Positions 1 to 64,000 are shown, numbered from the stretch's first letter. The stretch is DNA of 64,000 nt from Nitrososphaerota archaeon (GCA_016184315.1 JACPCU010000011.1:24161-88160); one strand, 5' to 3'. The notes: generated by a model not told the origin, from the letters alone. Program-made: numbers and translations.

Positions 1-18
1 CCCGGAGGATAGACGTAA

Positions 19-192
19 CCACGCTACCACACAGGTGAACGAACCCTGTATAGAACCTCTAAAGATGGTAACCCCCTCATCAAGTAATCCTATCAAGAGC
101 TGATAGGGCTGTGCGAATTCTACCGCTACTTCGGGGCACCAACCATCATCGGCGGATGGGCAGTATACTTCCACAACTCGTACTTCGGCTCC
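19..192 (+). pseudogene. Possible N-terminal fragment of a nucleotidyltransferase-like protein
   Basis: Frame 1 reads ...NPLIK*SYQELIGLCEFYRYFGAPTIIGGWAVYFHNSYFGS. There is an in-frame TAA at 85-87. IIGGWAV resembles the GG motif of AbiEii/MNT-like NTases, and similarity ends before the expected DxD. Confidence 0.3.
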
Positions 193-235
193 GAGACACG
201 TTTTGGATGGAATAACCTTTGTAACAAATGGTCGC

Positions 236-679
236 TCATCTCGCTTTATCCGGGGAGAGGACGGGAATCTTCAGCCCAAGATTCCTGTAGTCGAGCATGT
301 TCCACGTTATGAAACCTTCAGAAGTAGCCTCAGCCTGAGCCGCTATCAGGAAGTCGGGTAAGATTCTGTGGACTCCATTCCCTCTACGACTGAGGTGCCT
401 TGAATAAAGTTCACCGGCCCGTTTGGCATTTTTCAGGGATCTAGGGGTCCTTACCTCGATGTTGTTCACTGCAAGAAAGCTTTGTACCCGAGCTTCTTCG
501 GATTTTGGATCATCAGAGAGATACACCCCGGTGTAAAGCTCTGCGTAGACAATGTCTGGCATCACTAACCGAATCTTCTTCTCCCTTGCTCGTCGCAGGA
601 ACCGACCGGTTTCAGCTGCGAACCTGTCATCCCGCAGGTGGCTGACCATCACGTTCGTGTCCAGTGAGTATGTTGTCAT
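236..679 (-). CDS. vapC: PIN-domain (VapC) toxin
   Basis: YSLDTNV...AEL...PDFLIAA PIN motifs; ATG at 679 overlaps the antitoxin stop (ATGA). Confidence 0.88.
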   Translation of the reverse strand: MTTYSLDTNVMVSHLRDDRFAAETGRFLRRAREKKIRLVMPDIVYAELYTGVYLSDDPKSEEARVQSFLAVNNIEVRTPRSLKNAKRAGELYSRHLSRRGNGVHRILPDFLIAAQAEATSEGFITWNMLDYRNLGLKIPVLSPDKAR

Positions 680-930
680 CTCTTTTTGCTCTTCTGTCTG
701 AGCCAGTTCACGATTTCGATGGAGTCTTTCATATCCTTGAAGATTGGGTGTCCTTTCCACACACCCCTAGTCTCCTCCATCACGGATTCCCAGCTCTTTC
801 CCAATTTCTCTACGACGACTTTCCCATCCTGACTTCTAACATCCACTGCGTCTCCTATGTTTATTCCGACTTCCACCCTGACCTCTTCGGGAATAGTTAT
901 CTGGTACCGTCTTGCCACTTTGACTCTCAA
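676..930 (-). CDS. AbrB/MazE/SpoVT-family antitoxin
   Basis: VKVARRYQITIPEEVRVEVGINIGD swapped-hairpin motif; translationally coupled to the PIN gene. Confidence 0.88.
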   Translation of the reverse strand: MRVKVARRYQITIPEEVRVEVGINIGDAVDVRSQDGKVVVEKLGKSWESVMEETRGVWKGHPIFKDMKDSIEIVNWLRQKSKKR

Positions 931-1041
931 CTTACTTCATATTCCTATCATGTAAATAGGATAATAAGCGTTGTGCCGCTTACCATACGTCCCCAACGGC
1001 TAGGAAGATATGGCACTGTTGCGATAGCTGGACTGCTGTGA

Positions 1042-1198
1042 CGGAAAGCCTGAGCTCCTTTGCCACGTGGGCCAGCATCATGCCGTCTCCTTCGACCATG
1101 AGGAAGAGCCTCTCCTTGACATCGGGATTCTCCTCTCCATTGCATAGATCCTCAAGCGCGCCCTTCGATGATGCAATGGAGTCGACATTTGCACCATC
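1042..1198 (-). mobile_element. Remnant of an IS630-like transposase N-terminal HTH
   Basis: LEDLCNGEENPDVKERLFLMVEGDGMMLAHVAKELR resembles the N-terminus of IS630-type transposases; no DDE domain or TIRs seen. Confidence 0.45.
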
Positions 1199-1334
1199 AC
1201 ATGATTGGCACAGTGGCTGAAAAGTATACCACACCTATCAGATTTCTATTATATATTTACGCTAGACGGGATAGACCCGTGTTCAAGTGCTGATACGCAA
1301 TTATGTCTTCTTTTGTTTTATGAAGCGTTAACTA

Positions 1335-1445
1335 ATGGGAAGGTTACTCAATGTTAGGGAGGCTGCCCTTCTTCTGAACGTGAATCGTCAGTTTCTCTGG
1401 AGGCAGATCGATGAAGAGATGACACTCAGATCAAAGGTATCATGA
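1335..1445 (+). pseudogene. Excisionase-like (HTH_17/MerR-type) DNA-binding fragment, 36 aa
   Basis: Manual translation MGRLLNVREAALLLNVNRQFLWRQIDEEMTLRSKVS matches the LLtv.EaA..L.V...tl.r.i excisionase pattern. Confidence 0.5.
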
Positions 1446-1470
1446 GTAATCGGAGATGCAGAAACTAGAC

Positions 1471-1581
1471 TCATAAAATGAGGATTGAAAGTGCTGCTGA
1501 GATTGCTTTCTTTGCTGCTACGATGAGTAAGCCCTTGCCGAGCATGATTTCTCTCGAATCCAGTGTTTCAAATTCTACCAT
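1471..1581 (-). CDS. Small ORF (36 aa), probably a truncated hypothetical protein
   Basis: MVEFETLDSREIMLGKGLLIVAAKKAISAALSILIL preceded by a strong SD (GGAGGTGAAAAAACATG). Confidence 0.4.
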   Translation of the reverse strand: MVEFETLDSREIMLGKGLLIVAAKKAISAALSILIL

Positions 1582-1746
1582 GTTTTTTCACCTCCTGTTA
1601 TTTTTCTGGTTAATGGTGTTGTGAGGCGAACCATCTGGATTTAGCGAAGTGACCTCATCGGAGGGAAATCAAGAATGAGTGAAGCCGAAGCGATCGGAAG
1701 TAAGAAAAGTAAAACTTTAAGTGTTTTGCCGGACACAATTATGATC

Positions 1747-1992
1747 ATGAAGGCAGAGAGCGTAGTGAAGGTATCGACCAAAGGCCAGATAGTGATACCC
1801 AAGGAAGTGCGCAAACAATTCGGAATCCTGCCAGGAAAGAGACTGCTCGTCGCAGTAGAAGCGGATGAGATACTGATCAAGAAAATGGAAGACTTGTCCC
1901 TCGGAGATCTCAGCAAGAAATTGAGCAAGGCCGCCAAGAAAGTGGACGTTGATGCGCTGGTCAACGAGGCAATCCAATGGGCGAGAAAGTAG
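1747..1992 (+). CDS. AbrB/MazE/SpoVT-family antitoxin
   Basis: VVKVSTKGQIVIPKEVRKQFGILPGKRL motif. Confidence 0.9.
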   Translation: MKAESVVKVSTKGQIVIPKEVRKQFGILPGKRLLVAVEADEILIKKMEDLSLGDLSKKLSKAAKKVDVDALVNEAIQWARK

Positions 1993-2417
1993 TCCTCGGC
2001 ACAAACGTATGGGTGTCGATTCTACTTAACAAAACCCTTGCCAAGACATTCGTACCGTTGATTGAAGCGAAAGAGATCGAGCCATGCATGTCGTACGCTC
2101 TCCTGCGGGAGGCAGCCAAGGTGCTGACCTATCCAAGAATAGATACATTATTGCGCGAGGCGAAGGTGAGACCTGAAGCTGCGCTGGCAAGTATCATAAG
2201 AGCGGTCAAACTTGTAAATCCCAGAAAATCCGTTCGGGTGGTTAAGGAAGATCCAGCAGACGACCGCGTTCTGGAGTGTGCACTTGCTGCAAAAGCCAAG
2301 TTCATCATAAGCGGCGACCACCATCTGTTGGCGCTGAAGGAGTACAGAGGAATCAGAATCTTGAAGCCGAGGGAATTCCTTGAATGCACTTTAGACCTGC
2401 GGTCCAATGATTCGTGA
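1977..2417 (+). CDS. vapC: PIN-domain toxin; first catalytic Asp replaced by Gly
   Basis: VVLGTNV (canonical VVLDTNV), DPADDRVLECA, IISGDHHLL; overlaps the antitoxin end. Confidence 0.85.
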   Translation: MGEKVVLGTNVWVSILLNKTLAKTFVPLIEAKEIEPCMSYALLREAAKVLTYPRIDTLLREAKVRPEAALASIIRAVKLVNPRKSVRVVKEDPADDRVLECALAAKAKFIISGDHHLLALKEYRGIRILKPREFLECTLDLRSNDS

Positions 2418-2482
2418 TTTTTGCTACTCAACAAGCGAAGAGCCTACGTTACGGCAGAATCTCCAACTGAGCTTTTTTCATC

Positions 2483-2503
2483 GGTTCAAATCCCTCGCAC
2501 CAC
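2483..2503 (+). repeat. tRNA 3'-end-like spacer repeat R1
   Basis: GGTTCAAATCCCTCGCACCA: T-loop plus an ...ACCA end; the first 12 nt are identical to R2. Confidence 0.5.
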
Positions 2504-2597
2504 AAATAATGAAGAATGGTAGGATGCGTAGCCACCACTCTGGCAAGAATATAGAAAGGAACAAATGCCAAGCTCTTCCAGGAGAAATAACAGACTA

Positions 2598-2931
2598 TTG
2601 AAAGCCAGATCAATCCGGGGCACCCCAATCAGACTGCCTGATGAGAGATGGCAGCACATTATTGAACATCACCCAGCGCTTAAAGGCTTGAAGAGATTGG
2701 TCTTGCAAACAGTCTCCTACCCAGACGCAGTTTATGCTTCACCTACGGATGTTATGTCTAACTTTGCAGCGGTAAAGGATTTCGATGAGCTTGCCAGATT
2801 AGGTCTTTCATCAAGAATTGTCGTTCATTACAGAGAAACGACTACCGATGATGCGTTTATGTTGACAGCCTTTCCCAATCTCACCCAAAAGGGCTCGGAG
2901 GAAGTTTAGAAAGTGGAGCAAAGTCAGGTGA
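2598..2931 (+). pseudogene. Putative toxin partner of DUF2283 (RelE/DUF4258-like hypothetical) with a likely 3' frameshift
   Basis: IRLPDERWQHIIEHHP motif; TTG start after GGAGA. Removing one C from CCC at 2874-2876 gives ...AFPISPKRARRKFRKWSKVR* ending 2 nt before the DUF2283 ATG. Confidence 0.55.
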
Positions 2932-2933
2932 AG

Positions 2934-3182
2934 ATGGCGGTCGACGCCTTCAAGGTCGTAAAGAATGTCCTGAGGAGAATTAGCAAGCCAGTGAAGGGAA
3001 ATAAGATCGTGGCGCTCAGTTACGATGAGGATGCTGATGTCCTCTACGTAAAGTTCAGGCAAGCGGAGATCGTCGATAGCGAATCCCTTGATCCGGAAGG
3101 AATGATCATGGGCTCCCTAGACAAAAGAGGACGAATCACTGGACTGATTATCATGAATGCCTCAAGATACTCCGAAAAGTAG
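2934..3182 (+). CDS. DUF2283-domain protein (putative antitoxin)
   Basis: SYDEDADVLYVKF...LDKRGRITGLIIMNAS; SD AGGTGA before ATG 2934. Confidence 0.8.
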   Translation: MAVDAFKVVKNVLRRISKPVKGNKIVALSYDEDADVLYVKFRQAEIVDSESLDPEGMIMGSLDKRGRITGLIIMNASRYSEK

Positions 3183-3214
3183 GCGCAGGAATAGGTCATT
3201 AGCTGAACGGCTTT

Positions 3215-3240
3215 GCGGGTTCAAATCCCACCGGGCCCGC
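3215..3240 (+). repeat. tRNA 3'-end-like spacer repeat R2 (best-conserved copy)
   Basis: GCGGG-TTCAAAT-CCCAC-CGGGCCC-GC = T arm + 3' acceptor strand + discriminator. Confidence 0.85.
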
Positions 3241-3273
3241 TTACAATCCTAAATTTACGTGATGCGTCCAGAG

Positions 3274-3690
3274 TCATAACATTCGAAGGAATCCGCAGTC
3301 TTCAGCTTTCTTGTACAGCTCTTTGTCCGCAGTAATTACCTCCAACCCCAAAAGTTCGCCTAGTGACAGGTATAAGGAGTCATATACCGTAATGCCATAC
3401 TCGTAAGCCAATTCTGAGCCCCTGCTAACCAGCTCCTTGCTCGGCGCCATAATATCCACCTGCAGGTTAAACAGATCATCAAGAGCTCTGGCCGTGACAT
3501 GGGGGTTGAAGCCCGGTTTGAACCTGAGAGCGTTTGCAATCTCATAGACAAGAAGATCTGGTGCAACGAGCGTCCTTATTCCATCTATATGCTCATTTCT
3601 AACTGCGAGCGCTCGGTCGCTCCCTTCTTCCTCAGAAAACCACTTTACAGCTACCGACGCGTCTATGACCGTCTCCTCTGATCTCTCCAT
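3274..3690 (-). CDS. vapC: PIN-domain (VapC) toxin
   Basis: VIDASVAVKWF...YEIAN...YDSLY...ITAD motifs intact. Confidence 0.9.
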   Translation of the reverse strand: MERSEETVIDASVAVKWFSEEEGSDRALAVRNEHIDGIRTLVAPDLLVYEIANALRFKPGFNPHVTARALDDLFNLQVDIMAPSKELVSRGSELAYEYGITVYDSLYLSLGELLGLEVITADKELYKKAEDCGFLRML

Positions 3691-3926
3691 TTGCGTATTT
3701 CAGCCACTCCAGACCATTCTCCCTTGTATTCGAGTCTGAGTTTATCCATGTTCTTGGCTGCCTTGAGCATCATTTCCTTGTCACGCAGCTTGCTTTGTCT
3801 CTTGGAAGCAACCCACATTCTGAAGGCTTCCGTGGCGGCATCACCTACCTTGATTCCCCGTCTTACTGCCTCTGCCTTCAGGTTTCTGAATGCGCTCTCC
3901 TCAACGTCTTTGATGCTCACACTCAT
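3663..3926 (-). CDS. RHH-like antitoxin (VapB)
   Basis: SIKDVEESAFRNLKAEAVRRG...EAFRMW RHH-type N-terminus; C-terminal SGVAEIRKWRD typical of archaeal VapB; overlaps the PIN gene. Confidence 0.75.
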   Translation of the reverse strand: MSVSIKDVEESAFRNLKAEAVRRGIKVGDAATEAFRMWVASKRQSKLRDKEMMLKAAKNMDKLRLEYKGEWSGVAEIRKWRDQRRRS

Positions 3927-4035
3927 GAAATGAGTTATATGCTCAAACTATAATAACTTTTCTAACTAGTTTGACTAGACGGTAATCCACACTATTTCCC
4001 CAATCGGATTTCGAAAATCTATTCCCCGAACCCGG

Positions 4036-4063
4036 ATGGGTTAGAACCCCACCGGGTCCGCCA
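4036..4063 (+). repeat. tRNA 3'-end-like spacer repeat R3
   Basis: ATGGGTTAGAACCCCACCGGGTCCGCCA; 20/24 identical to R2 and ends in CCA. Confidence 0.8.
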
Positions 4064-4202
4064 TGTCTCGTTAGGCTGTCTTAGCGAGAACTTGCTCAGT
4101 CGGAGTAACCAAAAGGGACCAAGGGCCTATTTGAGATGGGTAGAGCGTGTGTCCTAGAGAGGATTTAATCTCCTATAGTGCAGACGTATTAGGCATTAGG
4201 AA

Positions 4203-4454
4203 TCATTCATAGGCCTTGCTTCGATGCCTAATTCGCAGTACAAGGAGTGTACCATCAATCTTGGTGTATATGACTCGGTATTCTCCTATTCTCAGCTTGT
4301 ACAATCCCTTGAACTCGCCGCTTAGAGGTTCTCCAGCATCAGGGTTCTTGTCCAGAATCTCTTTTATTTCGGAAAGTAGCCGTGCTGCTCGCTTGGGATC
4401 GATGTGCTTAAGATCGCGACTTACGGACGACTTGTAAACTATTTTGTGAACCAA
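4203..4454 (-). CDS. relE: RelE/ParE-family toxin
   Basis: GEPLSGEFKGLYKLRIGEYRVIY...VLRIRHRSKAY. Confidence 0.9.
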   Translation of the reverse strand: MVHKIVYKSSVSRDLKHIDPKRAARLLSEIKEILDKNPDAGEPLSGEFKGLYKLRIGEYRVIYTKIDGTLLVLRIRHRSKAYE

Positions 4455-4662
4455 GCTTGCTTACCAATTCTTTCTCTGTGATTATCGCATCTTCTTTATC
4501 GCTTAACCGGTGCAATGCAATCAAATAATCTTCGTATTCCTCGATGTATTCTTGGAGGGCTTTCCTGATGAGATACGTCTTGGAGCGTTCGATCGTCTTG
4601 GCTAACTTGTTAAGCCTCTTCGCCATCTCTTCAGGTAATCTTACCGAGACCGCTTCGCTCAT
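4408..4662 (-). CDS. CopG/RHH antitoxin (RelB-like)
   Basis: VSVRLPEEMAKRLNKLAKTIERSKTYLIRKALQEY RHH motif. Confidence 0.88.
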   Translation of the reverse strand: MSEAVSVRLPEEMAKRLNKLAKTIERSKTYLIRKALQEYIEEYEDYLIALHRLSDKEDAIITEKELVSKLGSQNSLQVVRKSRS

Positions 4663-4663
4663 C

Positions 4664-4690
4664 ACATGTATTGCGTGTAAGACATGTATT
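4664..4690. promoter_or_regulatory. Candidate RHH operator: ACATGTATT direct repeat (4664-4672, 4682-4690)
   Basis: Two identical 9-mers containing palindromic ACATGT directly upstream of the antitoxin start. Confidence 0.55.
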
Positions 4691-4830
4691 TAATGGTTCC
4701 GAGAAGTCTAAGAGCCGGCGAAAAAGAGCCCTGACTCGATCTTCTTGGATCATTGAATAGTCGGCATCATGATAACATGCACACCTAGACAATTATCTTC
4801 ATAGCTCATGTCCTTTGCCAGTCGGTGCCT

Positions 4831-4909
4831 TGAACCCTGCGAGGCTCAAACCCACGATTTTGAATCCACTTTTTACGACAAAAATGTCTTGAGTTCCCAC
4901 CAGGCCGGT
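4831..4909 (+). repeat. Composite repeat: 36-bp unit shared with 11855, then tRNA-like core R4 (4886-4909)
   Basis: TGAACCCTGCGAGGCTCAAACCCACGATTTTGAATC ... GTCTTGAGTTCCCACCAGGCCGGT (16/24 to R2). Confidence 0.65.
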
Positions 4910-4970
4910 CTTTTCCAACGGGCAGGTTTCGTTCTAGATCTAGGACCGAGTCGGCTCTGCAAACGTATTT

Positions 4971-4990
4971 AAGTAAGGATTTCCTTACTT
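4971..4990. promoter_or_regulatory. Palindromic operator overlapping the TATA box of mazEF
   Basis: AAGTAAGGA-TT-TCCTTACTT, perfect 9-bp arms; TATTTAAG at 4966-4973; ATG at 4999. Confidence 0.65.
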
Positions 4991-4998
4991 TTACAGAA

Positions 4999-5286
4999 AT
5001 GACCGCGACCAACGAACTCACATTCAAGAAGGTGAAGGTTTCAGACAAGGGGCAGATTTCGATACCGGCGGACATGCAGAGGGAAATCGGCATAAAGAAA
5101 GGAGACGAGCTTCTCTTGGTTAGAAAAGGACGTAAAATACTCCTGGAGAAGCCTGAAGTAGTCATCGAACTGCTCGGGGACGAGTTCGCTGACATACAAA
5201 GCATCACGGAAGAATCCTTGGGGCGGATTTGGCTCAACAAAGAAGAAGATATCTGGAACCAGTATCTGAAGGCGAGAAAGAAGTGA
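4999..5286 (+). CDS. AbrB/MazE-family antitoxin
   Basis: VKVSDKGQISIPADMQREIGIKKGDEL; C-terminal W...EEDIW typical of MazF partners. Confidence 0.88.
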   Translation: MTATNELTFKKVKVSDKGQISIPADMQREIGIKKGDELLLVRKGRKILLEKPEVVIELLGDEFADIQSITEESLGRIWLNKEEDIWNQYLKARKK

Positions 5287-5624
5287 TCTCCCAGCGAGAT
5301 GTTGTGCTACTGTCGTTTCCGTTTTCTGATCTGCAAAGCTCGAAGGTAAGACCGGCCATTGTATTGTCAAACGACAGATACAACCGCCGCTCGGAAGATT
5401 TCGTGGCTGCTCCGATCACTTCCAACATGAAATTGAGAGATTACGCGATTCTAATCACCAACAACCAAATGGAAAGTGGCAAGTTAATCGTCGATAGCAA
5501 AGTGAAAGTAGACAGAGTCTTCAGCGTGAGCCAACGACTCGTTAGAATGAAAATTGGCCGAGTGAAGGCCGAAATCCACGAGAAAATAACCAACACTCTC
5601 TTCGAGCTATTAAGTGGCCCGTAA
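5283..5624 (+). CDS. mazF: MazF/PemK-family endoribonuclease toxin
   Basis: RDVVLLSFPFSD...KVRPAIVLSN...APITS; GTG start in a GTGA overlap. Confidence 0.9.
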   Translation: MISQRDVVLLSFPFSDLQSSKVRPAIVLSNDRYNRRSEDFVAAPITSNMKLRDYAILITNNQMESGKLIVDSKVKVDRVFSVSQRLVRMKIGRVKAEIHEKITNTLFELLSGP

Positions 5625-5641
5625 GGTGAGCACATTGAGCA

Positions 5642-5663
5642 GTTCGAAACCCACCGGGCCCGC
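5642..5663 (+). repeat. tRNA 3'-end-like spacer repeat R5
   Basis: GTTCGAAACCCACCGGGCCCGC; 20/24 to R2 over 5640-5663. Confidence 0.85.
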
Positions 5664-5831
5664 ACTCATCTAACGTTCAAAGGTCGGGGTCACCGTGAAC
5701 ATCGACTCTAGTGTCTAATCCCTCTCACACTTATTCTGCTGCGGCTTACATTATCGACAATTGCATGGTGCCTTCCTTCAACGGCATTCCACCATGCAGG
5801 CTGCTTAAATACATGGTTGCGCCGCAATTAT

Positions 5832-6080
5832 ATGGTTGCAATGGGTCAAGTTGCTACGGTGACGAGCAAAAGCATGGTAACTGTTCCTTCAAAAATAAGA
5901 AAGAAGTACGGTCTTCGGCAGGGAAGCAAAGTTGAGTTCGTGGAAGTCGAGGAGGGTTTGTTTCTGGTTCCACTTAAAACGCTCCGTGAATTGAGAGGTG
6001 CTGCAAAGGAGAAATCCAGTCTGTTAGTCGAGGCTGTCAGAGAGCTCAACAGAGAGCACCGAGAGGAAACAAAGAAATGA
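5832..6080 (+). CDS. AbrB/MazE/SpoVT-family antitoxin
   Basis: TVTSKSMVTVPSKIRKKYGLRQGSKVEF. Confidence 0.88.
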   Translation: MVAMGQVATVTSKSMVTVPSKIRKKYGLRQGSKVEFVEVEEGLFLVPLKTLRELRGAAKEKSSLLVEAVRELNREHREETKK

Positions 6081-6475
6081 ACGAGAAACTAGTTCTCGAC
6101 GCAGGCGTGCTGTCTTTGCACTTCGCGGACCACCGAGGTGTCGGCCCGTACTTCGATGCTATCACCGCCGGACGATCCAAGGGACTGATTTCGAGTTTCA
6201 ATCTAGCAGAGTTTTACTACAAGACGTGCCAGAAACTCGGGAAACAGACCGCCGATACCTGGTATTTCCAGGTTAGGAACAGCGAACTCAACATCATCAA
6301 TAGAGAGGAGTTGGTCAGACTAGCTGGCTTGGAAAAGTGCAGACAATCTCATAGGCTCGCGCTTGCAGATTGCTTTGCACTAGCTCTCGCGAAAGCCGAA
6401 GGCGCGCTCCTGCTTACGACCGACGGTGAGCTCGCCAAAATACGTGATGCTAATGTCAAGCACATCAAACTCTGA
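6077..6475 (+). CDS. vapC: PIN-domain (VapC) toxin
   Basis: LVLDAG...NLAEFYY...LADCFALALA...LLTTDGE; ATGA overlap. Confidence 0.9.
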   Translation: MNEKLVLDAGVLSLHFADHRGVGPYFDAITAGRSKGLISSFNLAEFYYKTCQKLGKQTADTWYFQVRNSELNIINREELVRLAGLEKCRQSHRLALADCFALALAKAEGALLLTTDGELAKIRDANVKHIKL

Positions 6476-6638
6476 TGGAATAGGGGTGCGGTCGCCGGGA
6501 CTTCCGCCCGCGTTCGCATCTTAAGAGGCTGGGATTCAATCTGCCTTGTGTTGACCTACATGTTCTCAAGGTGCACTGTTTCACTGCACCTGAACTGCAT
6601 TGACGTTCGGATCCTGTAAGGCCCAATATCATCTGAAA

Positions 6639-6660
6639 GTGAGTCTCACGGGGCCCGCCA
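6639..6660 (+). repeat. tRNA 3'-end-like spacer repeat R6
   Basis: GTGAGTCTCACGGGGCCCGCCA; GGGCCCGC core plus CCA end. Confidence 0.65.
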
Positions 6661-6732
6661 ACGTTATGTTTTATGTAAAAACGACATGAGAGGTGATGCC
6701 TTAGTGTGAAGCTACTTGGGCCCACTGAATAA

Positions 6733-7135
6733 CTAGATCAGCCTAACATTTAGTTCGGCAACCTTCTCAGCATCTTTGAAGTCCCTGCCTTTCGTTATTA
6801 TGCCGTCAGCTCCGTTGGCCAACCCTATCCCACAGACAAGCATATCTAGTGTGTTTATCGGCCTTCCAATCCTGAGAAGGGGCTCCCATGATCTTGGCAG
6901 CCTCTTCGGAAGAGCGGGCATCAAACGGGAGGACAGTTGTCTGTCGGAAGAATGCTTTGAGAGTTCTTTCTTCTTCAGACAGTCTTCTGTGGAAGATAGG
7001 TGACAAGAGTTCGAAGATAGAGATTGTGCTTGTGGCTGTGGGTTCTCTTCTTCTCTCTTCTGACTCAACGATTTCCTTTGTTTTTCCGCCACCTTTTAGA
7101 TAGTCCAGTATTGCTGAGGTATCGAAGAGCATCAA
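6733..7135 (-). pseudogene. vapC: Frameshifted PIN-domain (VapC) toxin
   Basis: LFDTSAILD...SIFELL in one frame, LLRIGRPINTLDMLVCG...ITKGRDF in another; an extra base in the G4 run at 6879-6882 joins them. Confidence 0.85.
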
Positions 7136-7344
7136 ATTCGGATCACAGCCTTACTTCTGATCTTCTCGATATCATGCTCAATTGCCTTTAGATGGGGGTT
7201 ATCTGCCAGTACGCCTGAAAAATGAGTAAGGCTCGGCTTCTCAAATAGCCTCTCGATGACTTCGCTGAAACTCTCTCCTTCCTTCTTAGCCTCGAGCAGT
7301 TTCTTGTACACGTCTTCTCTGATTGCTATGTTTTTGCTTGCCAT
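7132..7344 (-). CDS. VapB-family antitoxin (DUF217-like)
   Basis: MASKNIAIREDVYKKLLEAKKEGESFSEVIERL. Confidence 0.85.
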   Translation of the reverse strand: MASKNIAIREDVYKKLLEAKKEGESFSEVIERLFEKPSLTHFSGVLADNPHLKAIEHDIEKIRSKAVIRI

Positions 7345-7434
7345 GCACAGAGGTATATGTGTCAACATGAGTGTTAAGACTGTAGACTTGCGTCACAATT
7401 GAGCAATGAATCTTTGTAGCTCACACCCATTTAC

Positions 7435-7458
7435 GCTCGAATCCTTCACAAGGCCCGC
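7435..7458 (+). repeat. tRNA 3'-end-like spacer repeat R7
   Basis: GCTCGAATCC[TT]CACAAGGCCCGC; 18/22 to R2 allowing a 2-nt insertion. Confidence 0.55.
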
Positions 7459-7778
7459 TACGATTTGATAATGGGCTCAGTAACTCGTCTAGGACTTGTT
7501 GAACACGGCGAGGGTCTTTTCGACTTGCCTACTTTCAGTATCGGTAGCACTGGGTATTGGTTTTGGATCAAAACAACATGACGATAAGGAGTGTTTGGAG
7601 CGGTTTTTGGGATGGGTTGATTGACAGAGTTCATCTCCTCTTGGCAGTGAAGCTTGTCTGTGACGCTCAGAGAATTGGCCAGCCGCCAAGGCTCTGTGTA
7701 ACAGGTCGACATATATTAGAATTAAATATTTCCTGACAGTAATAAATCCTTATATAGTGAAATACCTATTACATCATT

Positions 7779-8300
7779 ATGTCAAAAATACAAACAGCAA
7801 GCAAACTACCGACATACTTGTTTGCAACGATCGAAAAGCAACAGCTTAACGAAGTATTGCGCAAGTTGAAGGCAGTTGAATACATAAAGTGGTTCGGAAC
7901 TACATCCGGCCGGTTCGATGTCGTAGCCTCGTTCAAAGGCAATGATACACAAGAAACATATGCAGCAATCAAGGAAATCAAGTCCATTAACGGCGTAGTC
8001 TCAACTACCTCAATGGTTCCCTTCGAAGGTCATGTAAATCCAAAGGAGAATGGCGAGCGCGCAATGGGTCAAGTATTCCTAAGAATAGACAGACCAGTCC
8101 AAGACATAATCCAATCCTTGAAGAGAATATCCGGCGTAACGGAGGCCATGGCAGTATCAGGCCAGTGGGACGTTCTGACAACAGTACGCGGACAATCCTA
8201 CGAGGAGATTCTAGCGAAGACTGTTCAGGAAATCTCTCAGATCGACGGAATCCGAACCAGTGAAACAACATTCGTCTACAAGCCGACAGTGGCTGCGTAG
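7779..8300 (+). CDS. Lrp/AsnC ligand-binding-domain protein (two tandem RAM domains, no HTH)
   Basis: Two copies of the (T/V)SG.(F/W)DV(V/L)...I..I.G(V/I)..(T/S).T motif; TTATATA box at about 7750. Confidence 0.75.
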   Translation: MSKIQTASKLPTYLFATIEKQQLNEVLRKLKAVEYIKWFGTTSGRFDVVASFKGNDTQETYAAIKEIKSINGVVSTTSMVPFEGHVNPKENGERAMGQVFLRIDRPVQDIIQSLKRISGVTEAMAVSGQWDVLTTVRGQSYEEILAKTVQEISQIDGIRTSETTFVYKPTVAA

Positions 8301-8456
8301 ACGGACGCCCCCTTTTTCAGTTTTCAAGATAAATACAGAGAAAGCAATTCTAACCAATACCAGAACCTCTGCAACTATGCTGGATGAACCTAGGAATAAT
8401 GGCGGGATACGATTACTGAGTCTGTTTGGATGATCTGAATCGTAAAGATGGCTATA

Positions 8457-9182
8457 CTACGCTTTGATTTTTTCTTTAGGTAAAGCTGTTCTGCTTCTAT
8501 CTATTTCCTGTCGCAAAATCTCGTATGCCTTGGGACCGTCATCCCTACCAAGAATAAGGATCGTTTCTTCTCCGATGTAGGTGTGGCGTAGCTTTATCCC
8601 ATGCCTGTAGAGCAATTCGGTGAGGAAAAACCCGAATTCAGGAGTTGTCTCAACCTCAGCAGAGAGGTGAATCGCCAATCTGGAAAGTCGAGCGGTTTCT
8701 CTTGCGATTAGTATTTTGTCCAAGGATGAATGAATCAAAGAATTGTACTCCCTCTCATCAGCAATCAGTTTGATTGAGTTTGAAAGCTGGAATAGGTGAA
8801 TGGGTTCATTAAGACTGGAAGATAAATCAGCTATCCGCTTTACGATCTGGAACAGCTCAAATTTCTTGCTCTTAATAGTTACATCTACTACGTCGCTGGC
8901 CAGCGTGATTCGCGCCTCCCTTAGAATGAGCAGTGGCTTCGGCTTGCCTACCTTGGTTATTGTATCTGAAAACCTGGTAAGTGCTACCACGATCGTGTTT
9001 ATGCTGGCGGGCTTTCCCACTTGCTTCTCAACCTCAGGTTTGATGTTGGCAGCAAGAGCGTGATAATTGACAATTTTCTGCTTCAGGCACTCGTATACGG
9101 CTGGGTTGTGCGTGACTATGGAAGCTACTGCGGCAGGTACGGAGAGGTTCCTGCTTGACAAATCTACTGTCGATAGGACCAT
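8457..9182 (-). CDS. Conserved archaeal HTH/ACT-like hypothetical protein
   Basis: 241-aa ORF; VNYHALAANI...INTIVVALTRF N-terminus and ACT-like C-terminus. Confidence 0.55.
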   Translation of the reverse strand: MVLSTVDLSSRNLSVPAAVASIVTHNPAVYECLKQKIVNYHALAANIKPEVEKQVGKPASINTIVVALTRFSDTITKVGKPKPLLILREARITLASDVVDVTIKSKKFELFQIVKRIADLSSSLNEPIHLFQLSNSIKLIADEREYNSLIHSSLDKILIARETARLSRLAIHLSAEVETTPEFGFFLTELLYRHGIKLRHTYIGEETILILGRDDGPKAYEILRQEIDRSRTALPKEKIKA

Positions 9183-9360
9183 TAGATGTAATATTTAACC
9201 ATTTGATATAGATAGAAATATATAATAGGTAATGTCTATTACGATAAGTGATCAAACATGACTACTAATGAACAAGGAATAGCACCAGAAACTAAGCCTA
9301 GTCGATTCCAGAATTACTTAAAGCGGATCAGAGCAAGACTTCACCGCTAAGCTTTGATGC

Positions 9361-9416
9361 ATTGAGAAATTGTAGTGAATAGTAACGCAGCTGAGATTCG
9401 GAACCAATTTCTCAAT
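9361..9416. repeat. Perfect 12-bp inverted repeat with a 32-nt spacer
   Basis: ATTGAGAAATTG (9361-9372) / CAATTTCTCAAT (9405-9416). Confidence 0.6.
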
Positions 9417-9480
9417 CAAACCGCAAGAGATGCGGCTTGGATAATTTGGAACAAGGGTAGATGGAGGACGCAAGCCAGGA

Positions 9481-11022
9481 ATGAACAGTGACACTCGCTA
9501 CGCCATCGATTATCACGAAACTACGAAGCACTCGGAGATGAGCATTCGCAATTCAGCTCGTTATCTCGACTGGGAGAACAAGCCTTCACCATTTAAAGTC
9601 TACAGGAACCTTCCATCAATATCACTGCCCCGTGACTTCCCCACCCCAAAGACTAACGCGTTAAGAGCCTTGATGGGAGGAGAGCCAACGTCAAGATCTG
9701 CACCATTCGATATTGATACTCTAGCAGAGGTTCTTTTCTTCTCAGCTGGGCTCACAAGAAAAGTGGATCTGGGCGGGGACACCTACTACATGCGCGCAGC
9801 ACCAGCGACCGGCGCCCTCTATCCAATTGAACTCTACGTGATAAGCAGCGAGACCCCCAATCTTGGTGCAGGAGTATACCACTTCAACCCGCTCCAATTC
9901 ACACTTGTGCGCCTTCGAGAAGGCGACTACAGAAAAGAGCTCGCCATGATGAGCAGCGATAAAGTCTTGAACGCCCCGCTCACCATCGCCTACGCTTCCT
10001 TAGCTTGGAGGAACGCTTGGAAGTACAATGCTCGTTCGTACAGACACTGGTTCTGGGACGGTGGAGTCATAGCCGCTAACCTACTAGCGGCGAACAACTC
10101 CGAAGGTCTACACACGGAGATACTGCTAGGATTTGTGGACTCGGACGTTAACATGCTCCTAGGAATTGACGGGGAGAAGGAGGTCACTATAGCCTTGGCC
10201 CCTGTCGGAATTGGATTGGCCAAAAGCAGCACAGGAGGGGGGAAAGATATTGCTCCGCTCCATCCCACGGTCGTCCTAGCTTCAAAAGAAACAGAATACC
10301 AGATCATCTGGGATACACACAAGGCATCGTATCTTGAGACAGAGCAAGAGGTAAGGGCATGGGACGGTGCGGAAGTCCCCCGTGAAAGGAGCAATGTGCA
10401 TCATGGCGCGACATTCCATCTAAAGCCTCCGGAAGAGGTCTTGAGAAATCTTAATGAAGTCATCCTTCAACGCGGCTCTACGAGAAGATTCGCCAAGCAG
10501 CCTATCACCCTTGAGAAGCTATCCGCAATTCTCTTAGCGTCTTCGACAGATGTTCCATTCGACTTCGCCAAAGGGAGAAACCTCGTAGACATCTACCTGG
10601 TGGTGAACGATGTTACAGGCCTGCCAAGCGGTTCATACTTCTTTGACAAGGAGTCCAATTCGCTCCTGCAGCTCAAGGCCGGTGAATTCAGAAAGACGTC
10701 AGCCTATCTCTGCTTGGAACAGCCCCTTTTTGGCGACGCGAGCGTAGCCCTCTATTTTATGGCGGACTTGAAAACGGTTCTTGGGTCACTGGGCAACAGG
10801 GGTTATCGAGCATGTCAGTTTGAGGCTGGAGTGAGGGCGGGGAAGGTCTACCTATCTGCCTACTCGCTCGGCATCGGTGCATCGGGCTCAACCTTCTATG
10901 ATGATGCCGTCACTGAGTTCTTTTCTCCGCACGCTTCGGACAAGAGCACCATGATTGCCCTAGGGGTAGGGGTCCCAGCTTACAGCGCAAGGCCAGGTAA
11001 GGTCCTTCCTCAAATACAGTAG
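9481..11022 (+). CDS. SagB/ThcOx-family dehydrogenase (tandem nitroreductase domains)
   Basis: RAAPATGALYPIELY, GVYHFNP, RYRH-like YRHWFWDGG; second domain QRGSTRRF, RGYRACQFEAG, FYDD. Confidence 0.85.
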   Translation: MNSDTRYAIDYHETTKHSEMSIRNSARYLDWENKPSPFKVYRNLPSISLPRDFPTPKTNALRALMGGEPTSRSAPFDIDTLAEVLFFSAGLTRKVDLGGDTYYMRAAPATGALYPIELYVISSETPNLGAGVYHFNPLQFTLVRLREGDYRKELAMMSSDKVLNAPLTIAYASLAWRNAWKYNARSYRHWFWDGGVIAANLLAANNSEGLHTEILLGFVDSDVNMLLGIDGEKEVTIALAPVGIGLAKSSTGGGKDIAPLHPTVVLASKETEYQIIWDTHKASYLETEQEVRAWDGAEVPRERSNVHHGATFHLKPPEEVLRNLNEVILQRGSTRRFAKQPITLEKLSAILLASSTDVPFDFAKGRNLVDIYLVVNDVTGLPSGSYFFDKESNSLLQLKAGEFRKTSAYLCLEQPLFGDASVALYFMADLKTVLGSLGNRGYRACQFEAGVRAGKVYLSAYSLGIGASGSTFYDDAVTEFFSPHASDKSTMIALGVGVPAYSARPGKVLPQIQ

Positions 11023-11384
11023 TATCTTTTCCCAGCCCTGCTCCGATATATTGGATGCCCGACAGAATTACATATTGGGCGACCAGTAAAGTGTCTGTTG
11101 TGGAAAACTTGGCCATGAAGAACCTATTGCTCATACCTTCGGAGCATCAAATGAAGGGCTTCCAAGGTTCTTGATTCAAAGGTTTATCAAAAGATATGGA
11201 ACTAGTCGGCGGCGAAACCATACGCAGCAAGCGAATATAGGGCCAACAAGACGAAATGCCCGAGCAAAACAAAGCCTTGGCCCCCATGTTCTATAAAGTT
11301 CTTAACAAGAAGAGCATCGAGTCGATCTACGAGTTGTGTAGCCCAAGAAACAAGTTTCTTGATTGATTCTCCAGTGAAACTCTA

Positions 11385-11780
11385 TTAGGGGTTGCTTTTC
11401 ACGAATTTGAAGGAAGCGGAGTTAATGCAGTATCTCAGACCAGTCGGCTTGGGCCCATCCTCGAAGACATGGCCAAGGTGTGCCCCACAATTGGCGCACT
11501 GAACATCAATCCTCACCATACCATGACTGCGATCCGTTTCTTCCTTAACCGCCTCTCTCTTAAGGGGGGCCCAGAAACTAGGCCAGCCTGTTCCCGAATC
11601 ATATTTCGTGTCGGACGAGAAGAGTGGAATGTCGCAAACTACACAACAGTATGTACCCTGCTCCTTGTTGTCCCAGTATGCCCCTGTGAATGACGGCTCG
11701 GTTCCCTTGTTGAAGCACACGTCGTATTGAAGGGGCGTCAGCGTTTCCTTCAACTTTCCCTTATCTACTCTTGCACTCAT
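11385..11780 (-). CDS. msrB: Peptide-methionine (R)-S-oxide reductase
   Basis: [40 protein letters not shown]. Confidence 0.97.
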
Positions 11781-11854
11781 TAGTTGATCACATGAAAGAA
11801 GTGGCTAATGACCTTTGTGCCTCCAAGTAGACACGTATGATCATGAATATGTTG

Positions 11855-11922
11855 TGAACACTGCGAGGCTCAAATCCACATTTTGAATCTTCAGCTCCAA
11901 GAACGTATTGGATCGCACCGGG
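11855..11922 (+). repeat. Second copy of the composite repeat seen at 4831
   Basis: TGAACACTGCGAGGCTCAAATCCAC-ATTTTGAATC ... GTATTGGATCGCACCGGG. Confidence 0.65.
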
Positions 11923-11960
11923 TAAGTTCTATTCTTTGAGAGCCTTCGATGTTCGAAGAA

Positions 11961-12254
11961 TTAACGGAAAGAGGATTTCTTGCGGCGTTTGCACATTTCA
12001 ATCTTTTCGGCCCGCGACATCCTCTTGATTTCCGCTTCCCTTCTCATGGCTTGTACACGGCTCCCGCATCGCTCTTGATAAACGAGAGTCACCGGCCGCC
12101 TGCTTCTTGTGAACTTTGAAGCAGTTCCCCTGTTATGCTCTGCCAGCCGCCTTTTGATGTTGCTGGTGTAACCCGTGTACAGGTGTCTTGTTCTACACTC
12201 CAACACGTAAACGCAATAGGTCATATTCTGAGGACAGTCCTCCACATACACCAC
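11961..12254 (-). CDS. GIY-YIG nuclease (UPF0213-like)
   Basis: YCVYVLEC...LYTGYTSNIKRRLAEHN...AMRREAEIK. Confidence 0.9.
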   Translation of the reverse strand: MVYVEDCPQNMTYCVYVLECRTRHLYTGYTSNIKRRLAEHNRGTASKFTRSRRPVTLVYQERCGSRVQAMRREAEIKRMSRAEKIEMCKRRKKSSFR

Positions 12255-12670
12255 TCACTATTAATGCTCAGACAGACATCACTCACACTTGTTCATCCAT
12301 ATCTGTTCCGTCAAGTCAAGGCCAAGTTATCTCCACCGTCTTGAGCCTACTTTGACAATTCTCGACGGGAGGCATGTTACTGCCCAGAAAACCTAAAGCG
12401 GTCATGTTGCCTATTTCTTTTACAGCCGCACTCCCTTGCATAATGATCTCAGCAACAGAGACTAGATTAGTGCGCCCCCTGTAGGCGGGGCACGACTGAC
12501 CAACCGTGGTATCAACAGGTGACTGGTAAGGCGCAACAAATTGTCTGGACTGGGTATTCACGCTCAAAATTCGCCATAACGCAACAGCCGTGCGGTGCGA
12601 AATACGACGAAGCGGAAACGGAATTCAATGAGGAAGCTCCTACTGATTCATAATAACGTTGCTTATGGTA

Positions 12671-13267
12671 TTACGTTTGGAAGACCCACCGAGTGGCACT
12701 GTCCGGAAAGTTCTTCTCTGTCCATGCACAGACTGTTCGCGGTTTCACTTTGTATATGCCGTATTGGGAATCATTGATGTCGGGCCGGAATTGATACTTC
12801 TTCTGATAGCGATTAGCGAACAGCAACAGACTCGACTTGTCGGTGACGAATTCAGCAGAGCCTGCGATTATGACCGCATCGTCTCCGCTCTCGAGATGAA
12901 CAACGAGATTAGGATTGGTTGCAAGGTTGCGGCCTTTTCGTGAGTTGGGATCAGTCGAAAAGTAGAAAGTATTGTGGAGCCAGAGGCCCCAAACTGGTGC
13001 TGCGTGAACTCGCCCATCTCGACGCGCTGTCACGATCCAGTAATTGTGAGCCTTCGCCAGTCGAGCGTTCGCAGTTGACCATGAAACCATTCCCTTGGTC
13101 CGTTCTTTCTTCAGGCCATAACTAGCAGGCATCTTTGGACGACCCTGACTAGGAGGAACAGAAGCGTTTTGCCGATCTCTCTTTGACACGTTAACTTCCA
13201 GTGAATCAGCTGATAAATTCCTTACCTTCCTGACACTGGCCTTCCTGTTTGTTGTTTCTTCTCCCAT
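12671..13267 (-). CDS. Pyridoxamine 5'-phosphate oxidase-like (split-barrel flavin/F420-binding) protein
   Basis: NYWIVTARRDGRVHAAPVWGLW...RKGRNLATNP...VHLESGDDAVII; start uncertain. Confidence 0.8.
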   Translation of the reverse strand: MGEETTNRKASVRKVRNLSADSLEVNVSKRDRQNASVPPSQGRPKMPASYGLKKERTKGMVSWSTANARLAKAHNYWIVTARRDGRVHAAPVWGLWLHNTFYFSTDPNSRKGRNLATNPNLVVHLESGDDAVIIAGSAEFVTDKSSLLLFANRYQKKYQFRPDINDSQYGIYKVKPRTVCAWTEKNFPDSATRWVFQT

Positions 13268-13603
13268 CGCGCACAACAAATCGATAGACTCAAAGCTGTT
13301 TATTCGCACGGTAATCTCTGATATTGGTAATTCCGACCGGTAGAAATCCAAGAGTGGATATCTTTTTTCGCCGTAATCAAATGAGTTCGATCACGAAACC
13401 ATTAGCCATAGTCTTAATTCGCAATAAACTCGGTTTCTCGAGAGAAACCTGAACTTCCCGCTCAGGAAATGTTCAGACAAAAACACTATAGGCAGCGTTC
13501 TTTACTCCTCAAATAGGGTAGTTTCAATGAAACCTGTTAAATAGGCATATGCGAAGGCATCGACCGGTTCCTTAGCACCACTCCCATACTCAGTGTAATC
13601 AAA

Positions 13604-14527
13604 TTGAAGAACAACGCAAAAGATTCAGATCCTCTCGTCGATCTTGCTATCAAGATAGTGATGGCTGCAGGACTGACTATGGTCATCGGTGGTTACGCCG
13701 ATGCTTGGTGGCACGTCAACATTGGAAGAGAAAGCTTCTGGATATTTCCACACCTCATCATCTACTCAAGCCTGGCAACAATCCTTCTTGGCTTCTCCTA
13801 CCTCTTCTTCAAAGGAAACCTGGGCGTCTTCAAATGGACAACTCTGATCGGCCTTCTCATGATGCTCTCCGCAGCTCCGATAGACAACTGGTGGCACGAA
13901 ACACACCCACCAGAAATAGGACTAGGACTAATGTCCCCACCACACATGTACTTCGCGGTGGGCGGCGCAGTAGCTGGAGTAAGCATGATCAACATTGTTG
14001 CCGAAAAATCCAGAAAGAACGTCGCACTAAGAAAATACTTCTTCGTCTACATTTTTGCCGGATACTTGATGACCATGCAGGCAATAGGCCTACTCGACCC
14101 ATCAAACCCTACTGTCTTGGGCGACTTGGGTGCTGGTTTATTCGCAGCAGTTCCAGCTGGATTCTATGTTTTCACAAAAAGAACTTTTGCGAAAACTTAC
14201 GTCATATCCTTGGGGCTCGGCGAAGGCTTGGCGAAAACCCTCCTCGAAGGAAGCTTGCTCTACTTCGCTCCGATAATCTCAGCCAGCCTATTAGTCTCTC
14301 TATTATTCAAAAGCACTAAGAGGTCTTATCCCTCATCTTTGTCGTACGGAGCATCCGTAGGACTTATCATGGGAACCTACTTACTCTTCTCCATAGACAG
14401 TCTGAGCTCAACAACAATTCTCTTGCGGTACAGTTTCGGAGTCTTGGCCGCAACTTTGGCAGGCATTTTTGCGCATCTTCTTTCAAGCGAGCTCTTCAGA
14501 CTGTATAACTGGGAAGAATCAGGTTGA
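13604..14527 (+). CDS. Multi-pass membrane protein with two D-x-W-W-H...P-H motifs
   Basis: YADAWWHVNIGRESFWIFPH and IDNWWHETHPPEIGLGLMSPPH; hydrophobic helices throughout. Confidence 0.7.
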   Translation: MKNNAKDSDPLVDLAIKIVMAAGLTMVIGGYADAWWHVNIGRESFWIFPHLIIYSSLATILLGFSYLFFKGNLGVFKWTTLIGLLMMLSAAPIDNWWHETHPPEIGLGLMSPPHMYFAVGGAVAGVSMINIVAEKSRKNVALRKYFFVYIFAGYLMTMQAIGLLDPSNPTVLGDLGAGLFAAVPAGFYVFTKRTFAKTYVISLGLGEGLAKTLLEGSLLYFAPIISASLLVSLLFKSTKRSYPSSLSYGASVGLIMGTYLLFSIDSLSSTTILLRYSFGVLAATLAGIFAHLLSSELFRLYNWEESG

Positions 14528-14820
14528 CTAGAGTTTGATTTCGCGTATGAATTCATTTGTCCCCACCGCGATTTACGCTTGGGTTTCCTGAGCAAAACCT
14601 TCCGAACCTCGGGTCGCTCTTTGCTTGCTTAATGGACGCGCCAAATTTGTTCTCTTCGAATCGCCAAATCCTAATTTAGAATCCTCTGAACTGACATGAA
14701 TGTATGACCGAACCGCAGCAGCGGTTACCAATGGCAACGAAAAAATAGCCTTGGCTTGAACGGGATTGTACCGTAAAGTTTATTCATGGTATAATTAATA
14801 TTCGTGGTAAGAAATTAATT

Positions 14821-15063
14821 ATGGCATCGACGATTACTGTGGATAAGGCCGGCAGGATGGTAATCCCAAAGAAGATTCGTAAAAAGCTAGGTCTAGCAGG
14901 GGAGGGAGTAGTGACTATAGAGGTAAAGGGGTCAGAGGTGGTGCTAAAGCGATCTGCGGTGGAGAAGAGCCCTTCTAAGGCCATTTCTAAAATGAACCTA
15001 CCCGTAGGTCCCTGGCATCAGATTGAGAAGGAAATTGAAGAGGGCGCCGTCATGGAACAATAG
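14821..15063 (+). CDS. AbrB/MazE/SpoVT-family antitoxin
   Basis: TVDKAGRMVIPKKIRKKLGL. Confidence 0.88.
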   Translation: MASTITVDKAGRMVIPKKIRKKLGLAGEGVVTIEVKGSEVVLKRSAVEKSPSKAISKMNLPVGPWHQIEKEIEEGAVMEQ

Positions 15064-15065
15064 GT

Positions 15066-15500
15066 ATGGTTTCCGAAACTCTCTTCTTGGATACGAGCAT
15101 ACCCATCTACGCAGCAGGTAAGCCGAGCGAGCATAAGGATGCATGCATCAAGATCCTTGAAAGGATTGAGAGAGGGGAATTGAAAACCGCCATAGATACA
15201 GAAGTCATACAGGAGATACTATACCGATTCCATAGGCTCAATATGCAAGGACATGGTATTGAACTCAGCAGACAAGTCCTGAGGCTTGGGGTGAGGGTTC
15301 TCCCGGTGCTGAGGAGAGACATAGATGAAGCGCTTCTGTTATTCAACAAATATTTTTCGAGGGGAGTTCCTCCACGGGACGCGCTTCACGCTTCGGTGAT
15401 GGTCAACAACGGTATCAACAAGATCGTAACCCTGGACAAGCACTTCGGTGACGTCATGACGGAACTCCAAAGGGTTGAGCCTAAAAGACTGGTTTTTTGA
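15066..15500 (+). CDS. vapC: PIN-domain (VapC) toxin
   Basis: LFLDTSIPIYA...EVIQEIL...RDALHAS...VTLDKHF. Confidence 0.9.
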   Translation: MVSETLFLDTSIPIYAAGKPSEHKDACIKILERIERGELKTAIDTEVIQEILYRFHRLNMQGHGIELSRQVLRLGVRVLPVLRRDIDEALLLFNKYFSRGVPPRDALHASVMVNNGINKIVTLDKHFGDVMTELQRVEPKRLVF

Positions 15501-15561
15501 AGCCATCGATTGCGGTACCCATGTATGATGTGTGCTAATCGTCAATTTCGCCGTAAGACCC

Positions 15562-16587
15562 TTAAGAGTTATCATCTATCACAGAGATTGTCTGACTTGC
15601 AGAGTTGGCCACATAGATCTTGTTGGCAGCGGCATAAACACCAACACTTCTTGTTTCGCTTCCCACGGTTACTGAACCAATGGCCGTGTTGGTCGTACCG
15701 TCGACTATGGTAACGTTGTTGCTTCCAAAGTTAGAGAAGTAGACCCTGTTCGTGTTCGGATTAACACCGACTCCCTGACATCTGCATCCGGTATTCATGA
15801 TGCCCATCAAGAGATTTGTGTTTCCATCGATTACGTATGTGTAGGAGGTACCTATGTCGCCAACATAGATTCTGTTCGTGTTGGGGTTTACTCCGATGGG
15901 TTCGGGCCATGTATTAGGGCCGAGAGTGATGTTTCCCTTGACGGAATCTGTCGAACCGTCAATTACCGCTAGGTAACCTACACTTTGATAGTAGCCTAGA
16001 ATAGGGCTAATAGTCCTAGTCGCTCTTATGCAGCTCACGTAGACCATATTTGTGTTTGGGTTAACCGCGACGTCAATAGCCCCGATGCTTCCTGAGGGTT
16101 GCATTCCAGATGGGTATGTACCACATGGCCTCTCAAGGTTCTTGATGATGGTGTTCGTTGAACCATCTATCACGGATATGTCCCTATGATTTGAAACAAC
16201 GTATATCTTGTTGGTGTTCGGATTAACTGCTACGCCCAAGACACCACCTTCTCCTAGCCAAATCGTGGCTACTACAGCGTTGGTTGAGCCATCTATGACA
16301 AAGACATTGCTGGTGTTACTCTCAACACGGTTGTAGGTCATTACGTACACCCTATTCGTGTCAGGATTGACATCAATATCATAGGGATAACCTCCCAATG
16401 ATATAGTGGCTACTGAACTTTCCGCAGAGGCGTAGTTGCGCACAAACAACGCCAGTGAAGAAAATAACAGAATAGAGGCAACTAGCAGAACTATCAACCC
16501 ATGCTTCCCTTGACCAAGGCTTCTGTCTAACTCCCGCACTCCACTAGCAGAGCGCATAGTCATGCAATCAATATGAGTCCTCAGCAC
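15562..16587 (-). CDS. Secreted YVTN/YncE-type beta-propeller protein
   Basis: N-terminal TM/signal; repeated VNP.TN..YV....V.VIDG.TN units. Confidence 0.85.
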   Translation of the reverse strand: MLRTHIDCMTMRSASGVRELDRSLGQGKHGLIVLLVASILLFSSLALFVRNYASAESSVATISLGGYPYDIDVNPDTNRVYVMTYNRVESNTSNVFVIDGSTNAVVATIWLGEGGVLGVAVNPNTNKIYVVSNHRDISVIDGSTNTIIKNLERPCGTYPSGMQPSGSIGAIDVAVNPNTNMVYVSCIRATRTISPILGYYQSVGYLAVIDGSTDSVKGNITLGPNTWPEPIGVNPNTNRIYVGDIGTSYTYVIDGNTNLLMGIMNTGCRCQGVGVNPNTNRVYFSNFGSNNVTIVDGTTNTAIGSVTVGSETRSVGVYAAANKIYVANSASQTISVIDDNS

Positions 16588-17196
16588 TTATCGCTAGGCT
16601 AAGTTTCATACATACTGATCTACTGAAAGATAACTTCTTTTAGTCATGCAATTATGGGATTACATACACCTCTATCCATTCTGATCCGTTTCCTGATAAC
16701 ATCCAACCTCCTCCGTTAGTAAGCACCATGAAAGATCCAGACGATCGACAACTTTAACACCATGATAGAAGATGCAAAGGAACCGAATCTTGTTGCGTTT
16801 CAAAGAACTATCAGCGTAGCACCTATCGCCGGAGTCAGCTATGACGCGCGTCCCACATATCCAAAATTCACCTTTAGGACCTATTCAGGGGCTTACCTCA
16901 CGGGAACCGCCGAATTCAAGATGGTGCTAGGAATGGTCCACTTGAACTTCTTGAGCTAATATTCTCAACAAGAAAATCTGAATGTAAGCCAACGTCTTGT
17001 GTCGTTACAGCTTCTCTGCAAAGCAAAACACACCGGAAACAAGACGCTGCCCGTCTCGGTTCCGCCGAAAGTAAGAACGTAGGAAGAATCGTGCTTGTCA
17101 AACAGATCTTCAGATAAGCGAACCATCTCTGCTCAAGCCTTCCGTAATTCCAGATAGACAACCTTATCTCCCTGTTCACGTCGTTCAGACAGCATA

Positions 17197-17667
17197 GTGG
17201 GCGCCCCATTCTATCCGTCACCTCCAACTGTGATAAAGGAGATGTTAAAACTGGCCGGTGTGAACTCAAGCTCCATTGTCTACGACCTAGGATGCGGGAA
17301 CGGAAGCATAGTAGCTGCTGCGGCTCGAGATTATGGCGCTAAGAAGGTGGTGGGCATAGAGCAGAACCAGAAGCTCTGTGCTATTGCTCGAGCGAAGACA
17401 CGACATCTCAATAATGCTCTAATAATAAACGCGAACTATGACACCGTAGACTTATCGGAGGCAAACATAGTGACGATCTACCAAAGCTCGAGCGAAAATG
17501 TGAGGCTAAAACGAAAATTCCTCAAAGAACTCCTGCAAGGCTCCACAATAGTCTCCCATGAATTCGGGATACCCGGGTGGCGCCCCACTTTATTCCACAC
17601 CGTCAAAGAAGACCGCCACAGTTATCGAATCATCGTCTACGTCATAGGTTTACACACACCTTCATAA
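17197..17667 (+). CDS. Class I SAM-dependent methyltransferase
   Basis: PFYPSP...VYDLGCGNGS...GIEQN...IVSHEF. Confidence 0.85.
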   Translation: MGAPFYPSPPTVIKEMLKLAGVNSSSIVYDLGCGNGSIVAAAARDYGAKKVVGIEQNQKLCAIARAKTRHLNNALIINANYDTVDLSEANIVTIYQSSSENVRLKRKFLKELLQGSTIVSHEFGIPGWRPTLFHTVKEDRHSYRIIVYVIGLHTPS

Positions 17668-17783
17668 TTATCAGAAATGAAACTTCGGGAATGCTCAGAA
17701 GACGGTTCTGACCTTTAACCTTGATACCAATCGACCTTGCTGGTTGCCTCTTGCTGGTAACAACAAGATTCCAATACCTGCAT

Positions 17784-18611
17784 CTACAGATTGGAGAATA
17801 TCCCTATGATCACCGGAACATCTGCTCCTGCATGGAACAGAATTGCTCCGAGCAGGCTCCGCGTCTTCTGAGTTAGAACCCCGAATGCCACCCCAAGGAA
17901 GAACGTTATGCCCAGAAACACGAAGATCTCGGGCGTGTAACGCACATCAACATGTGCCAGCGAGAAAACTACCGCTTGCAACGCATTGGCAGCCCTATGC
18001 CCGACGAAGCTCTCAAACCTCGGTAGAAGAAGCCCCCTAATCCAAACCTCTTCCCGCACGCCGTTCGAAAGCACAAACAACAAGATCCAATGCATCCACA
18101 ACAATACACGCTCAAAGCTCACATCTCTACCAGCAAAGAGACTCGTGGCACCCTGCACAGACGTAACAAGAAAAAACATGAACGCCGCCAACCCCAACAC
18201 AAGCCCCATCCTGAATCTTCCCTTCGCAACATAGATGGACGCCATGCTGCCGCCCGCGATTCTGGTCAAGGCGATTATGGGAATAATGACCAATATGGTG
18301 TTGAAGACCGTTGAAGCAACTACATCAGAAACTGTTGAACCCGACCACCAGTTAAATGCGACAACCACCTGCTGGAGCGCGCTCACAAAACCAGCCAAGA
18401 AAAAAGCAAAGGCAACATCAAAGTACTTTCTCAGATGATTCTTCCCGCGCAAAAACATTGCCGACAACAGGAACGCAACAGAAATCCCTAGGATGTACGC
18501 AGTCAGGAAATCTCTTGGCATAAAGACTCGGAAAGCGAAGATCGACAGACCACACATGAGAAAAAGCCCAAAAAAGCCCATACGGCGCAAGCTTTCTGTC
18601 ATTCCCACCAC
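17784..18611 (-). CDS. CPBP (CAAX protease/Abi) intramembrane metalloprotease
   Basis: REEVWIRG, FSLAH, HAGAD motifs in a TM protein. Confidence 0.85.
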   Translation of the reverse strand: MVGMTESLRRMGFFGLFLMCGLSIFAFRVFMPRDFLTAYILGISVAFLLSAMFLRGKNHLRKYFDVAFAFFLAGFVSALQQVVVAFNWWSGSTVSDVVASTVFNTILVIIPIIALTRIAGGSMASIYVAKGRFRMGLVLGLAAFMFFLVTSVQGATSLFAGRDVSFERVLLWMHWILLFVLSNGVREEVWIRGLLLPRFESFVGHRAANALQAVVFSLAHVDVRYTPEIFVFLGITFFLGVAFGVLTQKTRSLLGAILFHAGADVPVIIGIFSNL

Positions 18612-18843
18612 GCGTCCCAGAATTGGCTAACACAGGCTATAAGCAATCCATTAATTCGATGACCACAAACTTTCAACCCAGCCAATGCGGCCCCTCCTGT
18701 TAAGATCAAGTAATCTACTCCCAAACCTACAGCGTCTCCAGATTACACCTGCCGCAAATACTCAATTCTCCGAAGGCAACAGAAATTCCCTGAACCCCAC
18801 TATCTTGATATGGTTCCGATCAAATGGAGAACCACGGCTTCCT

Positions 18844-20385
18844 ATGGGCACCTCTGACAATAGGAACGAAAAGAAGGAGCGTCCATGGTCCACCCGTCGT
18901 CTTGCCGGAATGCTTCTGGGCCCCGTACTGTTCGCCTTCATCTATGTCTCACCCCTTGACGGAGTTAACCCGGAAGCAAAGAACCTCGCAGCAGTCTTCG
19001 CTTGGGCTGTCACCTACTGGGTTGCTGAAGTCATACCCCCAGCCTTCACCGCACTTTTGTCCTCCGCCATGGCAATCTTGATCGGCGTCGCACCTGCCGA
19101 AACTGTTCTAGCATCCTACAGTGACCCCGTCATCTTCCTGTTTGTCGGCAGCTTCATCCTTGCAAAGGCCTTCCAGACCAGCGGCCTCGCCAAACGCTTC
19201 GCCATCGTCCTACTGAGCCAAAGCTGGGCTACACGTTCCCCTTTCCGTGTAATGGCGACCATCGGAGTAGTAACATGGTTCATCTCCCTCTGGGTCAGCA
19301 ACACCGCGACCACCGCTATGATGCTACCAGTAGGCATCGGTCTACTCGCAGCCATGGGCCCAGTAGGAGACCTCCGATACAGCAAGTTCCCCGTTGGACT
19401 GATGCTCATGCTCACTTGGGCTTCATCGGTAGCTGTAGGAACCCCGGTCGGCTCACCCCCGAACCTGATCGCCATAGGCATGATCCGCAGCCTTGCAGGG
19501 AGACAGATCACCTTCTTCGACTGGGCTGTCGTCATGATGCCTATCTCCATCATGATGCTTCTTCTCTGCTACGTCCTACTACGCTTATTCTACGGAGGCA
19601 AACCCCGCCAAGATGATCACCGAAGCCTCGCTGATGAAGCTGTTCATCAGGCAGGCAAGGGGATAGCTGAGTATGTCTCCGAACAGAGAAAGAATGTGGG
19701 GCCTTGGAGTCGAGCTGAAGTCAATGTCCTTCTCGTATTCATCTTCGCTGTCACGCTGTGGGTGCTCCCAGGAGTAATATCGACGCTTTATCCCGAACAG
19801 GCTATCGCAGTATTCTTCCAAGAGCGTTTCCCCGAGGTGGTGGTCGCGCTCATAGCTGCAGGTCTCTTGCTTCTTCTGCCCGTCGATCTGAAACGCGGCG
19901 TCTTTACGATTACAGGAGAACAGGCGATACGCATCGACTGGGGGACGATCCTATTCTTCGGCGGGGGCCTCGCCCTAGGTAGGCTCATGTTCGAGACAGG
20001 TCTTGCAAGAATAATCGGTGAGTTCCTAGTGAAAGTCTCAGGAGCGCAGAGCCTCTGGGCATTAACCGCCATCGCGATCGCGTTGGGAGTAGTGCTGTCA
20101 GAGACATCATCCAACACCGCCTCTGCCAGTATGGTGATCCCCATTCTGATAGGTGTATCCACAAGCATAGGAGTGAGCCCAATTCCCCCGGCTATGGGTG
20201 CAGCACTCGGAGCAAGCTTCGGGTTCATGCTACCCATATCTACGCCACCCAACGCAATCGCGTATGGATCTGGCATGATCCCTCTAAAGGAGATGATAAG
20301 GTCAGGCTTCGTTCTTGACGTCGTAGGTGTCATCGTCATTTGGGCCGGGTTGAGGGTGCTCTGCCCCCTCTTCGGTGTCATCTGA
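18844..20385 (+). CDS. DASS/SLC13 di-/tricarboxylate or sulfate transporter
   Basis: SLWVSNTATTAMMLP, GTPVGSPPN, SETSSNTASA, ISTPPNAIAYG. Confidence 0.9.
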   Translation: MGTSDNRNEKKERPWSTRRLAGMLLGPVLFAFIYVSPLDGVNPEAKNLAAVFAWAVTYWVAEVIPPAFTALLSSAMAILIGVAPAETVLASYSDPVIFLFVGSFILAKAFQTSGLAKRFAIVLLSQSWATRSPFRVMATIGVVTWFISLWVSNTATTAMMLPVGIGLLAAMGPVGDLRYSKFPVGLMLMLTWASSVAVGTPVGSPPNLIAIGMIRSLAGRQITFFDWAVVMMPISIMMLLLCYVLLRLFYGGKPRQDDHRSLADEAVHQAGKGIAEYVSEQRKNVGPWSRAEVNVLLVFIFAVTLWVLPGVISTLYPEQAIAVFFQERFPEVVVALIAAGLLLLLPVDLKRGVFTITGEQAIRIDWGTILFFGGGLALGRLMFETGLARIIGEFLVKVSGAQSLWALTAIAIALGVVLSETSSNTASASMVIPILIGVSTSIGVSPIPPAMGAALGASFGFMLPISTPPNAIAYGSGMIPLKEMIRSGFVLDVVGVIVIWAGLRVLCPLFGVI

Positions 20386-20493
20386 TGGTATTCATGGAAG
20401 GTTAAGCCTACTCGCGCATGCGTGAACCACTGGCATTAAGTCTCTCAAGTAACTATGTCTTGGAGATGTTCTGCGTGACGCCTGTTCTCTTTG

Positions 20494-20832
20494 CTAGTTT
20501 TGCGTTATGACTGACGCTATCTCGTCAGCTATGGCAAGTGGCGTATCGGCGGCTGCTGCAACCACCAATGTATCTCCTTGAACATAGAAGACGAAGAAGG
20601 CAATCTTATCCCGACGTATTATGCGGTCTCTTACTTTGCCGAGCTTATTATCCCATTTTTGGCTTATGGCAGATCTGATGGCTACCCCGAAGGTGAATTC
20701 CTGGAGTTCTTCGGGTGAAAGCAGGAGATTGATGCCCTCCCGTATCTCCCGTGCTTTGATTTCCCCCATCTTGTCGATAAGCAGGACTGCTCTGATTCTT
20801 TGATCCAGCTCTAGGACTCTAGATAATTCCAT
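20494..20832 (-). CDS. Roadblock/profilin-like small protein
   Basis: LDQRIRAVLLIDKMGEI...KWDNKLGKV pattern; start placed at the second Met. Confidence 0.55.
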   Translation of the reverse strand: MELSRVLELDQRIRAVLLIDKMGEIKAREIREGINLLLSPEELQEFTFGVAIRSAISQKWDNKLGKVRDRIIRRDKIAFFVFYVQGDTLVVAAAADTPLAIADEIASVITQN

Positions 20833-21094
20833 GTTGAATCCCACCGCTTCGTATTGGAGCGCAGCGTGAACCCGCTTCCAGTGGATGTCTTCTGTACGGT
20901 GCGCTGTTACTTTGCTTATGGCAGTCGGTGTGCAAGCCAATTCTCTCGGGACTATATTGTGAAGTTTCCAAGATTTATCAAACTGCGAGTCACATTGGAG
21001 ACAGACAGCTCTTAAGCATTATTCTGTTCTCAGAATAATCTGGTCAGGGGAAGGAGTTAACTGACGACATATCCATGCCGCATGCGAGCGTTAA

Positions 21095-22060
21095 GTGACC
21101 AAAGACGACGAGAAGCATCCCAGAACCGGCTACGCGTGGATAGCTTCAGCCGCGTTGATCTGGGGCTCCATAGGAATAATTGTAAGAATCATCCCGCTCT
21201 CCCCCCTCGCAACAGTCGCCTACAGAGTATGGTTCTCTCTTCCCCTTCTGCTGATACCGTGGCTGCGCCACAGGCGTATCTTAGATCTGCGAGACGGTGC
21301 CCATTCCAAGCTGCTGTTTGGGTCAGGCGTCCTCCAAGCTGTTGCTTGGACAGCTTTCTTCACCGCGTTCAAATACACAACGGTTGCAAACGCAGTTCTT
21401 CTATTATACACCGCTCCCATCATAGTAGCAATCTTAGCCCCATACATTCTACGCGAACCCAGACAACCAAGAGTGTATCTGCCCCTCTTACTCGCAACTC
21501 TAGGCACGATACTCATCTTCAGTAACGCAGGCCTAGGAGAACAGGTAGAGACACTAGGTGTCCTATCAGGCCTAACAGCAGGCTTCCTATTCGCCCTACT
21601 GATCATGGCGGATCGAAAACTCAGCCAAACATATACAAGCCAAAGCATAGTATCTGCCCAACTCATTTCCGCAGCAATCATACTAGCTCCCGCACCGTTC
21701 CTAGAGCAGACGACACCTAGTCTCACAGAAGCAGCGCTACTCGTCATCCTTGGCCTTGTGCACACAGGATTCGCCCTCTACCTGTACCTCAAAGGACTAC
21801 GCCTAACACCAGCTCAACACGCAGTGGTAATACAGTACTTGGAGCCTGCAAGCGCCATCTTCTACGCCGCCCTACTGCTATCTGAGCTGCCTGACACCAC
21901 CAGCCTACTCGGAGGAGGACTGATAGTCGCCGCGAATCTGATCCTGATAGCCAAAGGTAGACCAGCAAAGCATTACTCAGGTCTCAAGGCTAAGACTGCA
22001 CTAACGCAAAAAACTACTCAGATCTCTCAGCCAAGACCCGTCCGCCGGTACTGCCGGTAA
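21095..22060 (+). CDS. EamA/DMT-family transporter
   Basis: Ten TM; IWGS, TTVANAVLLLYTAP, YLEPASA. Confidence 0.9.
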   Translation: MTKDDEKHPRTGYAWIASAALIWGSIGIIVRIIPLSPLATVAYRVWFSLPLLLIPWLRHRRILDLRDGAHSKLLFGSGVLQAVAWTAFFTAFKYTTVANAVLLLYTAPIIVAILAPYILREPRQPRVYLPLLLATLGTILIFSNAGLGEQVETLGVLSGLTAGFLFALLIMADRKLSQTYTSQSIVSAQLISAAIILAPAPFLEQTTPSLTEAALLVILGLVHTGFALYLYLKGLRLTPAQHAVVIQYLEPASAIFYAALLLSELPDTTSLLGGGLIVAANLILIAKGRPAKHYSGLKAKTALTQKTTQISQPRPVRRYCR

Positions 22061-22416
22061 AGACTGTAAAACTTCTCGACTGTACGCCTATTCACGTGGC
22101 TACGATGGGGTCGAAGCCCGCCGCCGAACGCCTTAGGAATATGCAGCAACTCATGTATGAGGGTCTTCTCTTTGTCCTCTTCGCTCAACCGATCAAAACG
22201 CTCGCCAATAACCTCAATGACATAGGTTACTTGACTTGACACAACCCTCCTCCACAGCCTACTAAGCGCATGAATCCTAGCTACAGTGAATCGACTTGTA
22301 GAACCAGAGCTCCTCACAAACCTCACCCTCCCAAGGTCAACGTGGCTGAAACCTAGTGTCCCCACTATCTGCTTCGTCAAAGCCTCAATATCAGACGCCT
22401 CCTGATACTGAATCAC
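22027..22416 (-). CDS. Putative HExxH metallopeptidase
   Basis: YVIEVIGERF...TLIHELLHIP...GGLRPH. Confidence 0.75.
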   Translation of the reverse strand: MIQYQEASDIEALTKQIVGTLGFSHVDLGRVRFVRSSGSTSRFTVARIHALSRLWRRVVSSQVTYVIEVIGERFDRLSEEDKEKTLIHELLHIPKAFGGGLRPHRSHVNRRTVEKFYSLYRQYRRTGLG

Positions 22417-22508
22417 CCGTTTTCACCATACGCGGTTATGTTGACGGCGGATATCTACTGCCTTAAACATACGTAAACCACAAGCAGTTCCAGCTGCTGG
22501 TCTCTTAT

Positions 22509-23279
22509 TCACCGATACATATTGGACCCGCTGCTCTCAGGTCTCAGGAAGTCACGTCCCATTTCATTGCCCTTCTTGAGGGCTTCCTGCATCTCTCTGG
22601 CTGACGCATCAAGAGGAGCAGCATCTACCTCGAATCCAAGTATCTTGGATAGCACAAGAACCATGGCTTTGACCGCCTTCGGATGAGGCTTGGGCTCGCC
22701 ATGGTTGACTGAGATTCGATATCCTCTTATGTCATAGTTCTTAGCCATGGCTACGACGATTGAGCTGAAGTAGTAGGACGGCTCGTTCTCCAAGATCTTC
22801 ACCCCGACCTCCTTAAGGCGACTCACGGTTTCAGAGTCTGTTCCGAAGCCTAGGACTTCAGGCTGCTCCAAAGGAGAGATGGGAGGTTCGAGAAACCTTG
22901 CGCCTATCGAATAAACCTCTTTGCTTCCAAGGTCTTTCGCGTGCTCCAGAAGCATCTCTGAGAACTCGTAGGCATAGCTGATAGGGGATGCATCGCTTGT
23001 ATACAGAATCAGGTCCCTGTTGCCTTTGTAATAGTAGCCCTGGCTCCTAGGGAGCTCTGCTGTGCCGTCAGGGTTCACTTTCACGGCCGCCGGCATAGTG
23101 CTGGAATAGAGGTTGGCGAAGTGCTTGAACCCAAGTTGCTTTACAAGATAATCTGCTAACTCACGGGCATGAGAGTACAGCAAAACGTAGCGTGGGTCAG
23201 ACGTAGATATTGCGACTATCATCGCAGGGTCCTTCAGTTCAGGTTTCTCAAGTATCTCCCAGTGTTTCCACAAAGCCAT
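22509..23279 (-). CDS. PAC2-family (proteasome assembly chaperone-like) protein
   Basis: PELKDPAMIV...LVKQLG...DLILYT...GSKEVYSIGA. Confidence 0.7.
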   Translation of the reverse strand: MALWKHWEILEKPELKDPAMIVAISTSDPRYVLLYSHARELADYLVKQLGFKHFANLYSSTMPAAVKVNPDGTAELPRSQGYYYKGNRDLILYTSDASPISYAYEFSEMLLEHAKDLGSKEVYSIGARFLEPPISPLEQPEVLGFGTDSETVSRLKEVGVKILENEPSYYFSSIVVAMAKNYDIRGYRISVNHGEPKPHPKAVKAMVLVLSKILGFEVDAAPLDASAREMQEALKKGNEMGRDFLRPESSGSNMYR

Positions 23280-23373
23280 GGTTCATCATCAAGGATACTA
23301 CTTATCTCTTCTGACTTCCGGCTAGTACACTATGCGAAGCTGTAGACGGCGTTTCAGGAAAAAAGCTTGGATG

Positions 23374-23595
23374 CTAAACCAAGTCTTCAAGATTCTTGAA
23401 GCTGGGCTGTTTCTGTTCGGGGGTTTCTTGCTTGGGTTTGCGCCTAATATACCACAGTCCATACAGTTTTCCGCATACTGAGCACTTTACCCCTGAATCT
23501 GTGTAGAACCTAACATCGCCTCCGCATGAACATGTTCCGAACACGCCCCTGTCCGCTAGAACTGCAACCTGTCTGATTATTCTTGGCCTAGCCAT
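23374..23595 (-). CDS. Small zinc-ribbon protein
   Basis: GTCSCGG...KCSVCGKLYG; start placed at MARPR. Confidence 0.6.
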   Translation of the reverse strand: MARPRIIRQVAVLADRGVFGTCSCGGDVRFYTDSGVKCSVCGKLYGLWYIRRKPKQETPEQKQPSFKNLEDLV

Positions 23596-23715
23596 ACGCA
23601 GCTCAAGATATGAGTATAACGCCGTTATATAACGGTTATGGTGTATAAGTCGAAAACCGATGAGAAAAGCCCAAGCTAATCCAACGGCAGCTGCAAACAC
23701 CGCTAGAACTATGAT

Positions 23716-25050
23716 CTAAGCTGGAGGCGGAAGAACGAAACCGTTCTTCATCAGAGACTGGGTCTCCTCACGGGCCCTCTTGATCGTGGCAAACGCCTTG
23801 TTGTAAAGCTCCTGCCTGCTCATCTTCTTCCGAGCCACACCCTCCTCGATAGCCTTCATACCCACGGCCACAGCCTCCCTAGGATACACCTCCCAGTCAT
23901 CCATAGTAGGAAGCAGATAGTTCTCCCTGAGTCCCTTGTCTTCAGCAACCTTTGCGAGCTCCATAGCCGCAGCAATGCACATCGTGTCCGTAATCGTCCT
24001 AGCCCTCACATCAAGTGTACCCCTGAAGATCCCTGGGAATCCAAGTGAGTTGTTGACCTGGTTCGGAAAGTCGGAGCGGCCAGTAGCAACAATCTTGGCG
24101 CCAGCTTCAGATGCCTCCCAAGGCCAGATCTCTGGTGTAGGATTCGCACAGGCAAACACAATAGCCTTATCAGCCATCTTGGAAACCCACTCCTTCTTGA
24201 TCACTCCAGGCCCCGTCTGAGACATGGCGATGAGCGCATCAGCTCCCCTCATCGCATCAGCTATTCCACCGCTCTTGCCCGCCGAATTTGTTGTCAAACA
24301 CATGTCCCACTTGTAGGGATCTTCTTTCTTGATATCAGCTCGACTAGGGTTAAGGATGCCCTTGCTGTCCACCATGAGAATATTCTTCTTGTTGAGGCCG
24401 GCAGCAACAAGAATCCTGGATATCGCGATGTTGGCGGCTCCAGCTCCGTTCATAGCCACTGTTACCTGATTGATCTTCTTTCCAGCAACCTTCAAAGCGT
24501 TGACGAAGCCAGCCGTCACCACTGCAGCCGTGCCCTGCTGGTCATCATGCCACACCGGTATCTCCATACTGCTCCTGAGCTTCTCAAGAATCCTGAAACA
24601 CTTAGGCTTCGCAATATCCTCCAGGTTTATGCCGCCGAAGGTTGGCTCAATCCACCTGCAAAGATTGATAATGTCCTCCTCATTCTTCGTGCCAAGGGCC
24701 AAGGGGACAGCGTCAACCCCTCCCAGATACTTGAATAGAAGCGCCTTACCTTCCATAACGGGGAGTCCTGCCTTCGCCCCAATGTCACCCAATCCCAAAA
24801 CCCTGGTTCCATCTGTAACTACTGCTACAGAATTAGCTCGGTTGGTGTATTCAAAAACGAGTTCCGCATCCTTGTTGATGGCCTTGCAAGGTTCGGCTAC
24901 CCCAGGAGTATACCACACTGCGAAATCGTCAACCGACTGTATCGCTGCCTTAGGGACGACCTCGATCTTCCCCTGATAGAACTTGTGGTATTTGGTCGCA
25001 ACCTGCGCCGGTTTCTTGGCCTTTTCTAAGAGTTCCTTTTCACTAGCCAA
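23716..25050 (-). CDS. NAD(P)-dependent malic enzyme (short prokaryotic type)
   Basis: YTPGVAEPC, VTDGTRVLGLGDIG, INLEDI, WHDDQQGTA, GAGAA, GRSDFPNQVNN. Confidence 0.95.
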   Translation of the reverse strand: MASEKELLEKAKKPAQVATKYHKFYQGKIEVVPKAAIQSVDDFAVWYTPGVAEPCKAINKDAELVFEYTNRANSVAVVTDGTRVLGLGDIGAKAGLPVMEGKALLFKYLGGVDAVPLALGTKNEEDIINLCRWIEPTFGGINLEDIAKPKCFRILEKLRSSMEIPVWHDDQQGTAAVVTAGFVNALKVAGKKINQVTVAMNGAGAANIAISRILVAAGLNKKNILMVDSKGILNPSRADIKKEDPYKWDMCLTTNSAGKSGGIADAMRGADALIAMSQTGPGVIKKEWVSKMADKAIVFACANPTPEIWPWEASEAGAKIVATGRSDFPNQVNNSLGFPGIFRGTLDVRARTITDTMCIAAAMELAKVAEDKGLRENYLLPTMDDWEVYPREAVAVGMKAIEEGVARKKMSRQELYNKAFATIKRAREETQSLMKNGFVLPPPA

Positions 25051-25160
25051 AGAGGATCAGAGGAACCTAACAAATTTGGCAGTATTTAAGTAAGTTGCAA
25101 AATTATTTCAAAAGAGGCTCCGAGTTTCGTGATTGTCGAGCATCAGGCTAAGCCCGAGCC

Positions 25161-26174
25161 CTAGACGGATCTGACCACTTTCAACATGTCTGTAAGACGA
25201 ATACTCATACCGTAGCGCTTCTCTTGGCTCTTCATGTGCAAGAACATCGAAATAAGGCCAGGAAGTTGACTGCGCAGAGTGAAGTTCCCCTGAATCTTGG
25301 CCTTAATGAATCTGAAGACATGCTCGTAGATCTTGAACTTCCTGAGCACCTCCAACCTGTAGTTTGGCAGGTCCTCTAAGTTCTCTATCAATAGATCCGC
25401 GCACTGGAGGCTGGGTATGATACCTTCTCCGAGAAGAGGATAAACCGATCCGATAGACTCGCCTACCCCCACCACCTTTCCCTCATAGAAGGGTTCACAC
25501 TGACTTGGAGGAGTGATCCGGACCGGCCTGCCGACCTTCTTTAAGACTTCACACTTGTTGTCTTTGATGAAACGGTTCAGCTCTTCGTTATGCGTCTTAT
25601 GGTAGTCGCCAGCACCTATGTGGGCACAGCCATTTTCAAGCGGGAAGTACCAGAAGTATCCGCTTAAGCCACTAAGAGGCTTGATGAAGAAATCATCGTA
25701 GGGACGCTCAGGCATCTTCACTTTGTATTGAACACACGGTATCATTATGTCCTGCTTTATCTTCGGAAGAAGCGGCCTGAGAAGACCTGTAGCGTCAACA
25801 ACCATGTCGAAATCTCCGTTCAGCGAATTCTGACCGATCGTCTTACCGAAGACCGTTTCAGTCCCCTTGGCCATCGCGATTATGAAAGCACGCTTATCGA
25901 AGGTACACAACCCTTTCAGCTTGATACCCATAGGGTCCTTGCCATCCCCCAGGTCCACAAGCATCTCCTTCCCGTCAAAAAGGACAAAGTCCTCAAAATT
26001 CAGGCCGCAGTCTTTCGCAAACTGGCTTATTCCATGCTTGCTGGTGCCCCACGCGCAAACAGCGTCAAACTTGTCCTCAGGCAGCCGGTCGAAACCCACT
26101 ACATTATGGAAATCACGGAGCCTTGATGTAAGGTACGAGCCTGCGACACCCATACCTACTACTGCTATCTTCAA
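25161..26174 (-). CDS. FAD-dependent oxidoreductase, geranylgeranyl-reductase-like
   Basis: IAVVGMGVAG, GYFWYFP, VGESIG...GEGI. Confidence 0.8.
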   Translation of the reverse strand: MKIAVVGMGVAGSYLTSRLRDFHNVVGFDRLPEDKFDAVCAWGTSKHGISQFAKDCGLNFEDFVLFDGKEMLVDLGDGKDPMGIKLKGLCTFDKRAFIIAMAKGTETVFGKTIGQNSLNGDFDMVVDATGLLRPLLPKIKQDIMIPCVQYKVKMPERPYDDFFIKPLSGLSGYFWYFPLENGCAHIGAGDYHKTHNEELNRFIKDNKCEVLKKVGRPVRITPPSQCEPFYEGKVVGVGESIGSVYPLLGEGIIPSLQCADLLIENLEDLPNYRLEVLRKFKIYEHVFRFIKAKIQGNFTLRSQLPGLISMFLHMKSQEKRYGMSIRLTDMLKVVRSV

Positions 26175-26284
26175 CCTCGCTCCAACTCCCCTATAACTTA
26201 CTGTTCAAAACCTTTAAAACTTTTTGAAATATGGCTTACTGTAAAAGAATTTAAATCAGAGTCCAAACCCGTGTTGATTCAGCC

Positions 26285-26644
26285 ATGAGTGCAGGTTTCG
26301 AGCTGATTCTCGCTCTTGCCGGGTTTGCTGCTGTGGCCGCGCTTCCCACCATCATCATACCTCTCATAATTGCTCCCAAGAGACCGTCGCCAGTGAAAAT
26401 GGCGCCCTTCGAATGCGGCCAAGTACCTGCAGGCGAAGGCAGAGTTCACTTCATGATGCAGTACTACGCCTATCTACTCATGTTCGTCGTATTCGATGTC
26501 ATCGCGATGTTCCTATACGCTTGGGGAGTATCATCAATAGGAGTCGGGATGCCCGCAACTCTAATAATTATCGCCTTTATGGCAATAATGTTCGTACCCA
26601 TGGGCTACGCTCTACATTTGGCTGCGAGGAGAGACATATGGTGA
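26285..26644 (+). CDS. nuoA: Complex I-like subunit A
   Basis: PFECG, YYAYLLMFVVFDV. Confidence 0.95.
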   Translation: MSAGFELILALAGFAAVAALPTIIIPLIIAPKRPSPVKMAPFECGQVPAGEGRVHFMMQYYAYLLMFVVFDVIAMFLYAWGVSSIGVGMPATLIIIAFMAIMFVPMGYALHLAARRDIW

Positions 26645-27177
26645 AATCCGGAGCACTCGCAATACTGGTCGGAAGACTTAACGATGTTCTCCAATACGCA
26701 GTAGGCGAGCCCCTCAACTACCTTGTCAACTGGGGAAGGATATACTCCCTATGGCCAGTCCACTTGGAGACTGCTTGCTGCAGCATAGAGTTCGGAGCAG
26801 CATCTGGCCCAAGATACGATTTGGAACGCTACGGCGTCTTGGAAGCTTTCGGCTCTCTAAGGCAGTGCGATTTGCTGATCGTGCAGGGAACAGTCAACCG
26901 CAAAGTTGCACCCCGAGTCAGGATGGTATATGACCAGATGCCGGATCCAAAATACGTCATCTCCATGGGCGCATGCTCTAACACGGGTGGTCTCTACTTC
27001 GACTCATACAATGTTCTGAAAGGAGTCGACAGCATAGTGCCTGTCGATGTGTACATACCTGGCTGCCCACCTAGGCCCGAGGCCATCATACAGGCTTTGA
27101 TAATGCTTCAGAACAAGATCAAGAAGCAGAAGTTCGCTCCCCCTGAGCTCAAGCAGATAGAAACCAAGGTTGCTTAG
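26638..27177 (+). CDS. nuoB: Complex I-like subunit B
   Basis: TACCSIE, MGAC, DVYIPGCPPRPEA; ATG at 26638. Confidence 0.95.
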   Translation: MVKSGALAILVGRLNDVLQYAVGEPLNYLVNWGRIYSLWPVHLETACCSIEFGAASGPRYDLERYGVLEAFGSLRQCDLLIVQGTVNRKVAPRVRMVYDQMPDPKYVISMGACSNTGGLYFDSYNVLKGVDSIVPVDVYIPGCPPRPEAIIQALIMLQNKIKKQKFAPPELKQIETKVA

Positions 27178-27179
27178 CG

Positions 27180-27659
27180 ATGTCTGCCCAATCATCCTTA
27201 GAGCAGTCCCTAGTTCAGCAACTGTCTTCCCAGTTCAAAGACTCAGTGAGGTCTTCAAGCTTCAAGGCTAAGAGATTCAAGATTACAGTAGATGAAACCA
27301 TCATCCTGAAAGTTGCCGAATATATTCGAGACCAGCTCGGCTTTGACCATGCTGCTTCAGTGACAGGAACAGACTTCCCAAAGGACGGCGTCATCGAAGT
27401 GGTTTACCACTTTACATCCTACTCAAAGGATGACCTCAGAAAGGTGGTCGGAGCGTTGGCTGTGAGGATCCCACGGGATTCGCCTAAGATCCCTTCTCTG
27501 ATCAACGTTTGGCCCAGTGTTGAATACCATGAACGTGAAACCTACGAGATGCTGGGTGTGACGTTTGAAGGGCATCCTAATCTTAAGCGACTTTTACTAC
27601 CTGAGGACTGGAGTGACATTCCTCCGCTGAGAAAGGACTTCACGCTTCCAGGCAGGTGA
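27180..27659 (+). CDS. nuoC: Complex I-like subunit C
   Basis: ERETYEMLGVTFEGHPNLKRLLLP...PLRKD. Confidence 0.95.
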   Translation: MSAQSSLEQSLVQQLSSQFKDSVRSSSFKAKRFKITVDETIILKVAEYIRDQLGFDHAASVTGTDFPKDGVIEVVYHFTSYSKDDLRKVVGALAVRIPRDSPKIPSLINVWPSVEYHERETYEMLGVTFEGHPNLKRLLLPEDWSDIPPLRKDFTLPGR

Positions 27660-27666
27660 ACACGAT

Positions 27667-28752
27667 ATGTCTACGATGACCCTGAGCGTAGGCCCGCAGC
27701 ACCCCGGTTCAGGCCACTTCAGGCTCATAATTACTGTCGACGGAGACATCATTGTGAAGGCCGAGCCTGATCCGGGCTACGTGCATAGGGGTGAAGAGAA
27801 GATGGCCGAAGTCCGGAACTACATCCAGAACATTCCGCACATAGAAAGACCATCTATCATAGATGCCAGTGGCATACTCTACCCGTATGTGCTCGCAGTT
27901 GAAGATCTGTTGGGTAAATCTGCTCCTGAAAGAGCACAGTATATCAGGATGATAATGGCTGAGCTAAACAGGATAACCAGCCACCTCTACTTTTTGAGCA
28001 TCTTCGGCATCTTCTTGGGCCACTCCACTATGTTCATGTGGCCAATGGGTGATCGTGAAGTTTTCATTGATCTGTCCCAGATGATCGGAGGGACAAGGAT
28101 CACCTTCTCGCATTTCGTCCCAGGCGGAGTTAGAAGCGATGCGCCTGACAGTTTCGCGGATAAAGCTGAGAAGACCTGCGACTATTTTGAGGGGAGGCTT
28201 AAAGAGTATGAGCGGATATTTGTCAACAATCCCCTGTGTCATCAGCGGACAGTCGGCGTCGGAGTTCTGACCAAAGAAGACGCGATCAAGCTAGGTGTTG
28301 TAGGACCTAGTCTAAGAGCCTCAGGTGTCAAGTCAGATACAAGGAGGGATGAGCCTTATGACGCCTACGACAAAGTAGATTTCGAAGTCCCTGTCTACAG
28401 TGAGGGAGACTCCTACGCAAGGCTACGAGTGCACTTCGATGAGATGAGGCAAAGTATGAGTATTATCAGGCAATGTATCAAACAGATGCCCAAGGGTCCA
28501 GTTAAACAGAAACTTCCTCCACAGCTTAGGCCACCCGCAGGAGAAGCCTATGCGCGGACTGAGGCTGCCCGGGGCGCCATGGCTTACTACATCGTTAGTG
28601 ACGGGGGGAACTATCCTTACAGACTGAAGATGAATGTGGCCTCGTTTAGGAATCTTATTGCCATCCCGTACCTCCTGAAGGGGGTACACCTAGCTGATAT
28701 GCCGACCGTGTATTGGGGCTTAGATTACTGGCCTGTGGAGGCTGACAAGTAG
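27667..28752 (+). CDS. nuoD: Complex I-like subunit D
   Basis: GPQHPG, GYVHRGEEK, AELNRI.SH; lacks NiFe CxxC motifs. Confidence 0.95.
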   Translation: MSTMTLSVGPQHPGSGHFRLIITVDGDIIVKAEPDPGYVHRGEEKMAEVRNYIQNIPHIERPSIIDASGILYPYVLAVEDLLGKSAPERAQYIRMIMAELNRITSHLYFLSIFGIFLGHSTMFMWPMGDREVFIDLSQMIGGTRITFSHFVPGGVRSDAPDSFADKAEKTCDYFEGRLKEYERIFVNNPLCHQRTVGVGVLTKEDAIKLGVVGPSLRASGVKSDTRRDEPYDAYDKVDFEVPVYSEGDSYARLRVHFDEMRQSMSIIRQCIKQMPKGPVKQKLPPQLRPPAGEAYARTEAARGAMAYYIVSDGGNYPYRLKMNVASFRNLIAIPYLLKGVHLADMPTVYWGLDYWPVEADK

Positions 28753-29958
28753 ATGCCTATTGAAAACTTCGAGGACTTTATCAAACGCGTGTTGGAGATA
28801 GTCTTCTGGGTTCTGGTCTTCTCCCCCCTAGTCATCTTCCCCCTGATCTTCATTGTTCTCCCAAGCATGATGGGTCTCATAGGAATCATGATCCCCGGGC
28901 CTATAGGGGTCAACGACATCCTAGCTGCTCTAGCTGACCCACTCAAGAGTATACCCATAATGACAGAGTTCATGAAAACTGATTTCTTCAAAATAGCAGT
29001 CTTCCCAGGCTTCACTTGGGCAGCACTGATAGCTACAGGCGCGATTCTGATCGAGAGGAAGCTGCTGGCCAAAATGCAGCTCAGAGTCGGGCCCCTCTAC
29101 GCTGGTAAGTTCGAAGGAGTACTCCAACCTATCGCAGATCTTCTCAAGCTCATTGCCAAGGAGATCATCATCCCTAGGCGGGCTGACAAACTTGCCTTCT
29201 GGTGCATTCCGTTCGCAGCGATGGCTGTAGGCGGAGCGTTGTTGGCCATCGTACCTGTCAGCAAGCAGTGGGTGGTCACCAATCTTGATGTTGGGCTAGT
29301 AGTGGCATTCGCTATTATGAGCTTCTTTCCGATAATTGCCTTGGTTGCAGGCTGGGCTAGCAACAGCAAATATCCCTTCTTGGGCGGACTAAGGGCGCTG
29401 CACCAAATGGTGTCTTACGAGATACCTCTTCTTCTCTCAGCTCTTGGGGTTGCGGTTCTAGCAGGGTCGCTGAACCTTGTCAAGATAGTTGAGACGCAAT
29501 CTTCGATCCCGTTTCTGCTAGTCCAGCCTCTGGGGGCAATCGTATTCTTTATCGCGCTGATGGCTGAACTGGAGAGAATTCCCTTCGACTTGCCCGAAGC
29601 TGAGCCTGAGCTGGTAGCAGGTTGGATGACTGAAATGTCAGGCATGTTGTTCGGAGTAACCCAGCTAGCCGTGTACGTGAAGTTTTATGCCCTTGCAGGA
29701 CTGTTCACCACGCTTTATCTTGGCGGATGGTATGGGCCTCAGATACTTCCGCCTGAGATGGCTGAGGCGAATGCTGTGATCTGGTTTACCGTAAAGACAT
29801 TGGCAGTGATGGTTCTAATGATGGTTCCAAGAGGTACTATGACTAGGATTCGGATCGACCTGATGCTGAAGGCAGGGTGGGGTCGTTTGCTGTTCTTGGC
29901 GTTCGTCAACATATTTATAGCCATAGTCGTGGTTCAGCTCGGTATTGTCCCTAGGTGA
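28753..29958 (+). CDS. nuoH: Complex I-like subunit H
   Basis: ERKLLAKMQLRVGP, LQPIAD, RIPFDLPEAEPELV. Confidence 0.95.
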   Translation: MPIENFEDFIKRVLEIVFWVLVFSPLVIFPLIFIVLPSMMGLIGIMIPGPIGVNDILAALADPLKSIPIMTEFMKTDFFKIAVFPGFTWAALIATGAILIERKLLAKMQLRVGPLYAGKFEGVLQPIADLLKLIAKEIIIPRRADKLAFWCIPFAAMAVGGALLAIVPVSKQWVVTNLDVGLVVAFAIMSFFPIIALVAGWASNSKYPFLGGLRALHQMVSYEIPLLLSALGVAVLAGSLNLVKIVETQSSIPFLLVQPLGAIVFFIALMAELERIPFDLPEAEPELVAGWMTEMSGMLFGVTQLAVYVKFYALAGLFTTLYLGGWYGPQILPPEMAEANAVIWFTVKTLAVMVLMMVPRGTMTRIRIDLMLKAGWGRLLFLAFVNIFIAIVVVQLGIVPR

Positions 29959-29967
29959 TTCTATGCA

Positions 29968-30471
29968 ATGAGTGCAATCATACGTGCTTTGAACGCCTTT
30001 GCTTCAGGGGTGCAGCATCTCTTCAAGCGTCGCTTCACCTTTAGATATCCTGAGCAGAAGCTCGAGTTTGAAGGCGAAGGGTATCTGTATGACCCCAAGA
30101 CCCAAGTAGGCATCTCAGGCTTCAAGGGCCGGCATCTCCTCCACATGGATAAGTGCACTGGCTGTCAGCTGTGCTCCCTAGCCTGCGAAAACATAGCCAT
30201 GGCTATTGAAATGGTGCCGATTGAAGGCCAGTGGCCTAGGAACAAGAAGAGCATCTTCCCACAGATCGATTATGGTCGATGCGTCTTCTGCGGCTTCTGC
30301 GTGGATGCATGCCCATTCTACGCGCTCTTTGAGACCAATGATTATGAGCTATGCGGTTACGACAGGAGATCACTTGTATTCACTCCGAAGCAACTGTCCA
30401 TCCCTCCACCTAAAGAGAAAGGGGTAACAGTAATCTTCGACGAGAAGAAAGGAGAGGCTCACCATGGCTGA
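29968..30471 (+). CDS. nuoI: Complex I-like subunit I (2x[4Fe-4S])
   Basis: CTGCQLCSLAC and CVFCGFCVDACP. Confidence 0.95.
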   Translation: MSAIIRALNAFASGVQHLFKRRFTFRYPEQKLEFEGEGYLYDPKTQVGISGFKGRHLLHMDKCTGCQLCSLACENIAMAIEMVPIEGQWPRNKKSIFPQIDYGRCVFCGFCVDACPFYALFETNDYELCGYDRRSLVFTPKQLSIPPPKEKGVTVIFDEKKGEAHHG

Positions 30472-30952
30472 CCCCGCATTCATCGCATTGTCCGTCATAA
30501 CTGTCATCGGTGCTATCCTAGCTCTTGAGGCTAAGGAGCTGATCTACGGTGCCCTAGCTCTAGGATTATCGTTGTCGGGGATGGCGGGGCTATTCATCTT
30601 GCTCGACGCTCCGTTTCCAGCAGCGTTCCAGATAACTGTCTACGTGGGAGCAGTTGTTGTTCTCATTCTCTTCACAATAATGCTGGTTAGGAGAGAAAAA
30701 TGGATGCAGATCGGTGAAAAAGTTGCGATACCGGGTGTCGCAGGTGCCCTAGCCATAGTTTTGGGCTTCGGGTTCCTAGCCTATCAATCTGGGTTCATCA
30801 ACTCTACAGGTAAGGAAAACGTCGTATCTAGCATTAGCGTGATCGGCGATCAGATACTTTCAGCCTATTGGCCTGTCCTTCTTGTACTCGCGCTAGTTTT
30901 GACAGCGTCCATCGTCGGGGCGCTAACTTTGTCCAAGGTGGAGAAGGAATAG
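30464..30952 (+). CDS. nuoJ: Complex I-like subunit J
   Basis: QITVYVGAVVVLILF; operon position. Confidence 0.9.
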   Translation: MADPAFIALSVITVIGAILALEAKELIYGALALGLSLSGMAGLFILLDAPFPAAFQITVYVGAVVVLILFTIMLVRREKWMQIGEKVAIPGVAGALAIVLGFGFLAYQSGFINSTGKENVVSSISVIGDQILSAYWPVLLVLALVLTASIVGALTLSKVEKE

Positions 30953-30980
30953 GCGGATGCCGAAAGGGGGGGCATAGTGT

Positions 30981-31289
30981 TTGGAGCCACTGTTCAACTA
31001 CTTGCTTCTGTCAGGGGTCTTATTCTCCATAGGTGTGTACGGTCTTGTCTCCAAGCGAAACGCGGTCAGGCTGCTCTTCGCGGTGGAAATAGTGATCAAT
31101 GCTGCAAACCTGAATTTCATTGCGTTCTGGCGCTACTTGGGTGAACCAAGCGCGGTCGGGCAGACCTTCGTGTTATTCACCATTGCTCTTGCTGCTGCCG
31201 AGGCTGCAGTGGGTCTGTCGATCATAATCTCCGCGTTCAGGGTCCACCAAGAAGTCGACGTGCAGGAGCTTAAGAACCTGAAGAGCTAG
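30981..31289 (+). CDS. nuoK: Complex I-like subunit K
   Basis: KRNAVRLLFAVE, AAAEAAVGL. Confidence 0.93.
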   Translation: MEPLFNYLLLSGVLFSIGVYGLVSKRNAVRLLFAVEIVINAANLNFIAFWRYLGEPSAVGQTFVLFTIALAAAEAAVGLSIIISAFRVHQEVDVQELKNLKS

Positions 31290-31302
31290 GCGGCAACAAG
31301 AC

Positions 31303-32811
31303 ATGACCAATCTCTTGCAAGCGGTCTTCCTACCCATCGTGCTGTCGCCCCTCATCTACTACATTGGAAGAAGAAGCGGAAAGGCTGCAGGATGGCTCAG
31401 CTTCGCCGTCATGGTCTACTCCACCCTAATGCTTCTCATAGTTACCCTGCCCGGCGCCACATACATCGAACAGTACTCATGGAACCCCATAGGTATCTTC
31501 GGGTTGAAGGCTGACGGCCTCAGCATACCCTTCGCCCTAACCATCTATCTTCTATGCACCGCCCTGACGATATACTCCATCCCCTACATGTCCCACCGCA
31601 TAGAAGAGCAGACAGAGCATCTAAGCAGCGAGGCCCGCGAACAGACCTTCAAATCCAAATTAGGCTTGTATTACATGCTCTACCTGCTCTACGCCTCCGG
31701 CATGCTTGGAACAGTCCTAGCGACAAACCTGATCCAGTTCTACATCTTCTTCGAACTCATGCTCATACCCTCATTCATCCTCATCGCCGAATTCGGCTAC
31801 GGCGACAGGGGAAGAATCTCATTCATGTACTTCCTATGGACCCACGTAGGCGCCCTGATCCTTCTTGCAGGAATACTCACCATCGGCCTGACAACAGGCC
31901 AGTTCAACATCGAAGCTATCCGTGAATCCTCTATGCCTGAAGGCATCAGAGTATGGGTCGCAGCTGCAGTAACCATAGGCCTAGCAGTTAAGCTAGCAGC
32001 CTTCGGTCTTCACATCTGGCTTCCCTATGCCCACGCAGAGGCACCGACTCCGATAAGCGCCCTTCTGAGCCCAGCCATGATCGGGATAGGAGGATACGCA
32101 TTGATCAGAATACTCATCTTCATACTACCCAGCTCCTACCACACAATAGCTCTGGCAGTGGCCATATGGGGCCTAATCACAATGATCTACGGCGGACTTA
32201 TGGCCTTCGCCCAAGACGACATCAAACGCCTCCTCGCATACTCAAGCGTCAGCCAGATGGGCTACATTATCTTCGGGATAGCGAGCGCAGCATCCATGGG
32301 CGTCTCCGGAGCAGTCTTCCACTTCGTAACCCACGGCACAGGAAAAGCCATACTCTTCATGACCGCCGGAACAATAATCCTCCAAGCACATGGAATCAGA
32401 AGCATAAGCAAAATGGGCGGCCTAGGAAGCAAACTGCCTTTGACTACAACCGCAGCCATGATCGGCTTCCTAGCCATCATGGGCGTACCCCCAACCAACG
32501 GCTTCCAGTCTGAATGGATGATCTTCAGCGGCTCCCTTGCCACCGCCACAAAGATAGGCGCACCAATCTACTACGCAATAGCAGTCACCGCACTGGCCTC
32601 CACAGCTCTAACAGCAGGCTACGCCCTATGGACTGTCAAACGGATCTTCTTCGGCTCACTCCCAGAAGAACTCAAAGACGTAAAGGAGGCAAGCCCCACG
32701 GTGACGATCCCGTTACTCTTCCTCGCCACAGTTACGCTCATCCTAGGAATACTTCCAAGCTATGTTACAGACTGGATCATACCGCTTGTGTCCAGCATAC
32801 TACCAGGGTGA
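31303..32811 (+). CDS. nuoM: Complex I-like antiporter subunit M (copy 1, upstream of L)
   Basis: FYIFFELMLIP, HIWLPYAHAEAPTP, KRLLAYSSVSQMG, GVPPTNGFQSE. Confidence 0.88.
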   Translation: MTNLLQAVFLPIVLSPLIYYIGRRSGKAAGWLSFAVMVYSTLMLLIVTLPGATYIEQYSWNPIGIFGLKADGLSIPFALTIYLLCTALTIYSIPYMSHRIEEQTEHLSSEAREQTFKSKLGLYYMLYLLYASGMLGTVLATNLIQFYIFFELMLIPSFILIAEFGYGDRGRISFMYFLWTHVGALILLAGILTIGLTTGQFNIEAIRESSMPEGIRVWVAAAVTIGLAVKLAAFGLHIWLPYAHAEAPTPISALLSPAMIGIGGYALIRILIFILPSSYHTIALAVAIWGLITMIYGGLMAFAQDDIKRLLAYSSVSQMGYIIFGIASAASMGVSGAVFHFVTHGTGKAILFMTAGTIILQAHGIRSISKMGGLGSKLPLTTTAAMIGFLAIMGVPPTNGFQSEWMIFSGSLATATKIGAPIYYAIAVTALASTALTAGYALWTVKRIFFGSLPEELKDVKEASPTVTIPLLFLATVTLILGILPSYVTDWIIPLVSSILPG

Positions 32812-32818
32812 TTAACTA

Positions 32819-34945
32819 ATGACTTATGAAGCAGCTCAACTAACCTTCGAAACTCTCACACCTTGGCTAGTATGGTTCATACCCATGCTTGGTGCCATAC
32901 TGACTCCCCTGATCGCTAAAGCCGGAGACAAAGCTAGAAACTACTTCGCAGTAGCAGTCTCCCTTCTCTCAGCTCTCTTAGCCGCATCGATGCTCCCCGC
33001 CGCACTAGGCGGAAACGTCATCCACCACCAAGTAGAATGGATACCCGCGCTGAAAATCACGGCAGGCGTCCTAGCTGACCCCATCGCAGTACTCATGGCC
33101 AACATAGTGGCATGGATCAGCTTCCTCATCATGGTTTACAGCATAGGCTACATGAAAGACGAAACAAGTCTCACAAGATACTGGTTCTTCATGAACTTCT
33201 TCATCGGCAACATGCAGCTCATCGTCCTATCAGACAACTTCCTCCAACTATTCTTCGGATGGGAGGGCGTAGGCCTATGCTCATACGGACTCATAGGTTT
33301 CTGGAACAGAGATGAAGAGAAACACTGGGTCGGCACCCCAGGACACACGGTCTGGGGAGTGCCTCAAGCTTATTCACCAACTCACGCTGGCATGAAGGCC
33401 TTCATTACCACCAGGATAGGCGACATCAGCTTCTTGATCGGACTCTTGATCCTCTACTCTGTAGCAGGAACCTTCGACTTTATTCATCTAGCAGAGAACA
33501 AACAGTGGGCCTCAAGCCTCGCCGCCATGGGACTCCTGATACCTGTTGGTGTGCTCATTTTCGGCGGAGCCATTGGGAAGTCAGCTCAATTCCCGCTGCA
33601 TGAGTGGCTCCCAGACGCGATGGCCGGCCCAACAGCAGTCTCGGCCCTAATTCATGCGGCAACGATGGTGAAGGCAGGGGTCTTCCTGATGGCTAGGGCC
33701 GGGCCAATCTTTTACAGTGCCGGGTCAGGCTTAGGAGTAACAGGCTTCTTTGAGGCTATTGCTTGGATCGGGGCTTTCACAGCTTTTCTGGCTGCTACTC
33801 AAGCCATGGTTGCGAAAGAAGTGAAGAAGGTTCTGGCCTACTCTACTGTCTCTCAGATAGGCTACATGATGCTCGGCATGGGTGTCGCTGGACTTGTAGC
33901 GGATTTTGCAACAGGCTACGTGGCAGGTTTCTTCCACCTTACAAGCCACGCCATATTCAAAGCAGCCATGTTCATGGGCGCAGGAGCTTTGATTCACGCT
34001 ACTGAAACCAAGTACATGAACGAGATGGGCGGTCTCAGGAAGAGTATGAGAATAACATACATCTCGATGCTCTTAGCGGCAGCTGGACTGGCAGGGGTAC
34101 CGCTATTCAGCGGCTTCTGGAGCAAAGACGCTATCCTCGGCGCTACACTTTCAGTTAACACTCCTTCTGCTGTGCCACTCACAATACTTGCCAGTGCAAC
34201 AGTCTTCATCACTGCTTTCTACAGTTTCAGGATGATAGGCATGATCTTCCACGGTGAGCCCAGCCACCACCTAGAGAAACTGGAGGAGCACGGCCACCAT
34301 ATCCATGAAGCACCACGTGTCATGTGGCTCCCCTACGCTATACTCGCAGTCGCAACAGTTGCTATCGGTCTGACCGGGCCATTCTTCGAGGGTGCCTTGC
34401 ACAGTATTGCAGGCAGCTCTTTGGAGAAGGTCTTCGAGCTGCACGTTGAGGAAGAAGGCTTCAAGCTCAACTTTGTCGCTTTAGGCATCAGCATTGCCGG
34501 ATTAGGCGTAGGCGCTTTTCCAGCGTACAGATACTATATCGCAAGAACGGCTGATCCCTCATCATTAGTCTCAGGCGGATTCTTGGCAGCCCTCTACCGG
34601 TTCTTGGAGAACCGCTGGTACATCAACGCTCTCTACTACAAGGTCTTCGTTTATCCATCCGTCACCATCGGCAGAGGCTTATTCAAAGTCTTTGAGACTG
34701 GCGTCATTGATAGGCTTAGCGGCGCGGCAGCAAGCTCATCTATCGCCGTATCATCAGTGGGCAACTGGATCGATGTTAACATCATCGACTGGTTCGCCAA
34801 TGGCACAGCTGCAGCTGGAACAGTAATGTCAAGAACTGCCAGAAGGATTCAGAGCGGCGTAACAGAGCAGTATGTCTTTATCTTCGTGATAGGCATAATA
34901 ATCGTGATTCTGGCGGTTCTGGCTCTGGGATCGGAGATGAATTGA
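32819..34945 (+). CDS. nuoL: Complex I-like antiporter subunit L (708 aa, extended C-terminal helix)
   Basis: GWEGVGLCSY, GKSAQFPLHEWLPDAMAGPT, GFWSKD. Confidence 0.95.
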   Translation: MTYEAAQLTFETLTPWLVWFIPMLGAILTPLIAKAGDKARNYFAVAVSLLSALLAASMLPAALGGNVIHHQVEWIPALKITAGVLADPIAVLMANIVAWISFLIMVYSIGYMKDETSLTRYWFFMNFFIGNMQLIVLSDNFLQLFFGWEGVGLCSYGLIGFWNRDEEKHWVGTPGHTVWGVPQAYSPTHAGMKAFITTRIGDISFLIGLLILYSVAGTFDFIHLAENKQWASSLAAMGLLIPVGVLIFGGAIGKSAQFPLHEWLPDAMAGPTAVSALIHAATMVKAGVFLMARAGPIFYSAGSGLGVTGFFEAIAWIGAFTAFLAATQAMVAKEVKKVLAYSTVSQIGYMMLGMGVAGLVADFATGYVAGFFHLTSHAIFKAAMFMGAGALIHATETKYMNEMGGLRKSMRITYISMLLAAAGLAGVPLFSGFWSKDAILGATLSVNTPSAVPLTILASATVFITAFYSFRMIGMIFHGEPSHHLEKLEEHGHHIHEAPRVMWLPYAILAVATVAIGLTGPFFEGALHSIAGSSLEKVFELHVEEEGFKLNFVALGISIAGLGVGAFPAYRYYIARTADPSSLVSGGFLAALYRFLENRWYINALYYKVFVYPSVTIGRGLFKVFETGVIDRLSGAAASSSIAVSSVGNWIDVNIIDWFANGTAAAGTVMSRTARRIQSGVTEQYVFIFVIGIIIVILAVLALGSEMN

Positions 34946-36424
34946 ATGCTTCTCTCGCTGATGATATTTGTCCCGATAATCGGCGCGGCAGTAGCCTACC
35001 TCCTTGGGAAAGTAGGTACAAAGGCGGTCAAAGGCTTCACCCTAGCAGTGTCAATAATCACCTTAGCTCTATCGTTAAGCGTCTTCGCCAACATCCTTCA
35101 ATCAGGAGCGGGGGCCAACTACAGTTTCGTAGAGGGCCCCATAAGCTGGATACCTGCGTTCAGCGGAGTAGACTACTATCTAGGCGTAGACGGGCTCAGC
35201 GCTCCACTGGTGCTCATCTCAGCCCTACTTACGGTGTTGGTGGTCTTCGGCTCCTTTGACCTAATCACTATCCGAATCAAGGAGTACTATGCTCTGATAT
35301 TGATCTTCGAGGGCGCAGTGATAGGCGTCTTCTCTTCTCTTAATCTCCTCCTATTCTACGTGTTCTGGGAGCTTGTACTGATCCCCATGTTCTTCTTCAT
35401 CGGGATTTGGGGCGGTCCCAGGAGGAAATACGCTGCCATGAAGTTCATCTTGTTCACCTATGTGGGGAGCGCCGTCATGCTCCTAGGCTTCCTAGGCCTC
35501 TACTTCTTCACTAGCCCCAGCACCTTCAACATTCCCGACCTCGCTCGCATGGCTTTGACCGGGAAGATTCCATCGTGGCTGCAAGGCTTAGTGGCAATAG
35601 CGACCTTCGCAGGCTTCGGAGTGAAGTTACCGGTAGTCCCCTTCCACACATGGCTCCCCGATGCCCACGTGGAGGCTCCCGCACCCATCAGCGTCTTCTT
35701 GGCAGGACTCATGCTGAAGATGGGAGGCTACGGTTTCCTCAGGGTCAACTTGCAGATACTGCCTGAAATCTCCAAACAGTACGCGTGGGTATTCATCTCC
35801 TTCGGCATTCTTACCATGTTCTACGGCGCCTTAGTAGCAATAGTGCAGAAAGATTTCAAACGGATGATTGCATTGACGAGCATAAACCACATGGGATTCG
35901 TGCTCCTAGGCGGATTCACAGGAAACCTGTACGGCGTCTCAGGAGCGATCTTCCAGATGTTCAACCATGCCGCTGCAATAGGTCTACTCTTCATGCTGTC
36001 AGGCTACATTCATGAGCAGGCAGGCACCCGGGACGTAACTATACTGAGGGGTCTCAGATTCACCATGCCCAGAACAGCTACTCTTGTGATCTTAGCTGCC
36101 TTGGCGGGTATGGGTGCACCTGCCTTCAGCAGCTTCCTATCCGAATACATGGTCATCGTTGGCGCCATTTCTTTAGACCCCAGATATGCAATAGTCGTCT
36201 TGGTTCCGGGGCTTACAGCTGGCTACTTCATGTGGGTAATCAGAAGAACAGTGATGTCTCAGCCCAAAGAAGAGGTGCATCACCACGATATGAACAGGTT
36301 TTCAGCCTTAACCCTCTCGCTCTACCTGATTCCGCTCATCTTGCTCCTGATCTTCCCATCTCTCCTCCTCAATGTCGTTGACCCGCTGTCCAGATCACTG
36401 ATAGCTGCCCTCGGAGGCGCCTAG
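34946..36424 (+). CDS. nuoM: Complex I-like antiporter subunit M (copy 2)
   Basis: FYVFWELVLIPMFF, HTWLPDAHVEAP, LLKMG-like LMLKMGGYG. Confidence 0.92.
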   Translation: MLLSLMIFVPIIGAAVAYLLGKVGTKAVKGFTLAVSIITLALSLSVFANILQSGAGANYSFVEGPISWIPAFSGVDYYLGVDGLSAPLVLISALLTVLVVFGSFDLITIRIKEYYALILIFEGAVIGVFSSLNLLLFYVFWELVLIPMFFFIGIWGGPRRKYAAMKFILFTYVGSAVMLLGFLGLYFFTSPSTFNIPDLARMALTGKIPSWLQGLVAIATFAGFGVKLPVVPFHTWLPDAHVEAPAPISVFLAGLMLKMGGYGFLRVNLQILPEISKQYAWVFISFGILTMFYGALVAIVQKDFKRMIALTSINHMGFVLLGGFTGNLYGVSGAIFQMFNHAAAIGLLFMLSGYIHEQAGTRDVTILRGLRFTMPRTATLVILAALAGMGAPAFSSFLSEYMVIVGAISLDPRYAIVVLVPGLTAGYFMWVIRRTVMSQPKEEVHHHDMNRFSALTLSLYLIPLILLLIFPSLLLNVVDPLSRSLIAALGGA

Positions 36425-36444
36425 CCACGGATCTGCCTATCTAC

Positions 36445-37917
36445 TTGACCGGGATACTCGCGGGCGCAGCACTCCTCATACTAGTCGCCGAAGCTGTATT
36501 AGGCGAAAAGTCTAGGAAAACCCTGCCAGGTTACATCGCCCTTGCAGCAATAATCGCGTCAATCGGCCTGATACTGATCACACAGATCTCTCCTGCTTAC
36601 AGTCTGACTGCATCTCACCCAGTTTTCAGGAACGACCTGATCGGAGTCTTCTTCAGCATAGTGGTGCTGATCGTATCCGCCCTAGTTGCCGCAGCATCTA
36701 TAGAATACGTGAAGACCATAGGCAACTCCGCGGCCTACAACGCGCTCCTGCTTTTCACTGCTATAGGAATGGTCCTCTTGTCCTTCGCAGCTGACCTTCT
36801 GATGATAATCGTAGCATGGGAGCTGATGAGCTTGCCAACATACATGCTCACAGGCTTCAGGAAGAGAGACCCTGACTCCACAGAAGCATCTGTGAAATAC
36901 TTCATCTTGGGAGCCTTCTCTTCAGGAGTCCTACTCTACGCATTATCACTAGTATACCTGTTAGCAGGCTCGACAAATATCGCCACGGCAGTCACAGCTC
37001 TCCAAAAACTTGCACCAGAACTCAACCCCATCGCCATACTTGCCCTAGCTCTCTTGGTAGCAGGGTTTGGCCTCAAAATGTCTGTTGTACCCTTCCACAT
37101 GTGGATACCTGACGCCTATGAAGGCGCTCCTCCGACTGTTGCTGCACTCTTATCATCAGCCACCAAGAAGGCTGCTTTTGCCGTCGCAATTAGGGTCTTC
37201 ATCGTAACATTACCTTTCCTTCAACTGGAGTGGTCAGCGATCTTCGCCATTCTCGCTGTTGCCACCATGACTTTAGGCAATGTTGCAGCGTTGACTCAGA
37301 GGATGCTTCCAAGGATGCTTGCGTACTCAAGCATCGCCCAAGCCGGTTACATCCTTGTCGGACTGGCTGTATCTCCCTATGCTCAGAGCACGCCTATGGG
37401 CTTGGTGGGGGTTCTGTTTCACTCTTTCACACACGGTGTGATGCAGGCGGCGGCATTCATCGCAGTAGCAGCTGTATCCCTTAGACTAGTCAAATCGAAC
37501 TTGGATAGCTACAGTGGTTTAGGCTTAAGAATGCCAGTCACCGCCTTTACCTTGACTATTGCTCTCCTAGGTCTTGCAGGAGTGCCTCCTCTGAACGGCT
37601 TCTGGAGCAAGCTTGTCCTTTTCTCAGCCGCTGTTGAAGCAGGTAGCACGGTTTGGTGGGGAGGATGGTTGGCAGTAATAGGAATACTGAACAGCGCTTT
37701 CAGCCTAGGCTATTACGCTTGGGTGATAAAACGCATGTATCTAGATGACCCTGAGGAAACAGGAAGGCTAAAGGAGCCTATGGGGTTGACAGGTGTGCTG
37801 GTTGCTGCAGCCTTGATCATAATCGTCACAGGCCTGTATCCTGCGCCTATCTACGAGTTCGCTAAGAATGCTAGTGCAGCCCTGTTGTCAGCATCTACTG
37901 CAGCCGCTCCGCGCTGA
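36445..37917 (+). CDS. nuoN: Complex I-like antiporter subunit N
   Basis: EASVKYFILGA, VPFHMWIPDAYEGAP, RMLAYSSIAQAG; start uncertain. Confidence 0.92.
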   Translation: MTGILAGAALLILVAEAVLGEKSRKTLPGYIALAAIIASIGLILITQISPAYSLTASHPVFRNDLIGVFFSIVVLIVSALVAAASIEYVKTIGNSAAYNALLLFTAIGMVLLSFAADLLMIIVAWELMSLPTYMLTGFRKRDPDSTEASVKYFILGAFSSGVLLYALSLVYLLAGSTNIATAVTALQKLAPELNPIAILALALLVAGFGLKMSVVPFHMWIPDAYEGAPPTVAALLSSATKKAAFAVAIRVFIVTLPFLQLEWSAIFAILAVATMTLGNVAALTQRMLPRMLAYSSIAQAGYILVGLAVSPYAQSTPMGLVGVLFHSFTHGVMQAAAFIAVAAVSLRLVKSNLDSYSGLGLRMPVTAFTLTIALLGLAGVPPLNGFWSKLVLFSAAVEAGSTVWWGGWLAVIGILNSAFSLGYYAWVIKRMYLDDPEETGRLKEPMGLTGVLVAAALIIIVTGLYPAPIYEFAKNASAALLSASTAAAPR

Positions 37918-38770
37918 ACTCTGCAAGAGCCTCTAGGTATCTTTTGCTCTCGGATTCTTCGAGAGCTTTTAGATCATGCTTAGCCTTTGTAGCGTAGCTT
38001 CTGGCCATCTTCCTCATTTGGGGCAAGATCTCGTTATCTTGATCTGAGTTAACCGCGAGGCTGCTGGTGATCTTACCCTCCTTTCCCCAGTCCAGTAAAT
38101 CGTCTTGGATCTGATATGCTATCCCGAGTTGAAGGCCATAGCTGGAAAGGGCTGAGATCTCTTCTCTGCTTCCTCCCCCGATGATGGCTCCCAGCTTGGC
38201 TGAAGTTTGGAACAGGGCTGCGGTCTTCAGGGAAATGATCTGTATGTATTCTTCCTTACCGATCTTATAGACACTTGGGTCGATCTTAAGCTCCCACAGC
38301 TCTCCTTCACACATTCTCAACGCTGCAGTGGACAGTTCTTGCGCCACCCTGGGATCGCCGTATCTTGATGCAATATCAAGGATCATGCCGAAGACAAAGT
38401 CAGCCGTCAAGAGAGAAGCGCCGTAACCATACTTCACATGGAATGCGAAACGGTCTCTCCGAGAGGTCTCTTCGTCGATTATGTCGTCGTGAGTGATGGA
38501 CTCTGTGTGGAGGAGTTCTACCGCAACAGCGGCAGGAAACAGGTCTCCACTCTTGTTGCCCACCGATTCACCGGCGAAGAGAAGTATTAGAGGCCGAATT
38601 CTCTTTCCTCCCTCTATTGCGTAGGCCAAGGGGCCGTGGAACCGTGAGTCAGAATACTTTTGAAGTTCACGGTGAAGGGCTCCTTCGACCTGAGCAAGGT
38701 ATCTGTCGGTCTTTTCTTTCTGGGAATCTGTGTATCCGATATCTCTCAGCTCCAAATAGGACAACTCCAT
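37895..38770 (-). CDS. Polyprenyl (GGPP) synthase
   Basis: GGKRIRP, HDDIID...RR, LKTA, FQ/YQIQDD. Confidence 0.92.
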   Translation of the reverse strand: MELSYLELRDIGYTDSQKEKTDRYLAQVEGALHRELQKYSDSRFHGPLAYAIEGGKRIRPLILLFAGESVGNKSGDLFPAAVAVELLHTESITHDDIIDEETSRRDRFAFHVKYGYGASLLTADFVFGMILDIASRYGDPRVAQELSTAALRMCEGELWELKIDPSVYKIGKEEYIQIISLKTAALFQTSAKLGAIIGGGSREEISALSSYGLQLGIAYQIQDDLLDWGKEGKITSSLAVNSDQDNEILPQMRKMARSYATKAKHDLKALEESESKRYLEALAEFSAERLQ

Positions 38771-38785
38771 ACATGCCAAGATACG

Positions 38786-39133
38786 CTAAACATCAGTAGC
38801 GACCTGCGGGGTATGCACTTTGCCATTCATGATTCTGCGGCGCCGGAGAAGCCACTTGGGCCTCATCCACTGCTCCTCAACCCCTTCTTTGGTTCTAACT
38901 ACGATATCCTCCCCGTTATCAGCTAGAATCTCGTCGACAGGGTGATCCATTCTGTAGCGAACATATTCTTGGTCTGTAAATGATCGTCTCTCGCTTCTCG
39001 CTGACTCAATCCTGCCAAGCCACTGAACATTTCTCCCGTTGACAGAGAGATAGAAGGAAGCTGACCCCATGCTTGCAAAGAGTTTCAGATATTGGATCTT
39101 CTTTGGTAAGGCGTGCTTCAGCACGAACCGCAT
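38786..39133 (-). CDS. Hypothetical protein
   Basis: 115-aa ORF in tandem with the prenyl synthase; no motif recognised. Confidence 0.55.
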   Translation of the reverse strand: MRFVLKHALPKKIQYLKLFASMGSASFYLSVNGRNVQWLGRIESARSERRSFTDQEYVRYRMDHPVDEILADNGEDIVVRTKEGVEEQWMRPKWLLRRRRIMNGKVHTPQVATDV

Positions 39134-39284
39134 CTTAAATCTGAGGTGATCTACCGATGCAAGAGGTTAATAAATTGATAACGCAGACGCGATCATATCG
39201 GCCTGCTTATACTCAGCGGTTATGAGATATTTGCTGGTCGATCAGAAGGTTTATCACCTATTTATGGGGTGATAGGAGAGTGAA

Positions 39285-40418
39285 TTGAGCATTAGTGCGG
39301 AACCCCATATAATGATGTTCGAGAAGGCTAAGAACCTAGAGAAGCAGGGCCGCAAGGTGATTCATCTCGAAATAGGTGAACCGGACTTTCTTCCTCCCAC
39401 AGAAGTCATCGACACAATGTACACTTCAGCAAAAGAGGGCTATCTCCGCTACAGCAGTGCTCCCGGAATACCTCAGCTGAGAAATGCCTTGGCTGAATAC
39501 GTGAACAAGCAGTACAATCTTAGCCTCACCCACGATAATGTCATAATCACGCCGGGCGGCAGATTTGCGCTTTACCTTTCCTTTCTAGCTGCCCTCAAGA
39601 ATTCAGGTAAGGTTGCTATACTAGCTCCGGATTGGCCTGCTTACCGGGAATGCGTTAAGTTTGTGGGGGGCGACTATGTTACACTTAACACAAGACTTGA
39701 AGACAGTTGGACCCCCTCTGAAGAAGAGATTTCCACCCTTTTGGATCAGAAGGTGGGCACTATTGTGCTCAACTCCCCAAGCAATCCTACTGGCAAGGTG
39801 CTGAGCAAGGAGACTATTCAGCAAGTCGCGGAGACTGCAATCAGGAAAGGGTTGACTGTCATAAGTGACGAGGTGTATTCAGACTACGTTTACCAGTCCC
39901 CCTACTACTCGATTCTTCGGGAGCCGAAGTGCAGCTCCATTCTCATAGGCTCTTTTTCTAAGTGCTGGGCTATGACTGGTTTTCGAATCGGCTATGCGAT
40001 CGGAGCGCCCCAGATGATCAAATCCATGTCCAAGGTTCAATCTTTGCTGCTTACCAATGTCCCTGAGTTTATTCAATTCGCCGCGCTGAAAGCTCTTGAA
40101 AATGAGAAAGCGTTGAGTGATAATGTGCAGCTCATGAAGAGGAGAGTTGACAAGGCCAATCAAGCCTTGTCAAAGATGCCTGTATCGTCCCATGCTCCTG
40201 AAGGAGGGCTTTACGCCTTCCCACGAATCGACAAACCCGGCATCGACTCAATGGACTTTGCCCTGCAGCTGCTGGAGAAGAAAGGAGTAGCAGTAGCCCC
40301 AGGAATAGGCTTTGGCCCATACCCAGGTTTCATCAGGATAACCCTGTCGCAGCGCGACGATGTTCTAATGGACGGCTTGTCGAAGATCGGAGAAATACTG
40401 GAAGAATACCGCCACTAG
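39285..40418 (+). CDS. PLP-dependent class I/II (aspartate-type) aminotransferase
   Basis: LEIGEPDF, NSPSNPTG, SDEVY, SFSKCWAMTGFRIG. Confidence 0.93.
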   Translation: MSISAEPHIMMFEKAKNLEKQGRKVIHLEIGEPDFLPPTEVIDTMYTSAKEGYLRYSSAPGIPQLRNALAEYVNKQYNLSLTHDNVIITPGGRFALYLSFLAALKNSGKVAILAPDWPAYRECVKFVGGDYVTLNTRLEDSWTPSEEEISTLLDQKVGTIVLNSPSNPTGKVLSKETIQQVAETAIRKGLTVISDEVYSDYVYQSPYYSILREPKCSSILIGSFSKCWAMTGFRIGYAIGAPQMIKSMSKVQSLLLTNVPEFIQFAALKALENEKALSDNVQLMKRRVDKANQALSKMPVSSHAPEGGLYAFPRIDKPGIDSMDFALQLLEKKGVAVAPGIGFGPYPGFIRITLSQRDDVLMDGLSKIGEILEEYRH

Positions 40419-40497
40419 CTAACGAAATCAGATCCCACCTGTTTTGCAGCTTGGACTCCGAGCCGCATAAATAAACCGCAGGAGTCTCCCACTAGTC

Positions 40498-41514
40498 ATG
40501 GCCTCCAGCTCATCAGAGGTTCTCTTCCTATCATCAGAGGATGCGCAATCAATCGTGGGTATGGATGAAGCTACAGATCTGGTTGAAAAGAGTTTTCTGC
40601 TCCATCACAACGGGAAAACTGTCTTAGCTCCGAGGAGTAGGCAGCTCGTCCCCAAGCATCATGGAGCAGCTCTCTTGCAAGCAAGCTTCGTTGACGATGT
40701 TGACGACATACTGATAGCTAAGGTGAGCATGGATTACCCTGACAACCCATTACTCTTCAAGATCCCAAGCGTCGCAGGTTTTATCCTATACTTGGATCCT
40801 CGAACTGGAGTGCCGATAGGGGTCTTGGATTCTACTTACATTAGTGCAGTCAGGACGGGGGGCAACGGGGCTCTTGGCGTGAAGTATTTGTCCAGAGAAG
40901 ATTCAGAGACTGTAGCTGTGATTGGCTCTGGGGTTCAAGCTAGGGCAGGCTTGACTGCCACGTTGAAGGCTAGGCCGCGCATAAGGAGAGCATTTGTCTA
41001 CAGTCCGACCAAGCAACACAGAGATGATTTTGCTAAGACTATGGGTGAATCCCTTGGCTTGGAGGTTTCCCCTTGCAGCAGTTCTGAAGAGGCTGTAAGG
41101 AAAGCAGACATCGTGTATCTTGCTACTTACGCTCAGAAGCCTCCGGTTTTGCGTAAGCATCTGAATGCTGGTACTCATGTAAGCGCAGTGGGTTATCAGG
41201 CTGAGATCGACTTGGGCTTCTTTGATGGCTCTAAGGTGGTGGTATCTGATTTGAAGTCAGTGGTGGAGACAGGTGCACTGGCTGACGCCATGCGAAAAGG
41301 ATTGGTGGATGAAAAGTCGATCTACGCTTCCATGGGTGAAATTGTTGCAGGAGAGAAGAAGGGTCGAACCACGCAAAACGAGGTCACTCTGTATATTGCC
41401 ACGGGAATGACGGTCCAGGACGCCGTGGTCGCCAAAGTTGTGTACGATGAGGCCAAGGCTCGCAATATCGGCAAGAAATTCACTTATACGTCTCTGGGCG
41501 CCTTCAAAGAATAG
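40498..41514 (+). CDS. Ornithine cyclodeaminase/mu-crystallin family protein (copy 1)
   Basis: AVRTGGNGALG, VIGSGVQA, TGMTVQDA. Confidence 0.9.
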   Translation: MASSSSEVLFLSSEDAQSIVGMDEATDLVEKSFLLHHNGKTVLAPRSRQLVPKHHGAALLQASFVDDVDDILIAKVSMDYPDNPLLFKIPSVAGFILYLDPRTGVPIGVLDSTYISAVRTGGNGALGVKYLSREDSETVAVIGSGVQARAGLTATLKARPRIRRAFVYSPTKQHRDDFAKTMGESLGLEVSPCSSSEEAVRKADIVYLATYAQKPPVLRKHLNAGTHVSAVGYQAEIDLGFFDGSKVVVSDLKSVVETGALADAMRKGLVDEKSIYASMGEIVAGEKKGRTTQNEVTLYIATGMTVQDAVVAKVVYDEAKARNIGKKFTYTSLGAFKE

Positions 41515-41521
41515 AGTATAC

Positions 41522-42706
41522 TCACTGGGCTTTGAAAAGCTCACTGCTCAAATGTTTGGAGAGGACTTCGCATCCTGATGATGTGATTAACACGTGTTCT
41601 TCGGCTACTATTAGTCCATCAAGGGTTTCGATGCGTGGCTCAGGTGTTACAGACATGCCTTCCTCAAGGACTGTCTGATCGATAGCATTTAGGGACGGGG
41701 GCTCACTTGCTTCAAGGCCTATGCCGTGGCCGATGCGTTTTACAGGGTCCATTAGAGGTCTCCCAGCGGCTTTGAGCTGTTCGTTGAAGATTCTATGGGT
41801 GTCCGACACCTTTAGTCCCGGACGCATATTGGAGATTATCTTCTTGCAGCATTCCCAGACAAACCCATGGTCTTGCAGCTGCCTGCCAGTGGGTTCGCCG
41901 AAGACCACCTCTCTGCTTATGTCCATTTTGTATCCCTTGTAGTAGCAGCCTCCGTCGAGATACATGATGTCTCCTTTCTGAAACGTGCTGTTAGGTCCTC
42001 TTGCACCCTTGACACTTTGGCTGCCAGGATTATCGATGTCGGCTCCGTTTTCCACGTAGAGCTTCAGTAACCGGGTGTTGATCTCTTTGACACTTACATC
42101 TATCTTTAAGGTCTCGAAGAGTTCTTTCCAGGATTTGCATCCGATTTCAACAGCTTCCCTGAGGTTGGATGCTTCCCACTGAGATTTCACCATGCGGCAT
42201 TTCCAGATCAAAGTGCTTGCATCGGTGAACTTCGCGTGGGGGAGCTGTTGCTTTAGCTTGTTGAAGTCGTTGTAGGGTATGTTAAGGCGCGTATGCTCGC
42301 CCAGCTCAGCTCCAATGACGCCGTTGGCTAATCCTAGGTCCTCGAGGGCTCTGCCGAGCCCCCAGTCTTTCACCAGCTCAGAAGTGAATGGAACATCGAT
42401 GTAGAAGCGTCGGTCGGAGATCCAGGAGGAGTATTGTTCGTTGTAGACCCGTGAAAATTGTTCATCTAAGCTGTAGTCGATGAGAATAGGGTCTTTGTCG
42501 AGGGGGAGGATCATGAACCATGGTCGCATCTTATTCAAAGGGACTTTATGGCCGCTAAAATAGAAGTAGTTGAAGGGATCAGCGATTAGAAGCGCATCTA
42601 TTTTGGCTTCTGCCATCATTTTGCGGACGCGTTTGACTCTCCACTCAAATTCCTGTACGGGTATTCCGCCGATGTCGCTTCGACTGTCTTTGAGATAGAT
42701 GGACAA
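41522..42706 (-). CDS. M24-family (Xaa-Pro/creatinase-fold) peptidase (copy 1)
   Basis: YLDGG...MDISR, IGHGIGL..EPP, TPEP, AEEHVLIT. Confidence 0.88.
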   Translation of the reverse strand: MSIYLKDSRSDIGGIPVQEFEWRVKRVRKMMAEAKIDALLIADPFNYFYFSGHKVPLNKMRPWFMILPLDKDPILIDYSLDEQFSRVYNEQYSSWISDRRFYIDVPFTSELVKDWGLGRALEDLGLANGVIGAELGEHTRLNIPYNDFNKLKQQLPHAKFTDASTLIWKCRMVKSQWEASNLREAVEIGCKSWKELFETLKIDVSVKEINTRLLKLYVENGADIDNPGSQSVKGARGPNSTFQKGDIMYLDGGCYYKGYKMDISREVVFGEPTGRQLQDHGFVWECCKKIISNMRPGLKVSDTHRIFNEQLKAAGRPLMDPVKRIGHGIGLEASEPPSLNAIDQTVLEEGMSVTPEPRIETLDGLIVAEEHVLITSSGCEVLSKHLSSELFKAQ

Positions 42707-42851
42707 GGTTCTTTATCATTTTGAAAGTAATACAGGAATTAAGTTTTTCCTCAAAACCTGAGCCTGTGTTGGAGACACTTCAATTTTGTATAATAGTTTT
42801 GTAAATGACTCGAAGAAATTCAATTTGTGCCAACACTAGCTACCTTGCCCC

Positions 42852-43395
42852 ATGGTGATAGGAGCTACAGCAGCAGTTGTTACAGCTGTGGCAGGATGGT
42901 ACACGATGTATACTTCAAAAATGAATGAAAAAAGCAAGGATCTTCTGGGCGGAGAGAGCAAGAAACGCATATATTTCTGAGCAGTTTCCGAACTTACTGA
43001 AGAAACTAGAGTCTCTGATAGATCTAACACAGAATTTATCTAATCAACCGGATGCCCAGCTGACCTCCCGTCTAAGAAAGAACTCAAGAGAGTTTACTTC
43101 TCTGACCGATGAGTTAGATATGATAGAAGATGCTCATGCTACGATTATCTCGAATATGCGATCGATACGTGATAGAATTGTCATCCTAATCATAGGCTGT
43201 GGTGGTTTGGTGATCGTAGCTTTAGTGGGCAGTTTTCAGACAGAGGGATTACGTGAAATCCTATGCGGAACTGCTGGTCTCATAGCGTATGCGTTATTGT
43301 TTCTTGCTTACCCATATACCAGTACATTCTTCGAGAGAAATAGAAAGATTGAGCAGCTTCTCAAGAAACATGCTTTGACTAGAATTGGTACATAG
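42852..43395 (+). pseudogene. AT-rich membrane protein, probably frameshifted near the N-terminus
   Basis: MVIGATAAVVTAVAGWYTMYTSKMNEK joins ARIFWAERA... if one A is removed from the A6 run at 42928-42933; two C-terminal TM. Confidence 0.45.
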
Positions 43396-43590
43396 CTCAT
43401 AGACAAGCCGGTAGGTCGATTAAAGATGTTACCTTCATCTGCACCGATATACCATAAAAGCATCTAATCTGTTCGAATTGTTGACTAGCAGTAGGCGTTA
43501 GCCAGCCGCTGCACTCCCAGCTTCTTTTATTTAGGCAAGCTTATTTTTATTCTCAGCGCTCAGAAACCCAAAGCAGTTTTTTAAGTAGGT

Positions 43591-44613
43591 TCAAGGGTTC
43601 ATTAACTGCTCTACGCCTTTGAACATATCGACTTTTGTCCCCATGCCTTGATGCAAAGCTTTTTCGTATACGTATCCTGCCACGATGACGTCTTGGACGG
43701 CTACGCCTGAACTGTCGAAAAATGTGATCTCTTGTCCGTTCTCACGAGCGGGTTTGCGGCCCAGTAGGAGGTCGCCTAGGTCTCCGTAAACATCTTTGCT
43801 TGAAATTATGTTGGCTTTTATTGCCATGAGTGACTTTCCGTCGTTAACTGCTGTTGTTAGTGAATCGCCGACGATTCTGCTTCTCTTCAGAATCTTCGGG
43901 TCGATCTCGGTTCTGACCCCCATGGCGTTGATGTGCATCCCGGGTTCGACCCATTCGTCAAGCAGTATGGGAGTTGGAGAGGTTGTGCCGGTGATGACGA
44001 TGTCTGCGCCTTCTACTGCTTCGCGGCCTGATTCCACGGTTTTCAGGTCGATTGAGTATTCTCTGCTGATCTTTGAGCAGAATGCTTGCCGCCTTTCGGG
44101 GCTGCGGCTGTAGACTTTGCCTCTTTTGAGGCCGTTGAAGATTTCTAGGATGCCTTGTAGGGTGGGGCCAGCTGTGTTCCCTGTGCCTATGATGCCTACG
44201 TTTTCAGAGTTTTTTCGGGCTAAGAGTTTTGTTGCAAGAGCTCCACCTGCTCCGGTTCTGAGGGATGTTATGTACGCTGCGTCCATGAAGCATATGGGTA
44301 GGCTTGTCACGGGGTCGACTAAGGCGAGGCATCCTAAGACCGTGGGGAGGTTGTGGTTCAAGTTATTGGGGTAGCTGCTGATGGTCTTTACGGCCTGATA
44401 GTCTGCTCCTTCGCCTTCCATGAAGCATGCCATCAGTTTATTGTAACCGTGATGCTTGTCAACGAAGAGCCATGAATTTGGCGCGTTGATGGTCTTTCCC
44501 ATTCCAAGAGCTTTGAAGGCTTTCTCCTGCAGCTCTATGCACTTCTTCATGGAGACTAGGCTCATGATTTCTTGGACGGTAAGTATCAGCGTTTCTCTCA
44601 TTGTAACTACCAT
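43591..44613 (-). CDS. Ornithine cyclodeaminase/mu-crystallin family protein (copy 2)
   Basis: TSLRTGAGGALA, IIGTG, HINAMG, FDSSGVAVQD. Confidence 0.92.
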   Translation of the reverse strand: MVVTMRETLILTVQEIMSLVSMKKCIELQEKAFKALGMGKTINAPNSWLFVDKHHGYNKLMACFMEGEGADYQAVKTISSYPNNLNHNLPTVLGCLALVDPVTSLPICFMDAAYITSLRTGAGGALATKLLARKNSENVGIIGTGNTAGPTLQGILEIFNGLKRGKVYSRSPERRQAFCSKISREYSIDLKTVESGREAVEGADIVITGTTSPTPILLDEWVEPGMHINAMGVRTEIDPKILKRSRIVGDSLTTAVNDGKSLMAIKANIISSKDVYGDLGDLLLGRKPARENGQEITFFDSSGVAVQDVIVAGYVYEKALHQGMGTKVDMFKGVEQLMNP

Positions 44614-44628
44614 GTTGGACCGGTGTAA

Positions 44629-45822
44629 TTAAGATATGGCGTACAGCTTTTCATCCATTCTCGACATGACTTTGCAGCCATCTTCAGTTATCAACACGTC
44701 TTCCTCCGAGCCGTAGACTTCTTGATCTTTCAGATATGCTTCCACTGAGAGAACCATCCCTGGCTCAAGCCTCGTCTCGTTGTCGATGCGTATGAACGGT
44801 GGTTCGCTGCCTTGAAGACCTACGCCGTGGCAGAGATGCATGAACGGATAAGATTCGTAGTATGAGGGGGGTTCGATCCCCCTGTCCCTGTACTGTTTGA
44901 CGAAGAACCTCATCAGGTCGCTGCATTTGACTCCCGGCTTGATTGCTTCTCTGATCGTAGTCTGCATTATAGCTAGAATGGTCTTGTGGTTGCGTTTCTG
45001 TCTGTCTGACGCGGGGCCGACGGAGGCCATGCGGTTGAATTCACCCCAGTAGCCGTTGATTATGCACCCTGAGTCGATGAAAACAATGTCTCCCTTCTTC
45101 AGCGTCTTCTCTTTAGGGGCTAGAAATCCTGTTCTCCACTCAGGCCCGGAGTTCACTATGACTTGTGCCACCGGTGGCCTGTAGGCGCCGTGCTCCACCA
45201 TGTAGGTCAAGATGTGTTTGGCGGCATCGATCTCCGTGTCGCCCTCATGGAGCTGGCTGAAACAGTATTCCAGGGCGCCGATGTTGATCTCATCAGCCTT
45301 CTTGACGCACTCTACTTCGCGGGGAGACTTGATCATCCTCATGCTCCAAAGCAGGTCAGCAGCATCTTCAAATTTGGTTTGAGGGAAAGCTTTTCTCAGC
45401 TTGTCGAATTCGCCGTATGGCATCGCCATTCTGTGCTCTACGCCTAGCTCTGCGCCGATCCTAGCTGTCTGCAATCCCATGTCTTGTATTGCCTTCTTGA
45501 CTATTTCGAAGGAGAAAGGCTGAGTATACGCGCGGACATCCTTGACCCAAGATGCTAGCTGAGCGTCTCTTTCAGTCAAGACATACGCAATTAGGACAGG
45601 GTCTCCATCACGGGGAAGGATCATGATATGAGGCCGAGAGAAATTGGACTGGTAGTCACGCGGCAGATGGCCGCTCAAATACCTATAATTAAGAGATGAA
45701 GTGAAGTCTCCTGTCACCATTAAAGCATCTAGGCTCGCTTTCTCCATCAGCTCAATTGCTCTCTTGCTACGAGTCTTATACTCTTCAACCGGAAAATCTC
45801 TTTGAACAAAACTATCCTTCAA
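44629..45822 (-). CDS. M24-family peptidase (copy 2)
   Basis: FIDSG...GEFNR, CHGVGL..EPP, SVEAY, SEEDVLIT. Confidence 0.88.
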   Translation of the reverse strand: MKDSFVQRDFPVEEYKTRSKRAIELMEKASLDALMVTGDFTSSLNYRYLSGHLPRDYQSNFSRPHIMILPRDGDPVLIAYVLTERDAQLASWVKDVRAYTQPFSFEIVKKAIQDMGLQTARIGAELGVEHRMAMPYGEFDKLRKAFPQTKFEDAADLLWSMRMIKSPREVECVKKADEINIGALEYCFSQLHEGDTEIDAAKHILTYMVEHGAYRPPVAQVIVNSGPEWRTGFLAPKEKTLKKGDIVFIDSGCIINGYWGEFNRMASVGPASDRQKRNHKTILAIMQTTIREAIKPGVKCSDLMRFFVKQYRDRGIEPPSYYESYPFMHLCHGVGLQGSEPPFIRIDNETRLEPGMVLSVEAYLKDQEVYGSEEDVLITEDGCKVMSRMDEKLYAIS

Positions 45823-45970
45823 CTAGAGTCACAGTTTCTCCCCGAATGAGCCGCGTCTAAAAGCCTTTCCAGAACTTTTCTATCGTTTTGGATAAGATGT
45901 TTCTTGAGTGCGATTGGGTAGACATGATTTTTAGATATTATTTGAAGATAAGTGGTTAGGAATATTTGAA

Positions 45971-46882
45971 CTACAATGTCTCATCAAACCATTCGCATGT
46001 TATGTCCGTAGCGTCTTTGGGATGTGAGCACATCCAGTAAACGCTTCCGTCAACCTGAACTAGTTTTCTCTTGATATGAGGAAGTCGATTATACAAGTCT
46101 TTCACGTAAGACGGCTCTGTCCATCCTCTTACGGGGACAAGGAACATCGTTGGGATGCTTAGCTTCCCGATGGGGCTCGGCGGGGGCGTTAAAACGAGAG
46201 ACATGATTGCAGAAAGAGTATACCATCTATCAAAATCTGGATCCTTCATGTAGCCCTCTACTAGACGCGTCTCTATTTTCCTGTTTTCCTCTTTTGTGTC
46301 TATCAGCTCTTTCCAGTCCAGGTAGAGTGATATGGGAAGTTTCATCTTTGGAAGCAGTTTTGCCAGAACTCTGACTAGGGGAAGGAGTTGTTTCCTCCTT
46401 TTCGCAGAAGCTCCGACTCTCATGTATGCTTCCTGAAATTTTTTCTCTGTTAGTATGCCCGGAGAATTCTGGCATACCAAGCTTCTCATGGGACTATGAT
46501 CCAACGCCAAGTAAAAGGTTACAAATCCGCCGAGTCCTTCACTGAATACACCTATTCGGTCGTTAAAGTTGCTCGAAATATGCTTGATTGCGTCTCGATG
46601 CCGATCCACTAGTTCATTGACAGTGTTACTTCCATGTTTCGGCATTATGAAAACATTGTATCTCTTCAAGTGCATGAGATAGCCTAGTTCGGCGAACACG
46701 TATGGATGGCCGCCTGACCCTTGAGAAATCAAGATGCTTGGAGCATTTCTCCCTTTTTCGAAGTGCACTAATTCAAGATTCTTGGCGCGTGAAGCGAAGT
46801 TTGTCAGTTTGATTTCTCTTTCAATCTCATCCGCGTTTGTCTCAAGGACGTAACAGCTCTTCCAGTAGCTTCTATCTTTCAT
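45971..46882 (-). CDS. Alpha/beta-hydrolase-fold protein
   Basis: ISQGSGGHP..F, GVFSEGLGG nucleophile elbow, C-terminal H. Confidence 0.65.
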   Translation of the reverse strand: MKDRSYWKSCYVLETNADEIEREIKLTNFASRAKNLELVHFEKGRNAPSILISQGSGGHPYVFAELGYLMHLKRYNVFIMPKHGSNTVNELVDRHRDAIKHISSNFNDRIGVFSEGLGGFVTFYLALDHSPMRSLVCQNSPGILTEKKFQEAYMRVGASAKRRKQLLPLVRVLAKLLPKMKLPISLYLDWKELIDTKEENRKIETRLVEGYMKDPDFDRWYTLSAIMSLVLTPPPSPIGKLSIPTMFLVPVRGWTEPSYVKDLYNRLPHIKRKLVQVDGSVYWMCSHPKDATDITCEWFDETL

Positions 46883-47337
46883 AGTTGTTTACCACCAAGA
46901 AATTCTCTTGTCGGCAGAAATAACCCAACTAGGTATGCAAGAACCACTATGCCTATGAATAGTAAGAAACTCGACTGAAGCAATATGCTGATCGATAAGT
47001 AGATTAGGCAAGTAGGTACATGCGCAATCACTAAGGTAAACCATGCCCATCTTTCACCTTTGTGATAGGCTTTTGCCGCTATTCCCATTGTTAAGATGCT
47101 GGAGCCAATAACGAATGCGCTCCATGATCTGAATACAAATCCTATCCAAGGGAAAAGGTTTGGACCAAGTGCTCGTAGTTCCTCAAGCCTGAGTCCAGTG
47201 AATTCTTCCATGCTGAGTTCTTGAGCCAATGTCACAAAGGATGATTCTAGGAGCAGTGTACCCACGCCCAATACCAAATCCACTAGAGCTGCAACGAACA
47301 GGATTCTCCAAGCAATTTCCAGTTTTCTCATAGTCAT
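46879..47337 (-). CDS. Membrane hypothetical protein
   Basis: Four hydrophobic segments; coupled to the hydrolase gene. Confidence 0.6.
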   Translation of the reverse strand: MTMRKLEIAWRILFVAALVDLVLGVGTLLLESSFVTLAQELSMEEFTGLRLEELRALGPNLFPWIGFVFRSWSAFVIGSSILTMGIAAKAYHKGERWAWFTLVIAHVPTCLIYLSISILLQSSFLLFIGIVVLAYLVGLFLPTREFLGGKQL

Positions 47338-47382
47338 CTCCCTCTCGTAGACGAGTGCCTTCGCTTGGCGTGTTGTTAGCTC

Positions 47383-47931
47383 TCAAGCACGGTGTGTCAA
47401 GGAGGATGGTATTGTTTCTCTCGAATCTGTGCAGACTGGTTTAGCGCCAGCAGACTCCAAGATTTGCTTTGTGTCCTCACACGCTCTACGCAGGCACCAT
47501 TCCGCGTACCACCCAGCAAGCAGCTTTCCGAATATCTTTCCATACCAAGTGTGCGGTAGCTCGTAATCTATTTCGAAGACCACTTGCGTTCCAGAATCCG
47601 TAAGATTCAGCTTTAGTCGCATTTCATAGCTGGACATTATGATAATCTTCGGATCTCCAATGGTTCGCCAAATCTTCTCCCTATTTCCAACATATTTTGT
47701 AACAACTTCGGTGAAGTCAACCTTCATCCCCATGACGCTACCGTACCAACGATATGTTGCGCCAACCCCGGTCGGGCTCTCAGACAATCTCTCGAGTCTG
47801 AGCTTGCCTCCCATCATGGGCATAGAGCGCTTGCCTTCCATGTGCCACCCCACGTTACGTATATCGTCCATATGGGCGAAAACCTCCGTAGGGCCGGCTC
47901 GAATCTCGATTACTTTTTGCGCATGGGCCAT
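47383..47931 (-). CDS. SRPBCC/polyketide-cyclase-family protein
   Basis: IEIRAGPTEVFAHMDD...GVGATYRW...FTEVVT. Confidence 0.8.
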   Translation of the reverse strand: MAHAQKVIEIRAGPTEVFAHMDDIRNVGWHMEGKRSMPMMGGKLRLERLSESPTGVGATYRWYGSVMGMKVDFTEVVTKYVGNREKIWRTIGDPKIIIMSSYEMRLKLNLTDSGTQVVFEIDYELPHTWYGKIFGKLLAGWYAEWCLRRACEDTKQILESAGAKPVCTDSRETIPSSLTHRA

Positions 47932-48265
47932 AATCTCGCTTTCACTGCGTATATGGGAAAGCGGGTTAGAATAGGTGGTTATTTACAATCTGCAACGTTA
48001 CATAGAGATGATTTTCTGTTTGTAAGGATTTCGCCGTGAATGGGAATCAGACCGAACAGATATTCAACCTGATCAAAGGTTTCCGAAGACAATACCGGCC
48101 TACAGATATTCGGATTATGGGTGGTGGTGACAATTTGCTCGACATTGCGTTGAGTATCCACTGGACGTGCCTTCAAGATCTGCCATCTTGGCGACCTGTT
48201 TCTGAACATACTGAGCATACGTTACTGTAACTCCGCAAGGAATGCAAATGATACTCCAATCCGCG

Positions 48266-49542
48266 TTACGTAAAAGGCGCATCACCCTGCAATGAAGGCA
48301 ACATTCTATAACCGTAACGCCATAGTAAAACCAGAGTAATAATGAAATCCAACACGAAAACTACGTTGGTGACTATCAGGAAATCGTAGTACGATATTTC
48401 AATCATCGACGACTTGACCATCAAGCCCAGCGGGACGTAAATCATAATGTTGACTATCGTTGATGTGAAGAAGATCCAGAACGGCCTCCCAGTGCCTATG
48501 AAGAACGATTTCAGGCACGATCCTATCGAGAATAGGATATACGGGACGATGAGGATTGAAACTTTCTGGATGTCCTGCATCCCCCTGTAATCCTTTTTGC
48601 CATAAGCATTCCCGACAGCTACGTTTGTCGCCTCAGTCCACGCGAGGACAGGGATCAAAGTGATAGCCCACATCACCCAGATAGCTGTATTGTAGCCTCC
48701 GATCGCGCTCTCCTCGCTACTGCCGATGAAGTTAACCACTGCTATGACGCCTATGATGTAACCCGCATTCCTCACAAGCGACTCCAAGCCAGTCCATCGC
48801 TCGATTCTGAATATCGACTTCGCCACATCCTTCTCGACCTTCAGGTCGATGATTACCTCCTTCCGGACGAGCCACCAGAAAATGGCTCCGGAAATCAGAA
48901 ACAGCAAGAGATTAGCCGTCACGTTATCCCATGCGGAATCTATCAACCCCAATCTCAGGGAGAATGGGAAATTGGAAATAAACACGGTGTCCAGGGTGAA
49001 GTTGATGCACAAACCTATGCCCGCCAGCGAGACCGCTAGCCAGCCCTTCCGCATTGACTTGATGACAACGATCAAAACTGTACTCATTGCCTGGAACGGC
49101 ATGGCCAGAGCCCGTATCCGGAAATAATCCAACGCGAGTGATTGAGCCTCCGCAGAGGTGTTTATCCAGTCTATGAACGAGCTCGAGAAGAATGTGAGGA
49201 AAGCAATGAAGGCCAGTGTGATGATCAGTTGCATAATTAGGCGGTCTTGACAATACGTGTCGCAGACTCTTTGTTCTTGAATTCCCAGGCGACCAGTACG
49301 AGGACTGCTAAGGGGAACATCTCCAGGAGTACCTCAAGGGCGACCTCCACGGCCTCGTAGGACTGGTTCACGACTACGCTCTCATATGACATATATCCGA
49401 TGAAATAACGGTTCAGGAGACCGTAGGCTGCCGGGATAATCCATGCTACCAAAATCAGTAGAATGTAGTCCCAGGGATAGTGCTGGAACGCTTTGCGGAA
49501 TGTTTCACAGACGCCCTTAGCCCTACTCTCGAACATCCCCAT
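48266..49542 (-). pseudogene. MATE-family efflux transporter split by a frameshift
   Basis: ORFs 49237..49542 and 48266..49234 join as IVKTA-LIMQL if one C is restored at about 49240; YFRIRALAMP, ESLVRN motifs. Confidence 0.75.
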
Positions 49543-49877
49543 CTTTCCGGGAACTATTGATGATCATATGAATTCATAACCATATACCGGATTCCTTTCA
49601 GGCGCCGACGGGTCTCTGTGTTCCAAGTGTGCGGGGGTCCAAACCAAGCCCGTTTGGTGGTTCAGGTTTCCTTTGCTTTGCGAAGGAGAATTAGAAATTT
49701 TGGGTAACTGGTTACTCTGAGATCCGTGACCAGCCTGTCAAAATTCTGTTAAAGAATTTACACTTATTGAGATAGTTGAAGATAAACGTTCTCCTTTTCG
49801 ATTGTAAAATGTAGATTGAAATTCGATAAATATGATAAGAGGTTCGTGAGATAGTTTTGGTGCTGTTCGAATAGGGT

Positions 49878-49911
49878 TAACATATGTAAATACGAAGGGT
49901 TATACTTCGTA
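49878..49911 (+). promoter_or_regulatory. Candidate promoter/operator of the cop operon
   Basis: TAACATATGTAAA (49878-49890) followed by TACGAAG-GGTTATA-CTTCGTA, an inverted repeat enclosing a TATA element. Confidence 0.55.
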
Positions 49912-49934
49912 GCATCTAAGCATCAATGAAGTAG

Positions 49935-50108
49935 ATGGTAGGCAGGAAGGCTGTTCTAATTGGGGCTGTAGTGGCTGCACTATTGCTTTTAGGTCTAGCT
50001 GTTGACAAGTCCTTTCTTCTGTTCGCCGTAGTGGCTCTCTGCCCACTTCTACACTTCTTCGGCGGTCACGGGCATTCCTCTCACGACCATAGAGAGGGGG
50101 AAAAATGA
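49935..50108 (+). CDS. Small membrane protein, DUF2933-like (57 aa; not in the ORF track)
   Basis: MVGRKAVLIG...ALCPLLHFFGGHGHSSHDHREGEK; ATGA overlap with the next gene. Confidence 0.75.
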   Translation: MVGRKAVLIGAVVAALLLLGLAVDKSFLLFAVVALCPLLHFFGGHGHSSHDHREGEK

Positions 50109-50326
50109 CTGGAAAGGGGATCCTTGAAGTTCTCTGCTTCTCAGGACCATTAGCATTAACTGTGCTGCTTTTGCTTCTAGGGCTCCCTCATTGGAGTCTT
50201 CTTGCAGCGCTGGCTATGTGTCCAGCGATACATGTCGTACTTTGGCTCAGGGCTAGCAGAGAGTGGCAGAAGGCGATTCGGGGTCTCGACCTACGGATTA
50301 AGAACTCAGAAAGGGGGGTTACATGA
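50105..50326 (+). CDS. Second small CPxxH membrane protein
   Basis: Two TM with AMCPAIH. Confidence 0.65.
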   Translation: MTGKGILEVLCFSGPLALTVLLLLLGLPHWSLLAALAMCPAIHVVLWLRASREWQKAIRGLDLRIKNSERGVT

Positions 50327-50329
50327 AAG

Positions 50330-52864
50330 ATGCCGACAAAGAAGATTACGTTGCATTTGGGCGGGATGCACTCTGCTTCATGCGAAGCAACCATAGAGAA
50401 CGCCCTGAGCAGCCTTGATGGTGTTCAACATGCTTCAGTCAGCTTTAATTCTGCTAAGGCAGAAGTTGAGTATGATCCCGATAAGGTCACTGTAGAAACG
50501 ATGAGGAAGGCCGTAAGCGATGTAGGTTACAGAGTGCTGTTTGACCAAATCATGCTCCAAGTCAAGGGGATGACTTGTGCCTCATGTGTCCAAAAAGTTG
50601 AAGGCGCACTGAAAGGTGTCGATGGCGTCGTCGCAGCATCGGTCAACCTTGCACTAGGGAAAGCTACCGTCGAATACCTTCCAGACACGAAGATGCCCGA
50701 ACTCCTCAGATCTGTCAGGGAAGTCGGCTACGCTGCATCGGAGCTTAGCGAATCCGAAGCGGCTGAGGATAGGGAGAAGCTTGAGAGGAAGAAGGATATC
50801 AGAAAGCAGATGATCAACCTCATCATATCCGCGCCGATAGGCACCATCGTCATGCTCGGCGCATTCAGAGAATATCTTCTCACCTACCTACCGCTTCCCG
50901 AGATTTTTTCGAACGAATACCTCCTGTTCACCCTGACCACGATAGTGATCCTTGGGCCGGCGAGACAGTTCTTCACCAATTCCTTCAGAGGGCTCAGACA
51001 TGGCGCTACAGACATGAACCTTCTCTACGCTACGGGAATTGGCGCTGCCTACGGTGTAAGTGTAGGCATATCCTTTCTCGGAATAGAATTAGGCACCAGA
51101 GCATCCTACTATGAGACTGCCACGCTGCTCACGACGTTCATAGTCTTGGGAAGATACCTTGAGGCTGTAACACGAGGAAAGACCTCCGAGGCTATCAGGA
51201 GGCTCATGGGTTTGAAGCCCAAGACCGCTAGGGTGGAGAGAGACGGCAAGGAATTGGAGATCCCTATAGATAATGTGCAGGTTGGGGACTTGGTTCTTGT
51301 GAAACCAGGGGAGAAGATCGCTGTAGATGGGAGGATTATGGAAGGATACACTTCCGTCGACGAGTCGATGATTACCGGAGAAAGTATGCCTGTAGACAAG
51401 AAGGCGGGGGATGAAGTTATCGGCGCCACTGTGAACAAGGCTGGCTTCATAAAGTTCAGGGCAACAAAAGTAGGCAAGGATACCGCTCTGTCCCAGATAA
51501 TCAAGCTCGTTGAGCAGGCTCAGACAAGCAAACTCCCAATCCAAAAGCTGGCAGACATTGTCGCCGGGCACTTCATCCTAGCCATCCACATCCTAGCTTT
51601 GGGAACCTTCCTATTCTGGTTCTTCTATGGGTATAACTGGTTCTACGTGCCGGCTGAAGGCTTGGTCTTTAACGGCTTCCTATGGACAAAGACTCTTCTG
51701 GCTCCATCTATGCTTGCTCTGATCATCTCAATCTCCGTGCTTGTAATATCCTGTCCATGCGCAGTAGGCTTGGCAACCCCTTCGGCCATAATGGTTGGAA
51801 CTGGGAAGGCGGCTGAGCATGGAGTATTGGTTAAAGGAGGAGATGCCTTAGAGCTTACTACTAAGATAAGGACTATCGTTTTCGATAAGACAGGCACTCT
51901 AACTAGGGGTACGCCTTCGGTTACAGATGTCTTTGTAAGCATTCCAAAGACTATATCAACTAATCCGGGGCCCTTGGATGAAAGGAGTTTCCTGCAATGG
52001 GTTGCTGTGGCTGAGAAGAGATCAGAGCATCCTCTTGCTCAGGCTATCGTCAGACGCGTTCAGGAGCTGGGCATAGAGATATCCGACCCTGAAAGCTTTG
52101 AAGCCATCCCAGGGCATGGTGTTAAGGTAACTTACCATGGAGAAGAAGTGCTTGTCGGTAACAGGAAGCTGATGAGTTCCTCCAACATCAACTATGAGCA
52201 CTTGGAGGATAGACTCAGGTTCCTCGAAGAAGAGGGCAAGACTGCCATGATAATGGCCATTAAGGGACAGCCTGTTGGAATAATCGCCGTAGCTGACACC
52301 TTAAAGGAGAACTCTGCGGCTGCAATCAAAGTTCTTCAAAAGATGGGCACAGAAGTCATAATGCTCACAGGAGACAACCAGAGAACTGCAAAGGCAGTAG
52401 CCAGACAACTGGGTGTTCAGAAAGTTCTCGCAGAAGTGTTGCCGGGGGATAAGACTGAGGAGATCAAGAAGCTCCAGAACGAAGGAAAGAAGGTTGCCAT
52501 GGTAGGGGACGGAATTAACGATGCCCCCGCCTTAACGCAGGCAGATGTCGGCATAGCCTTGGGGAGCGGGACAGATGTCGCTATGGAGGCAGGGAAGATC
52601 GTCCTCATAAAAGATGACCTAAGGGATGTTGTGACCACCATAGACATCAGCAGAAGGACCCTCAGGAAGATAAAGCAGAACCTCTTTTGGGCCTTCTTCT
52701 ACAACGCGGCAGCCGTACCCGTAGGCGTCGGGGTGCTCTACCCTTCAATGCGCTTTGTGGTAAGCCCTGAGCTGGCAGCACTATTGATGGCCATCAGCTC
52801 TGTTTCGGTGACGCTCAGCTCGCTTACGCTCAAACGCTATAGGGTGAAGATTGTCGAGGCGTGA
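50330..52864 (+). CDS. copA: Cu(I)-translocating P1B-type ATPase
   Basis: GMHSASC and GMTCASC MBDs, [26 protein letters not shown] and MAISS. Confidence 0.95.
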
Positions 52865-53079
52865 TTAGAATGTGGAATCTTAGGGTTAGAGCCGCAATGT
52901 TGGGGAGTTGCCTCCTTGCCTCCTCGGCGGCTACGCTTATCTTCTACTTGGCTACCTCAGCAAATCCACAATATTCTCCAACTGACATATACCTAGGCTC
53001 GGTGTGGACCTTCGTGCTGTCCACCATAATTTCGTCGCCGCTCCTGATACCTAGGATCCGCAGGAAGATCGGACAGTAG
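52861..53079 (+). CDS. Small two-TM membrane protein
   Basis: GTGA overlap with copA; two hydrophobic helices. Confidence 0.6.
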
Positions 53080-53353
53080 GATGCGAGTATAGTATGCTAT
53101 TGAACAGATTCGAGCCAACGAAAATGCATCTCGCGTTTGACGTAATTGTCATCCTCCCTGTTGGATTTGTCTCAACAAACCCCACCTCAGTATATGCAGA
53201 TGGAGCAAAGAAAGAGGAAGCTAACTGGCTAATCGCGAGTTACTTTGATGGGCCGTTAGCGTTGGATAATGATTGCTGGCCTCTTTATTCCGATTTCAGT
53301 CTTCGTTGCCTTAATGATACTAGGAGCGTCTGCGCCGCTTGGGAGACATATGT

Positions 53354-53778
53354 ATGAAAAATGGATGCGTCACGCTGGCTCCGCGACTTGACTTCGAGAG
53401 ACTAATCAACATCCTCTTGAAGGAGCATGAGGAGGTACGGCTACGCCTAACAGCTCTAAGGAACGCTATCGCCAATGACGATCAAGCTGAGGCTGTAGAA
53501 CTGCTGCGCAAAATAGAAGATTACCTCCGGAAGCATGTCACCAATGAAGAATTATGCGTCCTGAGGCTTTTGATCCATGTATTGACGCAAGGAACTCCAG
53601 AAATGCGATTAGAATCTTCCAGCAACACCTAACCATAAATCAATTAATGGCTAAGACTAGACTATTGGCGTCAATCTGCCCTGCAATGTTATCTTCAAAG
53701 CCATTTTGGAAGCGAGGAGACGCAAGCGTTCCCTTGCCCTTGAATTCTTTTTTGACCTTAGCCTTGTCTTCCGCATAA
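53354..53778 (+). pseudogene. Hemerythrin/HHE-like protein, frameshifted
   Basis: LLKEHEEV...RKHVTNEE in one frame; AIRIFQQH continues in another frame after about 53560-53600. Confidence 0.55.
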
Positions 53779-53787
53779 GGCTTTTGC

Positions 53788-53991
53788 TTACTGAAACTGT
53801 TTAGGAGCGCAACTATTTCGACAACCAGCTGAGCATCCACTCGAAACGTCTTGAGTCTCGGCCATCTTGGCGACCTGCTTCCGAACGTACTCATAATAAG
53901 TTATCCGAACACCGCAAGGAGTGCATACGACACTCCAATCGTCATCGCTTAAAACCGCTTCAGAATCGCAGTCCAGACACTTTATCTTCAC
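53788..53991 (-). CDS. Small Cys-rich zinc-ribbon protein
   Basis: CLDC...CTPC plus C-terminal GCSAGCRNSC. Confidence 0.55.
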   Translation of the reverse strand: MKIKCLDCDSEAVLSDDDWSVVCTPCGVRITYYEYVRKQVAKMAETQDVSSGCSAGCRNSCAPKQFQ

Positions 53992-54027
53992 GGTATCACC
54001 CGCGGAGCTCGAAACAATTCACATGTT

Positions 54028-54948
54028 TCACTTAGTTAGTCTCCACTCAAACACTCTGCTTGGGACACCATAGAGACCTTTGAGGACAAGTTTCATAGAG
54101 ACAGGCTTCCCAGACATTGGCGGGAAGACGAGTTCCCCTTCCCTATGGTGGCCACCGGGCGACGAGCCCTTCCATTGGACTGGAGTATACACAATTCCGT
54201 TACTGTCTTGTAAGTAAGCCAATTTGGTCAGGTCGAAATTCAAATCTCCGCTGTGAGTATTCAAACCGATTTTGAAGGTTAGTTCTCTTTCAAAGGAGAA
54301 TAGGATGGGCTCCACCGCGACGGCTAATCCGTTTTCCTCGCTTGCTTTACTGTCCAAAGTGATGGCTTCAACGGCTCCCGCTGTGGTTGACGCCCCAAGA
54401 CTTGTGAATGTCATCCAGCCTAACGAGACCATTATTATTGTCGAAACTACGAACACAAGGTTTCTGACAGTGGTCATCTTTATGCTCATGATCTTTGCAA
54501 GAGGACCCTGCATATAGTAGAGCTGGTGCTTCTGGATGATAGCTAGCATGACGGTTATGCCCACAAGGTTTGACAGGAGCCCTAGAACTACGAAGACTGT
54601 CTGGTATGCAGTTAGAAACAGAGCTGCCGTAGTAAGACCTAACAGAGGTAATGCATCAGTGAGGTGATGAGCACAGCACGCTATCATTGAAGCTGTTGAC
54701 AATCCTCCACTTGCACCCACGCTCGCGGCGCCTTCTTTCACCATCTTTACGTAGTGCCTAGAATAAGTGAACAGCGAGACTTGAACCCCGAATCCTGCCA
54801 CTAACGGGACCATCAGATACCAAAGGGCAAAGAATTCCTTCACCGCATGAGCATAGGATTCAGCCAAACTAACTACAGTCAGGTAGAGAAGAAAAAGAAT
54901 TACACTTGCCAGCACTCCGTTGATTACAATCTTACTAGCTGGTTTCAA
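54028..54948 (-). CDS. Membrane protein with a CCAHH motif fused to a soluble C-terminal domain
   Basis: SMIACCAHH in the TM region; LNTHSGDL and GGHHREG in the C-terminal domain; GGAGG SD. Confidence 0.75.
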   Translation of the reverse strand: MKPASKIVINGVLASVILFLLYLTVVSLAESYAHAVKEFFALWYLMVPLVAGFGVQVSLFTYSRHYVKMVKEGAASVGASGGLSTASMIACCAHHLTDALPLLGLTTAALFLTAYQTVFVVLGLLSNLVGITVMLAIIQKHQLYYMQGPLAKIMSIKMTTVRNLVFVVSTIIMVSLGWMTFTSLGASTTAGAVEAITLDSKASEENGLAVAVEPILFSFERELTFKIGLNTHSGDLNFDLTKLAYLQDSNGIVYTPVQWKGSSPGGHHREGELVFPPMSGKPVSMKLVLKGLYGVPSRVFEWRLTK

Positions 54949-55007
54949 CCGACACGCCCTCCAGGTATCTCTAGAGTTATCTCAAGGCCCTCAGCCATCG
55001 CCAACCC

Positions 55008-56021
55008 TTACCTACCACAGGGAACACTATACAAAGATCCGTGATGTTCGCCAGTGAGTTTGAACAGCCTTACAAGCTCATGTATATCGTCAGAGATACC
55101 AATCTTTACTGGGAGCTCAAGTGCCTGAGCGTGCTCCGCGGTAATAGGGCTATCATGGGTAAGATATCCGCCGGTAAAGAACTCAGCTAGTTCAGCTGCC
55201 CTATCCTTGCCTAATCTGTCCCACAGAAGGCTGATTATGAGCGACTTCATTTGTCTCAGAGATTTCGCCGCTATGTCTGCCAGAAGTATCATCTCGTCGC
55301 TAATGTATTCAGTCTTCTTCATTTGGATCAGTTTGATCAGCGATGGGGACGGATGACCACCGACCTGAGGATCTAGCGGGCCAAGCATACTATATGGGTC
55401 CATTATGATCTCTTTTGCCGCAAGAGCTATGAGGGTTGCTCCAGACATCGCATAATGGGGGATGATCACTGAAACTCCTGAAGGATGCCCTTTTACCGCC
55501 AATGCTATCTGTTCTGCAGGCATAATTATTCCCCCGGGGCAGTGCACGACAAAGTCTATTGGTGTGTCATCAGGGACAGCGCGAACTCTATGCAGAATTT
55601 CTTCGGAGTCTTCGATCGTGATATACGGTTTCTCACTGCCCAACTCTTCTCTATGTATCATCGTAATCAGCTTTGATGTTCTTTTCTCCTCGATCGCAGC
55701 GATCAATTCTCTTCTCCGATTGTTCAACGCGCTCAGAAACGGTTTCGTAGATGCAGAACTGTTCAAAGAGCGTTCCAAACATTGAATTGAACAAAAGGCT
55801 TTCTGCTTTCCGTGTGCGACAACTATGAGTGTGTCAGAAGTGTTTCCACAGTTTTCACAGCTTGCTCTACTCTCTGCACGATGTTCCCTGACTGGTTGAC
55901 TGCCGCTCTTTACGGGTGTGCTTATTTGTTGCAACGCGATTAGTGAAACACTATTCGGTGAGATAAGAACTGCTATTAACAATCGTAAAGTGGAATCATA
56001 GCTTCTCGCTCCGACATTCAT
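55008..56021 (-). CDS. ClpP-class (SDH_sah) serine protease-like protein with an N-terminal TRASH-like Cys motif
   Basis: HCPGG, HYAMSGATLIALA, LGPLDPQ, THDSPI; CENC-x18-CSIQC. Confidence 0.8.
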   Translation of the reverse strand: MNVGARSYDSTLRLLIAVLISPNSVSLIALQQISTPVKSGSQPVREHRAESRASCENCGNTSDTLIVVAHGKQKAFCSIQCLERSLNSSASTKPFLSALNNRRRELIAAIEEKRTSKLITMIHREELGSEKPYITIEDSEEILHRVRAVPDDTPIDFVVHCPGGIIMPAEQIALAVKGHPSGVSVIIPHYAMSGATLIALAAKEIIMDPYSMLGPLDPQVGGHPSPSLIKLIQMKKTEYISDEMILLADIAAKSLRQMKSLIISLLWDRLGKDRAAELAEFFTGGYLTHDSPITAEHAQALELPVKIGISDDIHELVRLFKLTGEHHGSLYSVPCGR

Positions 56022-56047
56022 GGATGGAGAGCCTTACGATCTTGGAA

Positions 56048-56543
56048 CTAAGCAGGTGAAATTAACATTTGAGATTGAGCGCGTAAGGTTTTCACATAGT
56101 CTTCACATACCTCATTGAGCTCATTAAGCCCTTTTCTTAGATACCGTCTAACGAAGAGTAGATCAAGCAGTTTACCCAGCCAAGAATAAGGCAGTTTGTA
56201 GTCCAAGTCGAGTGCCATCCTTGTCCCATTATCTGTCTGCTTCAGACTCATACTCAAATTCCAGCTAATATCAGACGCATAACTATCAATAGCCTGCTGC
56301 ACTTTCTCTCTGTTCTTAATCCATTTCGTCACAACCTCTGTGAAGTTAACCTTTAACCCCATGAACTTCCCGTGCCAGTGGTACTTTGCGTCTACTCCCG
56401 TCAAGTTATCGGGAGAGAACTTCAAGGCTCAGTTTGCCGCCCATTTTGTTTATGTGGTATTCTATGTGTCTAATATCATCCATGAAAACAAAGACTTCTT
56501 CAGGTTTAGCTCTGACTTCCACAACCGTGTGCATCCGACCCAT
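56048..56543 (-). pseudogene. Frameshifted SRPBCC protein (paralogue of 47383..47931)
   Basis: EVRAKPEEVFVFMDDIR...LEVLS joins DNLTGVDAKYHW if one base is removed at about 56411. Confidence 0.75.
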
Positions 56544-56663
56544 GTTCAAAGCTTCATACGCAGCGCCACGGTTTAATGAATGCCTATTGACAATGTAAGA
56601 ATTATCAAACCCAAGCTTTATGTTTGTAAAGTCCAAGAGCACCTGGTGATGCTCAGTCTTGTG

Positions 56664-57350
56664 TCAATGACCTGTTCCAGACGCTGCTATTGTCAGCACT
56701 AAGACGCCGAGGCTAAGCATTGCAACCCCTAATACAAGGAGAAACCTAGCCCTGTTGGCCTGTTGCCATTTCCTCAAAGACACCGTCACCGCCTTAGATG
56801 AGCAGACTAAGAGTATGACAGATAGCGGTGTTACGGCAGCCAAATTGTACATGATAAGGTAGATCAGCCGGTTAGCCGAATCAGCTATCAGCGATATGAA
56901 TGAAAGGTAAATTCCCCCGGTACAGGCACAGGGAAAGTTGTGGAAGCCAGCTAGGAGCCCTGCCAAGCCAGCTGTAGGAAGACCTGCAGGCTTAACGTAG
57001 CCCAACACTCTGCTTGTAAATGATGGGGCAAGATCCAAGGAAAGGGTTCCCGGCTTGTAGTAGTTGAGTAGATTCACAGCGCCTGCGAAGATCAGTATCC
57101 CAGCGCCGACCCTGGCGAGTAGGTGAGGGATCGTGGGCAGAGCCAAGGTCAAAGCAAGGATCCCGAAGCCTACTGCAAGGTAGGAAGCAAAAACGCCCAT
57201 AATATATATGGAGCCCGCCCGCAGTATCGTTCCTCTCGTTACGTTAGCAGAATAGAAAAGGGAGATGAATAGAGCTAGGATGCTGAGAGAGCAGACATTC
57301 AACCCGTCAAGAAAGCCCAACGGGATCAGCGCTGAGGGATCGATATGTGC
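56664..57350 (-). CDS. CcdA/DsbD-TM-like (cytochrome c biogenesis-type) membrane protein
   Basis: GFLDGLNVCS and FPCACTGGIY two-Cys sites; start ambiguous. Confidence 0.7.
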   Translation of the reverse strand, partial: AHIDPSALIPLGFLDGLNVCSLSILALFISLFYSANVTRGTILRAGSIYIMGVFASYLAVGFGILALTLALPTIPHLLARVGAGILIFAGAVNLLNYYKPGTLSLDLAPSFTSRVLGYVKPAGLPTAGLAGLLAGFHNFPCACTGGIYLSFISLIADSANRLIYLIMYNLAAVTPLSVILLVCSSKAVTVSLRKWQQANRARFLLVLGVAMLSLGVLVLTIAASGTGH

Positions 57351-57692
57351 TCACAGCCTTTCTACAAGAGCCTTGCCTTCATCATCAGATATTCTGATCA
57401 TGTCTCCCGAGGAGAGACATGCCTGCCTCTCCATATTATGCGTGTACCGAAACTCAAGCCTACCACTTCTCTCTGAATTGATTATCGCTCTGCATGTTAC
57501 AGCATTCATACTGCCATCGCAGTCTAGATCGGCTACGACTACACCGTTATCTGTTCCTTTGAAAAGTTTGTTAAGGACGGTTCCTACGAAGATGTCTCCT
57601 TGAGTCTGACTAGAATTCTGGGTTCCACCGCCTAGAACCACCGTTAAGTAGACGATGCTGCCTACAGCCAAGATCAATACAGCAAGTATCAC
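57351..57692 (-). CDS. Membrane-anchored small protein with three Cys
   Basis: N-terminal TM; DLDCD...TCRA...HNMERQAC. Confidence 0.6.
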   Translation of the reverse strand: MILAVLILAVGSIVYLTVVLGGGTQNSSQTQGDIFVGTVLNKLFKGTDNGVVVADLDCDGSMNAVTCRAIINSERSGRLEFRYTHNMERQACLSSGDMIRISDDEGKALVERL

Positions 57693-57783
57693 GAGACTTT
57701 TGAGGGAGCGACGAGGAGTCTTTCGGCTTTTCTTCGCCTTTAGGTCTCCAATGGTTTAATTCACGCTTCCAGCTTTACCTAGG

Positions 57784-58143
57784 TCATTCTGGTGGTTCGC
57801 TGAAGATGTCGTGGTGTCCGCAGGGGCATTTCCCGACTGCGTTAGGGTTATTGATTGTAAGGCCGTTCCCTTGAAGGGAATTAATGTAATCTATTTGTGT
57901 TCCCTTGAGAAGTTGGCTGACAGCAGGCTCAATAAGCATCTTAACTCCCTTATCCTCAACGATCACGTCTCCTTCCTTCGGAGAATCTTCATCAACAACA
58001 TAGCCAAAGCCTCTGCCACCCATGCAGTGAGTGCGAATCAGCGAGATTCTTATTGCCGAACCAGTTTTCCCAGTCTGCGATAAGTACTCCTTAACTTTCG
58101 CGGCAGCAGCCTCGCTTAAATCCACGATCTTTAGGTCAGACAT
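57784..58143 (-). CDS. HesB/IscA-family Fe-S assembly accessory protein
   Basis: LSEAAAAKVK, HCMGG.GFGY, IDY, INNPNAVGKCPCG. Confidence 0.88.
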   Translation of the reverse strand: MSDLKIVDLSEAAAAKVKEYLSQTGKTGSAIRISLIRTHCMGGRGFGYVVDEDSPKEGDVIVEDKGVKMLIEPAVSQLLKGTQIDYINSLQGNGLTINNPNAVGKCPCGHHDIFSEPPE

Positions 58144-58199
58144 CGATGTTTACACCATCATGTTTGAGAGCAGCTGATCCATATGATCCTGTAAACAGC

Positions 58200-58490
58200 T
58201 TAACCCTGGATCTGTTCCTGACCATGACATGAGGCTCCTTGCTGGCTTTCCATCATCCTACCATAATGCTCGTCGAAGCTCTCTCCATGCATACTTCTAT
58301 GATGCTCATCAATATCATCGTCGTGCATAGACCCATGGTGCTCCCTCATCTCCGCCTTGCTATTCATAGCAGGCTGGGCTTCGACCTGAACGCTGAAGAG
58401 TATGACCGATGCCGCGACAACTACGATTCCCAGCGTAGATACTAGCAGAATGACGCTCATACTTCTGATCATTTCTATCATTAATATCAT
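58200..58490 (-). CDS. Exported His/Met-rich repeat protein
   Basis: Signal/TM followed by EHHGSMH / EHHRSMH / EHYGRMM at a 12-aa period and SCH. Confidence 0.7.
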   Translation of the reverse strand: MILMIEMIRSMSVILLVSTLGIVVVAASVILFSVQVEAQPAMNSKAEMREHHGSMHDDDIDEHHRSMHGESFDEHYGRMMESQQGASCHGQEQIQG

Positions 58491-58518
58491 GATGACGGAG
58501 CTAGATTAGAGTGGTTAT

Positions 58519-58531
58519 TGACATTTGTAAA
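58519..58531. promoter_or_regulatory. Candidate operator shared with the cop promoter
   Basis: TGACATTTGTAAA vs TAACATATGTAAA at 49878 (11/13). Confidence 0.45.
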
Positions 58532-58899
58532 GTGGCTCAAACGTTGTAAACTCTTTTACTTGATTAGGTCTACTCATTAGCCAATGGAACCACTTTTCCC
58601 ATGATGCTTTACCGTGTTCTAACTGGCTCAACGCTAGGGTTATTATGGCATAATGCCAGTCGCCTTACCACCTAGTCTGGCATCTGCATCCATGCAAGAA
58701 AGGGGATCAGAACTTGAAATTTATATTGTAAGGGGGGTCTAGCAAGGCGCAGCAGAGCTTTAGGAAAAAAGTTCGCTCTAAATTTGAATTTATCTTTGAA
58801 GGGGGGGGTCACAGCGCCGCGAGGCTAAGCGTTCAACGCCAGCAGAGAAACCATACAATACTGCGATCAACACCCTACGATTGCAGTCCCATGACTTCT

Positions 58900-59655
58900 T
58901 TAGATGGTTAATCCACCGTCGACCGCCAAGACTTGACCAGTAACATAGCCGCTATCCTTAGACGCGAAGAACAAGTACACAGGAGCTATCTCCTCGGGCC
59001 GAGCGAACCGACCTAAAGGATAACGCGCCCTATGCTCTTTTTCGCTTTTGCCCGAATAGGCTAATTCTATTTCAGTCATATCTGTTCTGGCTACAGGAAC
59101 CACGCAGTTGACGTTGATACCGTAGGACGCTAATTCCTTCGCCGCAACTTTAGTCAGGCTTATGATCCCCCCCTTCGCCGCAGCGTAATCCGCGTGGTAG
59201 GCACTACCCCTCAACGCCGAAGGAGCTGACACATTAATGATCCTTCCCTGCTTCTGAGCAACCATGAAGGGCACCACAGCCCTAGTGCAGAGGAAGCACC
59301 CTTTCAGATGGATATCTATCATCCTGTCCCACTGTTCCTCAGTGATCTCCAATAGCTTCTTAGGCTCCGTTATGCCCGCGTTATTCACCAAAATATCGAT
59401 CTGGTGAAACTTGTTGACTGTTGCGTCAACCATGGCTTTAACTTCACTGGCTTTTGAGACATCTGCTTTGACTGGCAGCGCCGCTCCTCCCTGCAACTCT
59501 ATTCCCTCTGACACGGCTTTGGCCGCATCAAGACTTGAGCCTGACACTATGACCACCGATGCTCCCTCCACAGCGAAAAGCTCCGCCACAGCTCTGCCTA
59601 TCCCCTTGCTGGACCCGGTTACAATAGCTACTTTGCCTGAAAGTCTGCTAACCAT
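58900..59655 (-). CDS. SDR-family oxidoreductase (FabG-like)
   Basis: TGSSKGIG, NNAG, YAAAK, NCVVP, VDGG. Confidence 0.93.
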   Translation of the reverse strand: MVSRLSGKVAIVTGSSKGIGRAVAELFAVEGASVVIVSGSSLDAAKAVSEGIELQGGAALPVKADVSKASEVKAMVDATVNKFHQIDILVNNAGITEPKKLLEITEEQWDRMIDIHLKGCFLCTRAVVPFMVAQKQGRIINVSAPSALRGSAYHADYAAAKGGIISLTKVAAKELASYGINVNCVVPVARTDMTEIELAYSGKSEKEHRARYPLGRFARPEEIAPVYLFFASKDSGYVTGQVLAVDGGLTI

Positions 59656-59788
59656 CTTAGCCACAGGTGGGTGATTGACAGAGATTTTAGAGGTTACTCG
59701 AACATACGACGGTTCTCTAAGAATTATCCCCGCCACACAGTTTCCAGCGACTAGTCGCCGTCAGAATCTCCAAGAACGGCAAAACTCG

Positions 59789-59829
59789 TAGAAAAAACTT
59801 TGTAGAATAACTGTTTATAGAAAAAACTT
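59789..59829. repeat. Triple direct repeat in a divergent promoter
   Basis: TAGAAAAAACTT (59789), TAGAATAACTGT (59803), TAGAAAAAACTT (59818). Confidence 0.5.
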
Positions 59830-59912
59830 CACGTATTACGCAGTTCTGATCCACTTTACCATCTGTTTAAGCGGTAAGGCTTATAGACTCCCTGCATAAC
59901 CCTCACCTCCAT

Positions 59913-60998
59913 ATGCCCGAGGTAGTCGTAACCGATCTGATAAAGAAGTTCGGCACAGTCCAAGCTGTTGAGAACGTAAGTCTGACTGTTCCCGACGGAA
60001 AACTGATGACGCTTCTAGGTCCTAGCGGCTGCGGTAAGACTACGACCCTTCGCTGTATCGCCGGCCTCGAAGACCCTGACGCCGGGGAGATCAGGATCGG
60101 TTCCAAAGTAATGTTCGGTCAAGGAAAGAATGTTCCACCTGAAGCTAGGCAAGTGGGTATGGTCTTTCAGTCATACGCCATATGGCCGCATATGAAGGTC
60201 TTTGACAATATTGCTTTTCCCCTTAAGATCAGGCATGTCTCTTCCAATGAGATCAAGGACAAGGTTCGATCAGTCATGCAGAGAGTCAGGCTTGAAACAT
60301 TAGAAGACAGACCTGCCACTGATCTCAGCGGTGGCCAGCAGCAGAGAGTCGCCTTAGCAAGAGCCTTGGTTCACGACCCACAGATTCTGCTCTTGGACGA
60401 GCCTTTGAGCAACCTTGACGCAGAGCTCAGAGACTACATGCGCATAGAGCTAAGAGAGCTTCAACGCAGCTTGGGCATAACAACTATCTATGTTACCCAC
60501 GACCAAGTAGAAGCCCTATCCATATCTGACCACGTGACAGTGTTGAACGGAGGTAAAATAGTCTCTACTGGTAGCCCACGGGACATATACGTTAGGCCAG
60601 ACAACCGTTTCGTAGCCTCCTTCGTAGGAAAGACCAACTTCATAGTCGGAAAACTAAGCGGAGGCCCAGAGAAAGATCATTACGTCAAGGTTGAAACACC
60701 GATCGGCCCCATCTACTGCCACGGCCACGGAGTTAAGGATACTAGCGGCGATGTCCTGGTTTCCATCAAGCCTGAAAACATAGTCGTCTCCGACAAGGCT
60801 CCTACAGACAAAATGAACGTCTTTGAAGGCAAAGTAGAGGTCACATCTTACCTAGGGGCCTTCACCGAAGTTCAAGTCTCATCAGGCGGCCAATCTATAC
60901 GTGTTCACGCAAAGTCAGACGAAGTCAACTTTGAGAAGGGCTCCAAGGTCTACGTGAAGTTCCCTCCAACCTACTGCGCCCTGATTGCGCCCACCTAA
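59913..60998 (+). CDS. ABC transporter ATP-binding protein (PotA/MalK-like with TOBE domain)
   Basis: GPSGCGKTT, LSGGQQQR, LLLDEP, VTHDQ. Confidence 0.95.
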   Translation: MPEVVVTDLIKKFGTVQAVENVSLTVPDGKLMTLLGPSGCGKTTTLRCIAGLEDPDAGEIRIGSKVMFGQGKNVPPEARQVGMVFQSYAIWPHMKVFDNIAFPLKIRHVSSNEIKDKVRSVMQRVRLETLEDRPATDLSGGQQQRVALARALVHDPQILLLDEPLSNLDAELRDYMRIELRELQRSLGITTIYVTHDQVEALSISDHVTVLNGGKIVSTGSPRDIYVRPDNRFVASFVGKTNFIVGKLSGGPEKDHYVKVETPIGPIYCHGHGVKDTSGDVLVSIKPENIVVSDKAPTDKMNVFEGKVEVTSYLGAFTEVQVSSGGQSIRVHAKSDEVNFEKGSKVYVKFPPTYCALIAPT

Positions 60999-61103
60999 GC
61001 CCACAGTCGCAGCCTTAGACCTGCCTAGCACCTAGGATCCCTAAAGCTAAGTATCTTCTATGCGAATCGCCAACCATGGCAATTCTATGAGGGTTGGGGG
61101 AGT

Positions 61104-61787
61104 CTATGATACTACTGTCGGAGCCGCCTTGCCGACCTTAGTGTCTGGGCTTCTAGTCCACATCGCGATTAATTCGCCGCTGGTAGCCAATGTTCCGAAG
61201 TGGTTCTTCATGTTGGTTTCAGTGGATTCCTGTAACACTTTGCTATAGGTGGCGGTGCAGTCCTTCAAGAAAATTATATGGAAGTCTAGCATAGCGCCAT
61301 GTCTAGCAGTAGATTCTACGCAGACATTAGTTGCAGTTCCAGTGATGACGAGCGTCTTGATGTTTTTGGCTTTCAACACGATCTCCAAGTCAGTGCCGAT
61401 GAAGGCGCTGTAGCGATGTTTGTCGACGATGTATTCGCCGGTTCTGGGAGTGAACTCGGGGTGTTCTTCGAACCATTCTGCGCCCCAGCTTCCTCGCCTA
61501 GCCACCTTTGACATGGCCTTTGGACCTCCCCTGCGTTTCCAAGCATCGGTGTCAGTGTACTCTGAGTGGATGTTGCGGGTATGTATGATCAGAATACCGT
61601 TTTCCCTGCAATACGTAAGGAGGTGGACTAGCTTGGGTGCCATTTCTTCAACCATCGAAACATCGCTTCCACGTTGACAGAGCGATCCTTTTCTGCTACA
61701 GTAATCGTTCTGCATATCTATGACTATGAGCGCCGTGTGCTTCGGGTCGATCAGTTCTTCAAAACTCCATTCTGATTCTGTTTCCAA
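61104..61787 (-). CDS. Isochorismatase-family cysteine hydrolase
   Basis: VIDMQNDY, DKHRYSAF, GTATNVCVESTAR. Confidence 0.92.
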   Translation of the reverse strand: METESEWSFEELIDPKHTALIVIDMQNDYCSRKGSLCQRGSDVSMVEEMAPKLVHLLTYCRENGILIIHTRNIHSEYTDTDAWKRRGGPKAMSKVARRGSWGAEWFEEHPEFTPRTGEYIVDKHRYSAFIGTDLEIVLKAKNIKTLVITGTATNVCVESTARHGAMLDFHIIFLKDCTATYSKVLQESTETNMKNHFGTLATSGELIAMWTRSPDTKVGKAAPTVVS

Positions 61788-61969
61788 GGTCAGATTTCAT
61801 GTTCAGCTGCTGTTATTTAGGGTTTCATTATCATTCTTCTGAGAAACAGGAAAGCGAATCTGTGATGGGCTGCAAAAAGACCGGGTTTGTTCGATCAGAT
61901 GTAAAATTCGGGATCCGATATTAAGCTCCTTTGCAGGGGAAAGTCGTTTATCTACCTTGATGGCGTGTT

Positions 61970-62470
61970 CTATAATTCGGGTTTTCCTAGAGCAGCCAAG
62001 ATCTCGCCGTGGCTCCTGCCGAAGTCTAGTTTCTGAGCCTCGGAGACAGGTATGAATCTGATCTCAGAGAACCAAGGCTGAGGCTTGGGCTCTCCACTCA
62101 CTGACGCTTCGTAGATGAAGCAAATATCCCAATGCGTCTCCCCTCTGTAAATAGAGCTTTCAGCGGCGAAGGACTTGACCAACGTCCTCCTCAATTCATA
62201 CGCCTTGATCTGCAGCTGTTCCTCCATGACTCTCTTCGCTGCCTGATCTGGATGCTCACCGAACTTCAGATAGCTGCACGGGATCTGCCATCTGTCTTTC
62301 CAACGCTCAGGATGGTCAAGAGCTAGGCACCATTTCTCCGCCCAAATCTCAGGTTGACCTATCTTAACCAGTAGGATCCCGTCGTTCTTCCTGATGATTA
62401 CGAAGGATGATAGACATGCACCGCCCTTCGGAGCCTCTCCCTCCTTAGGTCCAAATCGTGCGAACTTCAA
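61970..62470 (-). CDS. Nudix-fold protein with a degenerate Nudix box
   Basis: WQIP..YLKFGEHPDQAAKRVMEEQL...WDICFIY. Confidence 0.65.
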   Translation of the reverse strand: MKFARFGPKEGEAPKGGACLSSFVIIRKNDGILLVKIGQPEIWAEKWCLALDHPERWKDRWQIPCSYLKFGEHPDQAAKRVMEEQLQIKAYELRRTLVKSFAAESSIYRGETHWDICFIYEASVSGEPKPQPWFSEIRFIPVSEAQKLDFGRSHGEILAALGKPEL

Positions 62471-62553
62471 TTATTGCCACTACTCGTGTGACAAGTATGA
62501 AGAGATTTATGATTTGCGGTCGGGCTGAACGTAACTTAGTATTGATCTGTTTT

Positions 62554-62883
62554 TCAAGCCTTGGGATTAAGGATTTTGAGGATCTGCTCGACTGTTTCGG
62601 TGGTGAGCAGCTTCTTCCAACCTGATGTGAAGACTCTGATTTCGTCAACGGTCTTTGGAATTATGTTTACAAGTTCGGCTGCCTCTGAGTCTGTTAAGCG
62701 GCATTTGTCGATAAGCTGCTTCTTCATTTTGCTGGCTGTGTCAGCGTCGCTCTTTGAGAATTTCTCCAAATAGTCGATGGCGCGCTTCTGTATTTGATCA
62801 GCTTTGTCTGGCTCTATCTTCTTAAGGATTTCCTTGGCTTCCGCTAGTGGGATTATGGTCTTCCGCACTTTTTCCTCGCTCAC
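62554..62883 (-). CDS. rpo4: RNA polymerase subunit Rpo4 (RpoF)
   Basis: IPLAEAKEIL...IDYLEKFSK...ELVNIIPKTVDEIR; follows rpl21e. Confidence 0.88.
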   Translation of the reverse strand: MSEEKVRKTIIPLAEAKEILKKIEPDKADQIQKRAIDYLEKFSKSDADTASKMKKQLIDKCRLTDSEAAELVNIIPKTVDEIRVFTSGWKKLLTTETVEQILKILNPKA

Positions 62884-63176
62884 TGGCTCTTCTCCTCTAT
62901 GTGAGGCTTCACGTGTTCGAGGCGAGCTATTACTCTCTTCGTCTTTCCGCCTACTTTTACGTCGACTGTTAGTGTTCTGCGGCCGACTTCCTTCACGACT
63001 CCTACTAGGCCCTGGAATCTGCGGTGAGGCATTCCTTTGACTTGGCTTGCGTCGATGTTTATGACGACTTTGTCGTTGACCTTGTACTGTCTAAGGAGAG
63101 CTGTGAGGCCTCTGCCTGTGGACTTACTTGTCAGTAGGCTTCGGGTCTTCCTTCTGAATCCGTGACTTCTCGGCAA
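62880..63176 (-). CDS. rpl21e: 50S ribosomal protein L21e
   Basis: SHGFRRKTR, KGMPHRRFQG, RLEHVK. Confidence 0.97.
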   Translation of the reverse strand: MPRSHGFRRKTRSLLTSKSTGRGLTALLRQYKVNDKVVINIDASQVKGMPHRRFQGLVGVVKEVGRRTLTVDVKVGGKTKRVIARLEHVKPHIEEKSQ

Positions 63177-63248
63177 AGATGATTCTCCTTACGGTCTGCG
63201 AGGCGGCTTACGAATGTAGTTATTTAAGGCTTACAGCCCTAATGAGGC

Positions 63249-64000
63249 TCAGACGATCGTCTGATCGGGCCACATCATTTTGCGGAGACTGCGGCCAACC
63301 TTCTCGATTGGGTGCTGATCCAGTTTCCTCAGAAGATCATCGAAGGAGTCTGGGCCTTTCTTGGCATAGGCGTCAACCCATTCCTTGGCGAATTTGCCTG
63401 ACTGCACTTCTCTGAGGATCTTCTTCATGGAGCTCTTCACCTCTTGGCTCATGACTCGGTCTCCTCTTGTGAGTCCTCCGTAGCGGGCTGTTTCGCTGAC
63501 TCTCCTGTACATGCCAGGTATGCCGTATCTTTGGATAAGATCTACTATGAGCTTCAACTCGTGGAGGCATTCGAAGTAGGCTATTTCAGGCTGATATCCG
63601 CTGTCCACAAGGGTTTGAAACGCGTTTCTAATCATGGCGTCTACGCCTCCGCATAGGTCCACCTGTTCGCCGAACCAGTCTGTCTCCACTTCCTCCTTGA
63701 ATGTTGTCTTGATCAGACCTGCCCGGGCGCATCCGACTCCCTTCGCCATGCCTAGGATACGGTCCCAAGCTGTCTTGGTGTAATCTTGATCTACGGCTAC
63801 CAGCGCGGGCACACCGAAATTCTCTTTGTACAGTTCCCTGATGCGTTGACCAGGGGACTTGGGCGCCACCATAATTACATCCACCCATGAAGGAGACTTG
63901 ATCCATTTCCAGTGGACTGCCGCGCCGTGAGAGAAGCCTAATGCCTTGCCTTTCTTCAAATTCTCCTTAATCTCCTCGCGGTAAACCTTGGCTTGAACCA
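63249..64000 (-). CDS. ilvC: Ketol-acid reductoisomerase (5' end outside the window)
   Basis: GFSHG, MVAPKSPG, TDWFGEQVDLCGG, AYFECLHE, SETARYG; frame open to the window edge. Confidence 0.96.
   Translation of the reverse strand, partial: VQAKVYREEIKENLKKGKALGFSHGAAVHWKWIKSPSWVDVIMVAPKSPGQRIRELYKENFGVPALVAVDQDYTKTAWDRILGMAKGVGCARAGLIKTTFKEEVETDWFGEQVDLCGGVDAMIRNAFQTLVDSGYQPEIAYFECLHELKLIVDLIQRYGIPGMYRRVSETARYGGLTRGDRVMSQEVKSSMKKILREVQSGKFAKEWVDAYAKKGPDSFDDLLRKLDQHPIEKVGRSLRKMMWPDQTIV

Follow-up and report, generated by a model that had tools for sequence, protein, structure and literature searches.

Toxin-antitoxin modules and tRNA 3'-end fragments at the left end of the window

The analysed window is a stretch of 64,000 nucleotides on one contig (C1) of a groundwater archaeon, which looks like a member of the Nitrososphaerales. 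Pfam searches revealed eight type II toxin-antitoxin (TA) modules at window positions 236-7368, the seven counted in a preliminary description of this DNA and one more to their left. Judged from sequence, they are predicted type II systems, as adjacent small genes carry domains of the known families: PIN, PIN_3, MazE/AbrB, PemK, ParE, RHH_1, VAPB_antitox and DUF2283. The modules lie on both strands:

236-930, minus strand: VapC (PIN, PF01850) and VapB (AbrB/MazE-type, PF04014), leftmost module in the window (Pfam)
1747-2417, plus strand: VapB (AbrB) and VapC (PIN_3) (Pfam)
2565-3182, plus strand: a 114-aa protein without a Pfam match and a DUF2283 protein (Pfam PF10049)
3274-3926, minus strand: VapC (PIN) and its antitoxin, a VapBC pair (Pfam PF01850)
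4203-4665, minus strand: ParE/RelE toxin and RHH antitoxin (Pfam)
4999-5624, plus strand: MazE and MazF/PemK (Pfam)
5817-6475, plus strand: VapB (AbrB) and VapC (PIN) (Pfam)
6733-7368, minus strand: VapB (PF02697) and a frameshifted PIN protein (Pfam, ORFs)

Six consecutive TA units, each of 737-997 bp and holding one operon, are set apart by co-oriented fragments of tRNA 3' ends. The array reaches further left, past the VapBC module at 236-930 to another VapBC and a repeat termed R0, and further right to a third composite repeat. No separating repeat was found among the modules between R0 and R1. The island also holds pseudogene debris, an hsdS fragment and the frameshifted PIN gene, which shows that decay does occur in it. 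The fragments were located with blastn, nhmmer and a position weight matrix (PWM) trained on the last 24 nt of the tRNAs of this genome:

-1847 to -1761, left of the window: R0, a type-B site
2481-2504, plus strand: R1, T loop and acceptor strand GCACCAC-A (PWM score 18.1)
3217-3241, plus strand: R2, an exact 25-nt copy of the tRNA-Arg(CCT) 3' end (blastn 25/25; PWM 35.5)
4038-4063, plus strand: R3, tRNA 3'-end fragment GGGTTAGAACCCCACCGGGTCCGCCA (PWM 22.6)
4826-4910, plus strand: R4, a composite type-B junction repeat (nhmmer E=5e-21)
5640-5663, plus strand: R5, tRNA 3'-end fragment CAGTTCGAAACCCACCGGGCCCGC (blastn 22 nt, 95%; PWM 19.6)
6487-6510, minus strand: tRNA-Gly(TCC)-like 3'-end fragment, 15/16 (blastn; PWM 8.1)
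6641-6660, plus strand: R6, degenerate fragment GAGTCTCACGGGGCCCGCCA (14-mer search with 2 mismatches)
7435-7460, plus strand: R7, degenerate fragment GCTCGAATCCTTCACAAGGCCCGCTA (sequence; alignment with the sister species G001)
11851-11922, plus strand: third, degenerate type-B copy, between msrB and a GIY-YIG gene (nhmmer E=9e-8)

R2 comprises the T arm, the acceptor strand, G73 and position +1. R0, R2, R3 and R5 have a common 14-nt core, and a search for the 14-mer CCCACCGGGCCCGC that allowed up to 2 mismatches gave five matches in C1:22385-30818, all of them on the plus strand. R6 matches 13 of its 14 positions plus CA, and R7 contains an exact GGCCCGCTAC; both are degenerate, yet they sit in the expected gaps and have degenerate counterparts at the matching positions of G001. 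In the whole genome, the PWM scored 8 or higher at 111 positions, about 30 of which are tRNAs, and R1 ranked 36th among 4.03 million positions, directly below real tRNAs. For this stretch of 9.5 kb about 0.2 such hits per strand were expected and five were seen on the plus strand, an enrichment of about 25-fold or more. The fragments are clustered and co-oriented far above chance, and the 14-mer and PWM genome scans show no general scatter of the motif across intergenic DNA.

The repeats are heterogeneous: they stem from at least three different tRNAs, fall into two architectures and include one copy on the minus strand. The earlier claim of one repeat per module, always on the plus strand, holds for the separation and orientation of the six units; it is not strictly true in view of the Gly-like fragment, and some TA modules have no repeat. 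R1 comes from another tRNA type (acceptor GCACCAC), for which this assembly contains no match.

The parent tRNA and the adjacent integrase

A parent tRNA and a tyrosine recombinase had been predicted to the left of the window, and both were found there. The window contig joins contig C34 across a 73-nt gap that is bridged by three independent assemblies, and a single ATPase gene is broken across the two contigs. This join places the parent gene, tRNA-Arg(CCT) (C34:20782-20870), 27,260 nt (27.3 kb) to the left of position 1. It ends ...GGGTTCAAATCCCACCGGGCCCGC, as anticipated, and its last 25 nt are identical to R2. A tyrosine integrase gene (C34:20936-22204) starts 65 nt past the tRNA; it encodes the R..HxxR..Y motifs, and the Pfam Phage_integrase match to integrases of this type is weak or absent. 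The full-size element that spans from tRNA-Arg(CCT) to the type-B site R0 carries this integrase, a HerA-like ATPase, type I restriction-modification (R-M) genes, Dcm/Vsr and Orc1. It has the layout of an integrative element, with an intact tRNA at one end, a co-oriented direct repeat of the tRNA 3' part at the other and the integrase gene adjoining the tRNA-side att site.

A composite junction repeat shared between families

R4, previously taken for a short repeat, does have a tRNA 3'-end arm, but this arm is the right part of a composite, the type-B repeat. The latter is about 85 nt long and consists of a conserved box of about 40 nt, an A/T hairpin whose two strands both carry T-runs, and the tRNA 3'-end arm. 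At least 10 copies are present in this genome (nhmmer), and the repeat also occurs in at least three other families, i.e. in at least four families. We aligned 14 copies from five genomes and two metagenome contigs. The right arm matches the local tRNA (Ala, Arg-like or Tyr-like), as expected of attR. Across families the repeat is 76-89% conserved and the attached cargo is unrelated: VapBC, ParE/RHH, HicAB, R-M or a 25-kb element. An unrelated metagenome contig contains an 868-bp unit of tRNA, VapBC and type-B repeat, and a block of type-B repeat, VapBC and fragment is common to two families, which differ in the side on which the integrase lies. No extended reading frame was found in the conserved box, and no conserved GTTRRRY end among the aligned copies. 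The box and the right arm form a weak 6-bp dyad with 2 compensatory pairs.

The same design at other tRNAs and in other families

A second ladder follows tRNA-Ala in the same genome, where an exact 14-mer recurs at +2.2, +3.0 and +3.65 kb; the intervals between these copies hold HicAB and a ParE pair. Ladders were likewise found after tRNA-Lys, another tRNA on contig C11, and tRNA-Pro. In a control test, 4 downstream same-strand hits were obtained, and none in any of the three control classes. Other families of the host order show the design too: the complete genome G152, from another family, has a tRNA, a homologous integrase within a 2.6-kb element, a fragment, an integrase-less two-component unit and a further fragment, with the integrase next to the tRNA as at tRNA-Arg(CCT).

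No integrase relics were found in 26 kb of arrays (tblastn E≤1), where two insignificant hits were the only ones. The arrays do not qualify as remnants of a partitioned SSV-type integrase, as they contain neither intN nor intC fragments and the type-B box lacks an extended reading frame. At another locus of the genome, tRNA-Pro on contig C15, a genuine integrase of this partitioned type is present.

Comparison with a sister species and within the population

Whole modules have been gained or lost between species at att boundaries, as expected under the preliminary description. The tRNA-Ala site is empty in the sister species G001 (C182); the breakpoints fall on the tRNA end and on the last fragment, and the entire 3.7-kb array is present or absent en bloc between G000 and G001. 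The tRNA-Arg array gave unit-level differences; an empty tRNA-Arg site was not found because the G001 assembly is fragmented. The VapBC module at 236-930 is 89% identical in G001, over a match covering 697-1064. The ParE/RHH unit is 80% identical, its neighbours differ on both sides, and its alignment with G001:C3 breaks at R3, the left boundary, and at the type-B box. Of the rightmost module, G001 retains the VapB part alone (match 7090-7445), and similarity stops at R7. Within the population, at least eight assemblies agree on a single fixed module order; neither skipped nor circular forms appeared among the assembled contigs, and no variant junctions were seen in assembled contigs of the sequencing runs.

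Origin of the array

The array is best read as what repeated site-specific integration has left behind; the process itself is known, and here it takes a form unusually close to that of cassettes. On balance, we lean towards an accretion ladder of non-autonomous, att-bounded TA units, resembling CIMEs, at tRNA-Arg(CCT); as part of this best explanation, that tRNA would anchor an integration hotspot of 34.7 kb whose distal portion is the left end of the window. Tyrosine recombinases of a family common in the order would recombine the att site of an element with the tRNA segment formed by the T arm and the 3' acceptor strand, with a crossover presumably near CCCAC. Each integration would restore the tRNA and shift the previous 3' end downstream, so that repeated events would leave a co-oriented ladder of 14-25-nt copies. 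The youngest, full-size element would occupy the interval between the tRNA and R0, with integrase-less rungs to its right, six of them of 0.74-1.0 kb with one type II TA operon each. These would be derivatives of small integrative elements, probably formed by integrase loss, and may persist because TA operons are addictive; they may also stabilise or defend the island. The six units are flanked by att-type repeats and lack integrase similarity (E≤1). As they retain both att-type borders, several with the conserved arm of about 85 nt, they should be movable, excisable or losable only through an integrase acting in trans or jointly with an autonomous element next to them; their mobility today and the pairing of a given integrase with a given site are likewise putative. 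Thaumarchaeal arrays do arise via re-use of one site, with a median att length of 17 bp (PMC6563490), and captured elements decay, leaving traces at tRNAs (PMC3119797). Against accretion stand the lack of detectable integrase relics in the 26 kb of arrays and the uniformly compact units, which random decay would not obviously give; the other-tRNA fragments (R1 and the Gly-like piece) would require extra events, and a conserved composite repeat with unrelated cargo would suit a dedicated cassette site as well.

The integron-like alternative, in which TA units are born minimal as circles of one operon and one att site, is possible and the less probable of these two. A host- or element-encoded tyrosine recombinase would capture the units singly at a tRNA, through the type-B site or a bare T-arm/acceptor site, and would excise and reshuffle them individually. 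The six consecutive relic-free units with flanks of at most 160 nt, the type-B site conserved in at least four families, the 868-bp metagenomic unit, the block with integrases on opposite sides and the weak dyad all suit it. The sites are nonetheless heterogeneous and some are missing, the mixed operon orientation presumably requires a separate promoter for each unit, at least eight assemblies show one fixed order, and several units are 80-89% identical in the sister species and hence old and stable. Moreover, small autonomous elements of 2.6 kb with an integrase and two to three genes exist (PMC6563490), and one deletion would yield such a unit. Mobilisation in trans as minimal cassettes thus stays conjectural, given these repeats, the debris and the fixed order, and serial integration with integrase loss explains the same anatomy. 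That the TA row arrived as cargo of one large element, moving en bloc between its outermost att sites with internal repeats as inherited inert scars, seems unlikely. The tRNA-Ala array behaves as one block, and the perfect R2 would allow the interval from tRNA to R2 (about 30.5 kb) to be one recent element already holding R0 and R1; however, the units of the tRNA-Arg array are partly common to both species with breaks at repeats, which indicates unit-by-unit changes too. Least of all do we credit the idea that the short motifs match by chance, or serve in regulation or termination with no link to recombination. The type-B T-runs could terminate archaeal transcription on both strands, and R6 and R7 are degenerate, but this reading is already contradicted by the exact 25/25 and 14/14 tRNA matches, the strict co-orientation, the enrichment and the breakpoints of the relative's empty site exactly at repeats; a similar motif density was not seen in unrelated intergenic DNA, and a fragment without the 5' half cannot adopt a tRNA-like fold.

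Comparison with known systems

In chromosomal integrons such as the Vibrio superintegron, TA cassettes are frequent and are thought to stabilise the array. As there, small units are each followed by a recombination site, and site sequences are similar within the genome. Here, however, the sites are tRNA-derived, and neither an integron-type integrase nor attC was found. The NCBIfam search gave no integron-integrase model, and XerA-like scores reached 33-61 bits against a cut-off of 220. The attC boxes (RYYYAAC ... GTTRRRY) are absent, with no Rfam match at E≤10 in window 1-12000. Co-oriented, mostly promoterless cassettes read from Pc do not describe modules on both strands, and attI and Pc were likewise absent.

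CIMEs and their accretion and mobilisation are known at the att sites of integrative and conjugative elements of the Streptococcus thermophilus ICESt1/St3 family. Like them, the array has integrase-less units between attL/attR-type repeats, lined up in tandem next to an autonomous element that shares their site; CIMEs are movable only in trans or with that neighbour, a likeness that we infer for the TA units. Unlike CIMEs, the site is an archaeal tRNA 3' end, and the many rungs are one-operon TA units of 0.7-1 kb. Prochlorococcus tycheposons are tyrosine-recombinase elements at a few tRNA genes, where newcomers displace older ones into the island, and partial tRNA copies divide the elements and are scattered through islands with degenerate remnants, as here (bioRxiv 10.1101/2020.12.28.424599). 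They differ in being bacterial, with replication modules, multi-kb cargo and fragmented integrases (bioRxiv 10.1101/2020.12.28.424599), while the rungs of the array are single TA operons that lack integrase relics, and its composite junction of 85 nt is conserved.

Thaumarchaeal cryptic integrated elements (CIEs; Krupovic et al. 2019, PMC6563490) also integrate into tRNA 3' parts through short att sites, can measure as little as 2.6 kb and have VapBC and R-M genes among their cargo, in hosts probably of the same order as this archaeon. CIEs are defined by their integrase and were not reported as integrase-less single-operon ladders (PMC6563490); the full element to the left of R0 would count as a CIE, unlike the TA rungs. 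Remnants of SSV-type elements and plasmids in Sulfolobales similarly reflect successive tRNA integrations and degeneration, with vapBC and relE enriched, but keep intN fragments overlapping the tRNA (PMC3119797), which the arrays lack.

We regard only as a tentative prospect that Nitrososphaerales-type archaea possess a tRNA-att cassette system of one-operon units with their own composite site of about 85 nt, whose cargo would be mostly TA, along with R-M and other small modules; their capture, excision and reshuffling at tRNA 3' ends would fall to a widespread family of tyrosine recombinases. If true, such a system would parallel integrons in function, with tRNA-derived sites in place of attC.

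tRNA 3′-end fragments between toxin–antitoxin modules

The source MAG is an archaeal genome of 2.02 Mb in 35 contigs, about 92% complete, that originates from groundwater metagenomes. Four other families of its order have archaeal AmoA, which is absent from this MAG; from this we infer a non-ammonia-oxidising lineage of the Nitrososphaerales (Thaumarchaeota). The row of toxin–antitoxin (TA) modules reported in the preliminary description was confirmed with Pfam; the first module listed lies to the left of that row:

236-930, minus strand: VapBC
1747-2417, plus strand: VapBC
2565-3182, plus strand: unknown protein and DUF2283 protein
3274-3926, minus strand: VapBC
4203-4665, minus strand: ParE/RHH
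4999-5624, plus strand: MazEF
5817-6475, plus strand: VapBC
6733-7368, minus strand: VapB and frameshifted PIN

An additional VapBC pair (AbrB-type antitoxin and PIN) lies outside the array at 14821-15500, and no tRNA fragment was detected near it.

The repeats described between the modules (R1 to R7) are genuine. All 25 nt of R2 (3217-3241) recur without mismatch at the 3′ end of two tRNA genes. The whole genome was scanned with a position weight matrix trained on the last 24 nt of the MAG's tRNAs, giving scores of 35.5 for R2, 22.6 for R3, 19.6 for R5 and 18.1 for R1, the last ranking 36th among 4.03 million positions, right behind true tRNAs. Only 111 positions genome-wide score 8 or more, about 30 of them tRNAs, so that about 0.2 matches per strand are expected in the 9.5-kb array region; its plus strand has five. 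R6 and R7 are degenerate and retain the acceptor end (13/14 and 10/10, respectively), lie in the expected gaps between modules and correspond to likewise degenerate fragments in the sister genome. The six units delimited by R1 to R7 are, end to end, 737, 822, 847, 753, 997 and 800 bp long.

Several details of the preliminary description need revision. R1 derives from another tRNA type than the common parent it had been assigned to, R4 is not a simple fragment but part of a composite repeat of about 85 nt (type B), and the repeats are not always on the plus strand, as the minus strand carries a tRNA-Gly-like fragment at 6487-6510. The array does occupy 1747-7458; it also continues to the left and right of these limits.

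Many tRNA genes of the MAG contain introns, and only 23 passed the Rfam cut-off in this 92%-complete genome. Other high-scoring 3′-end matches (e.g. C6:17426, C15:25057, C2:62330 and C30:22532) may be either intron-rich tRNAs that escaped detection or additional att scars.

Module order was unchanged in exact-protein look-ups and in Logan contigs from four groundwater runs, and is fixed in at least eight assemblies. In one run (X4) depth over MazEF was zero, which may reflect that only 86% of the run was read. Apparent joints from 3239 to 4831 were traced to other loci carrying the same repeats (23-nt sides). A solitary CRISPR-repeat-like 38-mer (AGATGCAGAAACTAGACTCATAAAATGAGGATTGAAAG) was observed at 1454-1491, where contig depth is 10-25 times that of the flanks. 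Its copies in metagenome contigs are separated by spacers of 32-37 nt, which shows that the samples contain a CRISPR array built on this repeat; in the MAG there are eight scattered solo copies and no array.

A composite repeat at unit junctions

In type-B repeats a conserved box (GAACCCTGCGAGGCTCGAACCCACGATTTTGAATCCAC) is followed by a short A/T hairpin, which has T-runs on either strand, and then by a tRNA 3′-end arm. At least ten copies were found in the genome with nhmmer, including, besides R4:

C1:22313-22399: R0, 1.8 kb left of the window
11851-11922: third copy, degenerate, flanked by msrB and a GIY-YIG nuclease gene

The box is constant, and the right arm tracks the local tRNA (Ala, Arg-like or Tyr-like). 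This is attR-like behaviour, an element arm joined to a chromosomal arm. Given the position of the third copy, the genes at 7779-11780 (an AsnC-type regulator, a 241-aa protein, a nitroreductase-like protein and msrB) may form another att-bounded unit, with non-TA cargo.

Rfam gave no match in window positions 1-12000, which include R4, at E ≤ 10. The register of the small hairpin varies among copies, and RNAalifold gives a weak 6-bp outer dyad (−1.2 kcal/mol). We rejected the box as a coding remnant such as intN: the copies share a peptide-like stretch, ANPxRLEPTILNPL, yet the frames reach at most about 14 codons and do not resemble integrases. Nor does the minus strand appear to be a genuine tRNA; its T stem and acceptor lack covariation, neither ARAGORN nor Infernal calls it, and it resembles degenerate tRNA pieces.

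An exact-pattern scan for the box matched only one, chance cyanobacterial sequence among GTDB representatives, and one unrelated sequence in IMG/VR. Metagenomes yielded nine matches: three loci (L020, L025 and L021) carry type-B copies, two of them near-identical, and in L023 and L024 the box adjoins a tRNA-like 3′ end. A box-like, tRNA-3′-end-like sequence was also seen at C35:25985-26023, overlapping the start of a second integrase type (C35:26016-27332), which hints that the box stems from the integrase-proximal arm of this element family.

The parent tRNA and a full-size element

Neither ARAGORN nor Infernal called a tRNA on C1, the contig whose positions 24161-88160 form the window; the parent gene, tRNA-Arg(CCT), sits on C34 (20782-20870) and ends in GGGTTCAAATCCCACCGGGCCCGC. 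One HerA-like ATPase gene is split between the end of C34 (C-terminal half) and the start of C1 (N-terminal half), and the 73-nt gap is bridged by three independently assembled contigs (1412, 4177 and 2394 nt). These place the tRNA, in the orientation of the fragments, 27,260 nt left of the first window position, where the preliminary description had predicted a parent tRNA. The tyrosine recombinase sought upstream was likewise found: a 422-aa protein that begins 65 nt past the tRNA.

A full-size element spans from the tRNA to R0, its type-B terminus, and encodes the integrase, the ATPase, a type I R-M system, methyltransferases, a second recombinase, Orc1/Cdc6, Vsr/Dcm and a HATPase protein. 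This segment has an attL-element-attR anatomy. The 20 kb directly left of the window (L001, C1:4161-24160) form a defence and mobile island with hsdR/M/S type I R-M genes, a second DNA methyltransferase, a HerA-like ATPase, Orc1/Cdc6, Vsr and Dcm, a tyrosine recombinase with a C-terminal zinc ribbon and a 562-aa HATPase protein; dcm contains 16 N (L001 15970-15985). No relatives of the C34 and C35 integrases were found in viral contigs.

Recurrence at other tRNA genes

The last 14 nt of tRNA-Ala(GGC) on C4 recur exactly at +2.2 and +3.0 kb and with one mismatch at +3.65 kb, all co-oriented. The units of this array are a DUF5678/aspartyl-protease set, HicAB and a ParE pair, and two of its junctions are type-B repeats with an Ala-specific right arm. 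A like pattern was seen at tRNA-Lys, another tRNA on C11 and tRNA-Pro, where the units comprise RelE/ParE pairs, VapBC, an R-M system and an ATPase. When each tRNA's own last 14 nt were sought within 12 kb of the gene, allowing at most one mismatch, four matches lay downstream on the same strand vs none in each of three control classes.

Small retropepsin-like aspartyl-protease genes (C4:23589-25494; L023 6262-6633; L024 1003-1374) adjoin tRNA 3′ fragments or type-B boxes. They are placed as TA pairs are, one being paired with a DUF5678 protein, and may represent a further kind of addictive or defence module. At tRNA-Pro, C15:18426-23535 holds a textbook SSV-type partitioned integrase: intN (18426-18644) and intC (22528-23520; Pfam 'Archaeal phage integrase') each overlap a 47-nt duplicate of the 5′ part of the tRNA and flank a 5-kb element, downstream of which lie RelBE and VapBC units with tRNA fragments.

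Comparison with related genomes

Only one, fragmented genome of the same genus, the sister species, was available for comparison. Its tRNA-Ala site is empty, the tRNA continuing directly into the flank found after the last fragment in the MAG; the entire 3.7-kb array is thus an insertion bounded by repeats. At the tRNA-Arg array both genomes share VapB at 697-1064 (89%), ParE/RHH at 4045-4709 (80%) and VapB at 7090-7445 (80%), and between the outer blocks the sister has 3 kb of different genes vs 6 kb in the MAG. Its ParE/RHH unit keeps R3 on the left and the type-B box on the right, with different neighbours on both sides, and similarity ends at R3 and R7. The unit differences between the two genomes break at the repeats, as the preliminary description had anticipated.

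Beyond the genus, type-B repeats were seen in three further families of the order as well as in unrelated metagenome contigs, one of which holds tRNA, VapBC and type B as a single 868-bp unit. The MAG shares a block of type B, VapBC and fragment (69% nt conservation) with a genome of another family; the integrase lies to one side of the block in the former and to the other side in the latter. Among 201 sampled genomes of the order, 97 carry the C34-type integrase family, frequently as multiple or broken copies. One complete genome from another family again has this integrase after a tRNA, which ends in CCCACCGGGCCCGC; the integrase element measures 2.6 kb and is followed by a fragment, an integrase-less two-component unit of 2.8 kb and a second fragment.

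Origin of the one-operon units

The evidence for serial site-specific integration at tRNA 3′ ends is firm. The one-operon rungs probably, on balance, reflect CIME-like accretion, that is, of non-autonomous att-bounded units without an integrase. They would be left over after integrase loss from small elements; as autonomous elements can be as small as 2.6 kb (small ones are also described in PMC6563490), one deletion would suffice to make an integrase-less unit. This is favoured by island debris (an hsdS fragment, the frameshifted PIN), by heterogeneous and partly missing att-type sites, by units stable since the species split with their order fixed across assemblies, and by the broken integrases common in the order. 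The rungs might instead arrive as minimal circles, as a cassette system born minimal, which we consider less likely but the main rival; in its favour, the units are uniformly compact, no integrase relic was found in 26 kb of arrays and the junction repeat is more conserved across families than any cargo.

The array is not an integron, since IntI and attC are lacking and operon orientation is mixed. No IntI-type integrase was found, no attC appeared with Rfam (window 1-12000) or in the aligned type-B copies, and, unlike in integron cassette arrays, operons lie on both strands. Earlier work has described arrays that arise when one att site is used repeatedly, the short att sites of Thaumarchaeota and small cryptic integrated elements (PMC6563490), as well as tycheposons, tRNA-linked islands with scattered partial tRNAs as here, and the degenerating captured elements of Sulfolobales. 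New are the regular ladder formed at several tRNAs by single-TA units that lack an integrase, and the conserved composite junction of about 85 nt, without an Rfam match in window 1-12000.

The conserved junction repeat and the widespread integrase family (97/201 genomes) are the concrete, testable parts. If the units are scars only, they are a very clean archaeal case of the rung-by-rung building of tRNA-linked islands, in which addiction modules outlast their carrier elements, and this would help to explain the abundance of archaeal TA pairs. If they are mobilised in trans, they would represent a second, independent invention of gene-cassette logic, in archaea and with tRNA-derived sites, in an order that includes ammonia oxidisers.
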